In this document: positions 1 to 64,000 of the stretch, in pieces | How positions within the stretch are numbered: position 1 is the stretch's first letter | How the letters are laid out: each line of letters opens with the position of its first letter | Sequence record: NC_070871.1 | Reading direction: 5' to 3' (one strand) | Length of the DNA stretch: 64,000 bases | DNA from: Escherichia phage PGN829.1 | The notes under the pieces: model-generated | What the model was told of the DNA's origin: nothing | The model's input: only the letters and a program-made list of their open reading frames with translations | Databases searched by the model: none | Made by a program: the position numbers and the translations under genes

Positions 1-8575: not shown

Positions 8576-8876
8576 CGAGTGCCTCCATCAGTATTTTACG
8601 AATAACGTTAACATCAGATTCAGTACCAATTAAACCAACAGGTTTACCTGTACTATCAGTTACAAAGCCAGCAATCCTTTCCATCTCTGCTGTAATTAAC
8701 TTGTCACCATTAATAAGACGATTACGAAGGTAAGCCTCATAAGCTACCTCTATATCTTCTACCGTGGTTCTTTCGTTACGAGCAAATGGATTACTTAATG
8801 GGAATGGTAAATGTACCCGTATATTCCTGTCAGCTACTTTAGCTTGGTGAGGAAGTATACATACTATTTCATTCAA
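8562..8876 (-). CDS. hypothetical protein
   Basis: ORF in early operon. Confidence 0.35.
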   Translation of the reverse strand: MNEIVCILPHQAKVADRNIRVHLPFPLSNPFARNERTTVEDIEVAYEAYLRNRLINGDKLITAEMERIAGFVTDSTGKPVGLIGTESDVNVIRKILMEALGEQS

Positions 8877-8906
8877 GATTATTTCTCCTGTTTAAATACA
8901 TATCTA

Positions 8907-8950
8907 ACTATTCAAGAATAAAAAATAGGAGCCTCCTAATGGAGGACTCC
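8907..8950 (-). terminator. intrinsic terminator
   Basis: Bulged ~9-bp stem (ggagcctcc/ggaggactcc) followed on minus strand by T tract. Confidence 0.5.
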
Positions 8951-9086
8951 TTACTATTTGACACATGAATGATTGAAGGTAACAATCTTACGTACTGGTT
9001 CAGATGTCTTTTGCTTAGCAGCCAGACGTTCTTTCATCTTTTGTACGTCAGATTTATTACCTAAAATAAGTGATTTACGCATTATA

Positions 9087-9560
9087 TTAATCCTTACCAT
9101 GATTAGAGTGGAAACCATATTCATTGTTAGCTAACTCTCTAGCTTCTACAGCTTCTTCGAAAGTGTTGAATCTACCTAAATGCTTTAGCTTACCATTAAT
9201 CTTTATACGAACTCTCCATTTACCAGCTTCATATCTTACTCCCGTTGCACCTGACGTATTATTAGAAGCTCTACTTCTATTACGATTGTTATCTTGGGAA
9301 GATACTGCCCTTAGGTTTTCTAAACGGTCATCTGTTCGTATGTGATTGATATGGTCAACCATATAACCGTCAGGCAATTTACCGTTGTGCATTTCCCAGA
9401 TTATAGTAGCTGCCTTAAGATGTCGGTATTTTACTTGGACATATACATATCCACTGTACGTGTCGAAACTTCCAGCAATATCCCCACTTTTAGCTCTGCC
9501 ACTACTAACCTTCCAGTAGAGTTTGCCTTCACGGTAGGAGAAGAGTTCATGCCAGTCCAT
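9087..9560 (-). CDS. HNH homing endonuclease with AP2-like DNA-binding domain
   Basis: HNH core GYMVDHINHIRTDDRLENLR plus AP2-like GVRYEAGKWRVRIKINGKLKHLGRFNTFEEA. Confidence 0.7.
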   Translation of the reverse strand: MDWHELFSYREGKLYWKVSSGRAKSGDIAGSFDTYSGYVYVQVKYRHLKAATIIWEMHNGKLPDGYMVDHINHIRTDDRLENLRAVSSQDNNRNRSRASNNTSGATGVRYEAGKWRVRIKINGKLKHLGRFNTFEEAVEARELANNEYGFHSNHGKD

Positions 9561-9753
9561 ATTTGGTTCCCATGATTAATGACTTACGCATGTTTAGTAC
9601 TCCACATAAAGTTAAAAGGCTTGCTGTTACGTACAATTCTTACAACCATTTGATAGCCATTGAGTTGCACAACACCATAGTGTCGTTTCTGTACACCAGT
9701 GTGATATCTACGAAAGATACATTCTTCAATGGCACCTTCTATGTTAGTGAATA

Positions 9754-9972
9754 TCACTGGTTCCTCTTTGCAAACTCTTCTGCTTCTTTAGCCCATAGTT
9801 GCTTGCGTACCTCTTTAGCTACGATGGAAGCAAACAGACACTTAACGAATACAACAGGTAACTTACAGATAAGTACCAGCTTAGTTCTTACCCACTTGGC
9901 TCCATTGAGAATGTAACCACGTAGGCGATACAGCACATAACAGAGTATTACAAACGCAATGAAGTCCAACAT
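9754..9972 (-). CDS. small membrane protein
   Basis: N-terminal hydrophobic helix MLDFIAFVILCYVLY. Confidence 0.35.
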   Translation of the reverse strand: MLDFIAFVILCYVLYRLRGYILNGAKWVRTKLVLICKLPVVFVKCLFASIVAKEVRKQLWAKEAEEFAKRNQ

Positions 9973-9976
9973 AGTC

Positions 9977-10162
9977 TTACACCTTATGAAGTTTACGGAT
10001 TTGTTTACGAGTAGGTTTAGCTACAAAGAAGTGGTCATGGTGCTGACCATTCTTATCTTCTACAGATACCTGCCAACGAGCATTAAGTGATATCTTACTG
10101 CCCCAAGGTTGCAACATATTAATCATCTTCTGAGAGTTATAACGGTTACATAATGTACGCAT
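9977..10162 (-). CDS. hypothetical protein
   Basis: AGGAG RBS upstream of ATG at 10162. Confidence 0.35.
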   Translation of the reverse strand: MRTLCNRYNSQKMINMLQPWGSKISLNARWQVSVEDKNGQHHDHFFVAKPTRKQIRKLHKV

Positions 10163-10266
10163 TGTGGTTACTCCTTCATCTAATATAAATCTATATCTAT
10201 CTGGTTACTGTTTCAGTACCCTTCGTCTAAAGATACTCAAAAAGTAGAAATAGCTTATCGTCTAGT

Positions 10267-10296
10267 TAAAAATAAAAGACTCCCCGAAGGGAGTCT
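10267..10296 (-). terminator. intrinsic terminator
   Basis: Perfect 8-bp stem agactccc/gggagtct, loop cgaa, followed on minus strand by TTTTATTTTT. Confidence 0.7.
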
Positions 10297-10305
10297 TATG
10301 GTTGA

Positions 10306-10689
10306 TTAGAAAGTCAGTTTACGAGCATATTTATTCTCGTCTGCTGGGATGTCAGCAGCCTCTGCTTTCACACGACGAAGTTGAACTTGCAGGTTAATGA
10401 TACCTTCTTCACCTGGTTCCAGGTTCTGAGCATATTCGATTAACTGTTCCAGCAAGTCGTTCTGTGCACAACGCATAGCACGGAAGTCAGCATTGCTGCT
10501 ATTAGTAGGCAGTGGTTCCTGAGTATCCAGCGGAATACCAGTAGGCAATGAGATGAATTTCTCATCATCAGAGCCTTCATTAGCTACATAACCAATGTTC
10601 AGCCAGAACTGAGCTTTAGGCTTATCAGCCTTAGCAGTAGAAGTAGCAGCAGCGTTAGATTGACCGAAAGTGAATTTTTGAATAGACAT
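10306..10689 (-). CDS. hypothetical protein
   Basis: Start moved to ATG at 10689 (MSIQKF) with GGAGAG RBS; the longer track ORF would swallow the promoter hairpin region. Confidence 0.4.
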
Positions 10690-10792
10690 TTTGTACTCTC
10701 CAGATTTATGTGATTTACGGGTGAACTCGTCGGTGAGAACACCCAAACAAAAGGATAAAAGTTCAATGATTAGTGGATGCATTTACATCATC

Positions 10793-10811
10793 CATAAGAC
10801 GCGGAGCGTCT
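10793..10811 (-). promoter_or_regulatory. candidate N4-type virion-RNAP hairpin promoter (P-b)
   Basis: Template strand CCATA-AGACGC-GGA-GCGTCT: 6-bp stem, GGA loop, G at -8, template C at predicted +1 (10793). Confidence 0.5.
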
Positions 10812-10816
10812 GGTTT

Positions 10817-11035
10817 TTAAGGCTCAAAGCCAGGTTGTAATTGATAAGGTAATTCAACAACTTTCCAGTATCTATCGTGATATTCTGGAGTGGATTCGTT
10901 GATAGCATCTGCAACCTTTTGTGCAGCTTCTTCACTGTGAAAGTAAGGGAGATTCTCTACGAATTTCTCGTCTGGATAATCCCCATCAAAGTTGTCTGTT
11001 TGTACGATTTTAAACTGAGGCATATCTATCTCCAA
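10817..11035 (-). CDS. acidic small protein (hypothetical)
   Basis: 72 aa, D/E-rich. Confidence 0.4.
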   Translation of the reverse strand: MEIDMPQFKIVQTDNFDGDYPDEKFVENLPYFHSEEAAQKVADAINESTPEYHDRYWKVVELPYQLQPGFEP

Positions 11036-11073
11036 AGTAGATAGTTATCTACTTTTGATTGACTATCTAATGT

Positions 11074-11101
11074 TTATAAAAGGAGACTCCGAAGAGCCTC
11101 C
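11074..11101 (-). terminator. intrinsic terminator
   Basis: Stem ggagactc/gagcctcc (1 mismatch) followed on minus strand by TTTTATAAA. Confidence 0.45.
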
Positions 11102-11109
11102 TAGGTGAC

Positions 11110-11433
11110 TTAGTCTTTAGTCAGGATGTCAATTACTTTGGAATATTCTGCGTTATAGATACGAGCGTTCTCTGAATCCTTGCAGAATTCTTCAATACTT
11201 TTCTTACGCAGAGTCTCAGTCATAGCTGTTTCCTCTGCCAGTTTATTAACAAAGGTATGCATTTCTAATTTAGTACGAATGGCTTGTTTCTCTGCCATAG
11301 TACTTACATATGAATTAAGCATACCTACTGCTTTAGTTGCTGTACCGAATGTATCTGCAACAGTAGTAGCAGCTGAGTTAACAGTACCAAGTAAAGTTCC
11401 TGCGGTCATACGTACAGTAGCGGTAGTAGTCAT
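11110..11433 (-). CDS. hypothetical protein (first gene after P-a)
   Basis: GGAG RBS; about 40 nt downstream of predicted P-a start. Confidence 0.4.
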   Translation of the reverse strand: MTTTATVRMTAGTLLGTVNSAATTVADTFGTATKAVGMLNSYVSTMAEKQAIRTKLEMHTFVNKLAEETAMTETLRKKSIEEFCKDSENARIYNAEYSKVIDILTKD

Positions 11434-11471
11434 GATGATAGCTCCAATAGTTGATGATAGGACGACATGTC

Positions 11472-11490
11472 CATAACATGCGGAGCATGT
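11472..11490 (-). promoter_or_regulatory. candidate N4-type virion-RNAP hairpin promoter (P-a)
   Basis: Template strand CCATA-ACATGC-GGA-GCATGT: 6-bp stem, GGA loop, G at -8, template C at predicted +1 (11472); shares CCATA flank with P-b. Confidence 0.5.
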
Positions 11491-11634
11491 GTAACGTGTA
11501 AGGTGGGGTAGGGTAGTGGCTACACCGTCAACATACCGGGGGGGCTAGTTGAGTGTAAGGGTGTAGCCCCAGCCACAACACTGCTGCTGTACATAGTTAT
11601 GACCAAAATGGTATGCAAAAATATGATAGCTATC

Positions 11635-11973
11635 CTACTTATAAGCAGTTAAATAGGAGGGAGCTTTGTTTATGAAACGTATAGTCCTGAATGAGTTACC
11701 TTCCCTCACCACACTGGCTCTTATTTTTACGGGTAAGAAGATGTGGAAGTAGTCTCCTTCCGGAGCAAGGTAACAATCATGTTCGTTGAGGATAACTATC
11801 TCAGCATTACTGTTATTAAGCAGTTTATGCCCTTGGGCAAAGTTTGCTAACTCTCCAGGTTCCATTATTAGAGTAGGATTACCATAGGGCATAACGTGGA
11901 TGATTGCTTTCTCTGGTTCAGAGGAATAGTGCAGTAAGTCTGTACCATTCATGCCTAAGAGCTTAACGTTCAT
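11635..11973 (-). CDS. small-protein paralog family member (degenerate)
   Basis: Shares the block hhhxPxxE..x.G.hhL......hxhLxE with five neighbours. Confidence 0.4.
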   Translation of the reverse strand: MNVKLLGMNGTDLLHYSSEPEKAIIHVMPYGNPTLIMEPGELANFAQGHKLLNNSNAEIVILNEHDCYLAPEGDYFHIFLPVKIRASVVREGNSFRTIRFINKAPSYLTAYK

Positions 11974-12277
11974 GCTTTAATACCTGTTCAAGAATGCTAT
12001 CCATGTAATAACAGTATGCTTCACTGTTACTACTGTTTACAGGCATACCAATGTAATCAAATACCCATAAGCAGAAGTGGTTTACTTCATGGATAAGTGT
12101 CGGTAAGGGTTCTGAAAAGATACCCATAAGAACCTTATTGCCGGAGTAAGAAGTGAAACCCTTACAACCTTCTATGTCTGGTTCGTACCCTTTGAGCTTC
12201 TTGTACTTTTTTCGGAAGACTTCTCTGTCATTAACTATCTCCAGTTGTACTGGGTATGGGGATGTGTTTATTTTCAT
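11963..12277 (-). CDS. small protein with HExxH motif (possible minimal zinc metallopeptidase or divergent paralog)
   Basis: LIHEVNHFCLWVF contains HEVNH; sits inside the paralog array. Confidence 0.35.
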   Translation of the reverse strand: MKINTSPYPVQLEIVNDREVFRKKYKKLKGYEPDIEGCKGFTSYSGNKVLMGIFSEPLPTLIHEVNHFCLWVFDYIGMPVNSSNSEAYCYYMDSILEQVLKHER

Positions 12278-12558
12278 TGTCTTTCCTTATATACAGGGGT
12301 GTCATCCTCGAAGGATAGGATGTACTTATCTGTATTGAGGTGCCAAGGACTAAAGCTACCTTGCCAGGACATTGGTGTTCCTGGTTCTAGTAAATGTACT
12401 ACTGAATTCTTATTGCATAAGAAAAGTAATCCTTGTAGTTCATGCAAGGACTGTTCGTCTGGAACCAGGATAAGTACATCAGCATCTAGGTTATCTACAT
12501 CTTTATGGAGAATGTAATCCTCCCCATTAGGTTCTGGATAAACTTTACTGATAACCAT
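12274..12558 (-). CDS. small-protein paralog family member
   Basis: VLILVPDEQSLHELQGLLFLCNKNSVVHLLEP. Confidence 0.45.
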   Translation of the reverse strand: MVISKVYPEPNGEDYILHKDVDNLDADVLILVPDEQSLHELQGLLFLCNKNSVVHLLEPGTPMSWQGSFSPWHLNTDKYILSFEDDTPVYKERQ

Positions 12559-12878
12559 TAGAGGCTCTCGTCGCTAGATAAATATGAGGTAGAAGGGTAG
12601 AGGGTAATAAGTCTACCGGTTAGGGTAGTTACTACCATAGGCTCATTCACAGATAGTATGTACACACTAGTGTGTTCTGGTACTTCCACGGAATCTTCTA
12701 TCTTAATAAATTTGATAGGCTGCCCCAACATTAAGCAAGTACCAATGAACACTTCTGCTTCTTCACTTGGCTCATATAGGATGGTGGTAACTCTCTCCCT
12801 ACCTGCCAGGATATTATCCAGCGTATATGGGGATAGATAGCAAGTAGTGGCAAAGCTAATAAGGCAGTACGGGTGCAT
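12558..12878 (-). CDS. small-protein paralog family member (divergent)
   Basis: TTILYEPSEEAEVFIGTCLMLGQPIKFIKIED aligns to the family block. Confidence 0.4.
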   Translation of the reverse strand: MHPYCLISFATTCYLSPYTLDNILAGRERVTTILYEPSEEAEVFIGTCLMLGQPIKFIKIEDSVEVPEHTSVYILSVNEPMVVTTLTGRLITLYPSTSYLSSDESL

Positions 12879-12881
12879 AAC

Positions 12882-13196
12882 TTATTTCCTTACATAGTAG
12901 TAACGGTATTCCTCATTCTCATAATGACTATCCCACTGGTACTCATCAGATACCATCATGAATGGTAGAGCATCATGAGCACTACTAACAGCGTATACTG
13001 ATGGAGGAATGATACATATAACCTTACGGTCACTACCTGCTAAGAATAACTGACCTCTTGCTTCATGGTAGTCCTCTAGAGTAGGAACCAGGATTACACG
13101 TTGTGAGCTACTGTTCATGACTTCTTCTAAAGTGAAGTCATTTGTATACAAAGATTCCCTTTCAGCATAACTGGGGACGGTCATTATGAATTTCAT
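12882..13196 (-). CDS. small-protein paralog family member
   Basis: VILVPTLEDYHEARGQLFLAGSDRKVICIIPP; start moved to internal Met to match family length (track ORF extends to 13259). Confidence 0.4.
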   Translation of the reverse strand: MKFIMTVPSYAERESLYTNDFTLEEVMNSSSQRVILVPTLEDYHEARGQLFLAGSDRKVICIIPPSVYAVSSAHDALPFMMVSDEYQWDSHYENEEYRYYYVRK

Positions 13197-13560
13197 GATT
13201 GATTTTCCTTCCTTTGGGGATAGGTCTGAAGTAAATGGAAAGTGTTTTATTAAAGACATTATGGTCAGCTATCAATTCCCAACCAGGTATTTTATAGAAC
13301 CTAACACCAGGGAAAATCATACTAAAGTCGCTGTAAAAGGAGAGGTCATACACCTTTGGTTCAGTGAGTATCTTAGTATTGAGTTTCAAGTTGGATAAGA
13401 AAAGAGAACCAATAACTTCGTGGGACTCTTCACAATCAGGAAAGAATACTGATTGCCACGGGGTAATGAACTTACTTACTATCTCTGGTTCCCCAAGGTA
13501 GTAAGGTTCTTGATTACGAAGTATTCCAGTAATATCAATATCAAAAGCGTAGATGCTCAT
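13162..13560 (-). CDS. small-protein paralog family member
   Basis: FFPDCEESHEVIGSLFLSNLKLNTKILTEP; GGAGG RBS. Confidence 0.45.
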   Translation of the reverse strand: MSIYAFDIDITGILRNQEPYYLGEPEIVSKFITPWQSVFFPDCEESHEVIGSLFLSNLKLNTKILTEPKVYDLSFYSDFSMIFPGVRFYKIPGWELIADHNVFNKTLSIYFRPIPKGRKINHEIHNDRPQLC

Positions 13561-13575
13561 AATTGCATACCTCCT

Positions 13576-13612
13576 GAAAAAGAAATGGGGTAGAGCCTCT
13601 CGACTCTACCCC
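13576..13612 (-). terminator. hairpin / possible terminator or attenuator
   Basis: 9-bp stem ggggtagag/ctctacccc; minus strand then reads AUUUCUUUUUC immediately before the next RBS. Confidence 0.4.
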
Positions 13613-13760
13613 TTACCGTTTTCAATCACGGGTCAGTTCATCACCCTAGATACATGTGTATCGTTAGCCTACTAGGTAGGAAAGGAGCCGGGTAACCCTG
13701 ACTGTAGAAGTTATTAACTCTTTACGAGTACCGCCACTATCTACTAGGCGGCATGACTAA

Positions 13761-14051
13761 TCACATCGTCACCATCATCCGAACACTGTCTTTTTCTCGT
13801 CTGACGGAGACACTATGAGGTAATTTTGTGAAGAACACAAGAGATGGAATAGACTTTTCTAAAGAGTAAGTTTCTCTTGGTTCTAAGATCTTAATGCCTG
13901 GACGATTTTCTAACAGCATCATCCCAGCTAATTCGTGGTAAGTATCCTCATCGTGGGTAATGATGATATCACCTGATAGAAAGCCAACCTTGGTGTGGTC
14001 TAGCTCAGAGTATTTATCTTCAGAGTCTTGGACTCTCATATAGATTCTCAA
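13761..14051 (-). CDS. small-protein paralog family member
   Basis: IIITHDEDTYHELAGMMLLENRPGIKILEP. Confidence 0.45.
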   Translation of the reverse strand: MRIYMRVQDSEDKYSELDHTKVGFLSGDIIITHDEDTYHELAGMMLLENRPGIKILEPRETYSLEKSIPSLVFFTKLPHSVSVRREKDSVRMMVTM

Positions 14052-14222
14052 AGGTTACTCCTTTTGGGAATAGGGTCATCGGAACATTACATACTATTTA
14101 GTATCATGAACTTTTTCTATATCATGACTAAAGTGTAACTGTATGGTATCGTTTCTTCAAGGGGTATCTCACCCCAAGAAAAGAATCTTCTTTAATAGAC
14201 ATAACTTTGTAGCGAGATAAGT

Positions 14223-14912
14223 ATGAGTGAACTAACTAAGCAGCAGATTGTTAATGCCCTACCTGCTAACTTCAAAAACAGTGTAACCCAGGAGTTGGTG
14301 GACACAATTAACAACATTACCCAAGACCAACTGGTTGCTGAAGCATTCCGTGAAAACTTCATCTCTTACTCTGGAGTTATGAAGGAAGGTAAGTTTAAGA
14401 CACAGGACTACATGAATGCAGTTCAGTATGTGACTTATAAACACATGGGCTACTCAAACAAGGAAGCCTACTTCAAGACATTCCCTAACCGACAAGCAGA
14501 ACTTGTAGCAAGGGGAACCAGTGAGAAAGACATTAGTGCTTACGTGTCTGCTTACCACAGAGGCAAGCTAGTTAACCTCATCATGGAACAAAGTTTGGTT
14601 CCAGTGTGGATTGTGAACCAGGATAATTATCAGAAAGCAATCAACGTTCAGGTTGAACTAATGACCACAGCAGCCAGTGAGAAGGTAAGATGTGATGCAG
14701 CTAACTCTATCCTTACCCACTTGGCTAAACCAAAAGACCAGGTAACAAATATCAATCTGGACTTAAGAGAAAACTCTGGGTTGACTGACCTCAAGGCAAC
14801 ACTTGCTGCATTAGCTGAACAGCAAATTAATGCAATCAATAGTGGTGTACCTACCAAGGAGATTGCTGGTTCTAAACTAGTACGTGCAAATGAGGACATT
14901 ACAGATGTCTGA
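14223..14912 (+). CDS. putative terminase small subunit (N4 gp69-position protein)
   Basis: First gene of late operon, directly upstream of and overlapping terminase large subunit; function inferred from position only. Confidence 0.3.
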   Translation: MSELTKQQIVNALPANFKNSVTQELVDTINNITQDQLVAEAFRENFISYSGVMKEGKFKTQDYMNAVQYVTYKHMGYSNKEAYFKTFPNRQAELVARGTSEKDISAYVSAYHRGKLVNLIMEQSLVPVWIVNQDNYQKAINVQVELMTTAASEKVRCDAANSILTHLAKPKDQVTNINLDLRENSGLTDLKATLAALAEQQINAINSGVPTKEIAGSKLVRANEDITDV

Positions 14913-16494
14913 GTTAATTAAACAGGAACTAGATGAATGGCTGGACCAGGTGGATTACTCCTACCTTAATTCATCTAACTATGTTCCTAGTCAGTTTGCT
15001 CTTACCTTTGCCAACTTTATTAAGTTGGTTAATGGTAAGGAAGGTGAATCCAACAAAACACCTCCAGTTCACTTGAAGATGTTGGATAAGATGATTAGTC
15101 CGAACCAGTATGTAGTTAACCTGTGCTTCCGTGGTGCAGGTAAGACTGCTGTGTTCATGGAATACTTTACTTTATTCCTGGCAGTGTTTGGTCACTTGCC
15201 CAGTCTGGGTAAAGTTGAAGGGATGATTTACGTATCCGACTCAATGGATAACGGTGCTAAATCTGCACGTAAGAATATTGAGTTCCGATATAAAAACAGT
15301 GAGTTCCTTCAGCAATGGATACCTGAAGCTACCTTTACGGATAACCTGTTAGAGTTTCGTAATGTAGAAGGGCATCGGCTTGGCGTTAAGCTGTTTGGTG
15401 CTAAGACAGGTCTTCGTGGTACGAAGATATATGGTAAACGTCCAACACTCTGTGTATTGGATGACTTGATTAGTGATGGTGATGCTAACTCCAAGACAAG
15501 CATGGAAGCTATCAAGGATACCGTCTATAAAGGTGTGAACCACGCCCTTGACCCAACCCGTCGTAAAGTAATTTTCAATGGTACTCCCTTTAATAAGGAA
15601 GACATTATCATTGAAGCAGTTGAGTCTGGTGCATGGGATGTCAACGTATGGCCTGTATGCGAGAAGTTCCCCTGTAGCAGGGAAGAATTTCAGGGTGCAT
15701 GGGATGACCGTTTCTCATATGACTACATCAAAGCTCAATACGATATGGCAGTTAAGACGGGTAAGCTGGCAGGCTTCTATCAGGAACTTATGCTTCGTAT
15801 TAGCTCTGAAGATGAGAGACTGGTTCAGGATAGTGAAATTAGATGGTATAGCAGACAGCAACTGTTAAGGATGAAGTCCTGCTACAACTATTATATTACA
15901 ACCGACTTTGCTACTTCGGAGAAACAGACCAGTGACTACAGTGTCATTTCAGTTTGGGCTTATAGTTCTAATGGAGATTGGTTCTGGGTTGATGGTGTGG
16001 CTAATCGTCAGCTTATGGATAAAAACTTTGATGACCTGTTCCGTCTGGTTCAGGAATACCAACCACAAAACGTTGGTGTCGAAGTTACAGGTCAGCAGGG
16101 TGGATTCATTTCACTCCTTCAGAAAGAAATGATTAACCGTAATGTCTTCTTTAATTTTGCATCCTCTGAGGGTGGTAAGCCAGGCATACGTCCTGTAACC
16201 TCTAAGCTGTCACGCTTTAACCTGGTAGTTCCATGGTTCAAAGCTGGTAAGATGTACTTCCCAGAAGAGTTGAGAGATTCAACTATTATGGGTCTGTTCA
16301 TGGGCCAGATTAAACTAGCTACCATTAATGGAATCAAAGGTAAGGATGACTGTATTGATACTATCTCCATGCTGGGTTATCTCAATCCCTGGAAACCACA
16401 AGCAGGTATGACCATGGTGGATAACAAAGGTGACCCAATGTGGGATGATGAAGAAGAAGATAGTGTTAACCCACTACGTTCATACATTGTGTGA
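14884..16494 (+). CDS. terminase large subunit
   Basis: Walker A-like RGAGKT, Walker B-like LCVLDD, 536 aa with C-terminal nuclease-like region. Confidence 0.8.
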   Translation: MQMRTLQMSELIKQELDEWLDQVDYSYLNSSNYVPSQFALTFANFIKLVNGKEGESNKTPPVHLKMLDKMISPNQYVVNLCFRGAGKTAVFMEYFTLFLAVFGHLPSLGKVEGMIYVSDSMDNGAKSARKNIEFRYKNSEFLQQWIPEATFTDNLLEFRNVEGHRLGVKLFGAKTGLRGTKIYGKRPTLCVLDDLISDGDANSKTSMEAIKDTVYKGVNHALDPTRRKVIFNGTPFNKEDIIIEAVESGAWDVNVWPVCEKFPCSREEFQGAWDDRFSYDYIKAQYDMAVKTGKLAGFYQELMLRISSEDERLVQDSEIRWYSRQQLLRMKSCYNYYITTDFATSEKQTSDYSVISVWAYSSNGDWFWVDGVANRQLMDKNFDDLFRLVQEYQPQNVGVEVTGQQGGFISLLQKEMINRNVFFNFASSEGGKPGIRPVTSKLSRFNLVVPWFKAGKMYFPEELRDSTIMGLFMGQIKLATINGIKGKDDCIDTISMLGYLNPWKPQAGMTMVDNKGDPMWDDEEEDSVNPLRSYIV

Positions 16495-16500
16495 GGAACC

Positions 16501-17211
16501 ATGCAGAAATTATCGGAAGTATACCGTGGCTTGGCACTGAGTACCTTGAAGGGTACTGGTGCAATCACGGATGACAGATTAGATATTGAACCAGATAGTA
16601 AGCCAGAGATATTGGCTGCTATTAATGAGGGGCTGGTACGTCTGCATAGTCGTTTCCCCCTTAGAACTAATAGCTGCATTGTGGAGATGAAGGAAGGTCG
16701 TACTGATTACCCTCTTCAATCCAAATATGCTTACTCCAGATTTACTAAGCCTACTCTTGAGATCCAATACCCATACATCATGGATGGGTTCATGAAACCT
16801 TTCCAGGATGATGTTATTAAAATCCTAAATGTGTTTGATAACTCGGGTAATCGCCGTAGACTTAACGACGACTCAGACCCTCATGCAATCTTCACTCCTC
16901 GGCCTGATACTATTCAGTGTATGCGACCTCGACACTTCGAGGCACTTAACGTAACTTATCAAGCTAAGCACCCAGTACTTACGGGTGACGAAGAACAGGA
17001 AGTTGACTTAGCAGATACACTAATGACGGCACTTCATAACTGGGTTGGTTATCGTTACCACACTGGTTTGAATACTCCGGAAGCTAATGCTAAGGCAGCA
17101 GAGTATCTGCAAACATATGAAAGCATCTGTGGTGAGGTTGTTGATTATGACCTAGCTAATGGAAGTATTTCAATTACCGAAACTAAATTTGAACAACGAG
17201 GATGGCGATGA
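16501..17211 (+). CDS. virion-associated protein (hypothetical)
   Basis: Late-operon position between terminase and tailspike. Confidence 0.35.
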   Translation: MQKLSEVYRGLALSTLKGTGAITDDRLDIEPDSKPEILAAINEGLVRLHSRFPLRTNSCIVEMKEGRTDYPLQSKYAYSRFTKPTLEIQYPYIMDGFMKPFQDDVIKILNVFDNSGNRRRLNDDSDPHAIFTPRPDTIQCMRPRHFEALNVTYQAKHPVLTGDEEQEVDLADTLMTALHNWVGYRYHTGLNTPEANAKAAEYLQTYESICGEVVDYDLANGSISITETKFEQRGWR

Positions 17212-20200
17212 ACGCACACAACCCCTTTGATGCAAAACAGGATTGGACCAATCCATACTGTCAAAACAGTTCCAATGACCCAATGGTAGATGCACTACTC
17301 GGTAATGCTTACCATGTGGTTCGTACTGTGTACTGCAACCTGGGTAATCTTAAACTTCTGTATGATTTCCTGAACCAATATGGGATGGTCATCGGCGTAA
17401 ACTCTGAAGAGGAGTTGAAGGCATTATCCACGCAAGTTAAATACTCTCGTATCTATGGTTTCTCTCGTGCAGGTGACCGGCAGGTAACTGACTACTTGTA
17501 CGTAGAGGGTGACCGTACAGGTATTCTACCCAACGATGTTGATGCAACTGGTTCATGGATTACTGTTGCTACTTCTGGTTCCTCTAGTGGTGGTACTTCC
17601 TCTGGAGAAGGTGCTTATATTCCTTGGGTATACAGCAATGGTTCTGCTACTGGTGGGGAAACCACAATCAATGTACCGGATGGTACGGTGGGTGTACCAT
17701 TTATCATTATTAATGGTGATATGCAGTATGTAGGACGTGGTTTTGAGTTTGATGTAGACAGTTTGTCAGTAACTCTGGCTCAGCCTCTAGAAGAAGGTGA
17801 TGAAGTGGTATTCCTTCTGACTGGAGTTCCTGCTGTACCAGATAATCCTAACATTAATGACTGGATTCAGATTAATTGGTTGTACAACAATGGTGCTGCT
17901 GTAGGTGGTGAGCAGGCTATTACTATTCCTTATACCTTCCAGTCTATTCCGGCTGTGTATAAGAACGGTCTTCGTTTGTATAAAGGATTAACTACTGAGT
18001 CTTATACTGCTGACCCGGATAACCAACGTATTTTTCTTACCGAACCACTGACAACCAATGATCGCTTGATAGTACAGATTGGTGGTGAAGCACGAGTATT
18101 AGAAGCAACGGATCGTACCATACAGGAAGTGGCTCGTGCGGCTAATGTAAAAGATTCTGAAGTTATTCTCAGTACTGATACAGTACATTCCTTGAATAAC
18201 AAAAAAGTCATTTATAATCTTGATAATCAGCAGATTTACGTTATTCCAGAATTACCAACTAATGTATATATATCCAGCGTAGCTGGTAATATACTTACAT
18301 ATATTCCGGGTAACATTCAGGTTAAGTTACTAACCAAAAAAGAAACTGACCAAATTACCCTATGGCGGGATGCCGGGGATGTGCGGGGATGGGGCGCTAA
18401 GGGTGACGGAGTAACAGACAGCACTGCTGCATTCTTGAGCGCGTTAGCAAATCACAACAGAGCTTATGTCCCGGATGGTACTTTTTTAGTGGATACGACT
18501 GCTATTGATATCAATCTGGTTCATGGCGAAGGCTATATTCTGACAAATGCTGGCATTCGAATTTCGGTTCAACAATTTCGTCATCAGATGAAAATGGTAC
18601 AGGCCAAGCTGATGGTGCCAAATTTCGGCTTTGACAACGGCACTACAGATACATCAATTTACCCTGGTGCAAGGAACGCTCTACAAGGAATAGCCGTCGT
18701 CGAAGTAAATGGGGTCACAAAACTCTTTATGTCGCAGCGTGTTGCTGGCGGTTCATGGACAGCAACCACACGTTGCAGAATTGTTGAGTGCGAACTGGTT
18801 GTCGATGGCTCTACAGTTCCACTTGTGACGTACTCAGGATTGCTTAACATTGGGCATGGTATTGATCTAACGGCTCGCATCGAGAATGGCGAAGTTTACC
18901 TTTATTCCTCACAGTCTGTTGATCCGGCCTATCCTGACGATAAGGCGGGTAAGGGTTACAGTCGCATTCACTGGCGTGGTTCACTGACCAGTCAGGCGGA
19001 TGTTGAATCATTCGCACTGTGGGGGCAGGTAGGTAGCGGGCATCGTTTTGAGAAATACAACCGCGCCTGCGTTAAAATTTCTGACGATGGGAAATTTCTC
19101 ATCATGGCCTCCTCGCCGGTCAATGCAGGGGCCAAGCGTCAGATCTTCGTCTACGACTTTAAGGAAGTACAGAACGCTTCGGACAAATTGTCTGTGGGAC
19201 CTAAATACATTACCGAGTACTCGGTACCGAGTGAGCAAAACTCCAACGTTCTGCAGGGCATCATGTCGGATGGGCGCACATTGACCATCAACATGGGTGG
19301 AACCGTGACCTTGAGTCCAAACTACATCATAGATGTAGGTTTCGACGGAACCACAGAAGTTCGCCAGGAGTACGAGGGTGCGCTAGACCAGTATGGGCTT
19401 TCTGGAATACTCAATAACCCAACTCAGGGCCATCCATGGCGTTTTGAACCAGAGGGAATCTGCTCATATAAAGGTGGGCGACTTGTCTCCATTGCAGAGG
19501 GCTGGTATGCAACTGCAAAAATAGTTTCATGGGAAGGGGCTAACTGGGCGTGCATTACGCCGAAAGATACAACTGGTGTCCCACCATCGAACGGTTCGTA
19601 CTGGATAAAGACAACAAAGGCCGCGACTGAGGGTGCCTGGAGTTCAGCCGTCAACTATGCAAACACAGCTGATTTCTCTCATGAAGTGAAGACTATCTAC
19701 TACATTGGGCCATCACTTGGTTTGCCACAGGAAAAGCCGCTTACCAGTGGGATTAATAACAGACCTGACCCGTCGCAGGTTCCAACCGGGCAGGGATCTG
19801 GTGCTACATCTATCGGCTTCCAGTGGCGTAATATACTCACAATCAGAGGATGGGCGGCAGCGATAAACCGGTACTTTGATGCGTTACAATACGACAATTC
19901 ATCGAGGTTAAGAATTTATGATTCCCAGGAAGGAGCTGACAATACCCAGTATGTATCAGTACAGGCCCTCTTTAATAGTACAATCAAGGCATTAATCCTC
20001 AGAGCGGGCGGCGCCAGTGTAACTGATAGTGCAGCCATGCGCTTACACAAGCGAGATGATCCCACGTATCCTGGTTATATCGTAGAGAGCACGCGAGCAA
20101 CTGGTGAGTTTTCCAGGGAAACCAATGATTCTGGGGCGACTAGGTTTGCATCTGCTGCTGGCAGTACGCCAGTAACAGCTTGCCGTCCCGATGATGGGAT

Positions 20201-20381
20201 GATGTATGGATTCGAAAAAAGCAGGAATGTAAATCTCTGGGGGATCTATCGCGGGATAGGTTCCCCAGAAGGGGTGATTACGGCACCTCGTGGCTCTCTA
20301 TATGTGGCAGCAACAGGCGCCCCGGCAACGTTATACGTTAAAGAATCTGGCTCAGGAAATACAGGATGGGTGGCAAAATGA
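17202..20381 (+). CDS. tailspike/appendage protein with C-terminal pectate-lyase-like beta-helix depolymerase domain
   Basis: 1059 aa; WGAKGDGVTDSTAAF motif at about residue 390; Gly/Ser-rich linker; C-terminal two thirds looks higher in GC by eye. Confidence 0.6.
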   Translation: MAMNAHNPFDAKQDWTNPYCQNSSNDPMVDALLGNAYHVVRTVYCNLGNLKLLYDFLNQYGMVIGVNSEEELKALSTQVKYSRIYGFSRAGDRQVTDYLYVEGDRTGILPNDVDATGSWITVATSGSSSGGTSSGEGAYIPWVYSNGSATGGETTINVPDGTVGVPFIIINGDMQYVGRGFEFDVDSLSVTLAQPLEEGDEVVFLLTGVPAVPDNPNINDWIQINWLYNNGAAVGGEQAITIPYTFQSIPAVYKNGLRLYKGLTTESYTADPDNQRIFLTEPLTTNDRLIVQIGGEARVLEATDRTIQEVARAANVKDSEVILSTDTVHSLNNKKVIYNLDNQQIYVIPELPTNVYISSVAGNILTYIPGNIQVKLLTKKETDQITLWRDAGDVRGWGAKGDGVTDSTAAFLSALANHNRAYVPDGTFLVDTTAIDINLVHGEGYILTNAGIRISVQQFRHQMKMVQAKLMVPNFGFDNGTTDTSIYPGARNALQGIAVVEVNGVTKLFMSQRVAGGSWTATTRCRIVECELVVDGSTVPLVTYSGLLNIGHGIDLTARIENGEVYLYSSQSVDPAYPDDKAGKGYSRIHWRGSLTSQADVESFALWGQVGSGHRFEKYNRACVKISDDGKFLIMASSPVNAGAKRQIFVYDFKEVQNASDKLSVGPKYITEYSVPSEQNSNVLQGIMSDGRTLTINMGGTVTLSPNYIIDVGFDGTTEVRQEYEGALDQYGLSGILNNPTQGHPWRFEPEGICSYKGGRLVSIAEGWYATAKIVSWEGANWACITPKDTTGVPPSNGSYWIKTTKAATEGAWSSAVNYANTADFSHEVKTIYYIGPSLGLPQEKPLTSGINNRPDPSQVPTGQGSGATSIGFQWRNILTIRGWAAAINRYFDALQYDNSSRLRIYDSQEGADNTQYVSVQALFNSTIKALILRAGGASVTDSAAMRLHKRDDPTYPGYIVESTRATGEFSRETNDSGATRFASAAGSTPVTACRPDDGMMYGFEKSRNVNLWGIYRGIGSPEGVITAPRGSLYVAATGAPATLYVKESGSGNTGWVAK

Positions 20382-20587
20382 AAATGATGAAAGTTATTCG
20401 TGATGAAACCGGCGCAGTAATAAACATCGGCGAATGGGATTACGTTTATGCAGAATCTGAGCCGGGTAAGGGGATAGTCGCCACCAACCCGCTACCAGAT
20501 GGATCAACGGAAAGCGAAGAAGAGGTGGTCAATGGCTGGGATGGCGGACTTTATGTTAAAGGTGATCCGAGGGCAAATGGGGCTTAA
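20366..20587 (+). CDS. small ORF downstream of tailspike (possible fiber chaperone)
   Basis: 73 aa, overlaps tailspike stop, same GC-rich composition as the tailspike C-terminus. Confidence 0.3.
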   Translation: MGGKMKMMKVIRDETGAVINIGEWDYVYAESEPGKGIVATNPLPDGSTESEEEVVNGWDGGLYVKGDPRANGA

Positions 20588-20726
20588 TAGTTATTTTCTA
20601 TACCCTGAATAGTAGACAGAGTAACTATTATGGTAACGACTATGGCAAGGATGCCAGTAATTATAAACACGAAAATTCCTTAAACCCCTCTTCGGAGGGG
20701 TTTCCCAGAAAAACAAAGAGGTTTAC

Positions 20727-22613
20727 ATGAACGAATTATTCTCACAAGGTGGTAAAGGCTCTACTGGTATTCTTACCAATAAACAAGCCATTGCCCGTAA
20801 GTTTGGTGTTAAGCAGAATGAAGTAGTCTACTTTTCTGTAGGTGTAGACTTGGGGGGTTACAAAGTCATTTATGACAAGACTACTCAGCGTGCTTACTCT
20901 TTGCCCGTACTCCCGGTAGGAACCACTGCTGTAAGCCTGAATGAACAAGCAATCCTGGTTCATTCAGCAGGTACTGTTGATTTGGGGGAACTTGGGAAAA
21001 GCAGGGGGGAGTATACTACCCTACCTGGCACGTTCTCCACCGGTTCCATAGTAAATACTAAGAATGACATACTCGTTTACAATGATACTGGATACACCTA
21101 CCAGGGTGCACTACCCGTTACTGTAGCTCCTGGATCATCCCCTGTTGGGGATGCTAATTGGGTTGCTATATCCGACGCATACCTGAAAGAGGAACTACTT
21201 AATAAGTATATACACTATGTTACCCCGCAAGTATTTGGTGCTATGGGGGATGGTGTTACTGATGATACTGAAGCCATTCAAGCAGCAATGGATTACTGTC
21301 AACTGAATCGAACTAAGTTGGTGATTCCATCCAAGAAGTACATTATTACTAAACCCTTGTTGTATCGCAATTTAGGCTTTTATAACTATGAAATTGAAGG
21401 ACAAGGTGGTAATGCAATTATTGAATTAACTACCTTAGCTAAGACAGGTATAACTGAGCCAGATGCTTACGGGGTGGATGTTAACGTAAATGCTGCTATT
21501 GTTGTATTAACAGATACTAATCAGAGTAAGTATGCTCGTATTTCAGGTATTCGCTTTACAACTACAGTCAATGCTGACTACGGTATCTATTTTAGTATAA
21601 CGGAGAACAGTTACGTATCAGATTGCCTCTTTGAAGGTTATAAGTTTGGTATATTTGATAAAGGTTCATGGATTCAACGTATATCCCGGTGTATTGCTCG
21701 TAACTGTACGGATACCGGGTTCTATATCCAAGACGGTACTAGTACCTACATAAAAGAATGCTATGTTGATTATGCTAATCGTGGTTACTACTTAGCTAGT
21801 GGCTATAGTTCGATTATTGATTGTGCATGCGACCATACTACCCGCTGGAGCTATGTATTTGGCGGTGGTTCCGGTGATAACGCTACTACAGATACCCGAA
21901 GCATTAGTATGCATAATTGTGGTTCTGAAAATACAGGAACGGGTTCTGCTATCTACATAGATGGTAGGGTTGCATTAGGTATTTCTAATTATCATGCGGG
22001 TAATTACCCTCCATACCAAACAGCCAATACCCCCTATCTTGTAGATGTTTCAAGTAAGGGTTCAGATTCTCAAATTACTATGAGTAATGTGCGATGTGTT
22101 AACTTCTCTTACCTTATTAATGATGCCAGCAGCTCTAATAACTATTTTGACCTTACTAACGTTACCTGTCGTAGTACATTAACTGGTAAATACAGTCTGG
22201 CTTCTGGAACCAGGGTACTAGAAAGAACCAAGGAAGGTGGTGTACGAATCATTACTAATACTGATTTAACTGGTATTGGTATTGTTGCTGGGGATATTGT
22301 GGACTCACTCTCCGATAACACCACTTTATCTGGTTTGCGTAATGGGCAATTCATCTATCGTAAGGGTATATCTATCACCCGCTCTACTGGTTCCGCTGGT
22401 AGTACTGAAGTAACACTACCTATTAACTTACTGGATTATCGTGTAGCCGTAACCTTTAATGGGGGTATTGGTGCATTGCAGAGTATTGCCCCTGTATTTA
22501 GCGTTACTAACCAAACCCCTTCTGGGTTTACGGTTAACTGCGCAAGTTCTCGTGGTGACGAAGCGTGGACTACATTAGGTGCAGATATTATTGTATATGG
22601 CTTGAAGCAGTAA
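20727..22613 (+). CDS. second tailspike with pectate-lyase-like beta-helix domain
   Basis: 628 aa; FGAMGDGVTDDTEAIQAAMDYC motif and beta-helix-like repeats (NCTDTGFYIQDG). Confidence 0.6.
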   Translation: MNELFSQGGKGSTGILTNKQAIARKFGVKQNEVVYFSVGVDLGGYKVIYDKTTQRAYSLPVLPVGTTAVSLNEQAILVHSAGTVDLGELGKSRGEYTTLPGTFSTGSIVNTKNDILVYNDTGYTYQGALPVTVAPGSSPVGDANWVAISDAYLKEELLNKYIHYVTPQVFGAMGDGVTDDTEAIQAAMDYCQLNRTKLVIPSKKYIITKPLLYRNLGFYNYEIEGQGGNAIIELTTLAKTGITEPDAYGVDVNVNAAIVVLTDTNQSKYARISGIRFTTTVNADYGIYFSITENSYVSDCLFEGYKFGIFDKGSWIQRISRCIARNCTDTGFYIQDGTSTYIKECYVDYANRGYYLASGYSSIIDCACDHTTRWSYVFGGGSGDNATTDTRSISMHNCGSENTGTGSAIYIDGRVALGISNYHAGNYPPYQTANTPYLVDVSSKGSDSQITMSNVRCVNFSYLINDASSSNNYFDLTNVTCRSTLTGKYSLASGTRVLERTKEGGVRIITNTDLTGIGIVAGDIVDSLSDNTTLSGLRNGQFIYRKGISITRSTGSAGSTEVTLPINLLDYRVAVTFNGGIGALQSIAPVFSVTNQTPSGFTVNCASSRGDEAWTTLGADIIVYGLKQ

Positions 22614-22618
22614 ATTTA

Positions 22619-22650
22619 GGTAGTGGGGTAAATTTAGTACCCCACTACCA
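22619..22650 (+). terminator. strong hairpin after tailspike gene (terminator-like)
   Basis: 12-bp perfect stem ggtagtggggta/taccccactacc, 7-nt loop; weak T tract. Confidence 0.35.
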
Positions 22651-22871
22651 AACCCATTAGTGTTTGCTGATTCCATTGCTCTAACTGTAAAAATGGTTAG
22701 GGTAACTCTCCCCCATAGGGTATTGAATATATCCAATGATGCCCTTTCTACAAAGCACAGGTTTTGCTCGTCTCTTTGTCTGGATGTATTTCAGCATACT
22801 AAGTATTATCTAAGAGTCATCTTATGATACGACCCCATTGGGGTTCCTAACTTCGTAACTACGGTAATAAT

Positions 22872-23201
22872 ATGAATGAATCGGGTGAACTGCTTCTAGT
22901 CAGACTGGAGGAACGATTGAAGACTCTGTTTGAGAACCAGACAAGGGACAGACAGGACCGTGAGAAACTGGAGGAAACTCTGGGAGAACTACGGGATTCA
23001 ATCAATGACATAGGTAATAGACTAAAAAATGTGGAGGATAGCTTAGCTAAGAATGAACCTACTATTGAAGAGTTCATCACTATTAAGCATAAAGTCGTTG
23101 GTGCTGGAATTTTTGGTAAGTGGGTGTGGGCTGGGGCAGGTGCAATTATTGGTGTATTGGCTGCTGCAAGACGGGAGATATTCGCATGGTTCGTAGGCTA
23201 A
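22872..23201 (+). CDS. coiled-coil protein with C-terminal transmembrane helix (lysis-associated?)
   Basis: Charged coiled-coil region then GAGIFGKWVWAGAGAIIGVLAAA. Confidence 0.35.
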   Translation: MNESGELLLVRLEERLKTLFENQTRDRQDREKLEETLGELRDSINDIGNRLKNVEDSLAKNEPTIEEFITIKHKVVGAGIFGKWVWAGAGAIIGVLAAARREIFAWFVG

Positions 23202-23446
23202 AAAGAAAGATTGAGTTAGTACCTAACTGGAAAAGATGCTGGAAGTGGGCATCCGTTCAGATTAGTACATTTGGTTTAATTTTATTCTCTGCTGTAGATA
23301 TCATCCAACCAATGGTGACAGGATTACCTCGTCACATCCTGGAAGATATTCCCCATGGTTCCAATATTGCAATCGCACTGTTTGCCTTAAACATCATAGG
23401 CAGATTAATACGGTTCCGTCCAAAGGAAAATTCTCATGAAAGCTAA
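23186..23446 (+). CDS. putative holin (two transmembrane domains)
   Basis: Start at internal ATG (MVRRLKRK); two hydrophobic helices; immediately upstream of endolysin. Confidence 0.45.
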   Translation: MVRRLKRKIELVPNWKRCWKWASVQISTFGLILFSAVDIIQPMVTGLPRHILEDIPHGSNIAIALFALNIIGRLIRFRPKENSHES

Positions 23447-24071
23447 ACAGAAACTTGCTGCAAAAGGTGGTGCAGTGGGAGGGGTTGTCGCTGCTATCCT
23501 GGGGGCAGTGTTCTATATGGAAGGGGGTTATGTAAACAATCCTCGTGACCCAGGTGGGGAAACTAATCATGGTATTACCCAATCGGTAGCTAAGTCTCAT
23601 AAGGAGGTTCTGGCTACTGAATATGGTTGGGATGGTTCTATGAAAGGTTTATCTAAGGAGATGGCTGCTGAGATATACATTGATGACTACGTACTTAAGC
23701 CTAACTTCGTAGCCTTCGCTGATATATCTCCTGCTGTAACGCATAAGCTGGTAGATGCTGGTGTTAATACTGGTGTAACCCGTCCGGCTAAGTGGTTGCA
23801 GTTATCCCTTAATGAAATGTCCCGTGATGGCAAAGACTACCCTAAAATACAGGTTGATGGTAAAGTCGGTGCAAGTACTGTTAATGCTTATAAAGCATTA
23901 CAGAAAAAACGAGGCAAAGTTGCAGCATGTCAGGTAATGATTAAGCTGCTTGATGCTAAACAACTAAACCACTATACCTCATTAAACATGCCAGACTTTA
24001 CGTATGGTTGGGTAGCTAACCGAATAGGCAATGTGCCACTGGAGGCATGTAATGAAGATGCTAATCTCTAA
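23436..24071 (+). CDS. endolysin, GH108-type N-acetylmuramidase with PG-binding domain and SAR-like N-terminus
   Basis: GGYVNNPRDPGGETNHGITQ (GH108 signature); N-terminal Gly/Ala-rich weakly hydrophobic segment GGAVGGVVAAILGAVF. Confidence 0.75.
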   Translation: MKAKQKLAAKGGAVGGVVAAILGAVFYMEGGYVNNPRDPGGETNHGITQSVAKSHKEVLATEYGWDGSMKGLSKEMAAEIYIDDYVLKPNFVAFADISPAVTHKLVDAGVNTGVTRPAKWLQLSLNEMSRDGKDYPKIQVDGKVGASTVNAYKALQKKRGKVAACQVMIKLLDAKQLNHYTSLNMPDFTYGWVANRIGNVPLEACNEDANL

Positions 24072-24558
24072 AGGTTGGCCTTATCTTCTGGTGGTGGTCC
24101 TTGGGGCCACCATTTACTTTTGGGGCAATTCCAATGGACAGTCTACTGTTCAAAAGAAATGGGATGCCCAAAAGGTCGAAGACCAAAGGGCAACACAAAA
24201 ATTACAGGACAAATACAATGCTCTCCAAAGAAACCATAGTTATGAAGTCGGGTTACTCACTTCTCGGTTGCAGACGGCTGAGAGTAATTACGCAAGCGAG
24301 CTTGCTCGCGTTAGTAGTGATTATGACAGCCGGATGCAACAGTCTGAAAGACGGGCATCGGTATATAAACGTCAAGCCGAAGCCGGAACCCTTGAGTGCA
24401 GAAGTCTTGCAAGCCATGCAGCCAAACTCGACAGCAGTCTTGAAGAAGGCAGACGTTTGGTTGAAGAACTCCGGGCAACTGTTAGACTCCGTGACAGCCA
24501 ACTAATTGAGTTGGGTAAACAGATTCAGGCTGACCGTAAACTTTTTGAACAGGAATAA
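24052..24558 (+). CDS. i-spanin (Rz-like)
   Basis: N-terminal TM ([17 protein letters not shown]) followed by long coiled-coil region; overlaps endolysin end. Confidence 0.55.
24242..24505 (+). CDS. o-spanin (Rz1-like) embedded in +1 frame of Rz
   Basis: Signal peptide ending in lipobox-like TAGC, short Pro-rich mature peptide (KPKPEP); wholly inside the Rz ORF. Confidence 0.5.
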   Translation: MKSGYSLLGCRRLRVITQASLLALVVIMTAGCNSLKDGHRYINVKPKPEPLSAEVLQAMQPNSTAVLKKADVWLKNSGQLLDSVTAN

Positions 24559-24560
24559 CT

Positions 24561-26831
24561 ATGGAACACCAAGACACTTTTAAGCCTTTACCAGACCCGG
24601 CTCAATCAGAGAAGTTAACGGACTGGAAGAAAGAACCAAGTATCCAATTACTGAAAGGTGATCTGGAATCAGCTAAACCTGCTCACGATGCAATCATGGC
24701 TCAGATTCGTGAGTGGAATGACTTGATGGAAGTTAAGGGTAAGGCTAAACCACCCAAAGTTAAAGGACGTTCGCAAGTTCAACCTAGACTGGTTCGCCGT
24801 CAGGCAGAGTGGCGTTATGCACCATTGTCTGAACCATTCCTCTCGTCTAATAAACTCTTTAAAGTAACTCCTGTTACTTTTGAAGATGAATTAGCTGCAC
24901 GTCAGAATGAATTAGTTCTTAACTACCAATTCCGTACTCAGCTTAATAAAGTAAAACTGGTAGATGATTACGTGCATAGTGTCGTAGATGACGGTACTGG
25001 TATTGCTCGTATCGGTTGGGAACGTAAGACTGTTAAGATTAAGACAGAAACCCCAGTCTTCCAGTTGTATCCAATTGAGAACCAGGAACAAGCAGATGTT
25101 CTTCAACAGGCTTTGCAGCTTCAGGCAGAGAATCCCCGTGAGTATGATGAAACAATGCCGGAAGATATTAAGGAAGCTGTTAACTACTTCAATGAAACTG
25201 GAGAAGCTACATATGCAATCCAGACCGGTGTTACTGAGGTAGAAGTAGAGAAAGCACTGGTTAACAGACCTACCGTTGAAATGCTTAACCCCAATAACGT
25301 AGTTATTGATCCAAGCTGTAATGGTGATTTGGATAAGGCTTTGTATGCAGTCATTTCGTTTGAGACATGCAAAGCAGACCTCATGAAGAACAAAGACCGT
25401 TATCACAACCTGGATAAGATTGACTGGGAAAGTTCCAGTCCTATGACTGACCCAGACCATGAAAGTAAAACTCCTGGTGACTTCCAGTTTAAGGATGCAC
25501 TTCGCAAGAAAGTAATTGCTTATGAGTATTGGGGATTCTACGACATTAACGATGATGGTTCACTGGAACCAATTGTTGCTACCTGGATTGGCTCTACTCT
25601 TATTCGTATGGAGAAGAATCCATTCCCTGATGGTAAGTTACCGTTGGTAGTTGTTCCCTATATGCCTCGTAAACGTGAACTCTATGGTGAAGCTGATGCT
25701 GAATTGCTAGGAGATAACCAAGCAATTCTTGGTGCAACCATGCGTGGGATGATTGACCTGTTGGGCCGAAGTGCAAATGGTCAACGTGGTTATCCTAAAG
25801 GGATGTTAGATACCCTGAACCGTCGTCGATACGATGATGGACAAGACTACGAATATAACCCAATGCAGGGCAATCCTAGTCAGGCCATTATGGAACACAA
25901 GTTCCCTGAGTTACCCCAGTCGGCAATAGTAATGACTCAGATGCAAAACCAGGAAGCAGAAGCACTAACGGGTGTTAAAGCATTCTCGGGTGGTGTAACT
26001 GGTGAAGCTTACGGAGATGTAGCTGCTGGTATTCGTGGTGTACTAGATGCAGCATCCAAACGTGAGATGGCAATCCTTCGTCGATTAGCTAAGGGTATGG
26101 CAGACATTGGTACTAAGATTTGTGCAATGAATGCTGTGTTCTTATCTGAGAAAGAAGTAGTACGTATTACTAACGAGCAGTATGTAGAAATTAACCGAGA
26201 AGACCTTAAGGGTAACTTCGACATTGAGGTTGATATTAATACTGCTGAGATTGATAACCAGAAATCCCAGGACTTGAGCTTCATGGTTCAAACGTTAGGT
26301 AATACGGTTGACCAAACTATTACGCTATCTCTTGTAGCTAAGATTGCAGAACTTAAACGTATGCCAGACCTTGCTCATGAGTTACGTACCTGGAAACCAC
26401 AGCCAGACCCTATGGAAGAACAGCTTAAGCAATTGGCAATTCAGAAAGCACAGCTTGAGAATGAAGAGTTGCAAAGTAAGATTGCACTCAATATGGCTAA
26501 GGCTAAAGAGGCTGCTTCTAGTGGTGACCTTAAAGACCTGGATTATCTGGAACAGGAATCTGGTACTAAACATGCTCGTGACATGGAAAAACAAAAAGCA
26601 CAATCTCAAGGAAACCAGAACCTTCAGATAACTAAGGCGTTGACAACACCTACTAAAGAAGGTGAAACTACCCCCAACATATCTGCTGCTGTTGGATATA
26701 ACGCTTTGACTAATGGGAACTCTATACCAGAACGTGACTTAGCTGCACAACAAGACCCAGCTTATTCACTTAGTTCCCAATTCTATGACCCTAGCCAAGA
26801 CCCAGCATCGGCTCTTGGCATGAACTTGTAA
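24561..26831 (+). CDS. portal protein
   Basis: 756 aa, position between lysis cassette and capsid genes as in N4 (gp59). Confidence 0.6.
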
Positions 26832-26844
26832 GGCAGACCTTCAC

Positions 26845-27189
26845 ATGAGTAAAGAATCAACAATCACTGGACTGGAACATCGACTGGAAGCTGCTAAAGG
26901 TGCAGTTGCACATGCAGAAGATGTACGTAAACTTCTGGAGAATCCACTGTTCCGTAAAGTAATTCTTCGTCAGTTCTGTGTGGAAGATTGTGCACGTTAC
27001 GTGCAGGAGTCTGGTGACCCACTGCTTGAACCTAATAACCGTGCAGATGCATTGAACATGGCTCAAGCTGCTGGTCACTTACGTCGTTGGCTCGACCTCG
27101 CCATTCGTATGGGCGAAAACGAAGCTGATGTTATTCTTCAGGTAGAAGAAGAACTCGATGCAGTTCGTGCTGAACCTGAAGACGAATAA
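26845..27189 (+). CDS. head-associated small protein (hypothetical)
   Basis: 114 aa between portal and scaffold-like gene. Confidence 0.4.
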   Translation: MSKESTITGLEHRLEAAKGAVAHAEDVRKLLENPLFRKVILRQFCVEDCARYVQESGDPLLEPNNRADALNMAQAAGHLRRWLDLAIRMGENEADVILQVEEELDAVRAEPEDE

Positions 27190-27208
27190 TTAACCGGAGA
27201 TATTTCCT

Positions 27209-28429
27209 ATGACTACGGAAGCTGCAACCACAGCTTCCGACATTCTCGCAATGTCGGATGATGAGATTCTGAATATGGAAGCCCCAGCAGTTATCGCTGA
27301 GGGAGATACTTCCACTCAGAACAACCCAGAAACCAACGGCGTACAGGCTCCTGATGAAGAAGTTGACACCTCTGCTGTTGAAGACCTACCAACCGAAGAA
27401 GCCTCCCCTGAAACCGAACCAGTTGAAGAAGATGAAGCAAATTCTTTAACTTCTGATAAAGTTGATGATAAAGTTGTTGACACAGAAGTTGATAGTAACG
27501 GTAAGCCGATTACTAAAGCTGAACCTTCTACTGCTGAACCAGGCCAGGAACAGAAAGAAGAAGGCAAACAGTCTGAAGGTCTGCCTGCTGACTTCAACTA
27601 TAAGGAAGGTTACGAGAAGTTGATGGCTCCTTTTAAAGCTAACGGCAAAATGATTACTCCCCGTTCACCGGAGGAGGCCATTAGCCTAATGCAGATGGGT
27701 GCTAACTATACTCGCAAAATGCAAGAACTACAGCCATACCGTAAGGTAATGCTGATGTTACAGAACAACGGTTTAATGGATGAGGACAAACTTTCTTTCC
27801 TGATTGACCTGGATAAGAAGAATCCTGAGGCTATTAAGAAGTTGCTCAAAGACTCTGGTACAGACCCTCTGGATTTTAACCCAGATGAGGAAATTAACTA
27901 CCAGGGTGGCAATCACCGTGTTACCGACACCGAAGCAGATTTTGCAACCGAAATTGACGACTTAAAGTCTACTCAAGAAGGACAAGCTACATTAGGTGTT
28001 ATTGGCTCGACATGGGATGCTGCCAGTAAAGATGCTCTTTATCAGAATCGTGGCTTACTCCATACGATTCACGAACAGCGTGAGAATGGTATTTATGACA
28101 CCATTGCTAACGAAGTGAATCGTCTTCAAATGTTAGGTCAGATTCCGGTAGGTACTCCGTTTATTCAGGCTTATAACTACGTTGGTAATCTCCTTGCACA
28201 ACAGGGAGCATTTAACCAAGTAGCTAAGCCTGAACCGGTACAAGCAGTTAAACCAGCAGTTCAGCCGGTAGTGCGTGTAGCACAACCTAAGCAGACTCTG
28301 GCTAACAACGAGCAAGCTAAAGCAGCTTCCCTTAATCGGGCTGCTACACGCAAAGCAACACCTATTGTAAACCCACTCGCCATGAGTGATGAAGATTTCG
28401 CTAAACTCCCAGTACCGGGTAGTCTTTAA
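27209..28429 (+). CDS. putative scaffolding protein
   Basis: 406 aa, very acidic Ala/Glu-rich N-terminus, directly upstream of major capsid gene. Confidence 0.4.
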   Translation: MTTEAATTASDILAMSDDEILNMEAPAVIAEGDTSTQNNPETNGVQAPDEEVDTSAVEDLPTEEASPETEPVEEDEANSLTSDKVDDKVVDTEVDSNGKPITKAEPSTAEPGQEQKEEGKQSEGLPADFNYKEGYEKLMAPFKANGKMITPRSPEEAISLMQMGANYTRKMQELQPYRKVMLMLQNNGLMDEDKLSFLIDLDKKNPEAIKKLLKDSGTDPLDFNPDEEINYQGGNHRVTDTEADFATEIDDLKSTQEGQATLGVIGSTWDAASKDALYQNRGLLHTIHEQRENGIYDTIANEVNRLQMLGQIPVGTPFIQAYNYVGNLLAQQGAFNQVAKPEPVQAVKPAVQPVVRVAQPKQTLANNEQAKAASLNRAATRKATPIVNPLAMSDEDFAKLPVPGSL

Positions 28430-28445
28430 ACAGGAATAATACGAT

Positions 28446-29648
28446 ATGTTAAACTATAACGCTCCAATTGACGGTCAGAAATCTAGCATTGATGGTGCTG
28501 GTTCCGATCAGATGAATACCTTTTACTGGCTGAAGAAAGCTATTATTCAGTCTCGTAAAGACCAGTACTTCATGCCACTGGCTAACACCATTAACATGCC
28601 GAAGAACTACGGTAAGACTGTTAAGGTGTATGAGTACGTTCCTCTGCTCGACGATAAGAACATTAACGACCAGGGTATTGATGCTAATGGTGCTACCATC
28701 GTTAATGGTAACCTGTATGGTTCTTCTAAAGACGTTGGTAACATCACTTCCAAACTGCCTCTGCTGACAGAGAACGGTGGTCGTGTTAACCGTGTAGGCT
28801 TTACCCGTCTGTCTCGTGAAGGCTCCATCCATAAGTTCGGTTTCTTCTACGAATTTACCCAAGAGTCCCTGGACTTTGATTCCGATGACCAACTGAAAGA
28901 ACACCTGTCCCGTGAACTGATGAATGGTGCTGTACAGTTGACTGAAGCTGTTCTCCAGAAAGACCTGCTGGCTGCTGCTGGTACTGTACTGTATGCTGGT
29001 GCTGCTACCTCTGATGCTACCATCACTGGTGAAGGTTCTACCCCGTCTGTAGTTTCTTATAAGAACCTGATGCGTCTTGACCAGATTCTTACTGAGAACC
29101 GTACCCCGACTCAGACCACTATCATCACTGGTTCTAAACTGACCGATACCAAAGTACTTGGTGGTACTCGTGTAATGTACGTTGGTTCTGAACTGGTTCC
29201 AGAACTGAAAGCGATGAAAGACCTGTTCGGTAATAAAGCATTCATCGAAATTCAGCATTATGCTGATGCCGGTACTCTGATGAATGGTGAAGTTGGTTGT
29301 ATCGACAAGTTCCGTATTATCCAGGTTCCTGAGATGCTGCATTGGGCAGGTGCTGGTGCTCAGGCTACTTCTAACCCGGGCTACCGTTCTTCTATGGTTG
29401 ATGGTCAGGAACACTACGACGTATTCCCGATGCTGGTAGTTGGTGATGACTCCTTCTCTACCATTGGCTTCCAGACTGATGGTAAGTCTGTTAAGTTCTC
29501 CATCATGACTAAGATGCCTGGTAAAGAAACTGCTGACCGTAATGACCCGTATGGTGAAACTGGTTTCAGTTCTATCAAGTGGTACTACGGTATTCTGGTT
29601 AAACGTCCAGAACGTCTGGCTCTGATTAAGACTGTTGCTCCTCTGTAA
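28446..29648 (+). CDS. major capsid protein
   Basis: 400 aa, strongly biased codon usage typical of highly expressed genes, followed by hairpin; matches N4 gp56 size and position. Confidence 0.65.
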
Positions 29649-29666
29649 TAGTCCGAAATAAAACAA

Positions 29667-29690
29667 GGGGGACATTAGTCCCCCTCTTAA
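29667..29690 (+). terminator. hairpin/terminator after capsid gene
   Basis: 7-bp stem gggggac/gtccccc, loop atta, short T-containing tail. Confidence 0.5.
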
Positions 29691-29715
29691 TAAAACTAAA
29701 TGAACCACAGGAAAT

Positions 29716-30357
29716 ATGAACATGAGCATTAACGATAAACCGACCGCTGACGTAGAAGTAAACGTACAGGGCAACGAAGATACCGTTAACGATATTGCAA
29801 TGCCTAGTGAACTTGAAGTTCTTAAGCAACGTGCAACGTTGATGAATATCAAGTTCTCTAACAACATCTCCGTTGAAAAACTTCGTGAAAAAATTGAAGC
29901 AGCACAAGTAAAAGATGAACCAGTAGTAGAAGAAGCTGCTGTTAATCCGCTTGGTGAAAAACAGGAAGCTGGTGTTAAGAAGATGACTCTTGGTCAAAAG
30001 ATTCGTGCAGAACAGACTCGACTGATTCGTGTACGTATCCAGAACCTTGACCCTAAGAAGAAAGACCTACCAGGTGAGATTATCACCGTAGCTAACGAAT
30101 ATATGGGTACTGTGCGTAAGTTTGTTCCATTCGGTGAAGTAACCGACAATGGTTATCACATTCCGTATTGTATCTACGAGTTCCTTAAAGAGCGTAAGTT
30201 CATCAACATTACGACCCGTAAAGGTAAGAATGGCTTACCGGATATTCGTGCAACTGAAGCACGAGAGTTCTCCATTGAGGTACTGCCTCCGTTGACTGAA
30301 GCTGAATTAGCTCAACTAGCTCAGGCACAGATTGCTGCTGGTAGCCTGAACGATTAA
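29716..30357 (+). CDS. virion protein (hypothetical)
   Basis: Late-operon ORF. Confidence 0.4.
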   Translation: MNMSINDKPTADVEVNVQGNEDTVNDIAMPSELEVLKQRATLMNIKFSNNISVEKLREKIEAAQVKDEPVVEEAAVNPLGEKQEAGVKKMTLGQKIRAEQTRLIRVRIQNLDPKKKDLPGEIITVANEYMGTVRKFVPFGEVTDNGYHIPYCIYEFLKERKFINITTRKGKNGLPDIRATEAREFSIEVLPPLTEAELAQLAQAQIAAGSLND

Positions 30358-30427
30358 CGTATAAGCTACAGTTCAACACGGCTCACTGGGGTAACTCCGT
30401 GGGCCGTTTCTTTTTGAACCAAGAGGA

Positions 30428-31270
30428 ATGATTATGTCTTGTTCTGCTGAGGTAGAAGCTAACCGACTCCTAGAAGAGTTGACTAAGGGTGATGACTTTA
30501 CCCTTCCCGATGTTGATATGACTGGTCCCGAATGGGATATCCCAGGTGGGGATGATTCTCCAATCTTTGGTGCTATTGATAAAATATCCAATGAATCCCT
30601 TACTACCCGTGAAGTAGGTGGTAGTGGTACGTTTGATGCATTAATGGAATCTGCACATAATCACCTTAAAGCTGAGTTTAAAGCTAACCGTATTACCGGT
30701 GGTGAATATACCAAAGCATACATTGCTATGATGGAATCTTGCATGAGCAATGCTGTTCAGTTCTTACTTGGTCGTGACCAGGCATACTGGGCTGCTGCTA
30801 TGGCACAGATTCAGGCAGTTACTGCTCGTGTTCAACTGGCAACTTCTAAGGCACAGTTTGTGCTGGCTAAGATTCAGGCACTGTCTGCTAAGAGTGAATA
30901 TGCTCTTACTAAGATGAAGATTGCTACTGAGTCTGAAACATACTGTGCTGCACTGTTTAATGCTAACCAGATGTTACCTCAACAGCTTAAATTGCTTACT
31001 GAGCAGACTGAAGCACAACGTGCACAGACACTTGATACCCGTAGTGATGGAGCTACTGTTACTGGTTCTGTAGGTAAACAGAAAGAGTTGTACTCACAAC
31101 AGATTACTTCTTATCAACGTGATGCAGAGGTTAAAGCATCTAAGCTGTTTACTGATGCATGGATTACTCAGAAGACTATTGATGAAGGCTTGAATCCACC
31201 AAATGGTTTCACTAACGCAAGTATTGATACCATTCTGACCAAGCTGAAGTCTAACAACGGGCTGAACTAA
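30428..31270 (+). CDS. virion protein (hypothetical)
   Basis: Late-operon ORF. Confidence 0.4.
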
Positions 31271-31271
31271 T

Positions 31272-33926
31272 ATGGGCTTATTCAGTGGGAAGACCAAAGT
31301 ATACGTAGCATCCTCTGTCTATAACATGGCAGGGGATATACATAAACGCCCTAACTATATGAAGACTGTAGTTATAGGTAATATTGTTTCCAATACAGGA
31401 TTCACTATGGCAGATACTATCTCTGATAGTTATCTGAATGGGCCAGGTATTCGTATGCGACTGTTCTCCAGCTGGAGTAAGAACCACTATGATTCAGTAG
31501 TTGGTATGGCTGGTTCTTCATTGGGTGTATTGGCTAAGATTGACCCTACCGTTATAGAGGGTCAAATTACACCCCCTGCTGGTGAATCAGTCTATGTTCA
31601 GGCAGCAGAGATTGGCTTTGCTGACTTTGAGCAATGGTGTGACCAGTATCTTTATGAGAATGCTCCAAGTCGAATCATGGAACGATTCGACATAGATATT
31701 GATGAAGATACTAATGAAATCACTATGACCTCCTTAGATGGAGGCTCTACTATTACATTCACACCTACTAACTTTGAACCAGGTGCTTTATATCTCTATG
31801 CTGATTACTCATTCTATAAGTCCCCTTCTACTAATCCTCCGGTAGTAGGACCGACTACTGTCTATGATGATGAGGATGACTTACCTTCCACTTTGTTATG
31901 GACTACCGTCTCAAGTGATACGACGGCTAACACAACCAATCTTACTAAGACTATACATACTCATTCTGTTTACTCTGATGGCAGACCGGATGAAGACAGT
32001 ACTGTCACAGAACCAAGTGTGGATAACTGGAACTCTTACGTTAAAGTTTATCGTAGAGGATTCACTGAGAAACCCGATGATGTGACTGTAGTTGTATCTG
32101 ACAGGGTAATGACTCATACAAAATTTGGTGAGATTCAATCCAGTACTTCTGTAACTACTAATGTGGTTGATATAGGTGGAGGTGTTACTCGTACAGATAC
32201 AATCACTACAACCACAGAGACACTGGTTCGTAAGTACTCATCCCAGACTACCCGTACTGATACCGAGATGACTGCTGTTAGTACACCTAAAATGCTTATT
32301 TATAAGCAGAACTCCGGTAACGTTGCACTGGATTCTTTGTTCGAGACTGAAGCTACTGATAACCGATTCTACCCATTCATTCCAATCAGGAATGATAAAC
32401 AATGGGTAGAGAATGACCCAATCTACCCTCACTGTAAGAAAGCCCTTTATAAAGCTACTGGTGGAAAAATTGATAAAGTAGTCACAGAGCTTAAGAAGAA
32501 TGATGATATAGGAGATATTCAGTACATCTATGGTTCATTCGGTGTATCCCTTAATACTCCTGAGGATACTGCTAAGGAATATATCTACCGTTTCTTTCAG
32601 ATGGCTACTGAAGCATTCCCACCTGACCCAACCTACCCAACACTGGAAGCAGTGATTGCAGGCTATCAGGCAGCAAACGATGCAGTTGATGCATACGTAG
32701 AATGGTGGAACAGGCAGGAAGGTCAGATTGTTGGAACACCTCCACCATTACCAGAATACCCAGTCATACCTAAGCGTGAGTTTAGGGTACATAGTAATAA
32801 GCAATACAAGTACGATATGACTATTGGCTGGAACTATGTATCTGAAACTACCCATTCAGGACAAGCATGGTCTGGTGCTAAGCAAGGACAACTTCGAGCC
32901 AGATATGCGGGAGATATAACGCTTACTCGTAAGAACATACGTACTGCTAGTAACTCTGGTTCAGTTAAGAAGTTGGAAGTTACTACTACATTTTACTCTA
33001 TGCAGGAGTATGAGTTACTTTGGCAGGATGGTAATGACACTTACCGTAAACTTAGAGTATTGGGTCTAAACCACAATAACAGGGTATATAAGAATAAGTC
33101 AGTGCATATTGACGTTGCCGAAGCAATGGGGGATGCAGAGGAGAGTGGGTTCATTATCCCGCTGCACACCAATATTTACCGTTCAATGTCACTGGTTCGT
33201 AGTACACAGCTGTCTACTGCCTGTTCCTACTTAGTGATGAACTCATATAAGAAAGTTAAGCAGAAGTGGTACACAACATCTGCCTTTAAGATTGTGGTTG
33301 TTGTAGTTGCTGTCGTTGTATCTGTATTTACTATGGGTGCTGGTGGTGCAGGTATTCTTGGGGCATACGGTGCAGTTGGTGCATCCCTGGGTTTTGTTGG
33401 ATTAGCTGCTGTAATAGTTGGTGCTGTAGCAAACGCAATTGCTGCAATGATTCTGGTATCTATTATCACAAAAGTATCCACTTCATTGTTCGGTGATAAG
33501 CTAGGTTTTATCATTGCTGCTATTGCCTCAATGGTAGCCATGAACGTTGGTACTGCTTTGTCTACTGGTACATCCTTATCCTCCCTAGCTGGTGAAATGA
33601 TGAATGCTCAAAACATCATGCAGCTTACCAGTTCGGTAGGTAATGGTATTAGTCAGTATATTAATGCATCCACGGCTGCTACTATTCAGAAAGCAGAGAA
33701 TATAATGCAGCAGTACAATACTGATATGATGGCAATCAATAAGCAGTATGAAGAAATGTTTGGTACTGCTGGACAGGGTGTGATTGACCCCATGCAATTC
33801 GTGTCAATGGAGTCGTTGGATTCATTCTTGTCACGTACTCTCATGACTGGTTCAGATATAGCTGACTTGTCCTTAGACATGGTTGGCAACTACTCTGATA
33901 TGACTCTTAATACTGACCTTGTTTAA
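31272..33926 (+). CDS. large internal virion protein with Gly/Ala-rich membrane-spanning region
   Basis: 884 aa; C-terminal hydrophobic glycine-zipper segment (VVVVVAVVVSVFTMGAGGAGILGAYGAVGA...). Confidence 0.5.
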   Translation: MGLFSGKTKVYVASSVYNMAGDIHKRPNYMKTVVIGNIVSNTGFTMADTISDSYLNGPGIRMRLFSSWSKNHYDSVVGMAGSSLGVLAKIDPTVIEGQITPPAGESVYVQAAEIGFADFEQWCDQYLYENAPSRIMERFDIDIDEDTNEITMTSLDGGSTITFTPTNFEPGALYLYADYSFYKSPSTNPPVVGPTTVYDDEDDLPSTLLWTTVSSDTTANTTNLTKTIHTHSVYSDGRPDEDSTVTEPSVDNWNSYVKVYRRGFTEKPDDVTVVVSDRVMTHTKFGEIQSSTSVTTNVVDIGGGVTRTDTITTTTETLVRKYSSQTTRTDTEMTAVSTPKMLIYKQNSGNVALDSLFETEATDNRFYPFIPIRNDKQWVENDPIYPHCKKALYKATGGKIDKVVTELKKNDDIGDIQYIYGSFGVSLNTPEDTAKEYIYRFFQMATEAFPPDPTYPTLEAVIAGYQAANDAVDAYVEWWNRQEGQIVGTPPPLPEYPVIPKREFRVHSNKQYKYDMTIGWNYVSETTHSGQAWSGAKQGQLRARYAGDITLTRKNIRTASNSGSVKKLEVTTTFYSMQEYELLWQDGNDTYRKLRVLGLNHNNRVYKNKSVHIDVAEAMGDAEESGFIIPLHTNIYRSMSLVRSTQLSTACSYLVMNSYKKVKQKWYTTSAFKIVVVVVAVVVSVFTMGAGGAGILGAYGAVGASLGFVGLAAVIVGAVANAIAAMILVSIITKVSTSLFGDKLGFIIAAIASMVAMNVGTALSTGTSLSSLAGEMMNAQNIMQLTSSVGNGISQYINASTAATIQKAENIMQQYNTDMMAINKQYEEMFGTAGQGVIDPMQFVSMESLDSFLSRTLMTGSDIADLSLDMVGNYSDMTLNTDLV

Positions 33927-34383
33927 CAGGAGAATCCCCATGGATTTGTCATTCTTAACAGGCAACCCAACTCCACAGCCAGCTGCTATGTCTTGGATGC
34001 CTAATAACAATCAGAACTTTAATACCCCGACTATGAACTATAACCCAGGTGCAACTATTGGTATGGGGGCAAATACAGGAGTAGCCTCCCCTACTTCTTT
34101 CCTGTCTGGTTCAGCTGATCAGTTGGGATTGAATGTACCTACCTTCCAGTTAGGCTTGGGTGCACTTGGTTCATTAGCTAATATCTACAGTGGTTTCCAG
34201 GCTAATAAGTTAGCCAAAGACCAGTTGAACTTTACCAAAAGTGTTACTAACACTAACCTGAATAACCAGATTAAGTCTTATAACACTGCACTGGAAGACC
34301 GTGCTCGTAGTCGTGCTACGGCAGAAAACCGTGACCAGTCTACTGCTGATGCTTATATTGCAGCTAATAAACTAACTCGTTAA
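33919..34383 (+). CDS. virion protein (hypothetical)
   Basis: Late-operon ORF, Asn/Gly-rich. Confidence 0.4.
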   Translation: MFNRRIPMDLSFLTGNPTPQPAAMSWMPNNNQNFNTPTMNYNPGATIGMGANTGVASPTSFLSGSADQLGLNVPTFQLGLGALGSLANIYSGFQANKLAKDQLNFTKSVTNTNLNNQIKSYNTALEDRARSRATAENRDQSTADAYIAANKLTR

Positions 34384-34455
34384 TAGGAAACCATCATGGC
34401 TCATTGAGTTTTGGGTATTGTTTAGTTAGTATGTGCCAATACTAGGAGAACTGCT

Positions 34456-34992
34456 ATGAAACAATATCCAAACTCAAATATTAACGTTCAGTGGAAACCT
34501 GCTCATATGGTTAATTCTGGCTGCAAATTTTCTACTAAAACCGAAGATGGTAGTAAGACATGCTCTGCATACATAAGATGGTGGGGTATGTTTATGCGGT
34601 GTTACAATCCTACCAATCCTGGTTATCCTCAATATGGTGCTAAAGGAGTTGTTGTTAGCAAAGAGTGGGGTAACTACCAAGACTTTGCTCAATGGTACTA
34701 TGATTCCTGTTTTCTTTTAGGCATTGATCCGGAAAACAATAACTTCCAACTGGATAAAGATAATGGGCCTGTCCCTGAGTATAGTCCAAAAGTTTGTAAA
34801 CTAGTCCCAGTGTCTGACAATGTAGCTAAGGCTAATAGTAAATCACACTGGTACATAAACCCCAATGGTGACATTGTGGAAATCATTAATTTAAACAAAT
34901 TCTGCCGTGAGCATGGGTTAAGTCGCAAACAAATGTATCGTTTGCGGGATGGAACTTGTGAATCTCACCGAGGATGGAGGCTTTACGTATGA
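34456..34992 (+). CDS. possible homing-endonuclease-like protein inserted in structural module
   Basis: IRWWGMFMRCYNPTNPGYPQYGAKGVVVSKEW resembles the N-terminal motif of phage HNH-type endonucleases; AT-rich, Cys/Trp-rich. Confidence 0.3.
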   Translation: MKQYPNSNINVQWKPAHMVNSGCKFSTKTEDGSKTCSAYIRWWGMFMRCYNPTNPGYPQYGAKGVVVSKEWGNYQDFAQWYYDSCFLLGIDPENNNFQLDKDNGPVPEYSPKVCKLVPVSDNVAKANSKSHWYINPNGDIVEIINLNKFCREHGLSRKQMYRLRDGTCESHRGWRLYV

Positions 34993-36953
34993 GTCAGATA
35001 ACCTGGCGTAATGTTGATGCACCTAACTTTTCTGGAGTTGGTGACAGCATTCGCACATTTGGCAATATGATTGGTAACGCTACCTCCGGCTTAAGTGATG
35101 CACTGGGTAATTTCCAGAACGCTGCTAAGCAGGAGGCTGGCAATGCCGTCATGATGAATGCTATGCAATACCAAGACCCTACTGAGTATCGTAATGCTTT
35201 GGCATCTGGTGCATTGTTCCAGGGGGTTGACCCTTCACTTGTAAGTCAACGCACTCTCCAGAATCTGGATGAGCGAGCAGGTACTCTTCTGACTCAGCAA
35301 GGTCAGCAGGGAGCCAATGACTACAATGCTTATCGTTTTGGTCGTTTACAGGACACTGACTCTGCATTAGATAATGCATCCCCAGCTATTCGTTTATTGT
35401 CTGAGGCTTATCAGTCTGGTGACCAGAATCGTATTAATGCTGCACTGGGTCAGACACGAGAGGCATTATCGGCACTCCCTGCTGACCAACAGTTGGAGAT
35501 GTTAGGACGTCTTCAAGGTCAAGGTGGTGCTGCTATTAACCAAGCACAAAACCGTTTTGATTTGGGTGTGGCTCAACGTAACGATGCGGATAGTCAGGCT
35601 GCTTTAGGTGTAATGTCACAAATTACCCGTGGTGCTGAGAACCCCAATGATGCTCGTTTGTTGGCAGAAGCATATAGTAAGAACCTTTCCCCTGTTGCAC
35701 AGGCACGTTTACAGGAAATGCTTGCTCGTGCATACCCGGGTGTTTACGGCAATAATGTTGGTGCTACATCCGCTCCCGGTACTGCTGGTACTCGTCAGGG
35801 TTCTCCTTATGATGTTACTTATCAGTTTGCTGGTACATCTACCCCTATTACTCAAATGAGTATTGGTGATGTAATTAAACATCAGGACGTTATGAAGACT
35901 AATCAGGGTGCTTCACCTGTTGGTGCATTCCAGATTAACCAAGCTACTCTGCAAGACTTTGCCCCCAAAGTTCTTGGTTCAGATTGGAAGAATCAGCCTC
36001 TTTCCCCTGAGAACCAGGAGAAGATTGGTAAGGCTATCTTCGAGGCTCGTAAGAACGGCAATCTTAAAGATACCTGGGCTGCTTTACCTAACTCTACCCC
36101 AGGTGCTTATAAGGATATGACTTGGGAACAGATTAAACCTGTTATTGCCCAAGCTGAAGTAGGGGCTGACCCATTTAATCTGACTCAGAATAGTCAAGGG
36201 AATCAGGCAGTATCTACCTTGGCTCAGGGTATGATTGGTACTCGCTCTATGCAGGATAATACCGGTAGTCTTAATACCGATTTCCTGGGTACTGTCACCG
36301 ATAATACTCCAGTAGGTGAGATTGCTAATCGTCTGCTGGATGGTGACTTTAAGGGTGCTGACCGTAACTGGGTACTTAACAGATTAACTGATATTTCTCA
36401 ACGTGGGAATATGTCACCAGCTATGGCTGCTGCTGTTATGCAACGTGCACAGACCGGTGTACCAGAAGGATACATTAGCCGTGCTATTGATGCGGTTAAC
36501 CCATTCATTACTAATGAAGCCGGTAATGGTATGCGTCTTAATGACCGTCTGGTAGATCAGTTAATTGAGGGTGTACAACGAGGTGAACCACTGGAAGGAA
36601 GTGTACGTAATCTTGGGCGTGCTCAAGCTATGCAGAACATTCAGGCAGCACAGACTGCTTATGATGCTGCTGTAGCTGCACTGACAAATACCCAGAACAA
36701 GATTAACACTGGACAAACTGGACTTACTGCATTGTTACCTGCACGTCAGGAAGCTGTTACTAAAGCTGCTGCAATGCTTCAAGCTGCACAAGCCCAGGTA
36801 CAAGCAGACCCAGCTAATCTGGCTCCAAGAGGTTTTCGGTCACAGGCTAGCGTGGACAGAGCACGAGCCAAGGAAGATGAAGAACGTGCTGCACGTTACC
36901 TACGTCAGGCACAAGGTTTGCCTGAGTATATGCAACCAAGACAAAATCGGTAA
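34974..36953 (+). CDS. internal virion protein (hypothetical)
   Basis: 659 aa, immediately upstream of vRNAP. Confidence 0.45.
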   Translation: MEALRMSQITWRNVDAPNFSGVGDSIRTFGNMIGNATSGLSDALGNFQNAAKQEAGNAVMMNAMQYQDPTEYRNALASGALFQGVDPSLVSQRTLQNLDERAGTLLTQQGQQGANDYNAYRFGRLQDTDSALDNASPAIRLLSEAYQSGDQNRINAALGQTREALSALPADQQLEMLGRLQGQGGAAINQAQNRFDLGVAQRNDADSQAALGVMSQITRGAENPNDARLLAEAYSKNLSPVAQARLQEMLARAYPGVYGNNVGATSAPGTAGTRQGSPYDVTYQFAGTSTPITQMSIGDVIKHQDVMKTNQGASPVGAFQINQATLQDFAPKVLGSDWKNQPLSPENQEKIGKAIFEARKNGNLKDTWAALPNSTPGAYKDMTWEQIKPVIAQAEVGADPFNLTQNSQGNQAVSTLAQGMIGTRSMQDNTGSLNTDFLGTVTDNTPVGEIANRLLDGDFKGADRNWVLNRLTDISQRGNMSPAMAAAVMQRAQTGVPEGYISRAIDAVNPFITNEAGNGMRLNDRLVDQLIEGVQRGEPLEGSVRNLGRAQAMQNIQAAQTAYDAAVAALTNTQNKINTGQTGLTALLPARQEAVTKAAAMLQAAQAQVQADPANLAPRGFRSQASVDRARAKEDEERAARYLRQAQGLPEYMQPRQNR

Positions 36954-36962
36954 TACTAATAA

Positions 36963-36984
36963 AAGCCCTTCGGGGCTTTTTTCT
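36963..36984 (+). terminator. intrinsic terminator
   Basis: aagccc-ttcg-gggctt followed by TTTTTTC. Confidence 0.7.
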
Positions 36985-37029
36985 TACACAGGCTTACTGT
37001 AGAGTAAGCTTCCTATATACGATATAAGT

Positions 37030-40000
37030 TTGAACAGGAAACATGCTATGTCAACATTTGACCGTCTGGCAGGTTTCGCAGACAGCATCACTAATGCTAA
37101 GCAAGTCGATGTCTCTACTGCAACCTCTCAGAAGCAAGCTGCACAAGGGCAAAGCCCTTTCCAATTAACCCCAGAGAATGCTTACAATCTCCAAACTGGT
37201 CGTGTAGGTAATCTTGGAATTGGTGCATTCGAACCAGGTTCACTTCAGGCAGATTTCACTCAAGCCTCCCCATTAGAAATCCTTAATAAATACGGTAATG
37301 AGCAAGGTCTACAGATTATTAATAGCCGAGCTAATGCTGCTGATGTTGTACGTCAGGACTTATCTAAACAACGTACTAACGCGGAAGCATTTGGTGATAC
37401 TCTTTCTGGTGTTGGTCTTGGTGTTGCTAATACCCTTGGGGGCATTGCTGCTCTTGGTACAGGTCTGGTCAATGATAATGCCGGAGCATCCATTGCTTCC
37501 GGGATGGATTGGCTGAATGAAGGTGTACACAATTTACAGTCTGATGCACTGAATGCTACCCGTAAGGTTGTTCAGAATCAGAACCAGATTTCTGCACAAA
37601 AGAACCAGAAGCTCTATGAAGAAGATATTAAAAATGGGGAGAGCAGTTTGGTTGCCTCCCTGTCTCGCATTGGTCGTGATGCTTTTGATTCTGTTGCTAA
37701 TACACTTGATAATGGTATGGCTGCTACCGATGGGCTGAGTGAAGGTGTTGGTTCTCTCTTTACTGGTGGTCCATTAATTCGTGGTGTATCCGCACTCGGT
37801 AAAGTAATGGTAGGTGGAGATAAAGCCGTTAAAGGTATTACCCTAGCTGCTGAGTTAGGTTCACGTCCTGCACAGATTGCATTGTCTGCTGGTCGTGTTG
37901 CTGCACCTGCTATTGCAATTGGTGGTATGGAAGCTGGTGGTGCATACCAGCAGACTGCTTCTGAAATCATGAAGATGTCCCATCAAGAATTGGCAAGTAA
38001 GTCTCCTGTTTATCAACAACATATCGCTGATGGTTTATCTCCTGATGAAGCACGTCGTCAAACTGCATCTGAAACGGGTATCATTGCTGCTAGCTTAACT
38101 GCTCCAGTTGCTGCTGCTACTGGTCCACTGGTATCTAAGTTTGAACTTAACCCACTTAAGGTAGGTTCACTGGCTGGTGCTGGCTCTAACATGCTTCGTG
38201 AAACCGTAGAAGAAGGTATTCAGTCTGGTACAAGTCAGTTTGCACAGAACAAGGCAATTCAGGGTAATGTAGATGCTAAGCGTGATCTGCTTAAAGGTGT
38301 CGGTGAGCAAGCAGGTCTTGGTGCACTCTATGGCTTCGGTAGTGCTGGTGTTTCTCAGGCTCCTGGTGCAACTGTTAAAGCTGTTGGTGCTTCTGCTGGC
38401 CCTGCTCTTCGTACTACCCTGGCTGGTGCTTCTCTGGTTGGTAGTGCATTAGCAAAAGCTGCTTCTCCTATTACTAACATCCTGGTTCAACGTGGTGAAG
38501 AAGTTGCTAAGCGTAATGAACAAGCATCCCCTGTATCTGATGCCACTGTTAATGCTGCTGCACAAGAAGCTACTGCTCAGGCAGAACAAGCACAAGCAAC
38601 TGTACAGGAAGCAGTAGATGCAATGGATATTTCTCCTGAAGAGAAAGCTGCTGCTACTCAGTATGCTGCTGACTTAACTCAGGCAATGAAGTTTGACCCA
38701 GTAGAGTTAGAGCAAGCTAATCCAGCAATCCGTGAAGCCGTTTCTGGTTCCACTAACCGTGTTGAAGCTATTCAGAAGATGGCTGACCTGGTTAATACTG
38801 CCGAAGACCCTAACGTTCAAATGGAAGCTGCAATCCAGATGTATGACAATATCATGTCTATGGATAGCTTCATTAACCGTGACCCAGGTGCTCTGGCTAA
38901 CCTGGAACAAGGTTCCCCTGCTGCTGCAATCGTTGACCAGTTCTCTGGTCTGATGGCTAACGTTCAGAATACACCTAAAGTACTTCGTGCATTCCGTGCT
39001 ATTCATTCTATGATTCAGGAACAGGCTGAAGCAGGTAAACTGAAAGCTACTGAAGAAGCCAACCAAGCCCAAGCAAACAATATTGCTATGGCTGCTGATA
39101 TGTCTCCAGAAGTACTGGATGCTGATTCAGTGAACATGATTCTGAAACATGCAAGTGAAGGTAAGATTACACTGGGGAATCATCAGCGTGCTGCCCTGCA
39201 ATCGGCTGCTGCCTTGTTACAGGGTGCACGAGAATTTGATGCTAAAGCAGAAGAACTAGGCTTACGTCCTCAAGACATTGTTAGTAAACAGATTAAAACC
39301 GACGAGTCTCGTTCTAATGAAGGTCAGTACTCTGCGTTGCAACATGCTAAACGCATTCGTTCTGCGTACAACTCTGGTAATTTCGATTTGGCTTCCGCTT
39401 ACCTCGACGACTTTATGAAGTTCGCCCAGCACATGCAGAATAAGGTCGGAGCGTTGAATGAGCATCTGATTTCTGGGAATGCGGATAAGAATAAGTCTGT
39501 CCATTATCAGGCTCTTACTCCCTCCCGTGAATGGGTACGTAGTCGTACTGGTCTTGGTGTCAATCCGTATGATACCAAGTCGGTTAAGTTTGCCCAGCAA
39601 GTAGGACTGGAGGCCAAAACCGTAGCTGATATTGCTAACGCACTTGCTACGGCTTACCCGGAGCTTAATGTTTCTCATGTGAAGGTTACTCCATTAGATT
39701 CACGTCTGGACAAGCCTGCTGCCCAGGTAGTTAAAGAGTTCCGTCAAGGTGGTCTTGATGCCACTCAGTCTCAACAGACCAATGAACCAGTGAATCAGGT
39801 TGATGAAACTCCTGCACCAGCGCAAGAGACTACTACTACTGTACAGCCTAAAGCTAAACCAGTGGTAGAAAATAAGACTGTTCCTGTTAAAGAGGCTAGT
39901 TCAAAAGCAGAAGAAGTCTCTACTACTAAGTCTGAAACAGTAGATGCTACCCTCACCAATGAGGATACCACTCAAAAAGTAGCTGAAACTAAAACGGAAA

Positions 40001-43000
40001 TGGAAACAGTTTTCCCTGTCTATAACAATGACAAGACACCGAACCAGTTCCTGAAATCATTTACCCTGCCGGAAGAACCTAAGTCTCGCACCATTGGTTC
40101 TGAATCCCCTTTGACTGATATTAAGCAAGCACTGTCTTCTACTGCACGCTTTGAAGCATTCACTCAAAAAGAAAATAACGCTCTCACAAGTGATGTGATT
40201 AAGCGTTATCAGGACTTAATGGGCTTTGGTGAAACTCTGAAGACTACTCTGTCTGATCGTCTGGCTAAGTTTCTTGCTAATAAGAACGTTGGTAAACGCT
40301 TTGCAGAAGGCACAGAGGCTAACCGTTGGGTAGGTGGTAAGTTACTTAATATCGTAGAGAAAGACGGAGACACCTTTAAGTTCAATGACCAGTTGTTAGA
40401 GACTGCTGTACTTGCTGGTCTGCAATGGCGACTGACTGCTACACAGAATGCTGCTGTTAAAGACATGAAAGATGTAGCTGCTATTACTGGTGTAGAGGCA
40501 TCTCTGTTACCTGAAGGTATTCTGGCTGACTTCGAGAATGCTCAGACTCTGGTTGAAGCTACTAACTCACTGGCTCAAAAGATTGAATCTTACTGGGGTT
40601 TGAATCGCAATCCAAATGCACCACTGGGTTATACCAAAGGTATCCCAATGGCAATGGCTACGGAGATTCTGTCTTCTTTCATTGAGATGGGTGAAGTTAA
40701 AGAATCTATGCTGGATGTGTCTGAGTTTGACCCAGACTCTAATAAGACCGTCGGTCTGTATACCATTGAGAAGCTGGATGATAACGATGCCATTAACAAG
40801 TTCCCTACTGCTATCGAGGAAGCTGTTCTCGTAGAACCAGAAGAGAAAATGTACTTTGGTGATGATATTCCTTCCGTGGCTCAAACTCAGTTACGTAACC
40901 CTGCTGTTAAGAATACCCCAGAGCAGAAAGCTGCTCTTAAAGCAGAACAGGCTACCGAGTTCCGTGTACACATGCCGATGGTTAACTTCTATGAAGCATT
41001 AGGTCGTGACAACATTCTGGAACTGATGGGTGCTGGTACTCTTAATCCTGAACTGCTGAACGTGAACACTGCTAAGTCACTGGAGGGTAAAAACCTGTCA
41101 GTGTCTATGGCATATGATTCCCTGTTCGGTGTAATCAACCAGTTACAGGAACAGGAGAATGGTCTGGATACGCCTATTCACTATGGTTACAACATGACCC
41201 GTGTAGGTCGTATGCAGATGTTAGGTAAGAACAACCCACAATCCAGTAAACTGGTTCGTGAAGCAATTCTGCCAACCTTCTCTACTATTGACTTGAGTAA
41301 TGAAAATAGCCAAACATTCTCTGACTTCCAGCTAGGACTGGCTCAGGCATTGGGTATCAAGGTACATAACATGTCCCGTGAAGCTATGTCTGAAAAGTTG
41401 ACCAAGGCTCTGGAAGGTAATCTGAAACCTGCCGTTGATATGGTGGTTGAGTTTGATAAGTCTGGTCACTTACCAGCTAATGCAGTGGATATTCTGAAAA
41501 CATCTCTGGGCGGCGATAAATCATTCGTAGCTCTTATGGCTCTTATGGAATATGCCCGTTACCTGAACAGTGATGACCGTGCCAACTTTAATACCCCTCT
41601 GTACGTTGAAGCCGATGGTGTAACTAACGGACCAATCAACGCAATGGTATTAATGACCGGTGGTAAGTTCACTTCAGACTGGGTTAAGAATACTGCTAAA
41701 GGTGGCTTGTTCTTCGGTAAAGCTGGTAAGACTATGAATGAACATCGTTCACAGGATGACAGTGTTGACCTGTATGAAGCATCTACCAATGGTCTGCAAC
41801 AAGCACTTAATGAGTTACGTACTACTTACCGTAACAACGTTCCGGTTATGAACCAAATGAATCATCTTCAGAAGTTAATGGACCTGTTTATTAAAGACTT
41901 TAACCTGAATGAAGACGGTACTCTGGACCTGAAACGTGGTATCGCTAAAAACCCACTGACTATTACCATCTATGGTTCTGGTGCTCGTGGTATTGCTGGC
42001 AAGATGGTTAGTGCAATTACTGACACCATCTATGAACGCTTCAGTGATGTTCTGCAAGCTCGTGCTGCTGACCCTAGCATTTCCCCAGCTATGGCAATGT
42101 TTGGTAAGGAGGCTGCGTCTGAGGCTGATGCTCAGGCTATGCTGGATACTTTCCTTACTTCTATGGAAGCACTGACTGGTAATGTTCCAGTTATGCGTAA
42201 AGGTGAACTGTCTATTCAACAGGTAGAAGGTGCTCTGACTGGTAAGTTAGACCCTCAGAAGTTTACCGTATCAGGAAATGCTCTGAAGAACTTACAAGAG
42301 AACATGCTTCACCTGTTCGTTGAACCAATGCGTACTGGTATCCGTAATACTGTTGGTGAAGGTCTGATGCATTCTACTGAGAACTTGCAGAAGGCTACCC
42401 AGATTCAGTCACTGGTATTGCAGGATATGTTCCAGCAACGTGTCCAGGAGAAGCTAGCAGAAAAAGAAAAAGACCCAACATGGAAAAAGGGTGATTTCTT
42501 AACACAGAAAGAACTGAATGAAATCCAGGAATCATTATCCCCACTAGCTCCAATGATTGAGACTGGTTCACAGACTTTCTACATTGCTGGCAGTGAAAAT
42601 ACTGATGTTGCTAACCAAGTTCTGGCTACCAACTTAGATGATCGTATGCGTGTGCCAATGAGCATCTATGCTCCTTCACAGGCAGGTGTTGCAGGTATTC
42701 CTTTTATGACCATTGGTACTGGCGATGGCATGATGATGCAGACCCTTTCTACTATGAAAGGTGCTCCGAAGAATACCCTGAAAATCTTTGATGGTATGAA
42801 CATTGGTATCAACAACATCACTGATGCAAGTCGTAAAGCTAATGAGGCTGTATACACTTCCTGGCAGGGTAACCCTATCAAGAATGTCTACGACTCCTTC
42901 TCTAAGTTCATGAAGAATGTAGACTTCAGCAAACTGTCTGATGAAACCAAACAGGCTATCGCTAAATCTGCTCTGGAATATGACCAGCGTGAAGGTGCTA

Positions 43001-46000
43001 CCGATGACCTGTTACGTGTTGGTGCTGAACAGATTGAACGTAACCTGCGTAATATTGCTCTGGGTGTAGATATTCGTCACAAAGTAATGAACCAGGTACA
43101 GACTACTGTTGACCAGATGGCTGCTGTTGGTGCTCCTTATGTGAACAACGGTAAAATCTCTCTGGAAGGTCTGACCGTAGACCAACAAGTAGCTAAGCTA
43201 AATGAACTGTTCGATGCTGAATTAAACAAACGTCGTGATGCAGTACGTGCTGCTAAAGTAGAACCAGTGAAAGAAGTGCCAGCAATGGAACAGGTTGGTC
43301 GTGTACTGAAGTCTGGTGTACGCCTACTGTCTAATACTGCTATCTCTAAGCTGGCTAAAGAGATGTCTCCGGAACAGCAAGCAGTACTGAAAGAAGTACA
43401 GAAATCCCTTGCTGCTAAAGACTATAAGGTTGTTTACGGTACACCTTCCCAACTGGATGCTTATGCTATTGAGAAGAATATTACTCGCCCAGCACCAGAA
43501 GATATTGAAGCTGCTGAAGCTGGTAATGCGTATGGTTGGACTAACTTTGAAGATAAGACCATCTACTTAGTTACCCCTTCCTTAGAGACTCTGGTTCATG
43601 AATTGGTGCATGCTTCTACTTTTGAATCTGTACTGGCTCACTATGAGGGTACTCCTAATGAAGCGGTCCAGAACATTGAAGACCTGATGAACCAGTTCCG
43701 TGCTCTGGATGTTAAGGATGAATCCCCGGCAGTTCGGGAAGCATATGCAGATGCTCTTAATACTATTAACGGTCATTTATCTAATGGCTTTATTGAGCCA
43801 GCAATGGCTAAAGCTGCTGCACTGAATGAGTACATGGCATGGGGTTTAACCAACCGTGAACTGATTAGTAAGCAGAAGAAAACCACTGCACTTAAGACTA
43901 TGGTTCAGGCTGTATATGAAGCAATTAAACGTCTGGTATTCGGGCGTAAGAAAGCACCAGCTAATGCAGATGATATGTTCTCTGGCTTACTGTTTAACTC
44001 GTCCGTAGTTATGCGTGGGCAAGCTCCTACTGCTGCTGTAGTCAAAGATACTACTCTGTTCCATAACAAAACGTATGGTGACAATACTCGTCTGGAAGAG
44101 CTAGGGAAAACCTTCGATAAACTGATTACTGACTACATTGGTTCTGAACCAGTACAGCAAGTAATTCGTAAAGGTAAGTTCTCTGATGCAGTGGTTAATG
44201 CGACTAAAGTAACTCGTGATGTTCAGGCTCATGGCTTCACTATGAATATGCAGGAACAACGTCTCTTTACTAACATTGTTGCTGCTCTGGCTACTGAGGC
44301 TGCTATTAATCCTGCTGCTCTGGCTCGTGCGCAGGAATACTACACACATGTTACTAAGAACCTGACCGTTGAGTCATTCATGACTGACCCAGATAGTACT
44401 AACCCTGCTGACCGTTACTATGCACAGCAGAAGTTCGATACCATCATGGGTGCTAACAACATTGAGTTTGATTCACAAGGTCGTTCCTCCTTACTGCCTA
44501 CCTTTATTGGTCTGGCGATGGTAAGTGAAGAGGTACGTAAAGTGCTGGCTGATATTCCAGTTATGAAAGTAGACAAGAAATCTGGCAATACCGCTGATGC
44601 AATGCTGACTAACATCGGTACTGCTGCAATGGCTAGTCTGAATGCTCGTGTAGCAGGAGATACTAAAGCTACCAACGTACAGGAAGGTATGGATGCACTG
44701 GCTCAGACAATCATGCAGACCAGTCTTAATGCACAATCCTTCTATGATTCCGTTGCTACTCCTACGGGTAATGCTATTGATCGTGCTAACCAGTATCTGG
44801 TGGACTCTATTGATGTACTGTCTACCCGTGCTTTAGAAGGTGCTCGTGAAGTTGCAGCTAATACCAAGAACCCGTTGGTTAAAGGTGCTGCCCATGCTGC
44901 ACAATTAATAGCTGCTATTGCTACAGAGAAGAATGGTGCAATCGTAGCCGAAGGTGTTATGGCTGCAATGAACCAAGGTAAAGTATGGCAACCCTTTCAC
45001 GATCTGGTTAATGACTTAACTGGTCGTACTAAGAGTAATGCTTCTGTATATGATTTGATTAAGGCAGTGCGTGCCCAGGTACAGGCTGACCGTCAACAGT
45101 TCCGTGAACATCTGCCCACCACTATCGCATCTAAGTTCAGCCGTAAGCTGACTAATGATGAGTGGAAAGCAATGCATACCGGTATGGGTAAAACCGACTT
45201 AGCTGTTCTGCGTGACACTATGTCTCTGGCTGAAATTCGTGACCTGCTGACTGACCAGAAGATTGTTGACCGTGAGGTTAATAAACTGGAAGCAGATTTG
45301 CAGAAACAAGCTGGTCGTAACTGGCCTTTGATTAACCGTAAATCTAAGCAACTGGCTCAGTACATGATTAATGGAACAGTTGGTAATAACCTGCTGCGTA
45401 ATGCTACAGCAATCTCTCGTATGCTGGGTGAACGTCAGGCTGCACGTTCTACTGTAGACGTAGCTCAACTGGATAAACTGATTACTCTGTATGCACTGGA
45501 AGCAATGAGTAAAACTGACCGCGAGGTGTTATCTTCACTGGCTCAGACAGAGATTGAAGGCATGGACTTCGCTACTTCTTATCTGGTTGGTCAGCGTAAA
45601 GATGAAATGGCTAAAGCCAAATCTGATACTCGTGCAACTCTGAACCAGTACAAAGGGTATATTCCTGGTGAGACTAAACAGGGTGTTAACTTGATAGTTG
45701 CTGAAGATAGTCAGTTTGCTGATTTGATTGAGAAGTCCTATGTACGTCTGGGTACTTATCAGGGTAGCTCTGCTAATCGTGGTCCAGCACGTAGCTACTA
45801 CTTTGCACCGGTACAGGCACAGGCTCCATTCTCGCAAGGTATCTTACAGAACGTTCGCAATACTGCTGGTGGTGTAGACCTTGGTACAGGCTTTACGATG
45901 GGTACAATGGTAGCTGGTCGTATCACTGACAAGCCTTCTGTAGACCGTATCACTAAAGCACTGGCTCGCGGTGAACGTGGTAATGAACCACTGCTGCCTG

Positions 46001-47400
46001 TATATGATGATAAAGGCAATGTGGTTGCTTATGAGCAATCTATTGACCCTAACATGCTGAAGCACATTGAGGGTGAGAACCATCTCGCTCGTGCAATCGG
46101 TGTATGGCGTGGTCGTCAGGTAGAGGAAGCTAAGGCTCAGCGTTTCAACGATATGCTGATTGAGAACCTGCATAGCATGTATGAGAACGACATTAAGATG
46201 TCTACCTCTAATAAGTCACAGTACGTTAACCTTCTTGGTTCTAAACTGGATCCAGTAACTGCTGATGCTCTTAAACTGATGAACAGTGAAACTCGTCAGA
46301 AAGCAGAAAGTCTGTTTGGTGAAGGTGAACTGTGGGTACGTCGTGACATGCTGAATGATGCACTGGGTTATCGTGCAGCTTCTGTAGGTGATGCCTGGTC
46401 TGGTAACTCTCGTTGGTCACCGGAAACATTGGATACCTTCAAGAAAGCTATGTTGGGTGTATTTGGCAACCGTGCTTACAAATATGTAATGGGTGGTGAG
46501 AATCTGGTTCAGAACTTAGTTAAAGAAGCCAAAACTCTGATTGTAGTTAAATCAGTAGTTGTGCCTGCTGTTAACTTCCTGGCTAACCTTTACCAGATGG
46601 TCGGTCGTGGTGTACCTGTTAAGAACATTACTAAGAGTATTCCACAGAAGACTGCTGAGATTAATCAGTACCTGAAATCTCGTCTGCGTCAGGTAGATGC
46701 AGAAGCGGAATTACGTGCAGCTACTAACCCGAACCAGATTCGTAAACTTAAAGCTGAGATTCAGTCCATCACTGATAGCCATAAGCGTATGAGTATCTGG
46801 CCTCTGTTAGAAGCTGGTGAGTTTTCTTCAATTGCAGATGCTGGTATTGGTCGTGATGACATCCTGATTACTGAAGGTAAACTTCATGAATACATGGATA
46901 AGCTGGCTGATAAGTTACCTAAGTCTGTACGTAATGCTGGACGTTATGCACTTATCACCAAAGATACTGCTCTGTTCCAGGGTATCCAGAAGACGGTTGA
47001 GTACTCTGACTTTATTGCTAAAGCAATCATCTATGATGATTTGACTCAGCGTAAAGGTAAGACTCGTGAAGAAGCACTTGGACGTGTAACGGAAGAGTTC
47101 ATTAACTATGACCGTCTGCCTGGTCGCTTCCGTGGGTATATGGAAAGTGTTGGTCTTATGTGGTTCTATAACTTTAAGATTCGTTCTGCAAAAATTGCAG
47201 TATCCATGATTCGTAACAACCCGGTACACGCAGCTATGGCTATGTTGGCTCCAACTCCTACCATGTTTGGTAATGTTGGTTTACCTATTCAGGACAACAT
47301 CTTCAGTATTGCTGCACAAGGCAATCTCGGTTACTCCTGGGGCTTCGGTCAGGGACTTCGTGCCCATAACCTTAACCCTTGGCTCAATCTAGCTAACTAA
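37030..47400 (+). CDS. virion-encapsidated RNA polymerase (N4 gp50-like vRNAP)
   Basis: 3456-aa ORF; central single-subunit RNAP motif B (RGIAKNPLTITIYGSG); size and position match N4 vRNAP. Confidence 0.85.
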   Translation: MNRKHAMSTFDRLAGFADSITNAKQVDVSTATSQKQAAQGQSPFQLTPENAYNLQTGRVGNLGIGAFEPGSLQADFTQASPLEILNKYGNEQGLQIINSRANAADVVRQDLSKQRTNAEAFGDTLSGVGLGVANTLGGIAALGTGLVNDNAGASIASGMDWLNEGVHNLQSDALNATRKVVQNQNQISAQKNQKLYEEDIKNGESSLVASLSRIGRDAFDSVANTLDNGMAATDGLSEGVGSLFTGGPLIRGVSALGKVMVGGDKAVKGITLAAELGSRPAQIALSAGRVAAPAIAIGGMEAGGAYQQTASEIMKMSHQELASKSPVYQQHIADGLSPDEARRQTASETGIIAASLTAPVAAATGPLVSKFELNPLKVGSLAGAGSNMLRETVEEGIQSGTSQFAQNKAIQGNVDAKRDLLKGVGEQAGLGALYGFGSAGVSQAPGATVKAVGASAGPALRTTLAGASLVGSALAKAASPITNILVQRGEEVAKRNEQASPVSDATVNAAAQEATAQAEQAQATVQEAVDAMDISPEEKAAATQYAADLTQAMKFDPVELEQANPAIREAVSGSTNRVEAIQKMADLVNTAEDPNVQMEAAIQMYDNIMSMDSFINRDPGALANLEQGSPAAAIVDQFSGLMANVQNTPKVLRAFRAIHSMIQEQAEAGKLKATEEANQAQANNIAMAADMSPEVLDADSVNMILKHASEGKITLGNHQRAALQSAAALLQGAREFDAKAEELGLRPQDIVSKQIKTDESRSNEGQYSALQHAKRIRSAYNSGNFDLASAYLDDFMKFAQHMQNKVGALNEHLISGNADKNKSVHYQALTPSREWVRSRTGLGVNPYDTKSVKFAQQVGLEAKTVADIANALATAYPELNVSHVKVTPLDSRLDKPAAQVVKEFRQGGLDATQSQQTNEPVNQVDETPAPAQETTTTVQPKAKPVVENKTVPVKEASSKAEEVSTTKSETVDATLTNEDTTQKVAETKTEMETVFPVYNNDKTPNQFLKSFTLPEEPKSRTIGSESPLTDIKQALSSTARFEAFTQKENNALTSDVIKRYQDLMGFGETLKTTLSDRLAKFLANKNVGKRFAEGTEANRWVGGKLLNIVEKDGDTFKFNDQLLETAVLAGLQWRLTATQNAAVKDMKDVAAITGVEASLLPEGILADFENAQTLVEATNSLAQKIESYWGLNRNPNAPLGYTKGIPMAMATEILSSFIEMGEVKESMLDVSEFDPDSNKTVGLYTIEKLDDNDAINKFPTAIEEAVLVEPEEKMYFGDDIPSVAQTQLRNPAVKNTPEQKAALKAEQATEFRVHMPMVNFYEALGRDNILELMGAGTLNPELLNVNTAKSLEGKNLSVSMAYDSLFGVINQLQEQENGLDTPIHYGYNMTRVGRMQMLGKNNPQSSKLVREAILPTFSTIDLSNENSQTFSDFQLGLAQALGIKVHNMSREAMSEKLTKALEGNLKPAVDMVVEFDKSGHLPANAVDILKTSLGGDKSFVALMALMEYARYLNSDDRANFNTPLYVEADGVTNGPINAMVLMTGGKFTSDWVKNTAKGGLFFGKAGKTMNEHRSQDDSVDLYEASTNGLQQALNELRTTYRNNVPVMNQMNHLQKLMDLFIKDFNLNEDGTLDLKRGIAKNPLTITIYGSGARGIAGKMVSAITDTIYERFSDVLQARAADPSISPAMAMFGKEAASEADAQAMLDTFLTSMEALTGNVPVMRKGELSIQQVEGALTGKLDPQKFTVSGNALKNLQENMLHLFVEPMRTGIRNTVGEGLMHSTENLQKATQIQSLVLQDMFQQRVQEKLAEKEKDPTWKKGDFLTQKELNEIQESLSPLAPMIETGSQTFYIAGSENTDVANQVLATNLDDRMRVPMSIYAPSQAGVAGIPFMTIGTGDGMMMQTLSTMKGAPKNTLKIFDGMNIGINNITDASRKANEAVYTSWQGNPIKNVYDSFSKFMKNVDFSKLSDETKQAIAKSALEYDQREGATDDLLRVGAEQIERNLRNIALGVDIRHKVMNQVQTTVDQMAAVGAPYVNNGKISLEGLTVDQQVAKLNELFDAELNKRRDAVRAAKVEPVKEVPAMEQVGRVLKSGVRLLSNTAISKLAKEMSPEQQAVLKEVQKSLAAKDYKVVYGTPSQLDAYAIEKNITRPAPEDIEAAEAGNAYGWTNFEDKTIYLVTPSLETLVHELVHASTFESVLAHYEGTPNEAVQNIEDLMNQFRALDVKDESPAVREAYADALNTINGHLSNGFIEPAMAKAAALNEYMAWGLTNRELISKQKKTTALKTMVQAVYEAIKRLVFGRKKAPANADDMFSGLLFNSSVVMRGQAPTAAVVKDTTLFHNKTYGDNTRLEELGKTFDKLITDYIGSEPVQQVIRKGKFSDAVVNATKVTRDVQAHGFTMNMQEQRLFTNIVAALATEAAINPAALARAQEYYTHVTKNLTVESFMTDPDSTNPADRYYAQQKFDTIMGANNIEFDSQGRSSLLPTFIGLAMVSEEVRKVLADIPVMKVDKKSGNTADAMLTNIGTAAMASLNARVAGDTKATNVQEGMDALAQTIMQTSLNAQSFYDSVATPTGNAIDRANQYLVDSIDVLSTRALEGAREVAANTKNPLVKGAAHAAQLIAAIATEKNGAIVAEGVMAAMNQGKVWQPFHDLVNDLTGRTKSNASVYDLIKAVRAQVQADRQQFREHLPTTIASKFSRKLTNDEWKAMHTGMGKTDLAVLRDTMSLAEIRDLLTDQKIVDREVNKLEADLQKQAGRNWPLINRKSKQLAQYMINGTVGNNLLRNATAISRMLGERQAARSTVDVAQLDKLITLYALEAMSKTDREVLSSLAQTEIEGMDFATSYLVGQRKDEMAKAKSDTRATLNQYKGYIPGETKQGVNLIVAEDSQFADLIEKSYVRLGTYQGSSANRGPARSYYFAPVQAQAPFSQGILQNVRNTAGGVDLGTGFTMGTMVAGRITDKPSVDRITKALARGERGNEPLLPVYDDKGNVVAYEQSIDPNMLKHIEGENHLARAIGVWRGRQVEEAKAQRFNDMLIENLHSMYENDIKMSTSNKSQYVNLLGSKLDPVTADALKLMNSETRQKAESLFGEGELWVRRDMLNDALGYRAASVGDAWSGNSRWSPETLDTFKKAMLGVFGNRAYKYVMGGENLVQNLVKEAKTLIVVKSVVVPAVNFLANLYQMVGRGVPVKNITKSIPQKTAEINQYLKSRLRQVDAEAELRAATNPNQIRKLKAEIQSITDSHKRMSIWPLLEAGEFSSIADAGIGRDDILITEGKLHEYMDKLADKLPKSVRNAGRYALITKDTALFQGIQKTVEYSDFIAKAIIYDDLTQRKGKTREEALGRVTEEFINYDRLPGRFRGYMESVGLMWFYNFKIRSAKIAVSMIRNNPVHAAMAMLAPTPTMFGNVGLPIQDNIFSIAAQGNLGYSWGFGQGLRAHNLNPWLNLAN

Positions 47401-47403
47401 ATG

Positions 47404-47436
47404 AAAAAGCCCCTCATTAGAGGGGCTTTAATTTTT
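47404..47436. terminator. bidirectional intrinsic terminator between convergent genes
   Basis: 10-bp stem aaagcccctc/gaggggcttt, loop atta, T tracts on both strands. Confidence 0.7.
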
Positions 47437-47437
47437 A

Positions 47438-47938
47438 CTAAACTAACACCCAGTCTTCAGCTAATATATCTGATTGGGATGGGACCCAAGGCATAAACTG
47501 GTTATCAACAGTTTTGATTCCTAACCATGGACGAGGTTTCAATTCATCAGCAAGTCCTGGACGCTCTAAGCTACTGCTATTCCATTCTTGAGCAGCAACG
47601 TACTCAATGTACATTCCTTTACCATTCCAGCCTTTACGGGCTAGTTTGAAGCCGGATTTGAGAAGCTCTACTGCATGACCAAAGGTGCAACCTTTTTCTA
47701 CGTCATGGTACGCAGTTTCAAATGCAGATTTAGGTGACCAGCTAATATAGCCACGGAACTGAGGATGGTTAGACTTAGAGTCTGGGTACTCTACTAAGTA
47801 ACCTTCTTCTAATGGGTCCTCATTAGCAGGTACATCCCAGCCACGAAGTTTGCAGTATGTTTCTTTGTTCATTCGGAAACCATTTACACACTTGGTTCCG
47901 ATATAATTGGTAAAATGGACTTTAATTTCTTCTGACAT
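47438..47938 (-). CDS. DUF2829 (Tad2-like) domain protein
   Basis: C-terminal ELLKSGFKLARKGWNGKGMYIEY ... FMPWVPSQSDILAEDW matches recalled DUF2829 signature; start at MSEEIK with GAGGT RBS. Confidence 0.5.
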   Translation of the reverse strand: MSEEIKVHFTNYIGTKCVNGFRMNKETYCKLRGWDVPANEDPLEEGYLVEYPDSKSNHPQFRGYISWSPKSAFETAYHDVEKGCTFGHAVELLKSGFKLARKGWNGKGMYIEYVAAQEWNSSSLERPGLADELKPRPWLGIKTVDNQFMPWVPSQSDILAEDWVLV

Positions 47939-47956
47939 AACTACCTCAAATGAGAA

Positions 47957-47988
47957 AGCCCTCACTAGGAGGGCTTGTTTTGTTTTGG
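47957..47988 (+). terminator. hairpin with plus-strand T tract (terminator-like)
   Basis: agccctc-acta-gagggct followed by GTTTTGTTTTGG on plus strand. Confidence 0.4.
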
Positions 47989-48056
47989 CTTCATGAGCCT
48001 TACCACATGTCGGGTAGTTCAGTACCTTTCGGTAAAAACTACCTTACACTTTTGAA

Positions 48057-48437
48057 TCAGATTGTACAACCACCACCATCACAGGTGTTGTTTTCTGCAA
48101 AGGAAGCCAGAGCTTTAGCAGTCTCTTCTTTCTCATGCAGTACCTGACGTAGCAGGTAACCTTCTAATTCCCAAATCTTATTGAATGCATTTTCATATGC
48201 ATACTGACGGCCTTTTTGCTCATCATAGATAGCTGGGTCAACACAGGCAGATACACCTTCAACTTTGAAGCCATTTTCCAAGATGATAATGCAATAGGTT
48301 ATCAGACCCAGGTTAGCCAAATCATCTGCCGGGAGTGCAGATGGATCAACAAATGCAGACTTCACTGCATCAGCTCCATTAAAATAGTAGACGCTCTTAA
48401 TCTTAGCTTCGATTGCTTCTTTACTTACTGTTGCCAT
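48057..48437 (-). CDS. hypothetical protein (possibly N4 gp49-family)
   Basis: Start at MATVSK with GAGG RBS; family assignment from memory only. Confidence 0.35.
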   Translation of the reverse strand: MATVSKEAIEAKIKSVYYFNGADAVKSAFVDPSALPADDLANLGLITYCIIILENGFKVEGVSACVDPAIYDEQKGRQYAYENAFNKIWELEGYLLRQVLHEKEETAKALASFAENNTCDGGGCTI

Positions 48438-48604
48438 TATTAGCCTCATAGAGTGGTTTGAGTTTGTACTTAAACATGACTGCGTTGTTATAGGCTACGC
48501 TACCTGCAAACACCAAAGACTTGCGTCCTCGATTATCCGTTACCTCATAGGCATACGGGGTTGAGATTAGGTCAATCATATTGATTATCCAATTATTAAT
48601 ACTC

Positions 48605-48643
48605 AAATAAAAAAGTCCCCCAGAGTGACGGCTCCAGGGGACT
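48605..48643 (-). terminator. intrinsic terminator
   Basis: 7-bp stem agtcccc/ggggact with internal pairing, followed on minus strand by a long T tract. Confidence 0.5.
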
Positions 48644-49325
48644 TAGTACTATTTACCCATAGCTGGGAGGCTTTTGGTTCTTACCACGAAGACAGTCCAC
48701 GCTGACCAGGCTTGGGATTGATAGTCCCGTTCCTGTGGTAATTACTCAGGCTAGGATTTAAGGAGTTCCTATTCTCCAGCGAAATTCCCGTCGAAGGGAA
48801 TAACAATACAATAGCAGCCACTGGACTGTCTTACCAGTGTTGTCTTTAGAGTGCGGTGCAATCAGGACTATGTTACTGCTAAATAGGTGAGTCATGCCAG
48901 ACTCTAACTGGCTCCTTCTTCGCAATCCTTACATACCCCTACATAATTATTGCGTTAAGCTTTTTTGTTTAAGTTTAAGTGAAGGCGTTCTTGCTGACTC
49001 ATAATAGGGTGGGCGTTTGACGAATGACTAGTTCGTTACTACCCATTTGCCATAAGTACCTGGCGACTTGGGTTTGAGGTGGGAGTCCGAGTCCTGTACA
49101 GCCTTACCGTTAACACATTGGCAGCGTATCTAGAATTGCACTTCCGGCAACTGGATTTAACTGTTACACCTCAAATATGGTAGGGGCGTCCAGAAGTCTC
49201 ATCTGGTACTTACGCCGTCGTATGGTTACGACTTACCCCCATAATTCTTCCAATTCAGAGTAGCACTGTCACGGTAGGTGCTTTAAATGCCGGGAAACAT
49301 TTAAATATACAATGCTACTTTGAAT

Positions 49326-49448
49326 TGGTTATCAGTGAAGGATTCGAACCTCCGGTTGGAGTCTATAGCTTACCGCAGCAGCCCTCCAATCTAGCGGTGT
49401 CACACTTAGTCCAAACTTGAACATGTCAAGCCATCTCGTGCAACTGAT
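49326..49448 (-). ncRNA. tRNA-like element 1 (T-arm, acceptor, encoded CCA; non-canonical length)
   Basis: Minus strand GGAGG-TTCGAAT-CCTTC T-arm, 3' ACTGATA-A-CCA; perfect 5' partner TATCAGT lies 124 nt upstream; no canonical cloverleaf found by hand. Confidence 0.3.
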
Positions 49449-49450
49449 AA

Positions 49451-49516
49451 TTGGTTCCGGCGTCTGGACTCGAACCAGAACACTCATGCCGTGCACGGCA
49501 CTAGTACCTACACCGG
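49451..49516 (-). ncRNA. tRNA-like element 2 (T-arm, acceptor, encoded CCA; too short for a canonical tRNA)
   Basis: TCTGG-TTCGAGT-CCAGA T-arm, acceptor TCCGGTG/CGCCGGA, 3' A-CCA; 66 nt; 2 nt from element 1. Confidence 0.3.
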
Positions 49517-49697
49517 AATAAATTGCCAGGGATTCCACCTGGCTCCATCTGTTTTTAAAGTCACTCAGATATCGTCTGGACTTGTTGTGGAGTGACGCAC
49601 CACCTCACTCTTAAATGTTAACCCATTCCCAGCCCCACAACACACGCTACGGTTAAGATTATTGCGCATGGTGTATGGTCTTGCTGGTCACAACGGA

Positions 49698-49780
49698 AAG
49701 AGCACTTGCGGAGTCGAACCGCCTTGTCTTCTAGAGCTTTCGCATATAACTAATCGCTAGTCTACGTCACCCGTAATGCT
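49698..49780 (-). ncRNA. tRNA-like element 3 (T-arm plus 7-bp acceptor, no CCA)
   Basis: GGCGG-TTCGACT-CCGCA T-arm; acceptor GAGCATT/AGTGCTC; 83 nt; no anticodon arm found by hand. Confidence 0.25.
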
Positions 49781-50475
49781 CTTTCCTGTTATGTTCCCTG
49801 ACTTATTAATCACACCTCAGGGACGCAGTGCGCCGAATTTGTTTACAAGGAATCGGAAGACCTTGCTGACTTACAGGCTATTACGCCGCCATCAGAATAA
49901 CATCATCGTTTGCATTTATGTAATTGGTTCGTTTCTAAAAAACCGCATAATCGCTTACGAAAACTATCAAAGAGTACACTAAGCACAGGTAGCTATCCTG
50001 CCGTCTTCTCTACCTACACCGGCTACAGTGTAGACCTCCGCACGTTAGCTTAATATACTCATTGATAGGATGTTATAATAGGGGAGGGAGGACGAGTCCC
50101 TCTTTACCCTATGATTTAGTTTACACGTAAGACCTAACATTTCAATGCTGGATGAATAGAGTAATGAACTATCCGACATTAATGGTTAATGTTGTGCTCA
50201 GCATGAGCGTTAGTTGATAAGGGATCTGAAGCCTTATCCCAAAGATACTAACCTTTGGGATATAGCCTAAGATTCAGAAATGGCCACTATAGGGAGAGGC
50301 CATTGATTAACCCGAATGTTGCTTTACATTTTCTGTGATAACCCATTCTTAAAATAGTCTGTCTGACGGATGGGGGGCCACCCCTAGCGTCAGTGCCATA
50401 CGGCAAAGATTAAGTTAAGAAAGGTTATGATAGGAGTTCCTATCTCAAAGGATTCTAACAGAACCCTTCACGATA

Positions 50476-50646
50476 TTAACTACTCTTTTTCAGTGCTTCT
50501 ACTTCGCCCTCTTTATACCAAGCATATGGTATTAAGATTTTGCAGCCTTCTGATTCAATGTGAAATGCTTTCTTTCCTTCAACAGGTTCTCCACCCATGA
50601 AAGAACTAATCTTCCCATTGAGCCAGTGAATAGTAAATTTGTTCAT
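50476..50646 (-). CDS. small ORF (56 aa), hypothetical
   Basis: Own translation: ATG at 50646 with GAGG RBS, MNKFTIHWLNGK...; below the track length cutoff. Confidence 0.3.
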   Translation of the reverse strand: MNKFTIHWLNGKISSFMGGEPVEGKKAFHIESEGCKILIPYAWYKEGEVEALKKSS

Positions 50647-50877
50647 ATTAGCCTCAGTTGAACCAATCCCCTTCGGAGAGTATTAAAGGGGACTGGTTCG
50701 GTTGTTGTTATTCTGGCGGCTTGTCACCACCGTGTTTACCACTGCATTTCCACAGGATAATGACAGTGATGATAAAAGCTATGTATGGAGCCGACACGTC
50801 TATAATCCTGACCAGTAGTAGCATCAGGACTATAAACACTACCACACCTAGCAGCAGCTTCTGAGCCACCTACCAAA

Positions 50878-51318
50878 TTAACTACGTTTAAGGCCAGCGA
50901 ACAGTGAAGGCTTAGTAGCAGGTTTCTCTGCTGGTTCTTCAGCCTTAACTTCTTCCTGCACAACTTCTTCTTGTGCTTCTGGTTCAGTCACTGCTTCTTC
51001 TTCAGGTTCCGGCGTAGAACTCCCGTTCTGACCACCAGTAGAGGTCTGGGTTTCTTCTTCCTTTACCTCTTCAACCGTTTCTTCCGGTTCCGGTTCTACC
51101 GGACGGTGTTTGGCTTCCTGAGGATTCTTACGAGAACGGCGAGTTTTCTTCTCTACTCCCACGGGTGGAGTATCTTCATGAACCTCTTCGTTGATACCAA
51201 CGGAGGCTGTACCATCTGCATTGATGACAATATTAATATCACCAGCAAGGTTGATTTGATCATCGACATAAGCCTGTACAGCAGCTTCTACTTCGGACTG
51301 GTTCAAAATGATTTGCAT
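50878..51318 (-). CDS. highly acidic protein (Glu/Pro-rich tail)
   Basis: 146 aa with PEPEE-type acidic low-complexity C-terminal half. Confidence 0.45.
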   Translation of the reverse strand: MQIILNQSEVEAAVQAYVDDQINLAGDINIVINADGTASVGINEEVHEDTPPVGVEKKTRRSRKNPQEAKHRPVEPEPEETVEEVKEEETQTSTGGQNGSSTPEPEEEAVTEPEAQEEVVQEEVKAEEPAEKPATKPSLFAGLKRS

Positions 51319-51319
51319 A

Positions 51320-51874
51320 TTATGCCTTTAATAACTTAATGAGGTTCTGGAAAGCTGGGAGATTTACACCAGCGTGGATTGCACCGATTGCATCTGCTAA
51401 GTGCTCATTCTTATTCAGAAGTTTGCCCTTCTTATCAGTGAGCCAGTTGGCTTCTGGATAGACGGCATGAGCAGCACGAATCATCGTGTCCTTAGATGCA
51501 GTTTTATCACCGACCAGTGCAAGTTTGTTTTCAATTGGGGATACTTCAAAGATTGGACAACCTAATGCACGAAATGCACCTATTAATCCTACGCATACGC
51601 CATAGGATTTCATACCGTTAGCAGACTGAGAGCCTACTGGTACTTCTACGAATACTGCTTTAGCAGACCGTAACCATTCTTCACAACCAAGAAACAAATC
51701 GTGAGCGGCTTGTATATCTTTGGAGTTGGTTCGAACTTGTTTGTTGTGGTCAACTTCAGTTTGAACCAGTTTAAGTTCGACCTGCTCGAAGACGCCGGAC
51801 TCAATGTCCAGCATCCCACGAGCTAAACCCCAATTGCGGAGACTAATGTCTGCACCAACAATTGGGATTTTCAT
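51320..51874 (-). CDS. RuvC-like Holliday junction resolvase
   Basis: N-terminal VGADIS, FVEVP and C-terminal EHLADAIGAIHA resemble RuvC catalytic motifs. Confidence 0.5.
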   Translation of the reverse strand: MKIPIVGADISLRNWGLARGMLDIESGVFEQVELKLVQTEVDHNKQVRTNSKDIQAAHDLFLGCEEWLRSAKAVFVEVPVGSQSANGMKSYGVCVGLIGAFRALGCPIFEVSPIENKLALVGDKTASKDTMIRAAHAVYPEANWLTDKKGKLLNKNEHLADAIGAIHAGVNLPAFQNLIKLLKA

Positions 51875-52671
51875 TAACGTTTACCGAACAGTGATTTACC
51901 ACCAGCAGGAGCAGTACCCGTGCCAGCACTTGGTTTAGGAAGCAAGCCACCTTTGCCATTAACACCAGCAGAACCCTTGGTCTTATCACGGGTTTTACCC
52001 TTGTTCTTTTCTAACCATGCTGCATAAAATACAGCCAGTTCTGGGGTCAGTTCTTTCTCAGCCTTCTCTGCTTCCTGAGCCTCGACGACTGTGACCAGCA
52101 GTTCCGGGTGAAACACTTTCTGAATCTCGTTTACTTCACGGGTTTCACCGGAATCAACGTAACCGTTGTCACCCTTAACCTGCTTAGATTCCAGAACCTT
52201 TTCCAGGGCGAAGGTAACAGTCTGACCAACCAGGTCTACTGGAACCATGACAGATTTATTAACTTCTGCTTTAGCATCGAAGTCATAGACTTTAACAATC
52301 TTCTCTTCGAAGTCAGCCTCAGGCAGTTCCGTACCGGTAGCCATCAGCATCATGTCGTTAATGACGGTGTATCCCGGCAGGAAGTATTCTTTACCGTTCT
52401 TCTCGTAAGTAGGCTTATTGCCTTTAGAATTACCAGAAGTGAAGTACACCTGTGAACGGAACTCGCCAGCATCATTACCATCAGAACCTTTCAGGTTTTC
52501 AATGATTAACTGCATCCAGTCTGCACCAGAGTCAGCTTTACCTACGTAAGCTACTTTTACAGTACCGGTGTAGATATCTGACTCCTTTGCACCGAAGCCA
52601 CCACCACCAAGGGAGTCTTTTACAGCTTCAACGTTTTTGGTTTTTTCTTTCAAGTTACTGAACAGTGACAT
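51874..52671 (-). CDS. single-stranded DNA-binding protein (N4 gp45-like)
   Basis: 265 aa with Gly-rich flexible C-terminal tail; size and position match N4 SSB. Confidence 0.55.
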   Translation of the reverse strand: MSLFSNLKEKTKNVEAVKDSLGGGGFGAKESDIYTGTVKVAYVGKADSGADWMQLIIENLKGSDGNDAGEFRSQVYFTSGNSKGNKPTYEKNGKEYFLPGYTVINDMMLMATGTELPEADFEEKIVKVYDFDAKAEVNKSVMVPVDLVGQTVTFALEKVLESKQVKGDNGYVDSGETREVNEIQKVFHPELLVTVVEAQEAEKAEKELTPELAVFYAAWLEKNKGKTRDKTKGSAGVNGKGGLLPKPSAGTGTAPAGGKSLFGKR

Positions 52672-52711
52672 AATATTTTTCCTAATAAGTGATTAACAAC
52701 CAGGCAAACGC

Positions 52712-53464
52712 TTAAGCGTAGTATTCAGCCAGATGGTCTAAGAGTTTCTGGGCATCATTATCAATGTAAGTCTCAGACTTATCGAACATACCCATTGGGG
52801 AACGTAGACGTTTACCAACAGACTTCTTGGTTGGGCGAGTCTGGAATACGTGCTTATAACCTAAGTCACGTTCTTCTTCGGTAATTTCAAGCATCTTGTT
52901 GCCATACTTCTCCAGCTCTTTAATGTCTACACGCTCTGCGTAAACCACTGTAGAGAAGTAAGCCTCAAGACCATTGTTCTTCAGAGAACCTTTCACTGGG
53001 ATGAATGTTTTAATCACACCAGCAGCTTCGTCGAGTTCATCTTTGGCATGGGCAGTAATAATTACTGGCTTACCAAATTTAACAACTTTCTGTTGCAGCA
53101 GTATTTTAAAGAACTGTGCAAAATCTCCCCATGCCTTCTGAGTATTAGCAGATGGCAGTACATACTGAGATTCCAGCATATCCATCATGAAGGTAGCAGA
53201 GTCGATAATGATTCCATCAACATCGTCTGCCATTTCACCACCTGGGGATGCAACATCAAATGCTTCCCAAATCTGATATGGGTCTTCAATGTTGTAGGTA
53301 TTAAACTTGTTACGGAAAGGTAGACGTTTACCTGCTTCAGTATTCAGATAGAGCCAGCGTTCCTGGTTCCTGATGTTACGCAGTGATGCTGATTTACCAC
53401 TCGCTGAGAATCCTGCAATCAGGATTAGCTGAGTGTTCATATCATTGGAGATTTCTTCGGACAT
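52712..53464 (-). CDS. RecA-fold ATPase (AAA_24 / Sak4-like recombination protein)
   Basis: Walker A GFSASGKS, Walker B-like IIIDSATF; about 250 aa. Confidence 0.5.
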   Translation of the reverse strand: MSEEISNDMNTQLILIAGFSASGKSASLRNIRNQERWLYLNTEAGKRLPFRNKFNTYNIEDPYQIWEAFDVASPGGEMADDVDGIIIDSATFMMDMLESQYVLPSANTQKAWGDFAQFFKILLQQKVVKFGKPVIITAHAKDELDEAAGVIKTFIPVKGSLKNNGLEAYFSTVVYAERVDIKELEKYGNKMLEITEEERDLGYKHVFQTRPTKKSVGKRLRSPMGMFDKSETYIDNDAQKLLDHLAEYYA

Positions 53465-53520
53465 TATTTTTCCTCGTTTAATTTAGGAGTCCTTCAAACC
53501 AAAGAAAGACTCCTGTTTAC

Positions 53521-55671
53521 TTATTTGCCAGCGTAGCGTTTAGCTACAGTGACCATTACGGTTGCATTCAATTCATCATCCGGCAATGGATTAGCCAGTT
53601 TCTTATTGAATGTGTGGACGGCTTGCTGTACTTGGGCAAAGTCCCAACCACTGTCAACCAATGCCAGTGCGTACTTAATCATTTGATTATTACGATTACC
53701 GGAGGCAATACGACTAGCGAACCAACGCTCCAGATTATCCAACGACTGTACTTCCTTCATCTGGTTCTGGAACTGCTCGTTCTTACTAGTACGAGGAATA
53801 AAGTCACGCACATCTAACAGATTCGCATCAAGATTGTAATGATAGGAACCAGTCTCACAGGACATCCACTTCTTGGCTCGTTGGTTAGCTGACTCATCCG
53901 TTTCGAATGGTAGCCAAGCCATAACATTATTCATGAACTCTTTGTATTCCTCAGTGTCGAGGTGTAACTCATAGTTCATTGGAATAATCAGACGGAAGCG
54001 GTTCTCTTCATCAGTATGACGCTTGGTGGTATAGGTCATGAACTTATATTCCTTCATCAGTTCATGGCACGTATGCAGAGGTACTCCACCATCACAGTCA
54101 ATAACAATCATGTTAAATCCTGGGATAACATTCTCTTCAGAACGATGTCCATTCTTCATGTGATGGTTTACCCAGTGCATACCTGGAGCTTGGGTTAATA
54201 CATGCAACTGGTCGAACGGTACACGTTCACCAATGTAGTCATAAGCAAAGCTATCACTATACGCCACAATCATCTCATTGATGTCAGTCTCTTTAAGAGT
54301 CTCACCACGGAAGAACTCAATACCCTCATTGAAGGTCTTCTTAATGATGATGTGCTGTTTGTAACCCCATGCAGTAGCAAGAGTCATCATCTCATTACGA
54401 GCTGCATTACCACTCTTATAGAATGGCAAAGACTCCAGTAAGTCAGCATGAGTTACTTCTTTACCTACAGAGGCAATGTACTTAGCCAGTTTCACATAGG
54501 CTTTTTCACGATTGAGGATTGTCTGGAATGCTGCCCCAGATTCCTCTACAAGCAGAATTGCTTGTTTAAGGTGAGCCATCTCAATAAATGAACTCTGGTC
54601 AACAAATGCCAGTGCACCTGCCAGCTTAAGAGCCTTGAAGTAACGATGGGAGATTTCAGCCTTACGAATTTCTTCGTGGTCAGCCATAGCTTCTGCTTGT
54701 TTCTCACAATCAATCTTGTAAGTAATAAGAGCAATGCCCACAGCATCTTCTACAACCATCTTGAAGCCAAACAGGTTTGGGTCAGCCAGACTATGGAAGT
54801 GATTAGCCCACTTGCCAAGAGATTGTACGTTATCCTGTTTAATCAGGTTACGGTAGATTTCTTCCGGAGTCAGTGTTGCATGTGCTCGCTTGTCTAAATG
54901 CCCGATAGCAAACAAGCAGCGACGTGCATACCCTGTATCGAGGAAGTCATAGAACTGATCTTCGGTCTGACCACCATCCAGCAGCTTACTCGGAGTACCA
55001 AACAGCAGCAGGTTAGTTGGAGTCTTACCATCCAGTTCTTCACCACGAACACTTTCAGCAGTATTCTTGGTCAGCTTCTGCTTAACCTTACCTTGGTCAT
55101 ATAGCTCCAGGAACAGAGTTAATACATCAGAGTTAGCCAGCAGATTTGAACCAATTTCATCAATCTGAAGATTGATTGAACCACACCCAGCCATTAACAG
55201 TTTATGACGCAGTTGTTTAACTGCTGGTGGAGTACCAGAGTCAAACGTAAACGGATATGCTCCGGCACGTTTATACTCTGCTTCAACTTTATCAAACTCT
55301 TCCTGCTGGTCAGTACCTTGACGTGCAGAACGTTCGTTAGCAATCTTCCATAAACGGTCATTTGCAATGACGGGCATGGTGTCTTCCATAAAACGTTTAC
55401 GGAAGCCAGTCATGAACCCATCTTCGATGATATTTACTGAGTGACCTTTACCGAAACCAGATGTAGCCAACGCTATAGCGTAGATGTTTACCGGCAGGTC
55501 ACCACGGTCTTTAGTTACAATGGTTGCACCCATGCAGGATGCCATTTTAGCCAAGAAGTAGGCTACTTCGACACGGAAGAATCCCCTGTCATTGTTCTGA
55601 GTACGGTTACACAGTACATCAACAATCTCTTCAATAGCATGATGGTGGGTTACACCTGTAAGGTCAATCAT
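53521..55671 (-). CDS. putative DNA primase / replication initiation protein
   Basis: 716 aa; C-terminal acidic motif IVIDCDGG and VHTFNKKLANPLPDDELN; placed between SSB and polymerase. Confidence 0.45.
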   Translation of the reverse strand: MIDLTGVTHHHAIEEIVDVLCNRTQNNDRGFFRVEVAYFLAKMASCMGATIVTKDRGDLPVNIYAIALATSGFGKGHSVNIIEDGFMTGFRKRFMEDTMPVIANDRLWKIANERSARQGTDQQEEFDKVEAEYKRAGAYPFTFDSGTPPAVKQLRHKLLMAGCGSINLQIDEIGSNLLANSDVLTLFLELYDQGKVKQKLTKNTAESVRGEELDGKTPTNLLLFGTPSKLLDGGQTEDQFYDFLDTGYARRCLFAIGHLDKRAHATLTPEEIYRNLIKQDNVQSLGKWANHFHSLADPNLFGFKMVVEDAVGIALITYKIDCEKQAEAMADHEEIRKAEISHRYFKALKLAGALAFVDQSSFIEMAHLKQAILLVEESGAAFQTILNREKAYVKLAKYIASVGKEVTHADLLESLPFYKSGNAARNEMMTLATAWGYKQHIIIKKTFNEGIEFFRGETLKETDINEMIVAYSDSFAYDYIGERVPFDQLHVLTQAPGMHWVNHHMKNGHRSEENVIPGFNMIVIDCDGGVPLHTCHELMKEYKFMTYTTKRHTDEENRFRLIIPMNYELHLDTEEYKEFMNNVMAWLPFETDESANQRAKKWMSCETGSYHYNLDANLLDVRDFIPRTSKNEQFQNQMKEVQSLDNLERWFASRIASGNRNNQMIKYALALVDSGWDFAQVQQAVHTFNKKLANPLPDDELNATVMVTVAKRYAGK

Positions 55672-56152
55672 GGTTTACATACTCTCCGTGAAGTTTATTT
55701 CTTAATTCGGTTGCTACTGCGATTGCAGTTTCCAGGTCGGCGTGTCGGCCTCCCCAATAAGTTTTATAGTTAACACAGACTTTAACCATCCACTTAGAGG
55801 TGGACTTGCACCAGAAAACACCCTTAGCACCAGACGTATTGTCGCAGTGCTTGGGGGTATTACATCTGTTCTGCGATTCAGTCGCTTCCCTTAAATTAGT
55901 AATAAGGTTATTCGACGGATTTCTGTCTTTGTGTTCTATGAGGAGTGGCACGGTTCCATGATGTAAGAACCATACTACTCGGTGGCATTTTAGTAAGGTG
56001 CCTTTGCCCTTGCCTACTCGTACTAACCAGTAACCACTACCATCGAGGGTTCCAACTTCCTTACCATTTTTCCGTATGCAACTACGGGAGGCTGGATCGT
56101 AAGACAACTCAAGAGCTGCCTGTTGGTACACCTCGATTGGTATTAATTTCAT
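55664..56152 (-). CDS. HNH homing endonuclease with AP2-like domain
   Basis: HRVVWFLHHG...HKDRNPSNN (HNH) and GVFWCKSTSKWMVKVCVNYKTYWGGRHADLETA (AP2-like). Confidence 0.65.
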   Translation of the reverse strand: MKLIPIEVYQQAALELSYDPASRSCIRKNGKEVGTLDGSGYWLVRVGKGKGTLLKCHRVVWFLHHGTVPLLIEHKDRNPSNNLITNLREATESQNRCNTPKHCDNTSGAKGVFWCKSTSKWMVKVCVNYKTYWGGRHADLETAIAVATELRNKLHGEYVNHD

Positions 56153-57126
56153 GGGTAATATCGTTTCCTCTGTTCACAAATGGTAGCGACGGGACAGTAC
56201 AGGCATCTTTTAACCTGCCCCTCCACGACCTTGATAGCACCCTTGCCACCTTTTTCAGCCAGGAAGATACGAGCAGATGCCATATCGTCAAAGTTTTTGG
56301 TACTTCTGGCTCCAGGTACATCTACCTTAGAAGCATCAGAAAAGTACTTAAACTGTGGCTCTGTTCGCCATAACTCCTCGTCAGTACATTCAGGAATTTC
56401 CTCTTCAGGAGCATCCCAGTACTTTTCTATGAGATAAATCTTCTCTTCCACCCAACGTTCAGTCTTCTCGACAGATAACAACGGAATATCCTTATGCATA
56501 ATACGATTAGCAGGATAGTTCGGATTGCTATTAGCCATGTGTTTCATGAAGTCAGTGAAGATGTAGTTAATACGTATTACATCCTCCGTAATGATGTCGT
56601 TGTGAATCCAACGGTACAAGCTGCCCTGCATCTTATGTTCATCATCACGGGAACCAGCAACCCAGGAATAGGTTGAAGTAGACTTGAAGTCTTGCAACAG
56701 ACCTTCCGTTACGATGTCGAACTTACCACCGATAGTCCAACCCTTAACTACCCTGGTTCCACGTTGTTCAATGTATATTGGGATAAGGTCAGGATTAACA
56801 TCAAAGTCTGCTTTGGTTGGGTTAATGACTACTGCATCAATGACTCGCTGAGGATAACCCAACTTCTTCAATGCAGTCTTGTGACCCAGCTTCCAGGCTT
56901 TCTCGATAGAATCATGCAAGCCAGTACCCATTGATGTGGAGACGAAATCCATAACGTCAATAGACTGCTCACTAAGATCTACACGATGTTTCATGACGAT
57001 TTGCTTAAGTGGCTTAAGCAGTGTGGTTACAGACAGATACTTAGGATTGTCTACATAATCATATTCGTCATGTAATAGCCATACAGCCAGAGCCAGTGAA
57101 ACATCATGATTGTTGGTTATCTTCAT
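56149..57126 (-). CDS. PD-(D/E)XK nuclease with C-terminal Cys cluster (Cas4/RecB-like exonuclease)
   Basis: C-terminal RCLYCPVATIC plus upstream Cys, typical Fe-S cluster arrangement of Cas4-family nucleases. Confidence 0.45.
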   Translation of the reverse strand: MKITNNHDVSLALAVWLLHDEYDYVDNPKYLSVTTLLKPLKQIVMKHRVDLSEQSIDVMDFVSTSMGTGLHDSIEKAWKLGHKTALKKLGYPQRVIDAVVINPTKADFDVNPDLIPIYIEQRGTRVVKGWTIGGKFDIVTEGLLQDFKSTSTYSWVAGSRDDEHKMQGSLYRWIHNDIITEDVIRINYIFTDFMKHMANSNPNYPANRIMHKDIPLLSVEKTERWVEEKIYLIEKYWDAPEEEIPECTDEELWRTEPQFKYFSDASKVDVPGARSTKNFDDMASARIFLAEKGGKGAIKVVEGQVKRCLYCPVATICEQRKRYYP

Positions 57127-57599
57127 TAGTAGGTAATCCTATAACGATAAATATCTACCCAGTTAATAGACAGAAGCTGTGGTTCCTCTGGAAAGCATGT
57201 GTAGGTTGTACAATGGTTTTTGTACTCATACTCAAGCTTTTTCCACTTACGCATGAAGGAGGGTCTTTCATTACTGTAAACCCAATCCGTATTGGATTCT
57301 TCCAACTTAACTACTTCACCGCTATCCTTAGAATCAAAGTAAGCTTTAGCAAGTAGACGATTAGCGTAATGAACAAGCTTCTCACAATCATACACTGGAG
57401 TATTTCCAGGTTTACCATTACCCATACGGGCAGCAGCATTTCGCCACAAAGCTTTAAAGGCACAACCTTCATCGAAGGTCATGCCCAGTGCCTGGATAAT
57501 ATCCTCACACTCTGCTTGGTATGGCTCTTGCTCTTTCCGTTGAGGGTTCTTAACTGATACTACATACCAGTTATTCAATCCACCGGAGAGCTTAGTCAT
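57126..57599 (-). CDS. hypothetical protein
   Basis: 157-aa ORF in replication operon. Confidence 0.4.
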   Translation of the reverse strand: MTKLSGGLNNWYVVSVKNPQRKEQEPYQAECEDIIQALGMTFDEGCAFKALWRNAAARMGNGKPGNTPVYDCEKLVHYANRLLAKAYFDSKDSGEVVKLEESNTDWVYSNERPSFMRKWKKLEYEYKNHCTTYTCFPEEPQLLSINWVDIYRYRITY

Positions 57600-57904
57600 T
57601 ATTCCCCCTTGGGAATCATGTTTGCCCGGAACTTTGGTTCAGACATCAGACCCAGGTTGCTAAGAGACAGATAAACAATGTCTTTCAAGTCAACTGAGGT
57701 GTCGAAACGCTGATCCAGACTAATCTTCAGTGAGTGATTGGCACGAGCCAAATCTTTATAAGTCACGTAAGGTTCATCAGTGAGTAACATTGTATTCATG
57801 GTAAGCAGAGAGCCATCATCCACTTTAGGAAGCTGAAAGATTACCTGTGCTGCTACCATCCAATGATATTTTCTGACTACGGTTTCTTTAGTACTTTTAG
57901 TCAT
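57599..57904 (-). CDS. hypothetical protein
   Basis: 101-aa ORF in replication operon. Confidence 0.35.
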   Translation of the reverse strand: MTKSTKETVVRKYHWMVAAQVIFQLPKVDDGSLLTMNTMLLTDEPYVTYKDLARANHSLKISLDQRFDTSVDLKDIVYLSLSNLGLMSEPKFRANMIPKGE

Positions 57905-58896
57905 GCGAATGCCTTTTGAATTATTTGATGAACTTCTTCTGGGGTAGCGTGATTTGGAATTTCAATCTCGTTAGCCCACGTTGGGTAAAACAAGGATAGT
58001 TCCCCACCCAAACCAACTTCTGGATGAGCAATGTCAGGATGGTCTTGCCAGTTAACGGCTTCGACCAGATGCTTGTTCGTGTACTGCAAGGTATCCATAT
58101 TGTCACGAATCATGAAGTATTGGGCATCATGAATATGAATACAAGGACGTATATCTAACCTGAACTCACTGGCTCTGACTTTACGCATAAACTCTGAGCC
58201 AGCACGGTTATTCAGTAAACACCAGCTTTGGCCTAATGCATTACCAGCAGTTCTGCCTTCTGCTTCTGCTTCATATGGAGTCTTACATGTCCCACGTAAA
58301 ACCTGAGCCAGTAAAGGAGTACGGACTCTCAAACCAAATGCAGCAGTTACATAACCAGTCTTAGCAGCTTCGTCTAGCTTAGCCTGAACCCAGGCATCAC
58401 TAACCGTATACATTTCGTGGTATCTGGACTCAATTAATTTAGCCTTCTCTTCCGAGAAGCCACAGTTTTTCATTAAGCCCATATAAGTTCCGCCGTAGGT
58501 CAGTAAGAAAGTAGGTGCTTTCGATTCGCTACGTAAGGCTTTATATTTTTTCTGTATAGAGTTGATGCTTTCTACAGAGTCATCAATATCCGGCATTTGT
58601 TCACCGAAATAAAATTTAGCTCTGAGTGAATGACCGTCAAACCCGTCAGTATACACACGCAATTTATTAGGGTCTTTGGTTGTTAGGGCTGATATGCGAT
58701 CCTCTAAGGACGCAAAGTCTAGCCCACAAAACAACCATCCACCCTCATAGTCAAAGCATTCAGATACTTGTTCCTGCATGCCATATTTACTAGCTAATTG
58801 TATTAACTCGTCATAGTCATCCAGGGTTACTCTATCCTTTATGCTAACTAATTTATTTAATAAGTCCTGCATTACGAAGTACCTTCTCCTGTTCAA
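57901..58896 (-). CDS. family A DNA polymerase, C-terminal palm part (split gene)
   Basis: Pol A motif A GLDFASLEDRI, motif B RSESKAPTFLLTYGG, motif C IHIHDAQ. Confidence 0.75.
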   Translation of the reverse strand: MNRRRYFVMQDLLNKLVSIKDRVTLDDYDELIQLASKYGMQEQVSECFDYEGGWLFCGLDFASLEDRISALTTKDPNKLRVYTDGFDGHSLRAKFYFGEQMPDIDDSVESINSIQKKYKALRSESKAPTFLLTYGGTYMGLMKNCGFSEEKAKLIESRYHEMYTVSDAWVQAKLDEAAKTGYVTAAFGLRVRTPLLAQVLRGTCKTPYEAEAEGRTAGNALGQSWCLLNNRAGSEFMRKVRASEFRLDIRPCIHIHDAQYFMIRDNMDTLQYTNKHLVEAVNWQDHPDIAHPEVGLGGELSLFYPTWANEIEIPNHATPEEVHQIIQKAFA

Positions 58897-59509
58897 CCAA
58901 GTTATTAGCTAATACATAAGCAATAACTGCATTCATAACAGTATCTAGATCTCTATCTACCCGGATTTCTATTCTCTTACCCAAATGGGTAATTCTACCT
59001 ACCCATTTATTTTTTGACTTACTGTAGCTAACGTAAGGAGTTGTACTCCAAACCCTTTTGTTAGTTTGTTGGGTACTTCTATTTGCCCATCTACAGTTGT
59101 CTGGAGAATATCCTTTATAGGCATCAATCCTGTCGATACTAAGACCTGCTGCATAACCAGAAGATAATGCCCAATCTCGGAAAGTTTCGTATGAATTTTT
59201 CCACTCATCGCAAACACTTATGCCCTTAGCCCCATATTTGTAATAAGTGGAACACTTTTCATTATGGCAGCGGTCAAGGATGCCGTAGTAAACCTTATAT
59301 AGTAGTTCCTTAGAACGACCATCTTTATAGTTACGTAGGCATTCTTTGTGTAAACATCCACAACTTCTTGTATGACCACTCTTTAATTTTTGATTGTTGA
59401 CTATAGTAGTATTCCCACAGTCACAAAGGCATTCCCAATGCTTTGCATAGTATTTGTCTTTGTGACTGAACCTGACTACAGTCAATCTATTAAATTTCTT
59501 TCCTATCAT
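58853..59509 (-). CDS. HNH homing endonuclease interrupting the DNA polymerase gene
   Basis: Cys cluster CLCDCG...CGCLH, HNH-like IDRIDAYKGYSPDNCRWANRSTQQTN; overlaps both polymerase pieces. Confidence 0.7.
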   Translation of the reverse strand: MIGKKFNRLTVVRFSHKDKYYAKHWECLCDCGNTTIVNNQKLKSGHTRSCGCLHKECLRNYKDGRSKELLYKVYYGILDRCHNEKCSTYYKYGAKGISVCDEWKNSYETFRDWALSSGYAAGLSIDRIDAYKGYSPDNCRWANRSTQQTNKRVWSTTPYVSYSKSKNKWVGRITHLGKRIEIRVDRDLDTVMNAVIAYVLANNLVEQEKVLRNAGLIK

Positions 59510-61323
59510 TTGGCACCACTAATTGTATTTTTCAGGGACTGGATTAATGTATCCAGCTTGGTCCTGTTTGGCAAGTAACAACTAGGTGGAGCTTCGAAGC
59601 ATTTCTTAATCTTCTTGGCATATTTAGAGCCGGATGGAATTGTTTGTAGATTTGGCTCTGAAGCCGATAACCTACCGGAGACTGTGCCTCCCAGATTGAG
59701 GTTACCGAACAGGTAGTGCCAGCCATCCGGTCCCGGTTGGGCATTCCTGAAAGCTGGTATAAAGCTAGTGATAATCTTATCCACGAGCTTATAGTCGATA
59801 AGTGCATTGAGCAGTTCCTTAACATCTTCACTCTGCGTATGTGTACGCAGTGCTTTAATAGTGTCACCGTCAGTAGTAGGTTGCTTGCTCTTAGTAAGAC
59901 CAAGAACTGGTAAGCCAATATAATCAAATAACAGTTTCTGTAATTGTGGACCGGAGTTAGGATTAAACTGGATGTCACAATCAGCCAGTGTTACCTGCTT
60001 CTTCTTAAGCTTAGCATTCTTATCGTCTACCCATTCCTGACGAAGCATCAGGGTAAAGTTCTTCATGAGATTAGACTCACGAATAGTTTTCAGAGCCTGG
60101 TTCCTGTCAGTTTCCATTTCTTCAGCTACTTGGTTAACGGTTTCCATATTCATGGGCATACCGGTTAACTGCATCTGAATAATGTCTTCACAGGCTGGTT
60201 TAAAGATGTTGTTGTAAACATCTAGTTGGTCATCGGCAATGAGAGTATCCCAGTGCTTCTCATAAGTGTACCAAGTACACAATCCATCAATGAGGTTGTA
60301 GCGTAACAATTGCTCATTGGGTATAAGACGTATGTCTTTAATATCATCCTGAGCATAGTTACCAGCATATTCCTGAGCCTGGTCTTTCAGACTAAGATGA
60401 TTGCCTGCACAACTGTTAGTAGCCAGATAGGTGATTAACTTAGTACAGTCCCAATTACGCAGCATGATGTCCATGCCATGTAGTAGTCCCTCTGTATCAA
60501 TCAGATTATCCATGAATAACTGATAGATAAGTATGTACACATCATAGCTAATATTGTGATACATCTGCCGTTGGGTGTACTTAATGAAGAACTCACGCAG
60601 AAGGTTTCGAACAATATCATTACGGTTGATACGCCCGTATGGTGCTTCAGTAGCTCCAGGAATCGGCTCGTAGTCCACGTTAAAGGCTATGCCTTGTGTT
60701 TTACTCCAACAGAATGTAATTGTCCCTATACCGGCGTTATAGTGCTTTAAACCGAATGCTTCGATGTCTATAGCCAATGGCTTATTCATCTCAAGCAACT
60801 GGTCTAGCCAGGCTTTAATCTTCTCGGGAGTATCCGGATAGGCTTCAAACTCAATGATTCCTTGACCTGGTTCAGCATACTGCCCACGTATGTGGTTAAG
60901 TAATGCATCCATACCCTGAGCAATCTTGGATTTCACTACAGGAGGGTCATAAAAGACCTGTCTGTAGCTAGGTGCATAGATAACCTTCTGCTTACCCCAT
61001 ACTGAGTCACAAACATAGCCGAGGTTAGCCTCTGCTTTAGCTTCTTTAGTCAGTATTTTGAAGTAGTCAGAATCGGTACAGATAATGTATTGAGTCTCTG
61101 CATCATCCAGTACTTGTTGCAGTTCCTGCTGTATGAACTCCTTAATCTCTCTTGCAGGAGTTTTCTTCTTGCCGGGGGCAGAATGAAGTTCAATAAAGAT
61201 GAAGTCTTCCATACTTAGGTCATAAGGCAGCAGATAGGTTTTAATCATCTCCTCCCTTCGGATTTGATGACCGAGGATAGCAATAGGATACTTACCAGTA
61301 TCCTGAGAGGTGATGTAACGCAT
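59506..61323 (-). CDS. family A DNA polymerase, N-terminal 3'-5' exonuclease and thumb part (split gene)
   Basis: Exo motifs (AIDIEAFG; YNLIDGLCTWYTY), Pol A SGRLSASEPNLQTIP ... IKKCF, then the frame diverges and stops. Confidence 0.75.
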   Translation of the reverse strand: MRYITSQDTGKYPIAILGHQIRREEMIKTYLLPYDLSMEDFIFIELHSAPGKKKTPAREIKEFIQQELQQVLDDAETQYIICTDSDYFKILTKEAKAEANLGYVCDSVWGKQKVIYAPSYRQVFYDPPVVKSKIAQGMDALLNHIRGQYAEPGQGIIEFEAYPDTPEKIKAWLDQLLEMNKPLAIDIEAFGLKHYNAGIGTITFCWSKTQGIAFNVDYEPIPGATEAPYGRINRNDIVRNLLREFFIKYTQRQMYHNISYDVYILIYQLFMDNLIDTEGLLHGMDIMLRNWDCTKLITYLATNSCAGNHLSLKDQAQEYAGNYAQDDIKDIRLIPNEQLLRYNLIDGLCTWYTYEKHWDTLIADDQLDVYNNIFKPACEDIIQMQLTGMPMNMETVNQVAEEMETDRNQALKTIRESNLMKNFTLMLRQEWVDDKNAKLKKKQVTLADCDIQFNPNSGPQLQKLLFDYIGLPVLGLTKSKQPTTDGDTIKALRTHTQSEDVKELLNALIDYKLVDKIITSFIPAFRNAQPGPDGWHYLFGNLNLGGTVSGRLSASEPNLQTIPSGSKYAKKIKKCFEAPPSCYLPNRTKLDTLIQSLKNTISGAK

Positions 61324-61332
61324 AGCTTTACC

Positions 61333-61863
61333 TTAGAAAATCAGATGGGAAGCTGCATAATACTCAATAGAGGGCAGAATCTTCTCATACTGCTTGATTG
61401 CCATAGCATCACCAGCAAGTGTCCAGGCTGCTTCACGAGTACGTGGCAGACCTTTATACTTACCAGTCTGGTCTTGTGCTACCAGACACTCAGGCAGAGC
61501 ATCACGTACATCCTGATAGGACATACAGCCACGAACCAGGCGATATACAGTCTGGTTCACAAGGTGTACTTCCATAATCAAACGACTGGAGGCTTTCAGA
61601 TACTTGTCCATTGCAGGCCATAGTTCTGGATTAAGCGTTAATCGCTCACCGTAGGTTGGAGGCCTGGTAGCGTTAGAACGCTGATAGAACTCCCCCTGGT
61701 GAAGGAATCCAGCCGATACATCAATACCATTGATACGGTCGTTCTTATCAATAATACTGTTTAACACACCATCAAGACGAACCAGTTCTGCTAAGAACAG
61801 GTGTTTGACTATCTCGCTACTATTGGCAACCTGACCAATAGTCGCTGAACCAATCTGAGGCAT
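61333..61863 (-). CDS. hypothetical protein
   Basis: 176-aa ORF between polymerase and helicase. Confidence 0.4.
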   Translation of the reverse strand: MPQIGSATIGQVANSSEIVKHLFLAELVRLDGVLNSIIDKNDRINGIDVSAGFLHQGEFYQRSNATRPPTYGERLTLNPELWPAMDKYLKASSRLIMEVHLVNQTVYRLVRGCMSYQDVRDALPECLVAQDQTGKYKGLPRTREAAWTLAGDAMAIKQYEKILPSIEYYAASHLIF

Positions 61864-61873
61864 ATATCCTCCC

Positions 61874-63184
61874 TTAGAAAGTTAGACCACCGTACTTACT
61901 GGCAAGATTGCCATAGAACACTACACGCTTACGAGCACGAGACACAGCGACGTAAAGCAGACGGGCAACCATATCTGGTTGGCGACAGCTTGAGAGGTCA
62001 TTTGCATCAATGAAGATTGTGTCATAAGTAGAGCCTTGTGATTTATGGACAGTACATGCATGAGTAGCACGTAGGTCTGGAATGGTTTCTTTAAGACGGA
62101 AATAAGGTTCCCAGTTTTTCTCTTTACCTAACCACTTAACCAAACGGTTGAAGTAGTCTGGGTCAGTAGGAACTGGAACTTCACTTACAATGCCACCATA
62201 ACCGAGGTCAAGAGTACTATCACGAACTTCCAGTTCCAGGTCACCTGTAACTTTAATCATGCGAGTACTGCTATCCTGGTCGATGAGTTTTACGTCCTGC
62301 TCAATAGACAAACGGTCTTCCACACCCAGGCGAACAGCAGAGTTAGATACCAGCTGCTCGCCGATGGAGTACTCACCTACATAGCCGTTAGCCTCACGAA
62401 TGTAGTTATTGTAATTAATAACCTGGTCATTTGTGTAAGCAACAATACGGCTGTTGGTAGGTTGAGTGAAGTGACTGAGAACCAATTTCTCCATCTCTTC
62501 CTCCTGTACCCAGTCAATGATACCTGGGATACATTTAATTGGCAGGAAGCCTGTCTTACCTTCCACCGTATCACGCAATTGCTGGTGCAATGCTTTAAGT
62601 TCCGGTGCATCAGTACGCATCTGTTCAGTCAGATAGTGTGTTGGGATATTACCTGCATATACCGGAGACTTATTCTCTTTAACGGGCAGTAGCTGAGAAG
62701 CATCGCCTACAAATACCAGTTTGCACTGGTGAGTACCTTCACGAGCATACTTAAGTAACTGACGATCAATCATGGATGCTTCGTCTACGAAGATAATCTT
62801 GTTCTTCTTAATGTTGAATGATTTAGATGGCACTACGTTAGCCTCACCAGTCTTAAAATCATTCTTAACAATCAGACCCTGGAAGGAGTGATAGGTAGAT
62901 GTTGGACGTCCTGTAGCTTGAGCCAGTACTTCAGCAGCTTTGTTCGTGGTTGCAGTCATGACAACTTCGTTATACAGGGGCTTGGTTCCCATCAAAGAAC
63001 AAGTTTCCATGTATGCAGGCATAGTGTCATCAATGAGGTGCGACATCAGGAATGTCTTACCAGTTCCCCCTGGGCCACTAATATTGAATTCGGTAGCATT
63101 AGGGTCGAGCAGGAAGTCGAAGAACTCCTTCGCAACCGCTTCTTGCCCCTGGTTCAGTGGGGCTTTGGTAGGTTTGGAAAACAT
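61874..63184 (-). CDS. SF1 DNA helicase (Dda/RecD-like)
   Basis: Walker A GPGGTGKT, Walker B FVDEASM, C-terminal VAVSRARKRVVFYG. Confidence 0.7.
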   Translation of the reverse strand: MFSKPTKAPLNQGQEAVAKEFFDFLLDPNATEFNISGPGGTGKTFLMSHLIDDTMPAYMETCSLMGTKPLYNEVVMTATTNKAAEVLAQATGRPTSTYHSFQGLIVKNDFKTGEANVVPSKSFNIKKNKIIFVDEASMIDRQLLKYAREGTHQCKLVFVGDASQLLPVKENKSPVYAGNIPTHYLTEQMRTDAPELKALHQQLRDTVEGKTGFLPIKCIPGIIDWVQEEEMEKLVLSHFTQPTNSRIVAYTNDQVINYNNYIREANGYVGEYSIGEQLVSNSAVRLGVEDRLSIEQDVKLIDQDSSTRMIKVTGDLELEVRDSTLDLGYGGIVSEVPVPTDPDYFNRLVKWLGKEKNWEPYFRLKETIPDLRATHACTVHKSQGSTYDTIFIDANDLSSCRQPDMVARLLYVAVSRARKRVVFYGNLASKYGGLTF

Positions 63185-63217
63185 TTAAATCTCCAGTAAA
63201 AAACCCTCTGTAGAGGG

Positions 63218-63679
63218 TTAGATGTATGGGGTTAAATCCGGGGGAGTGTAGTCTTTCCCTTTCATAACTTTCTTATTCTCATTGAAGACAGGTTCCCCAT
63301 CTTCAAACTTAGAATAGTTAGAGCGATTGACTTCAGCCAATGCTCCCGGGACATTCATCCCAAGGAAAGTACCGACGCCAGTTGCTGTAACAATCTGGTC
63401 TGCCAGTGAGTCCAGCAGGTTGGTACTAGCATCAATGCGATATGCATCGTCCTTACGTTTCATATGGTTTGCCAGATTTGTAATGGCATCTTGTGCTCGT
63501 TGCAGCAATTCTGCATCATAGCTACCATTCGGATAAATGGTCTGAAGCATTTCTTCTACTTCTTCCAGATGACAACCAATCTGGGTACTAATATTCTTAC
63601 TCGTCGGATTTGGTACTGCTTTCCGGAACCAGGCTTCCGTATTTGCCAGCGTACAAACGGATGAACTTGTCATGCTCAC
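63218..63679 (-). CDS. putative MazG-like nucleotide pyrophosphohydrolase
   Basis: All-alpha acidic motifs HLEEVEEM, LDSLADQ, EVNRSNYSKF; true start may be an internal Met because of 83-bp overlap with upstream ORF. Confidence 0.35.
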   Translation of the reverse strand: MSMTSSSVCTLANTEAWFRKAVPNPTSKNISTQIGCHLEEVEEMLQTIYPNGSYDAELLQRAQDAITNLANHMKRKDDAYRIDASTNLLDSLADQIVTATGVGTFLGMNVPGALAEVNRSNYSKFEDGEPVFNENKKVMKGKDYTPPDLTPYI

Positions 63680-63992
63680 TCTCTTGGTTAAGGTGGCGAT
63701 TATTATATGCCTCCAGAATCAAGTCTCTTACATATGAGCGAATCTCATAAGCTGGACCAACTTGTTCTGATAGCCAATCTGCCACATGGGTTGGTAAAGG
63801 ACGTAATACGTTTTCCATGAACGTCCGACGTGTGTCGGCTGGTTCAATGTTTAAAGAACGCAATCGCAAAGTAACCGTAGTGGGGTGAACCCCCAACGTC
63901 TTAGCGATAGTTGCGAGGGACAGCCCAACAGCATTCATACGAATGATGTCTTCATCAGTTGCTTTGCGATTACTTCTGAATACTTTACTCAT
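63597..63992 (-). CDS. helix-turn-helix DNA-binding protein
   Basis: GLSLATIAKTLGVHPTTV HTH near N-terminus. Confidence 0.45.
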   Translation of the reverse strand: MSKVFRSNRKATDEDIIRMNAVGLSLATIAKTLGVHPTTVTLRLRSLNIEPADTRRTFMENVLRPLPTHVADWLSEQVGPAYEIRSYVRDLILEAYNNRHLNQESEHDKFIRLYAGKYGSLVPESSTKSDE

Positions 63993-64000
63993 AGTACAAT

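What the first reader, a model, noticed from the sequence alone, without database searches (positions are those of the whole stretch)
34456..34992. Possible endonuclease-like ORF inside the structural gene block
A 178-aa Cys/Trp/Arg-rich ORF sits between two virion protein genes. Its N-terminus (IRWWGMFMRCYNPTNPGYPQYGAKGVVVSKEW) resembles a motif common to phage HNH-type homing endonucleases, and its composition looks more AT-rich than its neighbours. It would be a fifth mobile endonuclease if confirmed.
Basis: inference. Interest (0 to 1): 0.4.

Follow-up and report, generated by a model that had tools for sequence, protein, structure and literature searches.

The report
Mobile homing-endonuclease gene in N4-like phage
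The 178-aa ORF is a selfish, free-standing homing-endonuclease gene inserted into the very start of a virion-protein gene of an N4-like coliphage; this is an ordinary kind of element, but its nuclease domain lacks the usual catalytic histidine and looks like that of the restriction enzyme PacI.

Summary
The ORF (34456-34992, +) is real and is very probably a free-standing homing endonuclease gene. The window is a Gamaleyavirus (G7C/N4-like) genome. The ORF lies in a 600-bp cassette (34404-35003) that replaces 7 bp at the start of virion gene gp51. Thirty-six of 37 well-aligned Gamaleyavirus records and 15 of 16 N4-species records lack it. Five known carriers have it at the same gp52|gp51 junction.

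Its phylogeny disagrees with the backbone:
- vs VEc25 (genus Enquatrovirus): ORF 90% nt identical, flanks 66-76%.
- vs ST4: ORF 70%, flanks 90-95%.

Pfam and NCBIfam give no hit, and the canonical HNH histidine is absent. About 200 family representatives have D100-K101-D102...Y109...N122 and never His at 101. This mirrors PacI (D92-R93...Y100...N113), where a Tyr is positioned as the general base, so a PacI-like mechanism is inferred, not shown.

The GC dip is mild (z -1.3), and the protein is Cys/Trp-rich but not Arg-rich. Verdict: new member of a known kind; modest interest.

The parts
34404..35003 (+). 600-bp mobile cassette. It replaces the 7 bp AATTACA of the empty site ATGGCTCA|AATTACA|TGGCGTAATGTTGA (net +593 bp).
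   Evidence: Alignment of the window, VEc25 and ST4 against the empty sites of VTCCBPA_322 and G7C. Junction sequences including N4 and PMBT57. Record spans of 2908 vs 3501 bp in about 35 relatives.
34396..34407 (+). Stub of the native gp51 start. The original gp51 RBS and ATG GCT CA now run into a TGA supplied by the cassette, giving mini-ORF M-A-H-stop.
   Evidence: Direct reading. The same stub is present in all five carriers: ATGGCTCATTGA, ATGGCTCGTTGA or ATGTCTCATTGA.
34444..34448 (+). Shine-Dalgarno (AGGAG) of the endonuclease ORF, 7 nt upstream of its ATG.
   Evidence: Direct reading. GGAG-type SD sequences occupy the same place in VEc25, ST4 and L008; in L007 only a weaker GAG lies at that position.
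34456..34992 (+). Homing-endonuclease-like ORF, 178 aa.
   Evidence: phrog_2081 'HNH endonuclease' at 6.7e-38. AF2 model with pLDDT 90.8. I-HmuI is the top structural match. dN/dS 0.04-0.15.
34561..34725 (+). Helical subdomain (aa 36-90) carrying the family signature Y..W..M..RCY......Y..YG..GV.V...W..F..F. It occupies the place of the HTH-like domain that precedes the nuclease motif in PacI.
   Evidence: Conservation table. Helices 37-50 and 74-88 in the model. PacI domain description in PMC5714182.
34738..34839 (+). Beta-beta-alpha-metal (His-Me finger) nuclease core, aa 95-128. It contains D100, K101 (in place of the HNH His), D102, Y109 (omega loop), C114 and N122.
   Evidence: Strands 97-100 and 115-118 and helix 119-127. 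Residue conservation: D 183/200, K 187/200, Y 192/193, N 166/171, never His at 101. In-register alignments to I-HmuI D74-H75...N96 and PacI D92-R93...Y100...N113.
34840..34983 (+). C-terminal I-HmuI-type NUMOD-like helix-turn-helix DNA-binding domain (aa 129-176).
   Evidence: Family profile vs PDB 1u3e residues 108-171, E 9.3e-9. Homologs hit Pfam PF22083. phrog_925 'HTH DNA binding protein' on aa 144-173.
34989..35003 (+). Rebuilt, recoded start of gp51 (ATG AGT CAG ATA ACC = MSQIT, vs the native ATG GCT CAA ATT ACA = MAQIT). It overlaps the ORF stop (ATGA). A GGAGG inside the ORF's conserved G-W-R codons lies 8 nt upstream.
   Evidence: The sequence is identical in the window, VEc25 and L008. 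ST4 has ATGCCTATTACC and L007 has ATGATTACATGG.
34989..36953 (+). gp51 homolog (N4 66-kDa virion protein), the invaded host gene. Its likely true start is 34989, not 34974.
   Evidence: Annotated homologs in G7C and N4. N-terminal alignment.

Best explanation
ORF178 is a free-standing (intron-less) homing endonuclease gene carried on a 600-bp cassette that has invaded the first codons of the virion-protein gene gp51 of N4-like phages.

Inferred mechanism. During co-infection, the protein binds the conserved 33-bp sequence spanning the gp51 start codon in cassette-less genomes (CATGGCTCAAATTACATGGCGTAATGTTGATGC). It binds through its C-terminal I-HmuI-type helix-turn-helix and its N-terminal helical subdomain, and it cuts or nicks near the insertion point with a beta-beta-alpha-metal nuclease core. 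Recombinational repair from the cassette-bearing genome then copies the cassette in.

Why carriers are probably immune. In carriers the site is split by 600 bp, and the rebuilt gp51 start differs at 5 of 15 bases. The cassette keeps the essential gene working by supplying a new start codon, overlapped with the endonuclease stop (ATGA), and a Shine-Dalgarno.

Nuclease core. It is a His-less variant of the HNH/His-Me finger. Asp100 and Asn122 would hold the metal. The invariant omega-loop Tyr109 (helped by Lys101) would take the role of the missing histidine, as a Tyr does in the restriction enzyme PacI.

What is shown: the insertion anatomy, the sporadic distribution, the horizontal transfer, purifying selection, the fold and the residue conservation.
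What is inferred: DNA cleavage, the identity of the target site and the Tyr-based chemistry.
For: Distribution:
- 36 of 37 well-covered Gamaleyavirus records lack about 593 bp exactly here.
- 15 of 16 N4-species records that are 98-99% identical to VEc25 also lack it.
- IMG/VR holds 6 intact targets and 0 occupied junctions of this type.

Site specificity: all five carriers (window, VEc25, ST4, L008/P0002, L007/P0008; 57-94% aa identity) have the gene at the gp52|gp51 junction upstream of the vRNAP gene.

Discordant phylogeny: vs VEc25 the ORF is 90.1% nt identical and the flanks 66-76%. vs ST4 the ORF is 70% and the flanks 90-95%.

Target: the 33-bp site is identical in N4, PMBT57, G7C and VTCCBPA_322 although their flanks differ, and it is split and recoded in carriers.

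Functional constraint: dN/dS is 0.04 (window-VEc25) and 0.07-0.15 for the other measurable pairs.

Protein:
- phrog_2081 6.7e-38 and four other 'endonuclease' PHROGs.
- AF2 pLDDT 90.8.
- 134 BFVD matches, many named homing endonuclease.
- C-terminal domain homologous to I-HmuI residues 108-171, E 9e-9.

Family niche: relatives occur fused to GIY-YIG or HNH_3 modules and inside thymidylate synthase. phrog_2081 members sit in group I introns of phage DNA polymerase genes, where InterPro detects no nuclease domain (PMC11878797).

Active site: D100, K101, Y109 and N122 are near-invariant. They align with PacI D92, R93, Y100 and N113. PacI uses Asp and Asn for the metal and a Tyr as general base (PMC4081073; PMC5714182).
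Against: - No cleavage assay exists for this protein. I also found no report of one for any close family member.
- Pfam and NCBIfam give no hit.
- The canonical catalytic His is missing. In some His-Me finger groups that goes with loss of activity (PMC5714182).
- The sequence link to PacI is weak. It is E 0.13-0.14, and only via the Arg-type paralog subfamily. The Lys-type profile does not detect PacI above shuffles. hhalign gives P about 0.2.
- ORF178 lacks PacI's two Cys4 zinc sites.
- Cassette boundaries between genera are very tight (8 and 14 nt of shared sequence), so no co-conversion tract is visible to confirm repair-mediated homing.
- dS of 0.6 between the window and VEc25 alleles means the transfer is not recent.
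Confidence: 0.8

Rival explanations
1. It is a domesticated or inactive endonuclease relic. The beta-beta-alpha domain has lost catalysis (no His) and the protein now acts only as a sequence-specific DNA-binding protein, for example a regulator of late genes or an inhibitor of competing phages. It would spread by ordinary recombination, not by its own cleavage.
For: His is absent from the HNH position in the whole family. Two His-Me finger groups without His or Tyr are inactive DNA binders (PMC5714182). No Pfam nuclease model matches. InterPro detects only DNA-binding domains in phrog_2081 proteins (PMC11878797).
Against: D100, K101, Y109 and N122 are near-invariant across about 200 divergent representatives. 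These are the residues that correspond to PacI's metal ligands and general base. Family members occupy classic homing niches such as group I introns in DNA polymerase genes and thymidylate synthase. The distribution is strictly site-specific, sporadic and discordant, as expected of active homing.
Confidence: 0.12
2. It is an ancestral accessory or virion-associated gene of N4-like phages that most lineages have lost by deletion. ST4's record labels the region 'structural protein'.
For: In L008 and L007 the ORF's divergence tracks that of its flanks (77% vs 75-76%; 65% vs 63-66%), as vertical descent would give. It is co-transcribed with, and translationally coupled to, structural genes.
Against: Empty sites in two genera share one identical, intact gp51 start. 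Repeated precise deletions restoring the same 7 bp are implausible. The ORF is more similar across genera (90%) than the backbone (66-76%), and less similar within the genus (70% vs 90-95%). The fold is nuclease plus HTH, not a virion protein. The ST4 'structural protein' label belongs to an over-extended gp51 annotation; the ORF itself is unannotated there.
Confidence: 0.05
3. It is the ORF of a group I intron or an intein interrupting gp51, spliced out at the RNA or protein level.
For: Relatives of the family are intron-encoded or embedded in thymidylate synthase. The insertion lies inside the gp51 coding sequence of the empty allele.
Against: Rfam finds no intron or other RNA family in 33900-35400 at E <= 1. 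The 5' spacer has no significant structure, z -1.0. The native start is closed by an in-frame TGA after 3 codons, and a complete new gp51 start is supplied, so no splicing is needed. The ORF has its own SD, start and stop.
Confidence: 0.03

Closest known systems
I-HmuI (Bacillus phage SPO1 intron-encoded HNH homing endonuclease, PDB 1u3e)
   Different: I-HmuI has the general base H75, whereas ORF178 has K101. I-HmuI's N-terminal NUMOD4 beta-sheet is replaced here by a helical subdomain. I-HmuI is intron-encoded, whereas ORF178 is free-standing. The nuclease cores show no significant sequence similarity.
R.PacI (His-Me finger group 20, PDB 3ldy/3m7k)
   Different: PacI is a homodimeric restriction enzyme with two Cys4 zinc sites and an 8-bp palindromic target. 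ORF178 has no such Cys clusters, has an added I-HmuI-type HTH, and sits in a homing context. Sequence similarity is not statistically significant (E 0.13-0.14 via the paralog subfamily; none from the Lys-type profile).
phrog_2081 'HNH endonucleases', e.g. those encoded in group I introns of Bastillevirinae DNA polymerase genes (PMC11878797)
   Same: Best profile match (6.7e-38). The domain content is the same, with only DNA-binding domains recognised by InterPro. Both are in a homing-type genomic context.
   Different: Those are intron-encoded in Bacillus phages and usually have a longer N-terminal domain. ORF178 matches only profile positions 93-249 of 433, is free-standing, and is in a coliphage structural operon.
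Free-standing homing endonuclease genes of T-even phages (seg and mob genes; from general knowledge, not tested here)
   Same: They are intron-less endonuclease cassettes inserted between or at the edges of conserved phage genes. They are sporadically distributed and spread during co-infection.
   Different: seg genes are GIY-YIG and mob genes are canonical HNH. They often cut at a distance, producing co-conversion tracts. Here the exchanged segment is bounded within 8 and 14 nt of the insertion, and the cassette rebuilds the 5' end of the invaded gene.
The two other endonuclease-like ORFs of this window (58853-59509 and 4674-5267, both on the - strand)
   Same: They have the same His-less motif with Arg (IDRID...GYSPDNCRW...Q..N and LDRLD...GYSLDN...N). 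The first also shares the helical subdomain (family HMM E 4e-18). Both are sporadic among relatives.
   Different: Their DNA-binding modules differ (zinc ribbon plus AP2-like tail; endonuclease-VII-like N-terminus plus NUMOD1). Their targets differ (DNA polymerase I gene; RNA polymerase subunit genes). RefSeq already labels them HNH endonuclease.

Membership tests
Free-standing homing endonuclease gene | Present/absent polymorphism at one fixed site among closely related genomes | tested here: met
   36 of 37 Gamaleyavirus and 15 of 16 N4-species records have the empty site. All five carriers have the gene at the same gp52|gp51 junction.
Free-standing homing endonuclease gene | Gene phylogeny discordant with that of the host genome (horizontal spread) | tested here: met
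   ORF 90% vs flanks 66-76% (VEc25). ORF 70% vs flanks 90-95% (ST4).
Free-standing homing endonuclease gene | Conserved target sequence in empty alleles that is disrupted or altered in carriers | tested here: met
   The 33-bp site is identical in N4, PMBT57, G7C and VTCCBPA_322. In carriers it is split by 600 bp, and the rebuilt copy differs at 5 of 15 bases. That this is the recognition site is inferred.
Free-standing homing endonuclease gene | Site-specific cleavage of the empty allele and super-Mendelian inheritance in crosses | not testable with these tools
   Needs enzyme assays and phage crosses.
HNH / His-Me finger (beta-beta-alpha-metal) superfamily | Beta-beta-alpha fold | tested here: met
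   [not shown]
HNH / His-Me finger (beta-beta-alpha-metal) superfamily | Catalytic His (general base) at the end of strand 1 | tested here: not met
   K101 in ORF178. In the family the position is K 187, R 5, other 8 of 200, and never His. It aligns with I-HmuI H75.
HNH / His-Me finger (beta-beta-alpha-metal) superfamily | Metal-binding Asn/His in the helix and an acidic residue before the general-base position | tested here: met
   N122 (166/171) aligns with I-HmuI N96 and PacI N113. D100 (183/200) aligns with D74 and D92.
HNH / His-Me finger (beta-beta-alpha-metal) superfamily | Match to curated HNH models (Pfam HNH, HNH_3 and others; NCBIfam) | tested here: not met
   0 families at E <= 10 in both libraries.
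PacI-like His-less His-Me finger (group 20 of PMC5714182) | Tyr in the omega loop substituting for the His, with Asp and Asn metal ligands | tested here: met
   Y109 (192/193) in Y-S-P aligns with PacI Y100 in Y-S-P. D100/N122 align with D92/N113. The catalytic role is inferred from the PacI literature.
PacI-like His-less His-Me finger (group 20 of PMC5714182) | Statistically significant sequence or profile homology to PacI | tested here: inconclusive
   [not shown]
PacI-like His-less His-Me finger (group 20 of PMC5714182) | Two structural Cys4 zinc sites | tested here: not met
   ORF178 has 7 scattered Cys and no CxxC pairs. Only C49 and C114 are conserved in the family.
I-HmuI-type NUMOD-like DNA-binding domain (Pfam PF22083) | Profile match to the I-HmuI C-terminal domain | tested here: met
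   Family profile vs 1u3e residues 108-171, E 9.3e-9. Homologs P0009, P0010, P0031 and P0034 pass PF22083. ORF178 alone is below Pfam's threshold.
Group I intron-encoded endonuclease | ORF embedded in a self-splicing intron RNA | tested here: not met
   No Rfam match at E <= 1 in 33900-35400. gp51 has an intact rebuilt start.
Virion structural protein (label in the ST4 record) | Conserved presence in related virions | tested here: not met
   Absent from about 50 relatives. The fold is nuclease plus HTH.

The most novel reading that the evidence does not exclude
The large phage 'HNH endonuclease' family to which ORF178 belongs has 12,219 cluster representatives at E <= 0.001, some of them matching only through the shared C-terminal module. 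It includes phrog_2081 and the D-R-x-D paralogs. Its members may be homing enzymes that have uniformly replaced the His general base of the His-Me finger by Lys or Arg and use an invariant omega-loop tyrosine instead. That chemistry is so far documented only for the restriction enzyme PacI. If true, PacI would be an offshoot of this phage homing-endonuclease lineage (or the reverse), and thousands of proteins in which domain databases see no nuclease domain would be explained.
Probability: 0.45. Interest if true: 0.5.

Novelty: new member of a known kind. Interest (0 to 1): 0.33.

Why it matters
- Annotation. The gene is 'hypothetical' in VEc25 and unannotated in ST4, where gp51 is mis-started. 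It should be called a homing endonuclease and gp51 re-started at the rebuilt ATG.
- Phage biology. It shows DNA exchange between the genera Enquatrovirus and Gamaleyavirus at a defined site. It is a likely agent of marker exclusion and competition in mixed infections of therapeutic N4-like coliphages.
- Enzymology. It offers a rationale for why a very large 'HNH endonuclease' family escapes HNH models, and a testable PacI-like Tyr mechanism.
- Engineering. The cassette shows how a selfish gene can sit inside the start of an essential gene by rebuilding its start codon and ribosome-binding site.

Tried and rejected
- Pfam and NCBIfam scans of ORF178 gave no hit even at E 10.
- A single-sequence search of PDB sequences gave only chance hits.
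- The Lys-type nuclease-domain profile vs the PDB gave no nuclease hit.
- hhalign of the family nuclease domain vs PacI and vs the I-HmuI N-terminal part was not significant (P 0.19 and 0.10), although the catalytic residues came out in register.
- The beta-beta-alpha-only HMM vs PacI scored no better than 2000 shuffles.
- Recovering the PacI gene from genome contigs with a 38-aa fragment failed because the query was too short. The PacI sequence (residues 13-124) was obtained instead from a padded PDB query.
- The PacI structure paper (PMC2886031) is not held.
- Rfam found no intron or other RNA. The promoter/terminator scan found nothing above chance. Folding of the 5' spacer gave z -1.0.
- IMG/VR has no exact match to the occupied right junction.
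- A literature search for VEc25 found nothing relevant.
- The structural-protein, intron/intein and ancestral-gene-loss readings were considered and rejected for the reasons given under rival explanations.

Full report
**1. What is there.** The window is a G7C-like (Gamaleyavirus, Schitoviridae) N4-like coliphage genome. Its best backbone match is Escherichia phage VTCCBPA_322 at 94.5%. Around the finding the gene order is:
- gp53 (31272-33926)
- gp52, the 16.5-kDa virion protein (to 34383)
- the 178-aa ORF (34456-34992)
- gp51, the 66-kDa virion protein (to 36953)
- the 3456-aa virion RNA polymerase (37030-47400)

The ORF has an ATG start preceded by AGGAG (34444-34448). Its TGA stop overlaps an ATG (34989) that opens gp51.

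**2. Composition.** GC of the ORF is 0.395, against a mean of 0.428 (sd 0.025) over 45 genes of the window. That gives z -1.34. It is the fifth lowest overall and the lowest in the + strand structural block. GC3 z is -0.66, and codon adaptation is not among the 8 lowest genes. Cys (3.9% vs 0.9%) and Trp (3.9% vs 1.1%) are enriched. Arg is not (4.5% vs 4.3%). Composition alone would not have made the case.

**3. Presence and absence.**
- A 3.5-kb query centred on the ORF matches 37 phage records over at least 80% of its length. Only ST4 matches throughout. The other 36 (including RefSeq duplicates) match in two or three pieces and lack about 593 bp.
- By tblastn only two records hold a close homolog: VEc25 (94% aa) and ST4 (67% aa).
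- VEc25 is classified in a different genus (Enquatrovirus, species N4). Fifteen other N4-species records that are 98-99% identical to it in the flanks have the empty site.
- Protein-database searches add two more carriers from assemblies, P0002 (78% aa) and P0008 (57% aa). Both have the gene between the gp52 and gp51 homologs, upstream of a vRNAP gene.
- IMG/VR holds six contigs with the intact target and none with this type of occupied junction.

The gene lineage is thus rare, sporadic and tied to one site.

**4. Anatomy of the insertion.**
- Empty sites of both genera read ...gp52 stop, SD, ATG GCT CA|A ATT ACA| TGG CGT AAT GTT GAT GC..., and are identical over 33 bp.
- In the window the sequence after ATGGCTCA (34396-34403) continues TTGA..., which closes the native gp51 frame after three codons (M-A-H-stop, 34396-34407).
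- About 50 nt later come the SD and the endonuclease ORF.
- At its end the cassette supplies ATG AGT CAG ATA ACC (34989-35003). This is a recoded copy of the gp51 start with 5 changes in 15 bases (MAQIT becomes MSQIT). After it the sequence rejoins TGGCGTAATGTTGA.
- The cassette is therefore 34404-35003: 600 bp replacing 7 bp.
- All five carriers have the same design: the three-codon stub, and a rebuilt gp51 start overlapping the ORF stop. The overlap is ATGA in four carriers and 20 nt in ST4.
- A GGAGG or GGAGA lies inside the conserved G-W-R codons of the ORF. It is 8-9 nt upstream of the new gp51 ATG in the four E. coli-phage-type carriers.
- There is no promoter or terminator of its own above chance, no Rfam family and no significant spacer structure. 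The gene is free-standing and co-transcribed with the late operon.

**5. Horizontal transfer and selection.** Nucleotide identity of the window to other carriers:

| Compared with | ORF | Flanking genes |
|---|---|---|
| VEc25 | 90.1% (left spacer 87%) | gp53, gp52, gp51 and vRNAP 5' end: 66-76% |
| ST4 | 70% | 90-95% |
| L008 | 77% | 75-76% |
| L007 | 65% | 63-66% |

- For VEc25 and ST4 the ORF identity disagrees with the flanks in opposite directions. For L008 and L007 it tracks the flanks.
- The segment shared across genera is bounded exactly by the 8 nt ATGGCTCA and the 14 nt TGGCGTAATGTTGA. Outside these, each carrier has the sequence of its own genus.
- This fits a break at or very near the insertion point with little resection. 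It also means no co-conversion tract is visible.
- dN/dS is 0.04 for window-VEc25 (dN 0.024, dS 0.60) and 0.07-0.15 for the other pairs with measurable dS. gp52 gives 0.16-0.32.
- The ORF is therefore a constrained, functional gene, and the inter-genus transfer is not very recent.

**6. What the protein is.**
- Pfam and NCBIfam give nothing.
- PHROGs gives phrog_2081 'HNH endonuclease' at 6.7e-38, over profile positions 93-249 of 433, plus four further endonuclease families and an HTH family at the C-terminus.
- An exhaustive HMMER search finds 12,219 cluster representatives at E <= 0.001 and 668 at 1e-10.
- The only Pfam domain in full-length relatives is PF22083 (I-HmuI NUMOD-like). The same C-terminal module is also found behind GIY-YIG and NUMOD4+HNH_3 domains, and one relative is embedded in thymidylate synthase.
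- With a 57-sequence alignment AlphaFold2 gives pLDDT 90.8.
- Foldseek finds I-HmuI as the only significant PDB match (E 5e-4). It finds 134 viral models, many named homing endonuclease.
- The family profile hits I-HmuI residues 108-171 at E 9e-9, so the C-terminal about 50 aa are its helix-turn-helix DNA-binding domain.

**7. The active site.**
- The model has strands 97-100 and 115-118 followed by helix 119-127, which is a beta-beta-alpha unit.
- In about 200 representatives the conserved residues are D100 (183/200), K101 (187/200; never His), D102 (181/200), Y109 (192/193), C114 (185/191) and N122 (166/171).
- With no gap between Y109 and N122, the profile alignment places N122 on I-HmuI's metal ligand N96. 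With the same spacing, D100-K101 falls on D74-H75.
- Two other ORFs of the window carry the same motif with Arg: IDRID...GYSPDNCRW...Q..N and LDRLD...GYSLDN...N.
- A profile of that Arg-type subfamily (R 120/120, Y 117/120) hits only two sequences in the whole PDB set: PacI (E 0.14) and I-HmuI (E 0.46). Both hits are on the catalytic motif, with the Arg opposite H75 of I-HmuI and R93 of PacI.
- PacI reads VDRSDSFEGYSPQNARLACFICN.
- The literature states that PacI lacks the catalytic His. A Tyr in the omega loop takes its role, and one Asp and one Asn bind the metal (PMC5714182; PMC4081073).
- Only Y100 lies in that loop, and it aligns with Y109 in a shared Y-S-P.
- I therefore infer a PacI-type, Tyr-assisted mechanism with D100 and N122 as metal ligands.

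The limits are clear. The Lys-type profile does not detect PacI. hhalign is not significant. ORF178 lacks PacI's zinc sites. I could not inspect model coordinates.

**8. Context in the literature.** PMC11878797 reports that phrog_2081 proteins are encoded in group I introns of Bastillevirinae DNA polymerase genes, and that InterPro sees only DNA-binding domains in them. This places the family in a classic homing niche. It also agrees with a nuclease domain that escapes standard models. I found no paper describing the gp52|gp51 insert.

**9. Verdict.**
This is a mobile, free-standing homing-endonuclease gene, and one of at least three endonuclease-like ORFs in the window.
- It is a new member (unannotated or 'hypothetical' in public records) of a known kind.
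- The points of some interest are its exact rebuilding of the invaded gene's start, the cross-genus transfer, and the His-less, PacI-like catalytic motif shared by a very large phage family.
- Cleavage, target identity and chemistry remain to be shown experimentally.

Noticed in passing
window 58853-59509 (-), flanked by 57901-58896 and 59506-61323: A 218-aa ORF of the same family (Arg-type motif IDRID...GYSPDNCRW, with an N-terminal zinc ribbon and an AP2-like tail) splits the DNA polymerase I gene into two ORFs. Only about 5 of 88 matching phage records (U1G, phi G17, ST4) carry it, and most relatives have an uninterrupted polymerase. RefSeq labels it HNH endonuclease.
   Followed up: partly
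window 4674-5267 (-): A 197-aa ORF with an endonuclease-VII-like N-terminus (phrog_1035, 6.5e-31), the His-less motif LDRLD...GYSLDN, and a NUMOD1 domain. It lies between RNA polymerase subunit genes. It is present in G7C (annotated putative HNH homing endonuclease), Bas96 and Moonfish, but the region is patchy among relatives.
   Followed up: partly
window 34396-34407, and the same place in L002, L003, L007 and L008: All five carriers keep the native gp51 ribosome-binding site and start codon as a three-codon mini-ORF (MAH*, MAR* or MSH*) ending in a TGA that the cassette supplies. Whether this stub has a role, for example in unloading or reloading ribosomes ahead of the endonuclease ORF, is unknown.
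   Followed up: no
window 34970-34991: The Shine-Dalgarno for the rebuilt gp51 start (GGAGG) lies inside the codons of the endonuclease's conserved C-terminal G-W-R motif. One stretch therefore serves both the protein motif and translation of the invaded gene. The ORF listing starts gp51 at 34974, but homology puts the start at 34989.
   Followed up: partly
L002 (Escherichia phage ST4, OM982646) 2964-3515 and 3457-5457: The ST4 record does not annotate its copy of the endonuclease ORF. It starts gp51 36 nt too early, inside that ORF, and labels it 'structural protein'. VEc25 annotates its copy as a hypothetical protein.
   Followed up: yes
protein P0087 (440 aa): A family member lies in one reading frame with thymidylate synthase (Pfam Thymidylat_synt in two stretches, the best-scoring one at residues 272-440). 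This suggests an in-frame intron ORF or an intein-like insertion in thyA. A similar 564-aa 'thymidylate synthase' appears among the BFVD matches.
   Followed up: no
[not shown]
   Followed up: no
family alignment positions 68 and 72: Most family members have Cys at position 68 and His at position 72 (motif GV.VC..WH), in addition to the near-invariant C49 and C114. This hints at a CCHC-type metal site that ORF178 and its closest relatives (S68, G72) have lost.
   Followed up: no

What the first reader, a model, noticed from the sequence alone, without database searches (positions are those of the whole stretch)
47404..47990. DUF2829 (Tad2-like) candidate anti-defense gene bracketed by hairpins beside the vRNAP gene
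The C-terminal 75 aa (LLKSGFKLARKGWNGKGMYIEY ... FMPWVPSQSDILAEDW) match what I recall of DUF2829, the family that includes the Thoeris anti-defense protein Tad2, which sequesters gcADPR-type signals. The gene sits between a strong bidirectional terminator (47404-47436) and a second hairpin with a T tract (47957-47988). That moron-like layout suggests an accessory insertion between the vRNAP gene and the replication operon. The roughly 95-aa N-terminal extension is unassigned.
Basis: partly seen in the sequence, partly recalled or inferred. Interest (0 to 1): 0.65.

Follow-up and report, generated by a model that had tools for sequence, protein, structure and literature searches.

The report
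N4 gp49-type two-domain Tad2 sponge gene
This is the conserved N4 gp49 gene of an N4-like coliphage, most likely a decoy protein that soaks up bacterial alarm molecules; that much is already annotated, but its uncharacterised front half travels almost only with such decoy proteins and deserves a test.

Summary
A 166-aa gene lies on the minus strand at 47438-47938. Its C-terminal 82 residues are a clear Tad2-like (DUF2829, PF11195) domain, and conserved hairpins flank it.

The "moron-like insertion" reading does not hold. The window is a Gamaleyavirus (N4-like). Phage N4 has the orthologue, gp49 (75% identical), at the same place, convergent with the vRNAP gene. The downstream hairpin is the vRNAP/gp49 convergent terminator, conserved even in N4. 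GC content matches the genome.

The upstream neighbour (48057-48449) is the orthologue of N4 gp48, an experimentally shown Acb4 cyclic-nucleotide sponge. Both genes lie in the published anti-signalling hotspot of N4-like phages, between the primase and vRNAP genes.

All four main ligand contacts of SPO1 Tad2 are identical here. The most likely mechanism is therefore sequestration of TIR-derived ADPR signals. This is inferred, not tested.

The unassigned N-terminal ~72-aa domain has no Pfam or PDB match. It is homologous to the N-terminal domain of RyR Tad, whose function is unknown. Among 144 representative proteins, nearly all its Pfam-recognised partners are sponge families: Sequestin 48, Tad2 41, Acb4 20, Acb2/Tad1 4. 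It may be an unrecognised sponge or a sponge-assembly module.

The finding as stated is largely already annotated. Only the N-domain is new.

The parts
47438..47938 (-). CDS of 166 aa plus stop codon. It is the orthologue of phage N4 gp49, a two-domain protein: a sponge-associated N-domain followed by a Tad2-like domain.
   Evidence: ORF. (75% identity to N4 gp49 at the syntenic position). (1595 homologous clusters, more than 120 of them full-length two-domain proteins).
47943..47947 (-). Ribosome-binding site GAGGT, 4 nt upstream of the ATG at 47938.
   Evidence: Read directly. It is invariant in five Gamaleyavirus sequences.
47699..47914 (-). N-terminal domain, aa about 9-80, a beta-rich fold with two helices. 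It has no Pfam family. It is homologous to the N-terminal domain of RyR Tad (Pectobacterium phage CB1 gp68).
47441..47689 (-). Tad2-like (PF11195/DUF2829) domain, aa 84-166. The canonical pocket residues are W104, N105, W151 and D157.
   Evidence: The residue mapping uses (Yirmiya et al. bioRxiv 10.1101/2023.05.01.538930) and the invariant columns.
47528..47602 (-). Hypervariable insertion of the Tad2 domain, aa 113-137. It is the equivalent of the beta2-beta3 insertion that forms the second (cyclic nucleotide) pocket in HgmTad2 and, by AlphaFold3 model plus mutagenesis, in MoTad2.
   Evidence: Column conservation is 0.41, against 0.64-0.69 for the rest of the protein.
47406..47429 (.). Bidirectional intrinsic-terminator-like hairpin at the convergent junction between the vRNAP gene (plus strand) and the gp49-like gene (minus strand).
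   Evidence: Conserved in PhAPEC5, Mimir124, Moonfish, 24-32N and N4, with a loop flip between ATTA and TAAT. Annotated as a terminator on both strands in NC_024786.
47956..47976 (.). Second hairpin, 18 nt upstream of the start codon. It has an A tract on one side and a T tract on the other. It may be an attenuator/terminator or a 5'-UTR stem-loop; which one is not resolved.
   Evidence: Annotated as a terminator in PhAPEC5.
47939..48056 (-). Conserved 118-nt spacer between the Acb4-like gene and the Tad2-like gene. It folds into three hairpins and stays attached to the Tad2-like gene in relatives.
   Evidence: Nearly invariant across 5 Gamaleyavirus genomes. MFE -38 kcal/mol, z -3.9. No Rfam family. 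Absent from N4, where gp48 and gp49 overlap.
48057..48449 (-). Upstream neighbour, an Acb4-family (PF13876) gene and the orthologue of N4 gp48. The true start is probably the ATG at 48437.
   Evidence: PF13876 E 3.2e-25. 47% identity to N4 gp48. N4 gp48 is Acb4, necessary and sufficient to trigger Panoptes (PMC12657230). PF13876 is the Acb4 family (PMC11722364).

Best explanation
The gene is the Gamaleyavirus orthologue of phage N4 gp49, a fixed gene of this phage lineage. With the Acb4-family gene just upstream (the N4 gp48 orthologue), it forms the vRNAP-proximal end of the anti-signalling locus of N4-like phages.

Proposed mechanism. The C-terminal Tad2 domain assembles into a homo-oligomer, a tetramer in solved Tad2 proteins. 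Its interface pockets bind and sequester ADP-ribose-derived signals made by bacterial TIR (Thoeris) proteins: 3'cADPR/gcADPR, His-ADPR or N7-cADPR. The effector is then never switched on. The hypervariable insertion may add a second pocket for cyclic nucleotides.

The N-terminal domain is a separate, equally conserved module. It most likely either staples protomers together, as the homologous domain does by strand swap in the RyR Tad crystal, or binds a further ligand.

What is shown: family membership, predicted fold, pocket-residue identity, synteny and conservation. What is inferred: oligomer state, ligand identity and in vivo anti-defence activity.
For: Family and fold.
- PF11195 at 86 bits.
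- Solved Tad2 chains at E 3e-21.
- The predicted fold matches 24 Tad2 chains, with target-normalised TM-score up to 0.84 and probability 1.0.

Pocket residues.
- The SPO1 Tad2 main contacts W25, N26, W73 and D79 correspond to W104, N105, W151 and D157. All are identical here and invariant in 42 two-domain homologues.
- The secondary contacts I63, T65, D67 and S76 are identical. T78 becomes S and H71 becomes M.

Synteny and locus.
- The N4 gp49 orthologue sits at the same position.
- The neighbour belongs to the Acb4 family.
- Fedorova et al. (bioRxiv 10.64898/2026.06.04.730250) describe the primase-to-vRNAP interval of N4-like phages as a hotspot that contains Tad2, Tad3, Acb4 and Sequestin.

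N-domain.
- It is homologous to the RyR Tad N-domain, which forms a strand-swapped dimer in the crystal.
- Nearly all its Pfam-recognised partners are sponge families.
Against: - No N4-type two-domain Tad2 has been assayed. None of the Tad2 homologues listed in Table S2 of Hadary et al. carries this N-domain.
- One of five Tad2 homologues in the founding study, and several in the later screen, inhibited none of the systems tested. Family membership therefore does not guarantee activity.
- An 80-aa domain sits directly in front of helix alpha1, which mediates tetramerisation in SPO1 Tad2. It could change the assembly.
- Ligand specificity cannot be read from sequence. Tad2 members differ: 3'cADPR, His-ADPR, N7-cADPR, cGG/cGAMP, cUMP/cCMP.
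- The homologous N-domain of RyR Tad showed no anti-Thoeris I activity on its own.
Confidence: 0.75

Rival explanations
1. The protein is a sponge, but not mainly against Thoeris. Its relevant ligands in E. coli are cyclic nucleotides from CBASS or Pycsar, bound in the insertion-domain pocket or by the N-domain. The canonical ADPR pocket is secondary.
For: HgmTad2, SptTad2 and MoTad2 bind cGG/cGAMP or cUMP/cCMP in a second pocket built from the insertion. The closest solved relative is MoTad2, at E 6e-22. The insertion is hypervariable, as expected for a specificity element. The partner gene is an anti-CBASS sponge.
Against: The canonical pocket residues are invariant across the two-domain family, which argues that this pocket is in use. 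The insertion here (about 25 aa) is the same length as that of SPO1 Tad2 (residues 36-59), which binds no cyclic nucleotides, and shorter than that of HgmTad2 (residues 32-72).
Confidence: 0.15
2. The gene is a recently acquired moron: an autonomous accessory cassette with its own terminators, inserted between the vRNAP gene and the replication genes.
For: Hairpins lie on both sides. Homologues occur in unrelated phages of Vibrio, Acidovorax, Pasteurella and Bacillus, so the gene is mobile on long time scales. The surrounding interval is a gene-acquisition hotspot.
Against: The orthologue is present at the same position in N4 and in all Gamaleyavirus and Klebsiella N4-like relatives examined. 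GC content equals the genome's. The downstream hairpin is the conserved vRNAP terminator. No promoter-like site was found in the spacer.
Confidence: 0.03
3. The protein is an anti-CRISPR of the AcrIIA7 type, as some automated annotations of the orthologues say.
For: AcrIIA7 is a DUF2829 protein (8kbi and 9kzr hits). The orthologues in phages Mimir124 and 24-32N are labelled 'anti-CRISPR protein'.
Against: Li et al. could not reproduce Cas9 inhibition by AcrIIA7/HgmTad2, in vitro or in vivo, and showed that it is a sponge. From general knowledge, E. coli does not carry type II-A CRISPR-Cas.
Confidence: 0.02
4. The protein has a housekeeping role in phage transcription or replication. In this reading the N-domain is a Tudor/SH3-like domain that contacts RNA polymerase or DNA, and the Tad2 fold has been co-opted.
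Confidence: 0.05

Closest known systems
Phage N4 gp49 (YP_950527, 'DUF2829 domain-containing protein')
   Same: Orthologue. It is 75% identical overall, 89% in the N-domain and 83-86% in the Tad2 core. It has the same two-domain architecture and the same position and orientation next to the vRNAP gene, downstream of the Acb4 gene.
   Different: In N4, gp48 and gp49 overlap (ATGA), with no spacer. Here a conserved 118-nt structured spacer separates them. The insertion region differs in length and sequence. I found no experimental work on N4 gp49.
Tad2 sponges: SPO1 Gp34.65 (PDB 8SME/8SMF) and Myroides odoratus prophage Tad2 (8V3E/9EIB)
   Same: Same Pfam family and predicted fold. The main pocket residues are identical. 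About 40-48% identity over the domain.
   Different: Those proteins are single-domain, about 88-90 aa. This one carries an extra 80-aa N-terminal domain immediately before the tetramerisation helix. Ligand and oligomer state are untested here.
RyR Tad (Pectobacterium phage vB_PatP_CB1 gp68; Fedorova et al. 2026 preprint)
   Same: It has a homologous N-terminal domain (hhalign 96.9%, E 1.9e-10). It is also a two-domain sponge encoded in the same primase-to-vRNAP hotspot of an N4-like phage.
   Different: Its C-terminal ligand-binding domain is an all-helical RyR Repeat12-like fold, not Tad2. Its N-domain is divergent: about 29% identity to the profile, and it lacks the RGW motif and the N57 motif.
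Sponge fusion proteins (Acb4-Tad2 of Pasteurella phage Pm86; Acb4-Sequestin of Pseudomonas phage Ab09 gp59)
   Same: The same design logic: two small modules in one polypeptide within phage anti-signalling loci. The N-domain studied here is itself fused to Acb4 plus Sequestin in Pseudomonas phage inbricus gp38.
   Different: In those proteins both halves are proven sponges. Here the N-terminal half has no demonstrated ligand.
AcrIIA7 / HgmTad2 (PDB 8KBI)
   Same: The same DUF2829 domain.
   Different: It has a longer insertion domain that binds cGG/cGAMP. The anti-CRISPR activity was not reproducible.

Membership tests
Tad2 / PF11195 (DUF2829) sponge family | The sequence matches the family profile above the curated threshold. 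| tested here: met
   86.1 bits against a cut-off of 25, E 2.5e-24, profile positions 2-73 of 73.
Tad2 / PF11195 (DUF2829) sponge family | [quoted passage not shown] | tested here: met
   AF2 model with pLDDT 87. Foldseek against 24 Tad2 chains gives probability 1.0 and target-normalised TM-score 0.57-0.84. This is a prediction, not a solved structure.
Tad2 / PF11195 (DUF2829) sponge family | The canonical gcADPR pocket residues (SPO1 W25, N26, W73, D79). | tested here: met
   W104, N105, W151 and D157 are identical and invariant in 42 homologues.
Tad2 / PF11195 (DUF2829) sponge family | Homotetramer with pockets at the interfaces of non-dimeric protomers. | not testable with these tools
   No multimer prediction was available. 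The N-domain precedes the tetramerisation helix, so the assembly may differ.
Tad2 / PF11195 (DUF2829) sponge family | Binds the immune signal without degrading it, and relieves Thoeris (or CBASS/Pycsar) defence. | not testable with these tools
   This needs biochemistry and phage assays. No published test of an N4-type homologue was found.
N4-like anti-signalling hotspot (Fedorova et al. 2026) | Located between the DNA primase and virion RNA polymerase genes of an N4-like phage, alongside other signal inhibitors. | tested here: met
   Gene order by ORF size and synteny with N4: primase-sized ORF (53521-55671), Sak4-like gene (52712-53464, AAA_24), then ORFs matching SSB, gp46 and gp47 in size and order, then Acb4, this gene and vRNAP. 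Definition.
RyR Tad N-terminal domain family (unnamed, no Pfam) | Detectable homology to the N-domain of CB1 gp68. | tested here: met
   hhalign probability 96.9%, E 1.9e-10 over gp68 aa 4-65. The BFVD hit to the Yersinia phage TG1 RyR-domain protein has E 9.7e-5.
RyR Tad N-terminal domain family (unnamed, no Pfam) | Strand-swapped dimerisation through beta1. | not testable with these tools
   Known only from the preprint's crystal structure. That structure is not in the PDB copy searched.
Moron (autonomous accessory cassette) | Present or absent among close relatives; atypical composition; own promoter and terminator. | tested here: not met
   Present in all relatives checked, including N4. 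GC 42.1% against 43.0%. Terminator-like hairpins are present, but no promoter-like site lies in the spacer.
AcrIIA7-type anti-CRISPR | Inhibition of Cas9 interference. | not tested
   It shares only the DUF2829 domain. The activity was not reproduced for the founding member.
Acb4 / PF13876 (neighbour gene 48057-48449) | Profile match above threshold and orthology to an experimentally characterised member. | tested here: met
   88.9 bits against a cut-off of 27. 47% identity to N4 gp48, which is Acb4 and triggers Panoptes. There is no direct sequence hit to SPO1 Acb4 in the PDB.

The most novel reading that the evidence does not exclude
The N-terminal ~72-aa domain (motif GTK...RGW.P..E.P..EGYLVEY.D...N...GYISWSPK.VFE.AY) is an unrecognised family of immune-signal-binding (sponge) proteins. 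Alternatively it is a universal strand-swapping assembly module that phages attach to sponges.

It is most often a stand-alone ~73-aa protein. Among 144 representative proteins, its Pfam-recognised partners are, with two single exceptions, the known sponge families Sequestin, Tad2, Acb4 and Acb2/Tad1, plus RyR Tad. This is the same guilt-by-fusion signal that led to the discovery of Sequestin. A Pfam-based screen could not see this domain, because it has no Pfam model.

N4 gp49 and this gene would then be dual-function inhibitors.
Probability: 0.3. Interest if true: 0.65.

Novelty: new member of a known kind. Interest (0 to 1): 0.38.

Why it matters
The gene itself adds little. It is an orthologue of an already annotated N4 gene, in a locus that a 2026 preprint already calls an anti-signalling hotspot.

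The N-terminal domain may matter more. It forms a large family with no Pfam model: 1180 representative clusters at 50% identity. It is present in the model phage N4 and associates almost exclusively with five families of immune-signal sponges. If it binds a signal of its own, it would add a further sponge family and would explain why N4-type Tad2 proteins are twice the usual size. If it is an assembly module, it would show how phages build multivalent sponges.

N4 is genetically tractable, and knock-down by CRISPRi-ART has already been used on the neighbouring gp48. Both ideas can therefore be tested directly.

Tried and rejected
- Pfam, PADLOC and PDB sequence searches of the N-domain found nothing, either with the single sequence or with 28 family members.
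- Profile comparison of the N-domain with the neighbouring Acb4-like protein showed no relationship (probability 0.2%). The two are not duplicated modules.
- Lockin is unlikely to be the N-domain family. It is described as absent from the INPHARED phage genomes and as a hexameric curved beta structure.
- Tad3-Tad8 are reported to bind TIR domains or Thoeris effectors. Their primary paper was not available, so identity with one of them is not formally excluded. However, Fedorova et al. name Tad3 elsewhere and still call this fold 'unknown function'.
- An Rfam scan of the conserved spacer found no family.
- An anti-RBS model looked possible, because GGTAGTT in hairpin 1 repeats at the ribosome-binding site. 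It is not supported by covariation: Moonfish changes the RBS copy only.
- Net charge does not separate sponge from non-sponge. The N-domain averages -3.2, but SPO1 Tad2 is -5.
- The afdb50 fold library was unavailable.
- The genomic context of two stand-alone N-domain genes showed nucleotide-metabolism neighbours and no adjacent known sponge. It did not settle the question.

Full report
WHAT IS THERE

On the minus strand, an ORF runs from the ATG at 47938 to a stop at 47438-47440 and encodes 166 aa. A GAGGT ribosome-binding site lies 4 nt upstream. The ORF listing extends the frame to a GTG at 47965, but N4 gp49 and 41 other homologues start at the position of the ATG.

The gene is flanked by two hairpins.
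- The hairpin at 47406-47429 has a 10-bp stem, free energy of about -18 kcal/mol and z about -4.8 on either strand, with T runs on both sides.
- The hairpin at 47956-47976 has an 8-bp stem and z about -2.4.

The one correction is that the N-terminal extension is about 83 aa, not about 95.

WHOSE GENOME

The region is 99.3% identical to Escherichia phage UE-S5b and its relatives, and 88-90% identical to PhAPEC5, ECBP1 and Bp4. These are all Gamaleyavirus (Schitoviridae, Enquatrovirinae), which are N4-like coliphages.

In phage N4 itself, the gene immediately next to and convergent with vRNAP (gp50) is gp49, a 160-aa 'DUF2829 domain-containing protein'. It is 75% identical to the window protein. 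The gene before it, gp48, corresponds to the window ORF 48057-48449 at 47% identity.

The hairpin at 47406-47429 is conserved base for base in its stem in N4, PhAPEC5, Mimir124, Moonfish and 24-32N. Only the loop differs, flipping between ATTA and TAAT. It is the junction terminator of two convergent transcription units, not the boundary of an inserted cassette.

Gene GC (42.1%) equals window GC (43.0%). In relatives the variable spots lie beside the gene. Small extra ORFs sit between it and the vRNAP stop in Mimir124, Moonfish and 24-32N, and one sits between it and the gp48-like gene in 24-32N. The moron reading is therefore not supported.

THE C-TERMINAL DOMAIN

Residues 85-166 match PF11195 ('Tad2-like', formerly DUF2829) at 86 bits. 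They match solved Tad2 chains at E 3e-21 for Myroides odoratus Tad2 (8V3E/9EIB) and 1e-13 for SPO1 Tad2.

An AF2 model built from a 42-sequence alignment has pLDDT 87. Its C-terminal half superposes on 24 Tad2 chains with probability 1.0.

Yirmiya et al. (bioRxiv 10.1101/2023.05.01.538930) name W25, N26, W73 and D79 as the main contacts to 1''-3' gcADPR. They name I63, T65, D67, H71, S76 and T78 as secondary or water-mediated contacts. I mapped these through the HMMER alignment:
- The main contacts become W104, N105, W151 and D157. All are identical here and invariant in all 42 aligned two-domain homologues.
- I141, T143, D145 and S154 are also identical.
- T78 becomes S156 and H71 becomes M149.

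The segment at aa 113-137 is the least conserved part of the protein, with column conservation 0.41 against 0.64-0.69 elsewhere. It corresponds to the insertion that forms a second, cyclic-nucleotide pocket in HgmTad2 and, by AlphaFold3 model plus mutagenesis, in MoTad2.

THE LOCUS

PF13876, which the neighbour matches at E 3e-25, is the Acb4 sponge family (PMC11722364).

Doherty et al. [quoted passage not shown] They show it is necessary and sufficient to trigger the Panoptes system.

Fedorova et al. (bioRxiv 10.64898/2026.06.04.730250) define the interval between primase and vRNAP in N4-like phages as an anti-signalling hotspot. It contains Tad2, Tad3, Acb4, Sequestin and Bes1/2.

By ORF size and synteny with N4, the window has this order: primase-sized ORF, Sak4-like gene (AAA_24 match), ORFs matching SSB, gp46 and gp47, about 2.4 kb without long ORFs, Acb4-like gene, this gene, then vRNAP. 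The finding is thus one half of a two-gene sponge pair in a published hotspot.

Public records already label the orthologues 'DUF2829 domain-containing protein', 'Thoeris anti-defense 2-like protein' (Moonfish) or, probably wrongly, 'anti-CRISPR protein'.

THE N-TERMINAL DOMAIN

This is the part that is not yet explained. It has no Pfam, PADLOC or PDB sequence match. It matches only function-unknown PHROGs.

It is as conserved as the Tad2 core. Its invariant or near-invariant polar and aromatic residues are K16, R32, W34, E40, E50, Y51, N57, Y64, S66, W67 and K70.

A profile of the domain detects the N-terminal domain of RyR Tad (Pectobacterium phage CB1 gp68) at 96.9% probability and E 1.9e-10. 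[quoted passage not shown] They report that it is inactive alone against type I Thoeris and that it forms a beta1 strand-swapped dimer in the crystal.

The family is large. It has 1856 clusters at 90% identity and 1180 representatives at 50% identity with E no higher than 1e-3. About half of the members I sampled are stand-alone proteins of about 73 aa.

Among 144 representatives, the Pfam domains that accompany it are:
- Sequestin (PF21825): 48
- Tad2 (PF11195): 41
- Acb4 (PF13876): 20
- Acb2/Tad1 hairpin (PF24729): 4
- AP2: 1
- HNH: 1

Pseudomonas phage inbricus gp38 is a triple fusion of N-domain, Acb4 and Sequestin.

Tal et al. (bioRxiv 10.1101/2025.07.12.664507) discovered Sequestin from exactly this kind of fusion signal. 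Their screen used Pfam families, so a domain without a Pfam model was invisible to it.

MECHANISM

Best-supported reading (confidence about 0.75): the Tad2 domain oligomerises and sequesters TIR-derived ADPR signals in its canonical pocket, possibly together with a cyclic nucleotide in the variable insertion. It complements the Acb4 sponge encoded upstream.

The role of the N-domain is open. The homologous crystal structure favours an assembly or stapling role. Three observations keep an autonomous ligand-binding role alive at about 0.3: the frequency of stand-alone forms, the strong conservation of polar and aromatic residues, and the near-exclusive association with sponge families.

Everything beyond family membership, predicted fold, residue identity and synteny is inference. 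No oligomer model, ligand docking or assay was possible here.

THE HAIRPINS

Hairpin 2 is part of a 118-nt spacer (47939-48056) that is almost invariant across five Gamaleyavirus genomes, although the flanking genes diverge. The spacer folds into three hairpins with z -3.9. It has no Rfam match, and it stays with the Tad2-like gene when another ORF is inserted upstream in 24-32N.

N4 lacks the spacer; there gp48 and gp49 overlap.

Only 18 nt separate hairpin 2 from the start codon, so a promoter cannot lie downstream of it. Either transcription reads through it (attenuation between the Acb4 and Tad2 genes), or it is a 5'-UTR stem-loop of a transcript that starts in the spacer. Its better T tract is on the plus strand, so it could also stop late read-through from the vRNAP gene. 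I cannot decide between these.

VERDICT

The Tad2 interpretation is supported, and the moron layout is not. The gene is a new member of a known kind, and its orthologues are already annotated, so interest in the finding as stated is modest. The uncharacterised, sponge-associated N-domain is the one element worth an experiment.

Noticed in passing
window 48057-48449 (-): The upstream neighbour is an Acb4-family (PF13876) gene, the orthologue of N4 gp48. N4 gp48 is an experimentally shown cyclic-nucleotide sponge that triggers Panoptes. The true start is probably the ATG at 48437 (residue M5 of the listed ORF).
   Followed up: yes
window 47939-48056 (-): A 118-nt spacer is nearly invariant across Gamaleyavirus genomes, although the flanking genes diverge. 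It folds into three hairpins (z -3.9), one of them with a GAAA loop. It has no Rfam family and is absent from N4. It may be a promoter/5'-UTR or an attenuator element.
   Followed up: partly
window 48600-50900, junction at 48882-48889 and 49582-49876: ARAGORN finds no tRNA gene in the whole 64-kb window. The nearest relatives (UE-S5b, PBM-2/3) annotate tRNA-Ile, a tRNA-OTHER and tRNA-Cys in this interval. The window lacks the about 156-bp segment that holds the first two. It carries non-homologous sequence where tRNA-Cys would be.
   Followed up: partly
L003 2180-2563 and 3207-3455; L004 2143-2373; L005 2137-2566: Relatives carry extra small ORFs exactly at the terminator between the Tad2-like gene and the vRNAP stop. 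Phage 24-32N also has one between the Acb4-like and Tad2-like genes. These junctions are the real gene gain/loss spots.
   Followed up: partly
window 47416-47419 and the alignment: The 4-nt loop of the convergent terminator is ATTA in some phages and TAAT in others, while the stem is unchanged. This looks like an inversion of the loop.
   Followed up: no
L008 2492-3190 (Pseudomonas phage inbricus gp38): A 232-aa triple fusion: the N-domain studied here (aa 1-72), Acb4 (aa 99-161) and Sequestin (aa 170-227).
   Followed up: yes
L004 2383-3382 and L003 3455-3847: Automated annotation labels both the Tad2-like and the Acb4-like orthologues in Mimir124, and the Acb4-like orthologue in 24-32N, as 'anti-CRISPR protein'. 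Given the published sponge functions, this is probably a misnomer.
   Followed up: partly
window 49832-49984 (-): Sub-threshold Rfam matches to tmRNA models occur here: permuted tmRNA at 30.7 bits against a gathering score of 47, and beta tmRNA at 22.3 bits. They may be a tRNA-like remnant in the gene-poor interval.
   Followed up: no
window 48613-48644 (-): The strongest terminator-like hairpin of the region (13 pairs, then TTTTTATTT) lies just upstream, in the direction of transcription, of a 61-aa ORF (48421-48606) that precedes the Acb4-like gene.
   Followed up: no
L009 4001-4225; L012 4001-4222: Stand-alone 73-74-aa N-domain genes in metagenomic phage contigs are the last genes of nucleotide-metabolism operons. 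One follows a dUTPase gene; another lies between ribonucleotide reductase and glutaredoxin genes. Both are next to oppositely oriented late genes.
   Followed up: partly

What the first reader, a model, noticed from the sequence alone, without database searches (positions are those of the whole stretch)
48607..50475. 1.9-kb ORF-poor, hairpin-rich region inside the replication block
Between the gp49-like gene and a 56-aa ORF there is no ORF over 70 aa on the transcribed strand, in a genome that is otherwise tightly packed. Besides the tRNA-like elements it holds many stable hairpins, for example gataaggg...ccttatc and ccaaag...ctttgg near 50220-50270 and the palindrome cttgaacatgtcaag near 49415. 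It could hold further ncRNAs, a replication origin or degraded genes.
Basis: seen in the sequence. Interest (0 to 1): 0.45.

Follow-up and report, generated by a model that had tools for sequence, protein, structure and literature searches.

The report
Phage RNA that may hijack tmRNA
The ORF-free 1.9 kb of this N4-like phage is a non-coding RNA operon whose centrepiece, shared by many unrelated enterobacterial phages, looks like the tag-encoding half of the bacterial ribosome-rescue RNA (tmRNA) fused to an antisense guide against the host's own tmRNA, so it may reprogram host ribosome rescue.

Summary
Window 48607-50475 has no ORF above 68 aa on either strand. It lies on the minus strand, where N4 keeps its tRNA cluster, and ends in a strong terminator (48644-48613). 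ARAGORN finds no tRNA or tmRNA.

The region is a mosaic of structured RNA modules. Some derive from tRNAs but lack an anticodon. Several recur in unrelated phages.

The key module (49968->49795, minus strand) resembles tmRNA. It has a start-less 10-codon tag ORF (ANDDVILMAA) after AUAAAU, then a stop-codon hairpin and two pseudoknots.
- Covariation supports the fold: 91.5% of cells paired, against 34-46% in slid controls.
- The tag frame is under coding selection: synonymous to non-synonymous 871:624, against 47:1415 and 224:1163 in the other frames.
- No alanine-accepting tRNA-like domain exists, not even in the whole HK620 genome.
- The conserved 5' segment is antisense to host tmRNA nt 68-106, which cover the PK1 3' strand, the resume codon and tag codons 1-6. 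All 73 representatives beat the 99th percentile of the null.

Inferred mechanism: the RNA docks on host tmRNA, masks its tag template and supplies its own. I found no description of this. Nothing supports a replication origin or decayed protein genes.

The parts
48607..50475 (-). Whole non-coding RNA island, in the slot of the N4 tRNA cluster between the gp47.2-like and gp48-like genes
   Evidence: No ORF above 68 aa. The same slot in N4 holds tRNA-Asn, Ser, Thr and Pro. It is mosaic against 161 phage records.
50452..50479 (-). Sigma-70-like promoter match (TTAATA-16-TgTAGAAT) just after the stop codon of the 56-aa gene. This is a candidate start of the RNA operon and nothing more.
   Evidence: Consensus scan only, 9 of 12 positions with an extended -10 TG. 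Not evidence of function.
50210..50475 (-). 5' segment that is almost invariant among gamaleyaviruses. Function unknown.
   Evidence: Six-genome alignment is nearly identical over about 270 nt and shows no informative covariation. The segment is found only in G7C-like phages.
49964..50068 (-). Cassette A: a long hairpin (21-bp closing helix CTATCAATGAGTATATTAAGC / GCTTAGTGTACTCTTTGATAG) with a variable insert, immediately 5' of the tmRNA-like core. Probably a processing or stabilising element.
   Evidence: Fold z = -3.35. The helix is kept by compensatory changes between phage groups. It is a local hairpin rather than a ring-closing P2 helix. In swi2-type phages a TTGACA-17-TAGATT promoter replaces it.
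49935..49968 (-). Antisense guide GAUAGUUUUCGUAAGCGAUUAUGCGGUUUUUUAG. It is complementary to E. coli tmRNA nt 68-106 in three blocks:
- UAGUUUUCGU pairs with nt 97-106 (tag codons 3-6)
- GCGAUUA pairs with nt 85-91 (covers G90 and C91 of the resume codon)
- UGCGGUUUUUUA pairs with nt 68-79 (3' strand of PK1)
   Evidence: Duplex and alignment statistics. The target site is conserved in host tmRNAs. Cofolding gives ddG = -11.3 kcal/mol.
49916..49950 (-). Hairpin upstream of the resume codon, in the position of tmRNA PK1, with the nearly invariant loop UUUAGAAAC, followed by the upstream determinant AUAAAU
   Evidence: Helix 1 is 92% paired in the register of the common family. N4-type sequences, including this window, pair UUAUG with CAUAA, 4 nt further 3'. 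That register is my reading of the alignment and was not counted.
49881..49913 (-). tmRNA-type tag reading frame with no start codon: GCA AAC GAU GAU GUU AUU CUG AUG GCG GCG UAA = ANDDVILMAA*
   Evidence: Rfam tmRNA_permuted and beta_tmRNA partial hits. The tag is 10 aa in every homologue recovered, and TAA, TAG and TGA all occur at the same stop position. Synonymous to non-synonymous single-base codon differences are 871:624 in this frame, against 47:1415 and 224:1163 in the other frames. Third-position entropy is 1.03, against 0.55 and 0.42.
49866..49895 (-). Helix-5-like hairpin that holds the end of the tag ORF, with the stop codon in or next to the loop
   Evidence: Helices 2 and 3. The pair at columns 107/130 is G-C in 39 sequences and A-U in 34. 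The pair at 112/123 is G-C in 27, A-U in 26, U-A in 4 and C-G in 2.
49833..49865 (-). Pseudoknot 'PK2': hairpin CAAGG...CCUUG whose loop CCGA pairs with the downstream UCGG
   Evidence: Helices 4 and 5, each with three compensatory pairs, 99.2% and 91.4% paired.
49795..49830 (-). Pseudoknot 'PK3': CACU pairs with GGUG, and UCCCUGA pairs with UCAGGGA, across the conserved loop UGAUUAAUAAG
   Evidence: Helices 6 and 7 show compensatory changes, for example CAC/GUG, CAG/CUG and CAU/AUG. Stem 2 is 4, 7 or 8 bp in different families.
49695..49786 (-). Cassette B: a tRNA-like three-way junction with a 12-bp 'acceptor-like' helix (GGAAAGAGCAUU / AGUGCUCUUUCC), a central arm and a T-arm (GGCGGUUCGACUCCGC). 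It has no anticodon loop, no G3:U70 pair and no CCA end.
   Evidence: Fold z = -4.19. Weak tRNA-Sec-like Rfam hit of 18 bits. The same cassette occurs in swi2. Cassettes of this family are interchangeable between the A and B positions.
49583..49878 (-). Block absent from the other N4-like loci compared. Its 3' part (49583-49690) matches T1-like siphoviruses (Segz_1, KFS-SE2) and Klebsiella siphoviruses. The left breakpoint lies inside the tag ORF, so the core here is a recombinant.
   Evidence: Block map against 13 N4-like loci. Siphovirus matches cover query positions 1-108, which equal 49690-49583. The 3' half of the core (49878-49764) is nearly identical to loci L046 and L050, from roughly 42-45-kb viral contigs.
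49521..49579 (-). Module E: hairpin AUCUG/CAGAU plus a T-arm-like hairpin CCAGG-UGGAAUC-CCUGG. It also occurs in N4 and in unrelated phages.
   Evidence: 95.6% identical to N4. Hits in Klebsiella 40-kb and 60-kb phages and in Salmonella phage 9NA.
49452..49517 (-). Element b: a 66-nt tRNA-derived RNA with a 7-bp acceptor stem, a canonical T-arm, an encoded A-CCA end and a 6-bp tetraloop hairpin where the anticodon arm would be. It has no anticodon.
   Evidence: Fold z = -3.2. It aligns to tRNA-Asn with the D loop and anticodon loop shortened. The N4 homologue is 95.6% identical. Some records call it 'tRNA-Undet'. ARAGORN does not call it.
49326..49449 (-). Element c: a 124-nt tRNA-like RNA with a 7-bp acceptor stem (UAUCAGU/ACUGAUA), a T-arm and an A-CCA end, with large insertions. 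It contains the 'palindrome' near 49415.
   Evidence: Read from the sequence. The T-stem shows a compensatory A-U to G-C change against L059. The fold is not better than shuffles (z = -0.25). ARAGORN does not call it.
49073..49175 (-). Element X: a structured RNA of about 100 nt with a 9-bp closing stem. Function unknown.
   Evidence: 98.9% identical to N4. It sits inside the tRNA array of Certrevirus phages. The closing stem shows compensatory changes.
48607..48644 (-). Rho-independent terminator that ends the RNA operon: a 13-bp stem followed by UUUUUUAU
   Evidence: Terminator scan. The homologous site is annotated as a terminator in G7C and in PhAPEC5/PhAPEC7.

Best explanation
SHOWN. The gap is a minus-strand non-coding RNA operon. 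It is a remodelled version of the N4 tRNA cluster and ends at a strong terminator. It holds anticodon-less tRNA derivatives (b, c, cassette B), other conserved structured modules (E, X) and a tmRNA-derived RNA of about 175 nt (49968->49795).

That RNA has:
- the mRNA-like half of a tmRNA: the upstream determinant AUAAAU, an alanine resume codon, a 10-codon tag ending in a hydrophobic -LMAA, and a stop codon in a hairpin
- two pseudoknots after the tag
- no tRNA-like acceptor domain
- a 5' 34 nt that is antisense to host tmRNA nt 68-106

INFERRED, step 1. The RNA is released from the polycistronic transcript. This would happen by processing at the flanking tRNA-like cassettes, or, in swi2-type phages, by transcription from its own promoter.

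INFERRED, step 2. Its single-stranded 5' end (UAGUUUUCGU) seeds pairing on the unstructured tag codons 3-6 of host tmRNA. Pairing then zips across the host resume codon into the 3' strand of PK1. This hides the host template, much as synthetic anti-ssrA oligonucleotides do.

INFERRED, step 3. The host tmRNA still supplies the alanyl-tRNA-like domain, SmpB and EF-Tu entry. The tethered phage RNA then offers its own resume codon. Rescued ribosomes would add the phage tag in place of ANDENYALAA and terminate normally.

The benefit to the phage is unknown. It might be an altered proteolytic fate for tagged proteins while ribosome rescue is kept.
For: Identity and structure
- Partial tmRNA hits over the tag.
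- The tag is 10 aa in every homologue recovered.
- A second sample fetched by the PK3 loop alone still gives 10-codon tags, with synonymous changes in codons 1 and 2 (GCU AAU).
- TAA, TAG and TGA all occur at the same stop position.
- Coding signature: 871:624 synonymous to non-synonymous in the tag frame, against 47:1415 and 224:1163.
- Covariation over 7 helices including both pseudoknots: 91.5% of cells paired against 34-46% when slid, and 224 double-change cells against 70.7 +/- 13.2 in shuffles, 0 of 500 shuffles reaching it.

No acceptor domain
- ARAGORN finds none in the window or in 60 homologous loci.
- ARAGORN finds no tRNA or tmRNA in the whole HK620 genome, and the only Rfam family that reaches its gathering score there is the lambda cIII thermoregulator.

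Antisense guide
- RNAduplex gives -25 to -34 kcal/mol, always on tmRNA nt 74-138.
- blastn-short gives E = 4e-4 for 19/22 and 20/24 matches.
- Local alignment scores are 39-44 against a null of 18 +/- 3 (0 of 2000 shuffles) for three families. The window itself scores 29 (12 of 2000 shuffles, 0 of 338 natural chunks).
- All 73 distinct representatives exceed the 99th percentile of the null and 66 exceed its maximum. 66 of the 73 map to about nt 68-103/106.
- Insertions and deletions fall between the paired blocks.
- The guide matches the host tag (GACGAAAAC), not the phage's own tag.
- L165 has lost the UUUAGAAAC hairpin loop but keeps the guide.
- The target site is almost invariant in Enterobacterales and Vibrionaceae. 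Scores drop in Pasteurellaceae and Idiomarinaceae.
- Cofolding gives ddG of -9 to -16 kcal/mol, against mostly -1 to -9 (full range 0 to -14) in controls.

Feasibility
- DNA oligonucleotides complementary to tmRNA suppress trans-translation in vitro (PMC3384345).
- Natural two-piece tmRNAs show that a tag template can work when held to the acceptor part only by base pairing (established knowledge; PMC11915505).

Expression context
- In HK620 the element lies between pR'/qut and the tQ terminator.
- In swi2 a TTGACA-17-TAGATT promoter sits directly upstream.
Against: - Everything about docking and tag swapping is inferred from sequence. No transcript ends, no RNA-RNA interaction and no tagged peptides have been seen.
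- In this window the match to tmRNA is weaker than in other families (score 28-29, p about 0.006). Three nucleotides of the seed are buried at the base of cassette A.
- Part of the guide (UUAUG, or CUUUG in the common family) also forms the phage RNA's own hairpin, which is supported by covariation. Pairing with tmRNA would have to compete with that hairpin and open host PK1.
- The invariant GUUUU could instead pair with the invariant loop AGAAAC to make an internal pseudoknot. Both are invariant, so covariation cannot decide.
- Salmonella phages keep GUUUUCGU. From memory only (not checked here), Salmonella tmRNA reads GAAACC at that point. So there is no co-variation with that host.
- The cofolding gain is only modestly better than controls, and one control set overlaps it.
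- Nothing shows that a ribosome can be loaded with a template base-paired to an intact tmRNA that still carries its own template.
- The window copy is a recombinant whose flanking cassettes do not match each other. It could be an inactive copy.
Confidence: 0.45

Rival explanations
1. Pure antisense inhibitor. The RNA only sequesters host tmRNA or triggers its cleavage (for example by RNase III on the roughly 30-bp duplex), shutting down trans-translation. The tag-like part would be a leftover or a decoy for SmpB or protein S1 and would not be translated.
For: The same antisense evidence as the best explanation. Synthetic anti-tmRNA oligonucleotides inhibit trans-translation. A TLD-only phage RNA (mycobacteriophage DS6A type) is thought to inhibit tmRNA (PMC4131195).
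Against: An untranslated leftover would not keep exactly 10 codons, a stop at a fixed position using TAA, TAG or TGA, a hydrophobic C-terminus and a strong excess of synonymous change in one frame only. It would also not keep the AUAAAU determinant, the helix-5-like hairpin and two pseudoknots by compensatory changes.
Confidence: 0.2
2. Self-sufficient split tmRNA. One of the neighbouring tRNA-like cassettes (cassette B with its T-arm, or element b or c with an encoded CCA) is the acceptor piece, and it works with the core as a phage-encoded two-piece tmRNA.
For: T-arm-bearing cassettes abut the core in this window and in swi2. They also do so in L021, L023 and L009. Elements b and c have acceptor stems, T-arms and an A-CCA end. 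Rfam's permuted-tmRNA model gives a weak hit with the same layout of closing helix, hairpin and tag.
Against: - No cassette has the G3:U70 alanine identity pair.
- The T-arm lies next to the 3' strand of the closing helix, which is the wrong side for a permuted tmRNA gene.
- Cassettes are interchangeable and often lack any T-arm. HK620 has none and no tRNA at all.
- Element b is present in N4, which lacks the core.
- Pairing between the core flanks shows no locus-specific covariation (-16.0 same locus against -15.6 cross locus).
Confidence: 0.1
3. Neutral debris. The region would be a decaying tRNA cluster plus a captured fragment of an ssrA gene, with no present function.
For: Canonical tRNAs found in relatives have been deleted here, one apparently between short CCTATT repeats. 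ARAGORN finds nothing. Content differs widely among gamaleyaviruses.
Against: - The core is found in 471 phage records from many unrelated groups and in prophages of 147 of 5426 E. coli genomes.
- Its helices co-vary and its tag frame is under purifying selection.
- Modules E with b, and element X, are 95.6-98.9% identical between this phage and N4. The neighbouring non-coding blocks match only 77-83%.
- Apart from the tag start, the core shares no sense-strand similarity with enterobacterial ssrA.
Confidence: 0.05
4. Replication origin or decayed protein-coding genes.
For: The region is ORF-free and hairpin-rich and sits among replication and recombination genes.
Against: - The GC-skew turn is at about 47.0-47.4 kb and follows gene orientation. 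No inflection falls inside the region.
- No internal minus-strand ORF matches a PHROG family.
- The single plus-strand hit (phrog_26260) lies antisense to the conserved RNA core, and its open frame varies from 26 to 75 codons among homologues. It looks like a family of mis-called ORFs.
- Relatives carry tRNA genes here, not protein genes.
Confidence: 0.04

Closest known systems
tmRNA (SsrA; Rfam RF00023, clan CL00001)
   Same: It has a start-less tag reading frame that resumes at an alanine codon after an A/U-rich determinant. The 10-residue tag follows the ANDxxxLxAA pattern, like ANDENYALAA. The stop codon sits in a helix-5-like hairpin, followed by pseudoknots.
   Different: It has no tRNA-like domain: no acceptor stem with G3:U70, no T-arm of its own and no CCA. 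It has no P2 helix closing the ring. A hairpin stands where PK1 would be, and there are two rather than three downstream pseudoknots. It scores below Rfam thresholds (30.7 against 47). It carries an antisense segment against the host tmRNA.
Two-piece (circularly permuted) tmRNA of alpha- and beta-proteobacteria and cyanobacteria (RF04321, RF01849-51)
   Same: The tag template is a separate piece that works through base pairing with the acceptor part. The gene layout of closing helix, hairpin and tag gives the best, though weak, Rfam hit.
   Different: In those RNAs both pieces come from one gene and the acceptor piece has a T-arm and CCA. Here the proposed partner is the host's intact one-piece tmRNA, and pairing would be to its template region rather than to acceptor and P2 strands.
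TLD-only tmRNA of mycobacteriophage DS6A (PMC4131195)
   Same: Both are phage-encoded partial tmRNAs thought to interfere with host trans-translation.
   Different: DS6A keeps only the tRNA-like domain. This element is the mirror image: only the mRNA-like domain and pseudoknots, plus an antisense guide.
Synthetic anti-ssrA / anti-tmRNA oligonucleotides used in cell-free translation and ribosome display (PMC3384345)
   Same: From my memory of the published ribosome-display oligonucleotide (not checked here), both are complementary to the tag-coding part of tmRNA. The oligonucleotides block tagging.
   Different: The oligonucleotides are artificial DNA with no replacement template. The phage RNA is natural, structured and carries its own tag frame.
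Phage tRNA gene clusters (N4, T5, Certrevirus and others)
   Same: Same genomic slot as the N4 tRNA cluster. The array is polycistronic and ends in a terminator. Several modules keep T-arms, acceptor stems and CCA ends.
   Different: No module in this window has an anticodon loop or passes ARAGORN or Rfam as a tRNA. The array has become a set of non-decoding RNAs.

Membership tests
tmRNA (one-piece) | tRNA-like domain: paired 5' and 3' ends forming an acceptor stem with G3:U70, a T-arm and a 3' CCA | tested here: not met
   ARAGORN finds no tmRNA in the window, in 60 homologous loci or in the whole HK620 genome. Rfam tmRNA models match only the tag region.
tmRNA (one-piece) | mRNA-like domain: start-less ORF resuming at an Ala codon and encoding a short tag with a hydrophobic C-terminus, then a stop | tested here: met
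   GCA AAC ... GCG GCG UAA = ANDDVILMAA*. 17 peptide variants, all 10 aa. Synonymous to non-synonymous 871:624 in frame, against 47:1415 and 224:1163.
tmRNA (one-piece) | Pseudoknots flanking the tag, and helix 5 holding the stop codon | tested here: met
   The helix-5-like hairpin and two downstream pseudoknots have compensatory changes. The element upstream of the tag is a hairpin rather than a demonstrable pseudoknot.
tmRNA (one-piece) | Long P2 helix joining sequence 5' of PK1 to sequence 3' of the last pseudoknot | tested here: not met
   The flanking strands form two separate local hairpins. Cross-pairing energy is the same within a locus and between loci (-16.0 against -15.6 kcal/mol).
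tmRNA (one-piece) | Rfam gathering score | tested here: not met
   tmRNA_permuted 30.7 bits against a threshold of 47. beta_tmRNA 22.3 bits against 84.
Two-piece (permuted) tmRNA | An acceptor piece (T-arm, 3' acceptor strand, CCA) encoded upstream of the coding piece inside the closing helix | tested here: not met
   The insert of cassette A has no T-loop or CCA in this window or in HK620. Where a T-arm is present (L021, L023) it lies next to the 3' strand, as in an ordinary tRNA.
Trans-acting antisense (base-pairing) RNA | Extended, conserved complementarity to a defined site in the target RNA, better than chance | tested here: met
   All 73 representatives align to the antisense of tmRNA nt 68-106 above the 99th percentile of the null. 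Three families give 0 of 2000 shuffles. The target site is conserved in host tmRNAs.
Trans-acting antisense (base-pairing) RNA | A demonstrated RNA-RNA interaction and an effect on the target | not testable with these tools
   Needs pull-down, RIL-seq, EMSA and genetics. Only a cofolding estimate is available (ddG -9 to -16 kcal/mol).
tRNA genes | Cloverleaf with a 7-nt anticodon loop that passes tRNA detectors | tested here: not met
   ARAGORN finds 0 genes in the window. No Rfam tRNA hit at E <= 10 apart from an 18-bit tRNA-Sec-like hit on cassette B. Element b aligns to tRNA-Asn with the anticodon loop deleted.

The most novel reading that the evidence does not exclude
Diverse enterobacterial phages would share a mobile 'template-swapping' RNA. 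These phages include N4-like, T1-like, Klebsiella siphoviruses, Vi01-like, FelixO1-like and P22/HK620-like prophages. The RNA would parasitise the host ribosome-rescue system. It would anneal to host tmRNA over the resume codon and the first tag codons, and make rescued ribosomes translate a phage-encoded tag instead of the host degradation tag. This would be a natural bimolecular tmRNA made of a host acceptor and a viral template. In lambdoid lysogens it would be expressed constitutively from the pR' leader.
Probability: 0.35. Interest if true: 0.92.

Novelty: categorically new. Interest (0 to 1): 0.8.

Why it matters
tmRNA-SmpB is close to universal in bacteria, and phages are known to depend on it. 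The phage-encoded relatives I could find described are complete tmRNAs or a tRNA-like fragment.

A tag template that lacks its own acceptor but carries a guide against the host tmRNA would be a new way for a virus to reprogram a host quality-control pathway. The virus would rewrite the degradation signal rather than block or duplicate the machinery.

It would also show that trans-translation can accept a template supplied in trans to an intact tmRNA. That bears on how the template is loaded into the ribosome, and it offers a natural scaffold for tag engineering or for inhibiting trans-translation.

There are practical consequences too.
- The element is unannotated in the phage genomes sampled here and in prophages of about 3% of complete E. 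coli genomes.
- It is repeatedly mis-annotated as 'hypothetical protein'.
- A covariance model would clean up annotation and allow a census.
- The surrounding island shows that 'tRNA clusters' of phages can evolve into arrays of non-decoding tRNA-like RNAs that are exchanged between unrelated phages.

Tried and rejected
- Ring-closing P2 helix between the strand before the hairpin and the strand after PK3. Rejected because there is no locus-specific covariation. Both strands belong to local hairpins.
- Permuted tmRNA gene with the acceptor piece inside cassette A. Rejected because the inserts are variable, usually lack a T-loop or CCA, and carry the T-arm on the wrong side when it is present.
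- A conserved CGAAAR partner for the invariant UUUUCG inside the cassettes. It is present in only 53 of 109 loci, no better than control 6-mers.
- ARAGORN's 'tmRNA' in swi2 (L003 1663-2037). This is a false positive that borrows the 3' half of tRNA-Met and gives a nonsense tag.
- Homology of the whole element to E. coli ssrA. On the sense strand only the tag start aligns.
- Co-variation of the guide with Salmonella tmRNA. This was uninformative because Salmonella phages keep the same guide.
- Replication origin. There is no skew signal inside the region.
- Decayed protein genes. No credible family hits were found.
- My regular expressions for counting cassettes across loci were badly designed and gave nothing usable.
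- One viral scan used a mis-specified pattern and returned unrelated loci.
- Literature searches for the tags, for tmRNA-like phage RNAs, for natural anti-tmRNA RNAs and for mRNA-like domains in prophages found no description.

Sampling caveat: the first set of homologues was fetched with a pattern that fixes the first three tag codons and the sequence upstream of them. The second set was fetched by the PK3 loop alone and supports the same conclusions.


Full report
**Context.** The window comes from an N4-like podovirus of the G7C group (Gamaleyavirus). A 3456-aa virion RNA polymerase is encoded at 37030-47400 on the plus strand. The best DNA matches are Escherichia phages PBM-3, PD205, St11Ph5 and ECBP1. 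All genes flanking the finding are on the minus strand, so I read the region on that strand.

**Check of the observation.** Between the 61-aa gene (48421-48606) and the 56-aa gene (50476-50646) the longest ORF on either strand is 68 aa.
- The two flanking small genes match PHROG families at E = 9e-21 and 7e-43. None of the internal minus-strand ORFs matches anything.
- Cassettes A and B and element b fold significantly better than shuffles (z = -3.2 to -4.2). Elements c and X do not.
- ARAGORN finds no tRNA or tmRNA in the whole window.
- The same slot in N4, between gp47 and gp48, is a 1.5-kb ORF-free gap holding tRNA-Asn, Ser, Thr and Pro.
- A 13-bp-stem intrinsic terminator on the minus strand closes the region at 48644-48613. 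It is annotated as a terminator in G7C.
- The GC-skew turn lies at about 47.0-47.4 kb, where the convergent genes meet, not inside the region.

**A tmRNA-like tag frame.** A permissive Rfam scan gave sub-threshold hits to tmRNA_permuted and beta_tmRNA at 49832-49984. The aligned part reads CAUAAAU GCA AAC GAU GAU GUU AUU CUG AUG GCG GCG UAA. This is a start-less frame encoding ANDDVILMAA, the same length and pattern as the E. coli tag ANDENYALAA.

A distant BLAST with this segment found it in 471 phage records from unrelated groups. They include:
- N4-like phages
- T1-like siphoviruses and Klebsiella siphoviruses of 45-50 kb
- Vi01-like Ackermannviridae
- FelixO1-like phages
- the P22-like phage HK620

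It is almost always unannotated. It also lies in prophages of 147 of 5426 complete E. coli genomes, again with no annotated feature under the match.

In HK620 and in a related STEC prophage it sits between the Q antiterminator gene and the holin gene. In HK620 that places it between pR'/qut and the tQ terminator. N4 and G7C themselves lack it.

**The tag is under coding selection.** I fetched about 120 homologous loci from IMG/VR by a pattern. I fetched a second sample using only the loop of the last pseudoknot.
- Every copy recovered encodes a 10-residue tag. There are 17 variants, mostly AN[DE]xxxL[AMI][AV]A.
- Among 35 distinct DNA versions, third-codon-position entropy is 1.03, against 0.55 and 0.42 at positions 1 and 2.
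- Single-base codon differences are 871 synonymous to 624 non-synonymous in the tag frame. The other two frames give 47:1415 and 224:1163.
- The last alanine uses all four GCN codons. The stop is TAA, TAG or TGA at the same position.
- In the second sample codons 1 and 2 also vary synonymously (GCU AAU).
- An overlapping AUG-initiated frame is not conserved in length.

I conclude that the frame is translated, and translated without a start codon. That is how trans-translation works.

**Structure of the core.** On a 73-sequence alignment I specified seven helices and counted pairs. The helices are:
- a hairpin upstream of the resume codon
- a two-part helix-5-like hairpin with the stop codon in its loop
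- two H-type pseudoknots

Results of the count:
- 91.5% of cells form standard pairs, against 34-46% when the 3' partners are slid by 1-3 columns.
- 15 pairs carry compensatory changes.
- 224 cells changed on both sides, against 70.7 +/- 13.2 in shuffles (0 of 500 shuffles reached it).
- Both pseudoknot stems co-vary, for example CCGA/UCGG, CCAG/CUGG, CCAA/UUGG and CAC/GUG, CAG/CUG, CAU/AUG.

The counted register of the upstream hairpin is that of the common family. In this window the hairpin reads UUAUG/CAUAA, 4 nt further 3'. That is my reading of the alignment and was not counted.

In window coordinates on the minus strand:

| Part | Coordinates |
|---|---|
| Upstream hairpin | 49950-49916 |
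| Tag ORF | 49913-49881 |
| Helix-5-like hairpin | 49895-49866 |
| PK2 | 49865-49833 |
| PK3 | 49830-49795 |

**No acceptor domain.** The core is bracketed by two long hairpins, cassette A (50068-49964) and cassette B (49786-49695). Their closing helices share a consensus (CAGGUAAGAGCAUU / AGUGCUCUUUCC) and co-vary between phage groups.

I tested whether the strand before the core pairs with the strand after it, as tmRNA helix P2 does. It does not. Same-locus and cross-locus energies are equal (-16.0 against -15.6 kcal/mol), whereas each local hairpin is better within its own locus.

The inserts of the cassettes are variable and interchangeable. The same insert is cassette A in L021 and cassette B in L009. 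Some inserts contain a D-like hairpin and a T-arm next to the 3' strand, which is ordinary tRNA topology and not that of a permuted tmRNA. Many contain no T-arm at all. None has G3:U70.

Further negative evidence:
- ARAGORN finds no tmRNA in 60 loci.
- ARAGORN finds no tRNA or tmRNA anywhere in HK620. The only Rfam family that reaches its gathering score there is the lambda cIII thermoregulator.
- In swi2-type phages cassette A is replaced by a TTGACA-17-TAGATT promoter. The RNA should then begin at about AGAUAGUUUUCG.
- In several N4-like loci a tRNA 3' end lies 5 nt upstream of cassette A.
- In the N4-type version the core is followed directly by a pseudo-tRNA.

I infer that the cassettes and tRNAs act as punctuation or protection that releases a core RNA of about 175-200 nt.

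**The antisense guide.** This leaves a translated tag template with no acceptor. The 5' leader of the core contains the most invariant residues of the whole element (GUUUUCG, GCGA, UGCGG).

Duplex prediction against E. coli ssrA placed the leader on tmRNA nt 74-138 in six families, at -25 to -34 kcal/mol. The leader is in effect the reverse complement of tmRNA nt 68-106. For this window (49968-49935) the pairing is:
- UAGUUUUCGU with nt 97-106 (tag codons 3-6)
- GCGAUUA with nt 85-91 (the -5 to -1 determinant and the first two bases of the resume codon)
- UGCGGUUUUUUA with nt 68-79 (3' strand of PK1)

That is about 29 bp. Other families reach about 32 bp.

Statistics:
- blastn-short gives E = 4e-4.
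- Local alignment scores are 39-44, against 18 +/- 3 for dinucleotide shuffles (0 of 2000) and 0 of 338 natural 363-nt chunks. The window scores 29 (12 of 2000; 0 of 338).
- All 73 distinct representatives exceed the 99th percentile of the null and 66 exceed its maximum. 66 of the 73 map to about nt 68-103/106.

Four features argue that this is selected pairing and not a relic.
- Length variation is confined to the linkers between the paired blocks.
- The leader matches the host tag sequence (GACGAAAACUA), not the phage's own diverged tag.
- A variant that has lost the neighbouring hairpin loop (L165) keeps an 11-nt perfect match.
- The target site is nearly invariant across Enterobacterales and Vibrionaceae (scores 39-44). 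It is degraded in Pasteurellaceae, Idiomarinaceae and beyond (scores 14-30).

Cofolding with full-length tmRNA predicts net gains of -9 to -16 kcal/mol, against mostly -1 to -9 (full range 0 to -14) for shuffled leaders. One control set overlaps. By sequence, only the tag start aligns to ssrA in the sense orientation.

**Proposed mechanism (inferred).**
1. The free 5' end seeds on the unstructured tag codons of host tmRNA.
2. Pairing extends over the resume codon into PK1.
3. The host template is masked.
4. The phage hairpin, AUAAAU and GCA are left at the place where the host linker and resume codon normally lie.
5. The host supplies the alanyl-tRNA-like domain, SmpB and EF-Tu delivery. The ribosome resumes on the phage frame and terminates at its stop codon.

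Two precedents make this plausible. Oligonucleotides complementary to tmRNA suppress trans-translation in vitro (PMC3384345). Natural two-piece tmRNAs work with a base-paired template piece (PMC11915505).

The phage tags end in -LMAA, -LAVA or -LMVA rather than -ALAA. From published work on ClpX, ClpA and SspB recognition of the ssrA tag (my recollection, not checked here), such changes could alter proteolytic targeting. This is speculation.

**Weak points.**
- No experimental data exist.
- The guide overlaps the RNA's own covariation-supported hairpin and would have to compete with it and with host PK1.
- GUUUU could instead pair with the invariant loop AGAAAC to make an internal pseudoknot.
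- Salmonella phages do not adapt the guide to the one difference I recall in Salmonella tmRNA.
- In this window the seed is partly buried in cassette A, and the copy is a recombinant.

**Rest of the region.**
- *Recombinant core.* The block 49878-49583 is absent from the other N4-like loci compared. Its 3' part (49690-49583) matches T1-like and Klebsiella siphoviruses. The breakpoint is inside the tag ORF. Conserved modules therefore act as recombination sites between unrelated phages.
- *Modules E and b.* Module E (49579-49521) and element b (49517-49452) are 95.6% identical to N4. Element b is a tRNA-Asn-like molecule with an intact acceptor stem, T-arm and A-CCA end. A 6-bp tetraloop hairpin stands in place of the anticodon arm.
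- *Element c.* Element c (49449-49326) is a 124-nt tRNA-like RNA with an A-CCA end and a compensatory change in its T-stem.
- *Element X.* Element X (49175-49073) is 98.9% identical to N4. It also lies inside the tRNA arrays of Certrevirus phages, and its 9-bp closing stem co-varies.
It offers no covariation, so its function is open.
- *Lost tRNAs.* Relatives carry tRNA or pseudo-tRNA genes (a tRNA-Ile(aat), an Ala-like, a Cys-like and an unassignable one) that are deleted here.

**Literature.** Searches for the tag peptides, for tmRNA-like phage RNAs, for natural anti-tmRNA RNAs and for mRNA-like domains in prophages found nothing that describes this element.

The curated tmRNA surveys list only mycobacteriophages and Bacillus phage G as phages with ssrA, plus the TLD-only DS6A (PMC4131195). 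The 2025 update rejected truncated forms that lack the gene ends (PMC11915505).

My library is limited to open-access papers, so an earlier description cannot be excluded.

**Verdict.**

| Claim | Confidence |
|---|---|
| The region is a non-coding RNA operon | high |
| The core is a tmRNA-derived, tag-encoding RNA with no acceptor domain and a conserved antisense match to host tmRNA | about 0.9 |
| It docks on host tmRNA and swaps the tag | about 0.35-0.45 |

Noticed in passing
window 49776-49982 (+): The 68-aa plus-strand ORF antisense to the RNA core matches phrog_26260 (unknown function, E = 7.5e-7). Among homologues the open frame there ranges from 26 to 75 codons. The PHROG is probably a family of ORFs mis-called on a conserved RNA gene. 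Bas96 and other records annotate 'hypothetical proteins' across this region.
   Followed up: partly
window 49073-49175 (-); L126 2001-2089; L233 301-417; L234 301-416: Element X is 98.9% identical between this phage and N4. It also sits between tRNA-Glu and tRNA-Asp in the tRNA array of Certrevirus phages (KaOmega, POP17). Its 9-bp closing stem shows compensatory changes. It matches no Rfam family.
   Followed up: partly
L004 (HK620) 1285-1951; L128 (E. coli E2865 prophage) 2625-3698: In lambdoid phages the tmRNA-like element lies in the late leader between pR'/qut and the first terminator. If pR' is constitutive as in lambda, lysogens should make this RNA all the time. 147 of 5426 complete E. 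coli genomes carry it, with no annotated feature under the match.
   Followed up: partly
L003 (swi2) 1465-1500: A near-consensus sigma-70 promoter (TTGACA, 17 nt, TAGATT) replaces cassette A directly upstream of the guide. This gives a predicted 5' end for the core RNA. A cloverleaf-like module and a tRNA-Met follow the core before a terminator.
   Followed up: partly
window about 49879; 49583-49878: The core in this window is chimeric. It is N4-type up to the middle of the tag ORF. After that it matches small-siphovirus-type copies of the element (the 3' part matches T1-like and Klebsiella siphoviruses). This implies recombination between unrelated phages inside the conserved tag frame.
   Followed up: yes
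window about 50075 and about 48885, compared with L059 11041-11112 and 12185-12259: tRNA-like genes present in ECBP1-like and PBM-3 relatives (an Ala-like pseudo-tRNA and a tRNA-Ile(aat)) are precisely missing here. The first loss looks like a deletion between CCTATT repeats.
   Followed up: partly
window 50432-50443 and 48761-48772 (-): The exact 12-mer ATAGGAACTCCT occurs twice in the 64-kb window, once near each end of the region and both times on the minus strand. Only 2 of 100 shuffles give two or more matches. Its meaning is unknown.
   Followed up: partly
L005 (Shigella phage Ag3) 2199-2308: There is a sub-threshold Rfam hit to the enterobacterial sRNA STnc100 (33.7 bits, E = 2e-4). It lies in the same 1.8-kb ORF-free stretch that holds the tmRNA-like element and a tRNA-Ser.
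   Followed up: no
window 48930-48945 (-); L003 1880-1900: The motif UAUGUAGGGGUAUGUA is shared between this region and a long hairpin module downstream of the core in swi2. It may mark another exchanged RNA module.
   Followed up: no
window 49795-49830 (-) versus E. coli ssrA, roughly nt 240-250: The invariant PK3 loop UGAUUAA is complementary to UUAAUCA in host tmRNA. I compared these by eye only and did not compute the position or any statistic. It is only 7 bp and may be chance.
   Followed up: no

What the first reader, a model, noticed from the sequence alone, without database searches (positions are those of the whole stretch)
49326..49780. Cluster of tRNA-like T-arm and acceptor elements that do not fold as canonical tRNAs
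Three minus-strand elements carry near-consensus T-arms (GGAGG-TTCGAAT-CC, TCTGG-TTCGAGT-CCAGA, GGCGG-TTCGACT-CC), each followed by a 7-nt strand with a perfect or near-perfect complementary partner upstream. Two end in an encoded A-CCA, and elements 1 and 2 are only 2 nt apart. Three 11-nt T-loop matches within 450 bp is far beyond chance. The implied lengths (123, 66, 83 nt) are wrong for a cloverleaf, and I could not find D or anticodon arms by hand; element 2 has a 12-nt perfect palindrome (gccgtgcacggc) where the anticodon arm should be. They may be decayed tRNA genes, tRNA-like small RNAs or RNase P/CCA-enzyme processing handles.
Basis: seen in the sequence. Interest (0 to 1): 0.55.

Follow-up and report, generated by a model that had tools for sequence, protein, structure and literature searches.

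The report
Phage tRNA-like RNAs beside tmRNA-like tag
The three odd "tRNA pieces" are real, conserved, non-decoding tRNA-shaped RNAs in a 1.5-kb gene-free RNA island of an N4-like phage, and right next to them sits an unannotated RNA carrying a tmRNA-style protein-degradation tag found in hundreds of enterobacterial phages.

Summary
Three GGTTCGANTCC T-loops lie on the minus strand within 380 nt, each next to a complementary acceptor-type stem, and two are followed by an encoded ACCA. ARAGORN and Rfam call no tRNA.

The elements are not decayed genes. Elements 1 and 2 keep their acceptor, T and central stems through compensatory changes across Escherichia and Klebsiella N4-like phages. Element 2 is also present in phage N4 itself.

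Element 3 is different. Its "acceptor" is a 12-bp helix that recurs in many phages with interchangeable caps, and only some caps carry a T arm. That helix sits immediately 3' of an unannotated tmRNA-like unit at 49968-49795. The unit has a pseudoknot, a resume codon, the 10-codon tag ANDDVILMAA, a stop codon and a second pseudoknot.

This tag unit occurs in about 500 phage records and 137 of 5426 E. coli genomes. All 20 tag variants are 10 codons long with synonymous variation, and 13 base pairs covary. No alanine-type (G3:U70) acceptor accompanies it.

Best reading: a co-transcribed RNA operon in which tRNA-like "top halves" are matured by the host tRNA-processing machinery and punctuate or stabilise the RNAs. 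Element 2 may instead be the tRNA-like partner of the tag RNA. The mechanism is inferred, not shown.

The parts
49972..50060 (-). Long hairpin H0' upstream of the tag unit. It has a 13-bp stem (GAGUAUAUUAAGC/GCUUAGUGUACUC) and a structured cap of about 63 nt.
   Evidence: Read directly from the sequence. The 3' strand AGUGUACUC-UUUGAUAG is conserved in Gamaleyaviruses and aligns with the H3 strand AGUGCUCUUUCC-GAUAG of other phages.
49795..49968 (-). tmRNA-like tag unit. It comprises a conserved 5' GAUAGUUUUCGU and a PK1-like fold (GUUUU 49964-49960 with AGAAAC 49936-49931; UUAUG 49950-49946 with CAUAA 49920-49916). Then come AUAAAU, resume codon GCA at 49913, the tag ANDDVILMAA and stop UAA at 49883-49881. 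Downstream are helix P5 (49895-49891 with 49870-49866), a hairpin at 49865-49846 whose loop pairs with 49836-49833, and an H-type pseudoknot PK2 at 49832-49795.
   Evidence: Sub-threshold Rfam tmRNA hits: tmRNA_permuted 30.7 bits, E=6e-4; beta_tmRNA 22.3 bits, E=2e-4. Twenty unique tag sequences in 32 loci are all 10 codons plus a stop, with third codon positions the most variable. Of 22 proposed pairs, 13 show changes on both sides and 94% of cells are paired, against 34-45% for slid controls.
49695..49786 (-). Element 3 (H1 module): a 12-bp helix GGAAAGAGCAUU/AGUGCUCUUUCC closing a cap with small hairpins and a T-arm-like hairpin (GGCGG UUCGACU CCGC, 49723-49708). There is no CCA.
   Evidence: MFE -32.6 kcal/mol, z = -3.27. 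The helix is conserved with different caps in EC1-UPM, PD205, DS8, ZX4 and about 20 metagenomic or prophage loci. The same cap as here occurs in L058. Other T-arm caps occur in L099, L044, L036 and L113. Det7 keeps the helix with a different sequence.
49584..49694 (-). Pseudoknot-rich domain closed by GUUGUG...CACAAC. Inside, ACAACACGCGC pairs with GCGUGUGUUGU, UUAACC with GGUUAA, and there is a hairpin GAGUGA...UCACUC.
   Evidence: Conserved at 75-84% in the siphophages DS8 and ZX4 as well as in Gamaleyaviruses. The pairings are read from the sequence and were not formally tested.
49524..49581 (-). X block: a hairpin GUC-CAGA...UCUG-GAC, an A-rich linker, then a hairpin CCAGG-UGGAAUC-CCUGG.
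   Evidence: It lies 67 nt upstream of element 2 in every one of the 14 N4-like loci that carry element 2, N4 included. It is also present in DS8 and L045 without element 2. RNAalifold finds compensatory pairs in both hairpins.
49452..49517 (-). Element 2: a 66-nt tRNA-like RNA without a D arm. It has a 7-bp acceptor, a UAGG linker, a long central arm topped by the GCCG-UGCA-CGGC palindrome, the T arm UCUGG-UUCGAGU-CCAGA, A73 and an encoded CCA. The base at -1 is U.
   Evidence: MFE -26.4 kcal/mol, z = -2.38. Across 7 distinct variants 98% of cells are paired and 5 pairs show double changes, in the central arm and the T stem. It is present in N4, Gamaleyavirus and Kaypoctavirus.
49326..49449 (-). 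Element 1: a 124-nt expanded cloverleaf-like RNA. It has a 7-bp acceptor, a composite arm with an inner hairpin, a 6-bp arm with a 22-nt nearly invariant loop, the T arm GGAGG-UUCGAAU-CCUUC, A73 and an encoded CCA. The base at -1 is U.
   Evidence: Across 8 distinct variants 99.6% of cells are paired. Double changes occur at three acceptor pairs, one inner-hairpin pair and one T-stem pair. In KP8 and Kpn16-P2 it sits in a different place in the island, about 130 nt after the resume codon (the position the H1 module holds here), so it is an independent module.
49259..49319 (-). Another H-type hairpin (AGUAGCAUUG/CAGUGCUACU) that shares the GCAUU/AGUGC core of the H helix.
   Evidence: Read from the sequence. 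Not analysed further.
49178..49240 (-). Element 0: a fourth minihelix ending in ACCA. It has a GGGGG.../...CCCCU closing stem, a GUCGUA-ACCA-UACGAC hairpin and a T-arm-shaped hairpin CCAGA-UGAGACU-UCUGG without the T-loop sequence.
   Evidence: MFE -23.2 kcal/mol, z = -2.56. It occupies the same slot as a ~130-nt 'double-T-arm' tRNA-like module in EC1-UPM, UE-M6 and KP8. The acceptor of that module covaries, GACGGG/CCCGUU versus GGCAAG/CUUGCC.
49076..49172 (-). A closed structured module of about 97 nt (GAGGUG...CACCUC).
   Evidence: It is conserved in N4, where the closing stem is GUGGGAUG/CAUCCCAC.
48605..48644 (-). Intrinsic terminator that ends the RNA island (13-bp stem followed by UUUUUUAUUU).
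   Evidence: Found by the terminator scan. The equivalent terminator precedes gp48 in N4.

Best explanation
The three elements are functional, tRNA-derived but non-decoding RNA modules. They lie in a ~1.5-kb gene-free RNA island (about 50100 to 48605, minus strand) between the SSB/resolvase genes and gp48 of an N4-like (Gamaleyavirus) phage.

The island is a string of structured modules, all on one strand, ending at one strong terminator. In order they are: a long hairpin, a tmRNA-like tag unit, element 3, a pseudoknot domain, the X hairpins, element 2, element 1, a hairpin, a fourth ACCA minihelix and a closed module.

Proposed mechanism (inferred). The island is transcribed as one or a few precursors. 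Host tRNA-processing enzymes recognise the tRNA 'top halves', meaning a 7-bp acceptor stacked on a 5-bp T stem, a canonical T loop, U at -1 and A73-CCA. RNase P would cut at their 5' sides, and 3' trimming with CCA repair would finish their 3' ends.

That processing would cut the precursor into stable small RNAs. It would also define the ends of neighbouring RNAs, including the tag RNA. The variable middle arms would be the 'cargo'.

Element 3 is not an independent tRNA-like gene. It is one version of a conserved long-helix module that brackets the tag unit and happens to carry a T-arm cap.

Shown: the elements exist, are conserved, covary and are not canonical tRNAs, and the neighbouring tag unit is under RNA-structure and peptide-level selection. 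Inferred: co-transcription, RNase P/CCA processing and stability.
For: No canonical tRNA or tmRNA is called.

Compensatory changes maintain exactly the acceptor, T and central stems of elements 2 and 1.

The elements sit in the slot where relatives carry genuine tRNAs: N4 has Asn, Ser, Thr and Pro; KP8 has Asn, Pro and Gln; UE-M6 has Ile. They use the same punctuation, an encoded ACCA followed by a 2-5-nt AU-rich spacer.

Modules are shuffled as units between phages. Element 1 sits before or after element 2, and element 0 is allelic with a double-T module.

No conserved ORF lies in the region. A single strong terminator closes the island.

Element 3's helix recurs with interchangeable caps on either side of the tag unit in N4-like, siphovirus and lambdoid loci. 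In Sf13 and several siphophage contigs a real tRNA follows within 5-7 nt, in Sf13 directly after the tag unit's terminal hairpin and in the siphophage contigs after the tRNA-shaped terminal domain. RNase P would therefore define that RNA's 3' end.
Against: There are no RNA-level data, so processing, stability and co-transcription are all inferred.

Element 1's MFE is no better than that of shuffled sequence (z = +0.33). Its structure rests on covariation from only 8 closely related sequences.

A pure 'handle' role does not explain why the interior loops of element 1 are nearly invariant. It also does not explain why element 2 is always preceded by the X block.

Element 3 has no CCA, and its 12-bp stem continues into flanking pairing (CAUAAC/GUUGUG). 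That makes it a poor RNase P substrate.
Confidence: 0.5

Rival explanations
1. Element 2 (and the analogous tRNA-shaped terminal domain in siphophages and lambdoid prophages) is the tRNA-like domain of a re-ordered phage tmRNA. In this arrangement the tag template comes first and a complete tRNA-like domain with CCA follows. The two would act together, in one piece or as two base-paired pieces, in trans-translation to add the phage-specified tag.
For: The tag is under peptide-level selection but has no start codon or Shine-Dalgarno sequence, and an in-frame UAG lies 9 codons upstream. It therefore needs a tmRNA-like entry mechanism.

In 13 of 16 N4-like loci that have the tag unit, X plus element 2 follows within about 200-340 nt.

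Siphovirus and lambdoid loci carry a tRNA-shaped terminal domain after the tag unit. It has a 9-bp closing stem, and its D-like and T-like loops can kiss through GCUGA/UCAGC, which becomes GUCGA/UCGAC in DS8.

Two Mooglevirus-like contigs have, directly after the tag unit, a tRNA-like RNA with no D arm that carries G3:U70, A73 and CCA and that ARAGORN does not call.

Element 2 lacks a D arm, as the tmRNA tRNA-like domain does. A phage 'TLD-only' RNA is already known in DS6A (PMC4131195).
Against: Elements 1, 2 and 0 and the terminal domain have no G3:U70. Element 2 has C3-G70, so canonical alanylation fails.

N4 has X plus element 2 but no tag unit.

Sf13 and L119 have only a canonical tRNA-Arg after the tag unit. 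L096 and L142 have no tRNA-like domain there at all.

RNase P would be expected to separate the tag RNA from a 3' tRNA-like domain, and no conserved inter-piece pairing was found.

A 5' extension on an acceptor stem is hard to accommodate at the ribosomal A site (established knowledge).
Confidence: 0.2
2. The tRNA-like modules are decoys or sponges for host factors that recognise the acceptor/T-arm half of tRNA. Candidates include defence toxins that modify or cleave tRNA 3' ends, and processing or modification enzymes. On this view the modules are an RNA-based counter-defence.
For: Selection acts on the 'top half' (acceptor, T arm, ACCA) while the D and anticodon parts are replaced.

Several different ACCA-ended modules are kept side by side and turn over quickly between related phages.

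The island abuts a gene with a Thoeris anti-defence 2-like domain, so it lies in an accessory, counter-defence-type region.
Against: No defence system or binding partner is identified.

Cellular tRNAs vastly outnumber any decoy, so simple titration of a catalytic toxin is unlikely (established knowledge).

The nearly invariant interior loops of element 1 suggest a specific function beyond the top half.
Confidence: 0.12
3. They are neutral relics: pseudogenised tRNA genes left over from the tRNA array that relatives still carry at this locus.
For: ARAGORN and Rfam fail to call them.

Relatives have real tRNAs in the same island, and module content varies between close relatives.

Some records annotate them as tRNA-OTHER, tRNA-Undet or pseudo.
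Against: Double compensatory substitutions keep the stems paired: 5 pairs in each of elements 1 and 2, with 98-100% of cells paired against 25-48% for slid controls.

Element 2 is retained across three genera, including N4.

Loop sequences are nearly invariant.
Confidence: 0.08
4. The region encodes small proteins, or is a DNA-level element such as a promoter or recombination site, and the RNA-like features are incidental.
For: ORFs of 68 aa exist on both strands: 49332-49538 (-) and 49776-49982 (+). The latter hits phrog_26260 at E=7.5e-7. Some records annotate hypothetical proteins here.
Against: The plus-strand ORF is broken by stop codons in most homologous loci.

The minus-strand ORF spans elements 2 and 1, which are not adjacent in KP8.

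Neither ORF has a Pfam hit.

Substitution patterns are compensatory in helices rather than codon-like.
Confidence: 0.03

Closest known systems
tmRNA (ssrA), one-piece and permuted two-piece, including phage-encoded copies
   Same: The unit at 49968-49795 has a resume Ala codon GCA preceded by AUAAAU. It has a 10-codon tag, ANDDVILMAA, against ANDENYALAA in E. coli. The stop codon lies in a helix and pseudoknots lie on both sides. The sequence gives sub-threshold Rfam tmRNA matches. Phages are known to carry tmRNA genes: mycobacteriophages and Bacillus phage G (PMC4131195), and 402 of 18,146 phage genomes by ARAGORN (PMC9004378).
   Different: There is no tRNA-like domain formed by the 5' and 3' ends and no G3:U70 acceptor. 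In several phages a sigma-70 promoter sits about 55 nt before the resume codon, so no 5' acceptor half exists. Any tRNA-like domain lies wholly downstream, which is the opposite gene order to permuted tmRNA. ARAGORN and Rfam gathering thresholds both fail.
TLD-only mini-tmRNA of mycobacteriophage DS6A (and ~65-nt CDS-less plastid tmRNAs)
   Same: Element 2 is about 66 nt. It has an acceptor, a T arm and one further helix, no D stem and no decoding loop. This is the same general architecture (PMC4131195, PMC11915505).
   Different: Element 2 has C3-G70 and U1-A72, not the alanine identity pair. It shows no sequence similarity to the tmRNA tRNA-like domain in Rfam searches.
Stable tRNA-like small RNAs in phage tRNA clusters (T4 species 1 and 2 / RNA C and D)
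   Same: These are non-decoding RNAs embedded in a phage tRNA array, matured by the tRNA-processing pathway, with tRNA-like 3' ends (my own knowledge; not checked here).
   Different: They belong to a different phage family and no sequence relationship was tested. The function of the T4 RNAs is also unknown.
tRNA-like processing handles (mascRNA at the 3' end of MALAT1; viral 3' tRNA-like structures such as TYMV)
   Same: A tRNA-shaped element next to a longer structured RNA. RNase P and CCA-adding activity recognise it and so define the RNA ends (my own knowledge).
   Different: Those are eukaryotic or plant-virus systems. Here there are several elements in tandem with encoded CCA, in a bacteriophage.
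AgvB/AsxR anti-sRNAs of lambdoid prophages
   Same: The lambdoid versions of the tag RNA lie in the same pR'-to-lysis 'moron' region. They are rich in CACAAC, the GcvB target motif that AgvB uses (PMC4104026).
   Different: AgvB and AsxR are 51-60-nt Hfq-binding sRNAs with their own terminator. They have no tag frame, pseudoknots or tRNA-like parts.

Membership tests
canonical tRNA | Recognised as a cloverleaf by tRNA finders or covariance models | tested here: not met
   ARAGORN finds 0 genes in the window. There is no RF00005 hit for elements 1 or 2 even at E<=10 in a 631-nt search. Element 3 gets only 18 bits against tRNA-Sec, E=0.77.
canonical tRNA | 7-bp acceptor stem stacked on a 5-bp T stem with a 7-nt T loop (UUCRANY), a discriminator base and 3' CCA | tested here: met
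   Met by elements 1 and 2. Element 3 has a 4-bp T stem, a 12-bp closing helix and no CCA.
canonical tRNA | D arm, and an anticodon arm with a 7-nt loop | tested here: not met
   Element 2 has no D arm, and its central arm ends in a 4-nt loop; this arm covaries. Element 1 has a 22-nt loop on its third arm.
tmRNA | Tag reading frame that begins at an Ala resume codon, has no start codon, ends in a hydrophobic Ala-rich C-terminus and is followed by a stop | tested here: met
   The frame is 49913-49881, ANDDVILMAA plus UAA. All 20 unique variants have 10 codons plus a stop, with synonymous variation, and the other frames are not conserved.
tmRNA | Pseudoknots flanking the tag frame, with the stop codon region in a helix | tested here: met
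   P5, the hairpin-loop pseudoknot and PK2 have 13 pairs with double changes. The PK1-like helix CUUUG/CAAAG changes to UUAUG/CAUAA in the window.
tmRNA | tRNA-like domain made by pairing of the 5' and 3' ends, with G3:U70 and A73-CCA | tested here: not met
   Promoters lie directly upstream of the tag unit in DS8, ZX4 and Sf13. No G3:U70 acceptor lies beside the tag unit except a D-armless element in two Mooglevirus-like contigs. ARAGORN calls no tmRNA in any locus.
tmRNA | Alanylation, SmpB binding and tagging of stalled-ribosome products | not testable with these tools
   Needs biochemistry or proteomics.
two-piece (permuted) tmRNA | An acceptor piece ending in CCA encoded upstream of a coding piece that starts with the 5' acceptor strand | tested here: not met
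   The order here is tag unit first and tRNA-like modules downstream. Each tRNA-like module contains both of its own acceptor strands.
tRNA pseudogene | Absence of selection on structure (stem-breaking substitutions accumulate) | tested here: not met
   98.1% and 99.6% of cells are paired, with 5 double-change pairs in each element. No shuffle reached the observed covariation score.
bacterial/phage Y RNA (YrlA-type, tRNA-like module on a long stem) | Match to the Rfam Y RNA/YrlA models; a Ro-binding stem | tested here: not met
   No such hit at E<=10 in the window or at E<=5 in a lambdoid locus. Ro binding is not testable.

The most novel reading that the evidence does not exclude
The island encodes a new class of phage tmRNA-like system: a tag-template RNA that lacks its own alanine-accepting tRNA-like domain.

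It could work in one of two ways. It could act with a non-canonical downstream tRNA-like domain (element 2 here, the kissing-loop terminal domain in siphophages and lambdoid prophages). Or it could hijack the host's charged tmRNA, for example through its invariant 5' seed UAGUUUUCGU, which is complementary to codons 3-6 of the E. coli ssrA tag.

Either way, stalled-ribosome products in infected cells would receive a phage-specified tag (ANDDV[I/V]LMAA, ANEEMYLAVA, ANDEQFLAVA and others) instead of ANDENYALAA.
Probability: 0.25. Interest if true: 0.9.

Novelty: new variant of a known kind. Interest (0 to 1): 0.72.

Why it matters
N4 is a classical model phage. Its 1.5-kb gp47-gp48 gap, and the equivalent gap in Gamaleyaviruses, has been treated as empty or as "tRNA-OTHER".

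This work shows that the gap is a modular operon of selected, non-decoding tRNA-shaped RNAs. In most relatives it also holds a tmRNA-like tag RNA. That tag RNA is shared by at least five unrelated phage groups: N4-like, DS8/ZX4-type siphophages, Ackermannviridae, Ounavirinae and lambdoid prophages.

If the tag is used, phages of enterobacteria reprogram ribosome rescue and protein tagging with an RNA that standard tmRNA finders cannot see. The way a tag template works without a canonical tRNA-like domain would then be a new question for the trans-translation field.

Even if it is not used that way, the tRNA-like modules are a clean bacterial case of tRNA mimicry put to a purpose other than decoding.

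Tried and rejected
1. Canonical tRNA or tmRNA. ARAGORN on the window and on 15 related loci, and Rfam at gathering and at E<=10, call nothing for the three elements.

2. Protein-coding explanation. The ORFs on both strands have no Pfam match. The plus-strand ORF hits a PHROG of unknown function but is interrupted by stops in most homologues. The minus-strand ORF spans modules that are not adjacent in KP8.

3. Search for an alanine-type acceptor. I looked for a 5-bp/7-nt T arm followed by a 7-nt strand with U70, and a partner with G3 within 900 nt, in 32 loci. The hits were real tRNAs or chance combinations, apart from one D-armless element in L103 and L093.

4. Complementarity of the conserved 5' end to E. 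coli ssrA. It is 10-11 nt long at ssrA nt 96-107. However, 29 of 500 shuffles of the 200-nt region also give at least 10 nt, so it is kept only as a lead.

5. Identity with the AgvB/AsxR anti-sRNAs. They lie in the same lambdoid region but are different RNAs.

6. Wider sampling. The IMG/VR pattern search for element 1 gave only 3 loci. The species-representative genome scan for the tag unit gave only 2 prophage hits, in Pseudocitrobacter and Pantoea.

7. Literature. Five full-text searches found no description of a tmRNA-like RNA in enterobacterial phages or of these N4 elements. The library is incomplete, so this is not proof of novelty.

8. Lower stem of element 2's central arm (columns 12-15 with 35-38). 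It is only partly supported, with 3 unpaired cells and no double changes.
Full report
**What the window is.** It carries a 3456-aa virion RNA polymerase ORF, an N4-type SSB, resolvase-like proteins and a gp49/66-family protein. Its DNA matches Gamaleyavirus (G7C-like, Schitoviridae) phages, up to 98.9% over the region of interest. The finding lies in a ~1.5-kb stretch with no credible ORF. This stretch runs from the genes after SSB to the gp48-like gene and ends at a strong minus-strand terminator at 48644-48605. Phage N4 has the same gap between gp47 and gp48.

**Checking the observation.**
- GTTCGANTCC occurs three times in the 64 kb, all on the minus strand within 380 nt. Shuffles give a mean of 0.23.
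- Element 2 is 49517-49452 and element 1 is 49449-49326. Each has a 7-bp acceptor-type stem, a 5-bp T stem, a canonical T loop, A73 and an encoded CCA. They are 2 nt apart.
- Element 3 is really 49786-49695. It is closed by a 12-bp helix and has no CCA.
- ARAGORN finds nothing in the window. Rfam finds nothing at gathering scores. It finds no tRNA-model hit for elements 1 and 2 even at E<=10.
- So both the observation and the statement that these do not fold as canonical tRNAs are confirmed.

**Are they decayed genes? No.**
- I collected variants from N4, Gamaleyavirus and Kaypoctavirus (Klebsiella) genomes.
- For element 2, 7 distinct sequences keep 98.1% of cells paired. Five pairs changed on both sides, for example UGCC/GGCA to CGUU/AACG in the central arm and UCUGG/CCAGA to GUUGG/CCAAC in the T stem. 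Slid controls pair at 28-45%.
Element 2 is therefore a tRNA-like RNA without a D arm: acceptor, one long arm and a T arm.
- For element 1, 8 distinct sequences keep 99.6% of cells paired. Double changes occur at three acceptor pairs (UAUCAGU, UACCAGU and UACUGGU, each with a matching 3' strand), one inner-hairpin pair and one T-stem pair.
- Element 1's other two arms and its 22-nt loop are almost invariant.
- Element 2 is present, 1 nt different, in phage N4 itself.

**The modules behave as independent cassettes.**
- Maps of 17 N4-like loci show element 1 after element 2 in Gamaleyaviruses. In KP8 and Kpn16-P2 it sits elsewhere in the island, about 130 nt after the resume codon, where the window has its H1 module.
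- Element 2 is always preceded, 67 nt upstream, by a two-hairpin 'X block'.
- A fourth ACCA-ended minihelix lies at 49240-49178 (z = -2.56). It is allelic with a ~130-nt double-T-arm module in relatives, and that module's acceptor also covaries.
- Genuine tRNAs occupy the same island in relatives: Asn, Ser, Thr and Pro in N4; Ile in UE-M6; Asn, Pro and Gln in KP8.
- Those tRNAs use the same punctuation, an encoded CCA followed by a short AU-rich spacer.

**Element 3 led outside the given coordinates.**
- Relaxed Rfam scanning gave tmRNA hits just upstream: tmRNA_permuted at 30.7 bits (E=6e-4) and beta_tmRNA at 22.3 bits (E=2e-4).
- The sequence reads AUAAAU GCA AAC GAU GAU GUU AUU CUG AUG GCG GCG UAA. 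This is a tmRNA-type resume codon followed by the tag ANDDVILMAA (49913-49881).
- BLAST shows that this unit is widespread. 523 of 50,697 phage records match the 534-nt query, mostly across the tag region.
- The matching phages include DS8/ZX4-type siphophages, Ackermannviridae (Det7), Ounavirinae (Sf13, where it sits inside the tRNA array) and N4-likes.
- A lambdoid version is in 137 of 5426 complete E. coli genomes, between the Q antiterminator and the holin, with nothing annotated.
- In 32 loci there are 20 distinct tag sequences. Every one has 10 codons plus a stop. Third codon positions vary the most, and Ala, Leu, Asp, Asn, Phe and Glu codons vary synonymously. The other two frames are not conserved.
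- There is no start codon, and a conserved in-frame UAG lies 9 codons upstream.
- The flanking RNA structure covaries strongly. Of 22 pairs in P5, a hairpin whose loop forms a pseudoknot, and an H-type pseudoknot, 13 show changes on both sides. 94% of cells are paired against 34-45% for slid controls.
- The helix just before the resume codon changes from CUUUG/CAAAG to UUAUG/CAUAA in the window.
- The antisense ORF that PHROGs has clustered is broken in most loci.

**What element 3 is.**
- It is the module immediately 3' of this tag unit.
- These caps fall into several recurrent types. Some carry a T arm next to the 3' strand (window and L058; L099, L044 and L036; L113). Most do not.
- Det7 keeps the helix with a different sequence. 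Sf13 has a plain hairpin there.
- So the T arm of element 3 is a feature of one cap type, and the 'acceptor' is a family-wide helix.

**Is there a tRNA-like domain for the tag?**
- DS8, ZX4, L124, L038 and Sf13 have a near-consensus sigma-70 promoter about 55 nt upstream of the resume codon. No 5' acceptor half can exist there.
- Siphophage and lambdoid loci end in a tRNA-shaped domain. It has a 9-bp stem GUUGUGGUG/CACCACAAC, a D-like hairpin and a T-like hairpin. Their loops can kiss through GCUGA/UCAGC, which is GUCGA/UCGAC in DS8. This domain is often followed directly by real tRNAs.
- N4-likes have X plus element 2 after the tag unit.
- None of these has G3:U70.
- Some loci have the tag unit with only a canonical tRNA-Arg after it (Sf13, L119) or nothing tRNA-like (L096, L142).
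- The only alanine-type acceptor beside a tag unit is a D-armless element in L103 and L093.
- The invariant 5' end UAGUUUUCGU(C) is complementary to nt 96-107 of E. coli ssrA, which are tag codons 3-6. By shuffling this is only marginally unusual, 29 of 500.

**Interpretation.**
- The firm conclusions are anatomical and evolutionary. The three elements are real, selected, tRNA-derived and non-decoding. Element 3 belongs to a widespread, unannotated tmRNA-like RNA.
- For mechanism I commit to the reading that fits every locus. The island is a co-transcribed RNA operon. Its tRNA-like top halves, together with real tRNAs where present, are matured by RNase P and the 3'-end/CCA machinery. That punctuates and stabilises the RNAs (confidence about 0.5).
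- The main rival is that element 2 is the tRNA-like partner of the tag RNA. The tag's peptide-level selection demands some route into the ribosome, which keeps this rival alive. The missing alanine identity and the loci without a partner weaken it (about 0.2).
- A decoy role (0.12) is suggested only by context, namely a Tad2-like gene next door.

**Known relatives and novelty.**
- Phage tmRNAs are known, but they are canonical ones that ARAGORN detects (PMC4131195, PMC11915505, PMC9004378).
- I found no description of this enterobacterial-phage tag RNA or of the N4 tRNA-like modules in five full-text searches. The library is incomplete.
- I rate it a new variant of known kinds (tRNA-like RNAs; tmRNA). 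There is a real chance that the tag RNA works in a way not yet described.

Noticed in passing
window 49968-49795 (-); also L002, L004-L006, L128 and about 25 IMG/VR loci: An unannotated tmRNA-like tag unit (tag ANDDVILMAA here). It is shared by N4-like phages, DS8/ZX4-type siphophages, Ackermannviridae, Ounavirinae and lambdoid prophages. It shows strong covariation and peptide-level conservation, but no canonical tRNA-like domain accompanies it.
   Followed up: yes
window 49968-49957 (-) versus E. coli K-12 ssrA nt 96-107 (L134): The invariant 5' end of the tag RNA, UAGUUUUCGU(C), is perfectly complementary to tag codons 3-6 of host ssrA. It stays conserved even in loci (L044, L103) where its proposed internal pairing partner AGAAAC is absent. 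A match of this length occurs in 6% of shuffles.
   Followed up: partly
window 47438-47965 (-): A 175-aa ORF with a Pfam Tad2-like (Thoeris anti-defence 2-like) domain (E=2.8e-24). It lies two genes downstream of the RNA island, after a gp49/66-family gene at 48057-48449.
   Followed up: no
In EC1-UPM, UE-M6 and KP8 the same slot holds a ~130-nt module with two canonical T arms and a covarying acceptor.
   Followed up: partly
window 49172-49076 (-) and L129 (N4) 1870-1975: A ~97-nt closed structured module conserved between this phage and N4. Its closing stem differs between them, GAGGUG/CACCUC versus GUGGGAUG/CAUCCCAC.
   Followed up: no
L002 2932-3057, L006, L076, L078, L091, L095 and others: A tRNA-shaped terminal domain of the tag RNA in siphophages and lambdoid prophages. 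It has a 9-bp stem, and its D-like and T-like hairpin loops are complementary (GCUGA/UCAGC, or GUCGA/UCGAC in DS8). The 3' strand CACCACA is followed by ACCA, GCCA, ACAC or similar.
   Followed up: partly
L103 ~1893-1974 and L093 (Mooglevirus-like contigs): Directly after the tag unit lies an 82-nt tRNA-like RNA without a D arm. It has a UCU anticodon-type loop, G3:U70, A73 and CCA, and ARAGORN does not call it. Related phages (Sf13, L119) have a normal tRNA-Arg(UCU) in that place.
   Followed up: partly
window 49594-49584 (-) and linkers in many loci (for example L032, L045): The C/A-rich linkers CACAAC and CACCACAACACAAC between modules match the CACAACA target consensus of the host sRNA GcvB. 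That is the motif used by the prophage anti-sRNA AgvB, which lies in the same lambdoid region.
   Followed up: no
window 49776-49982 (+): A 68-aa ORF antisense to the tag unit matches phrog_26260 (unknown function). It is interrupted by stop codons in most homologous loci, so this PHROG is probably a family of over-called ORFs on a conserved RNA gene.
   Followed up: yes
whole window: This phage has no canonical tRNA gene in the 64 kb, whereas close relatives carry tRNA-Ile(AAU) and other tRNAs in the same island.
   Followed up: partly
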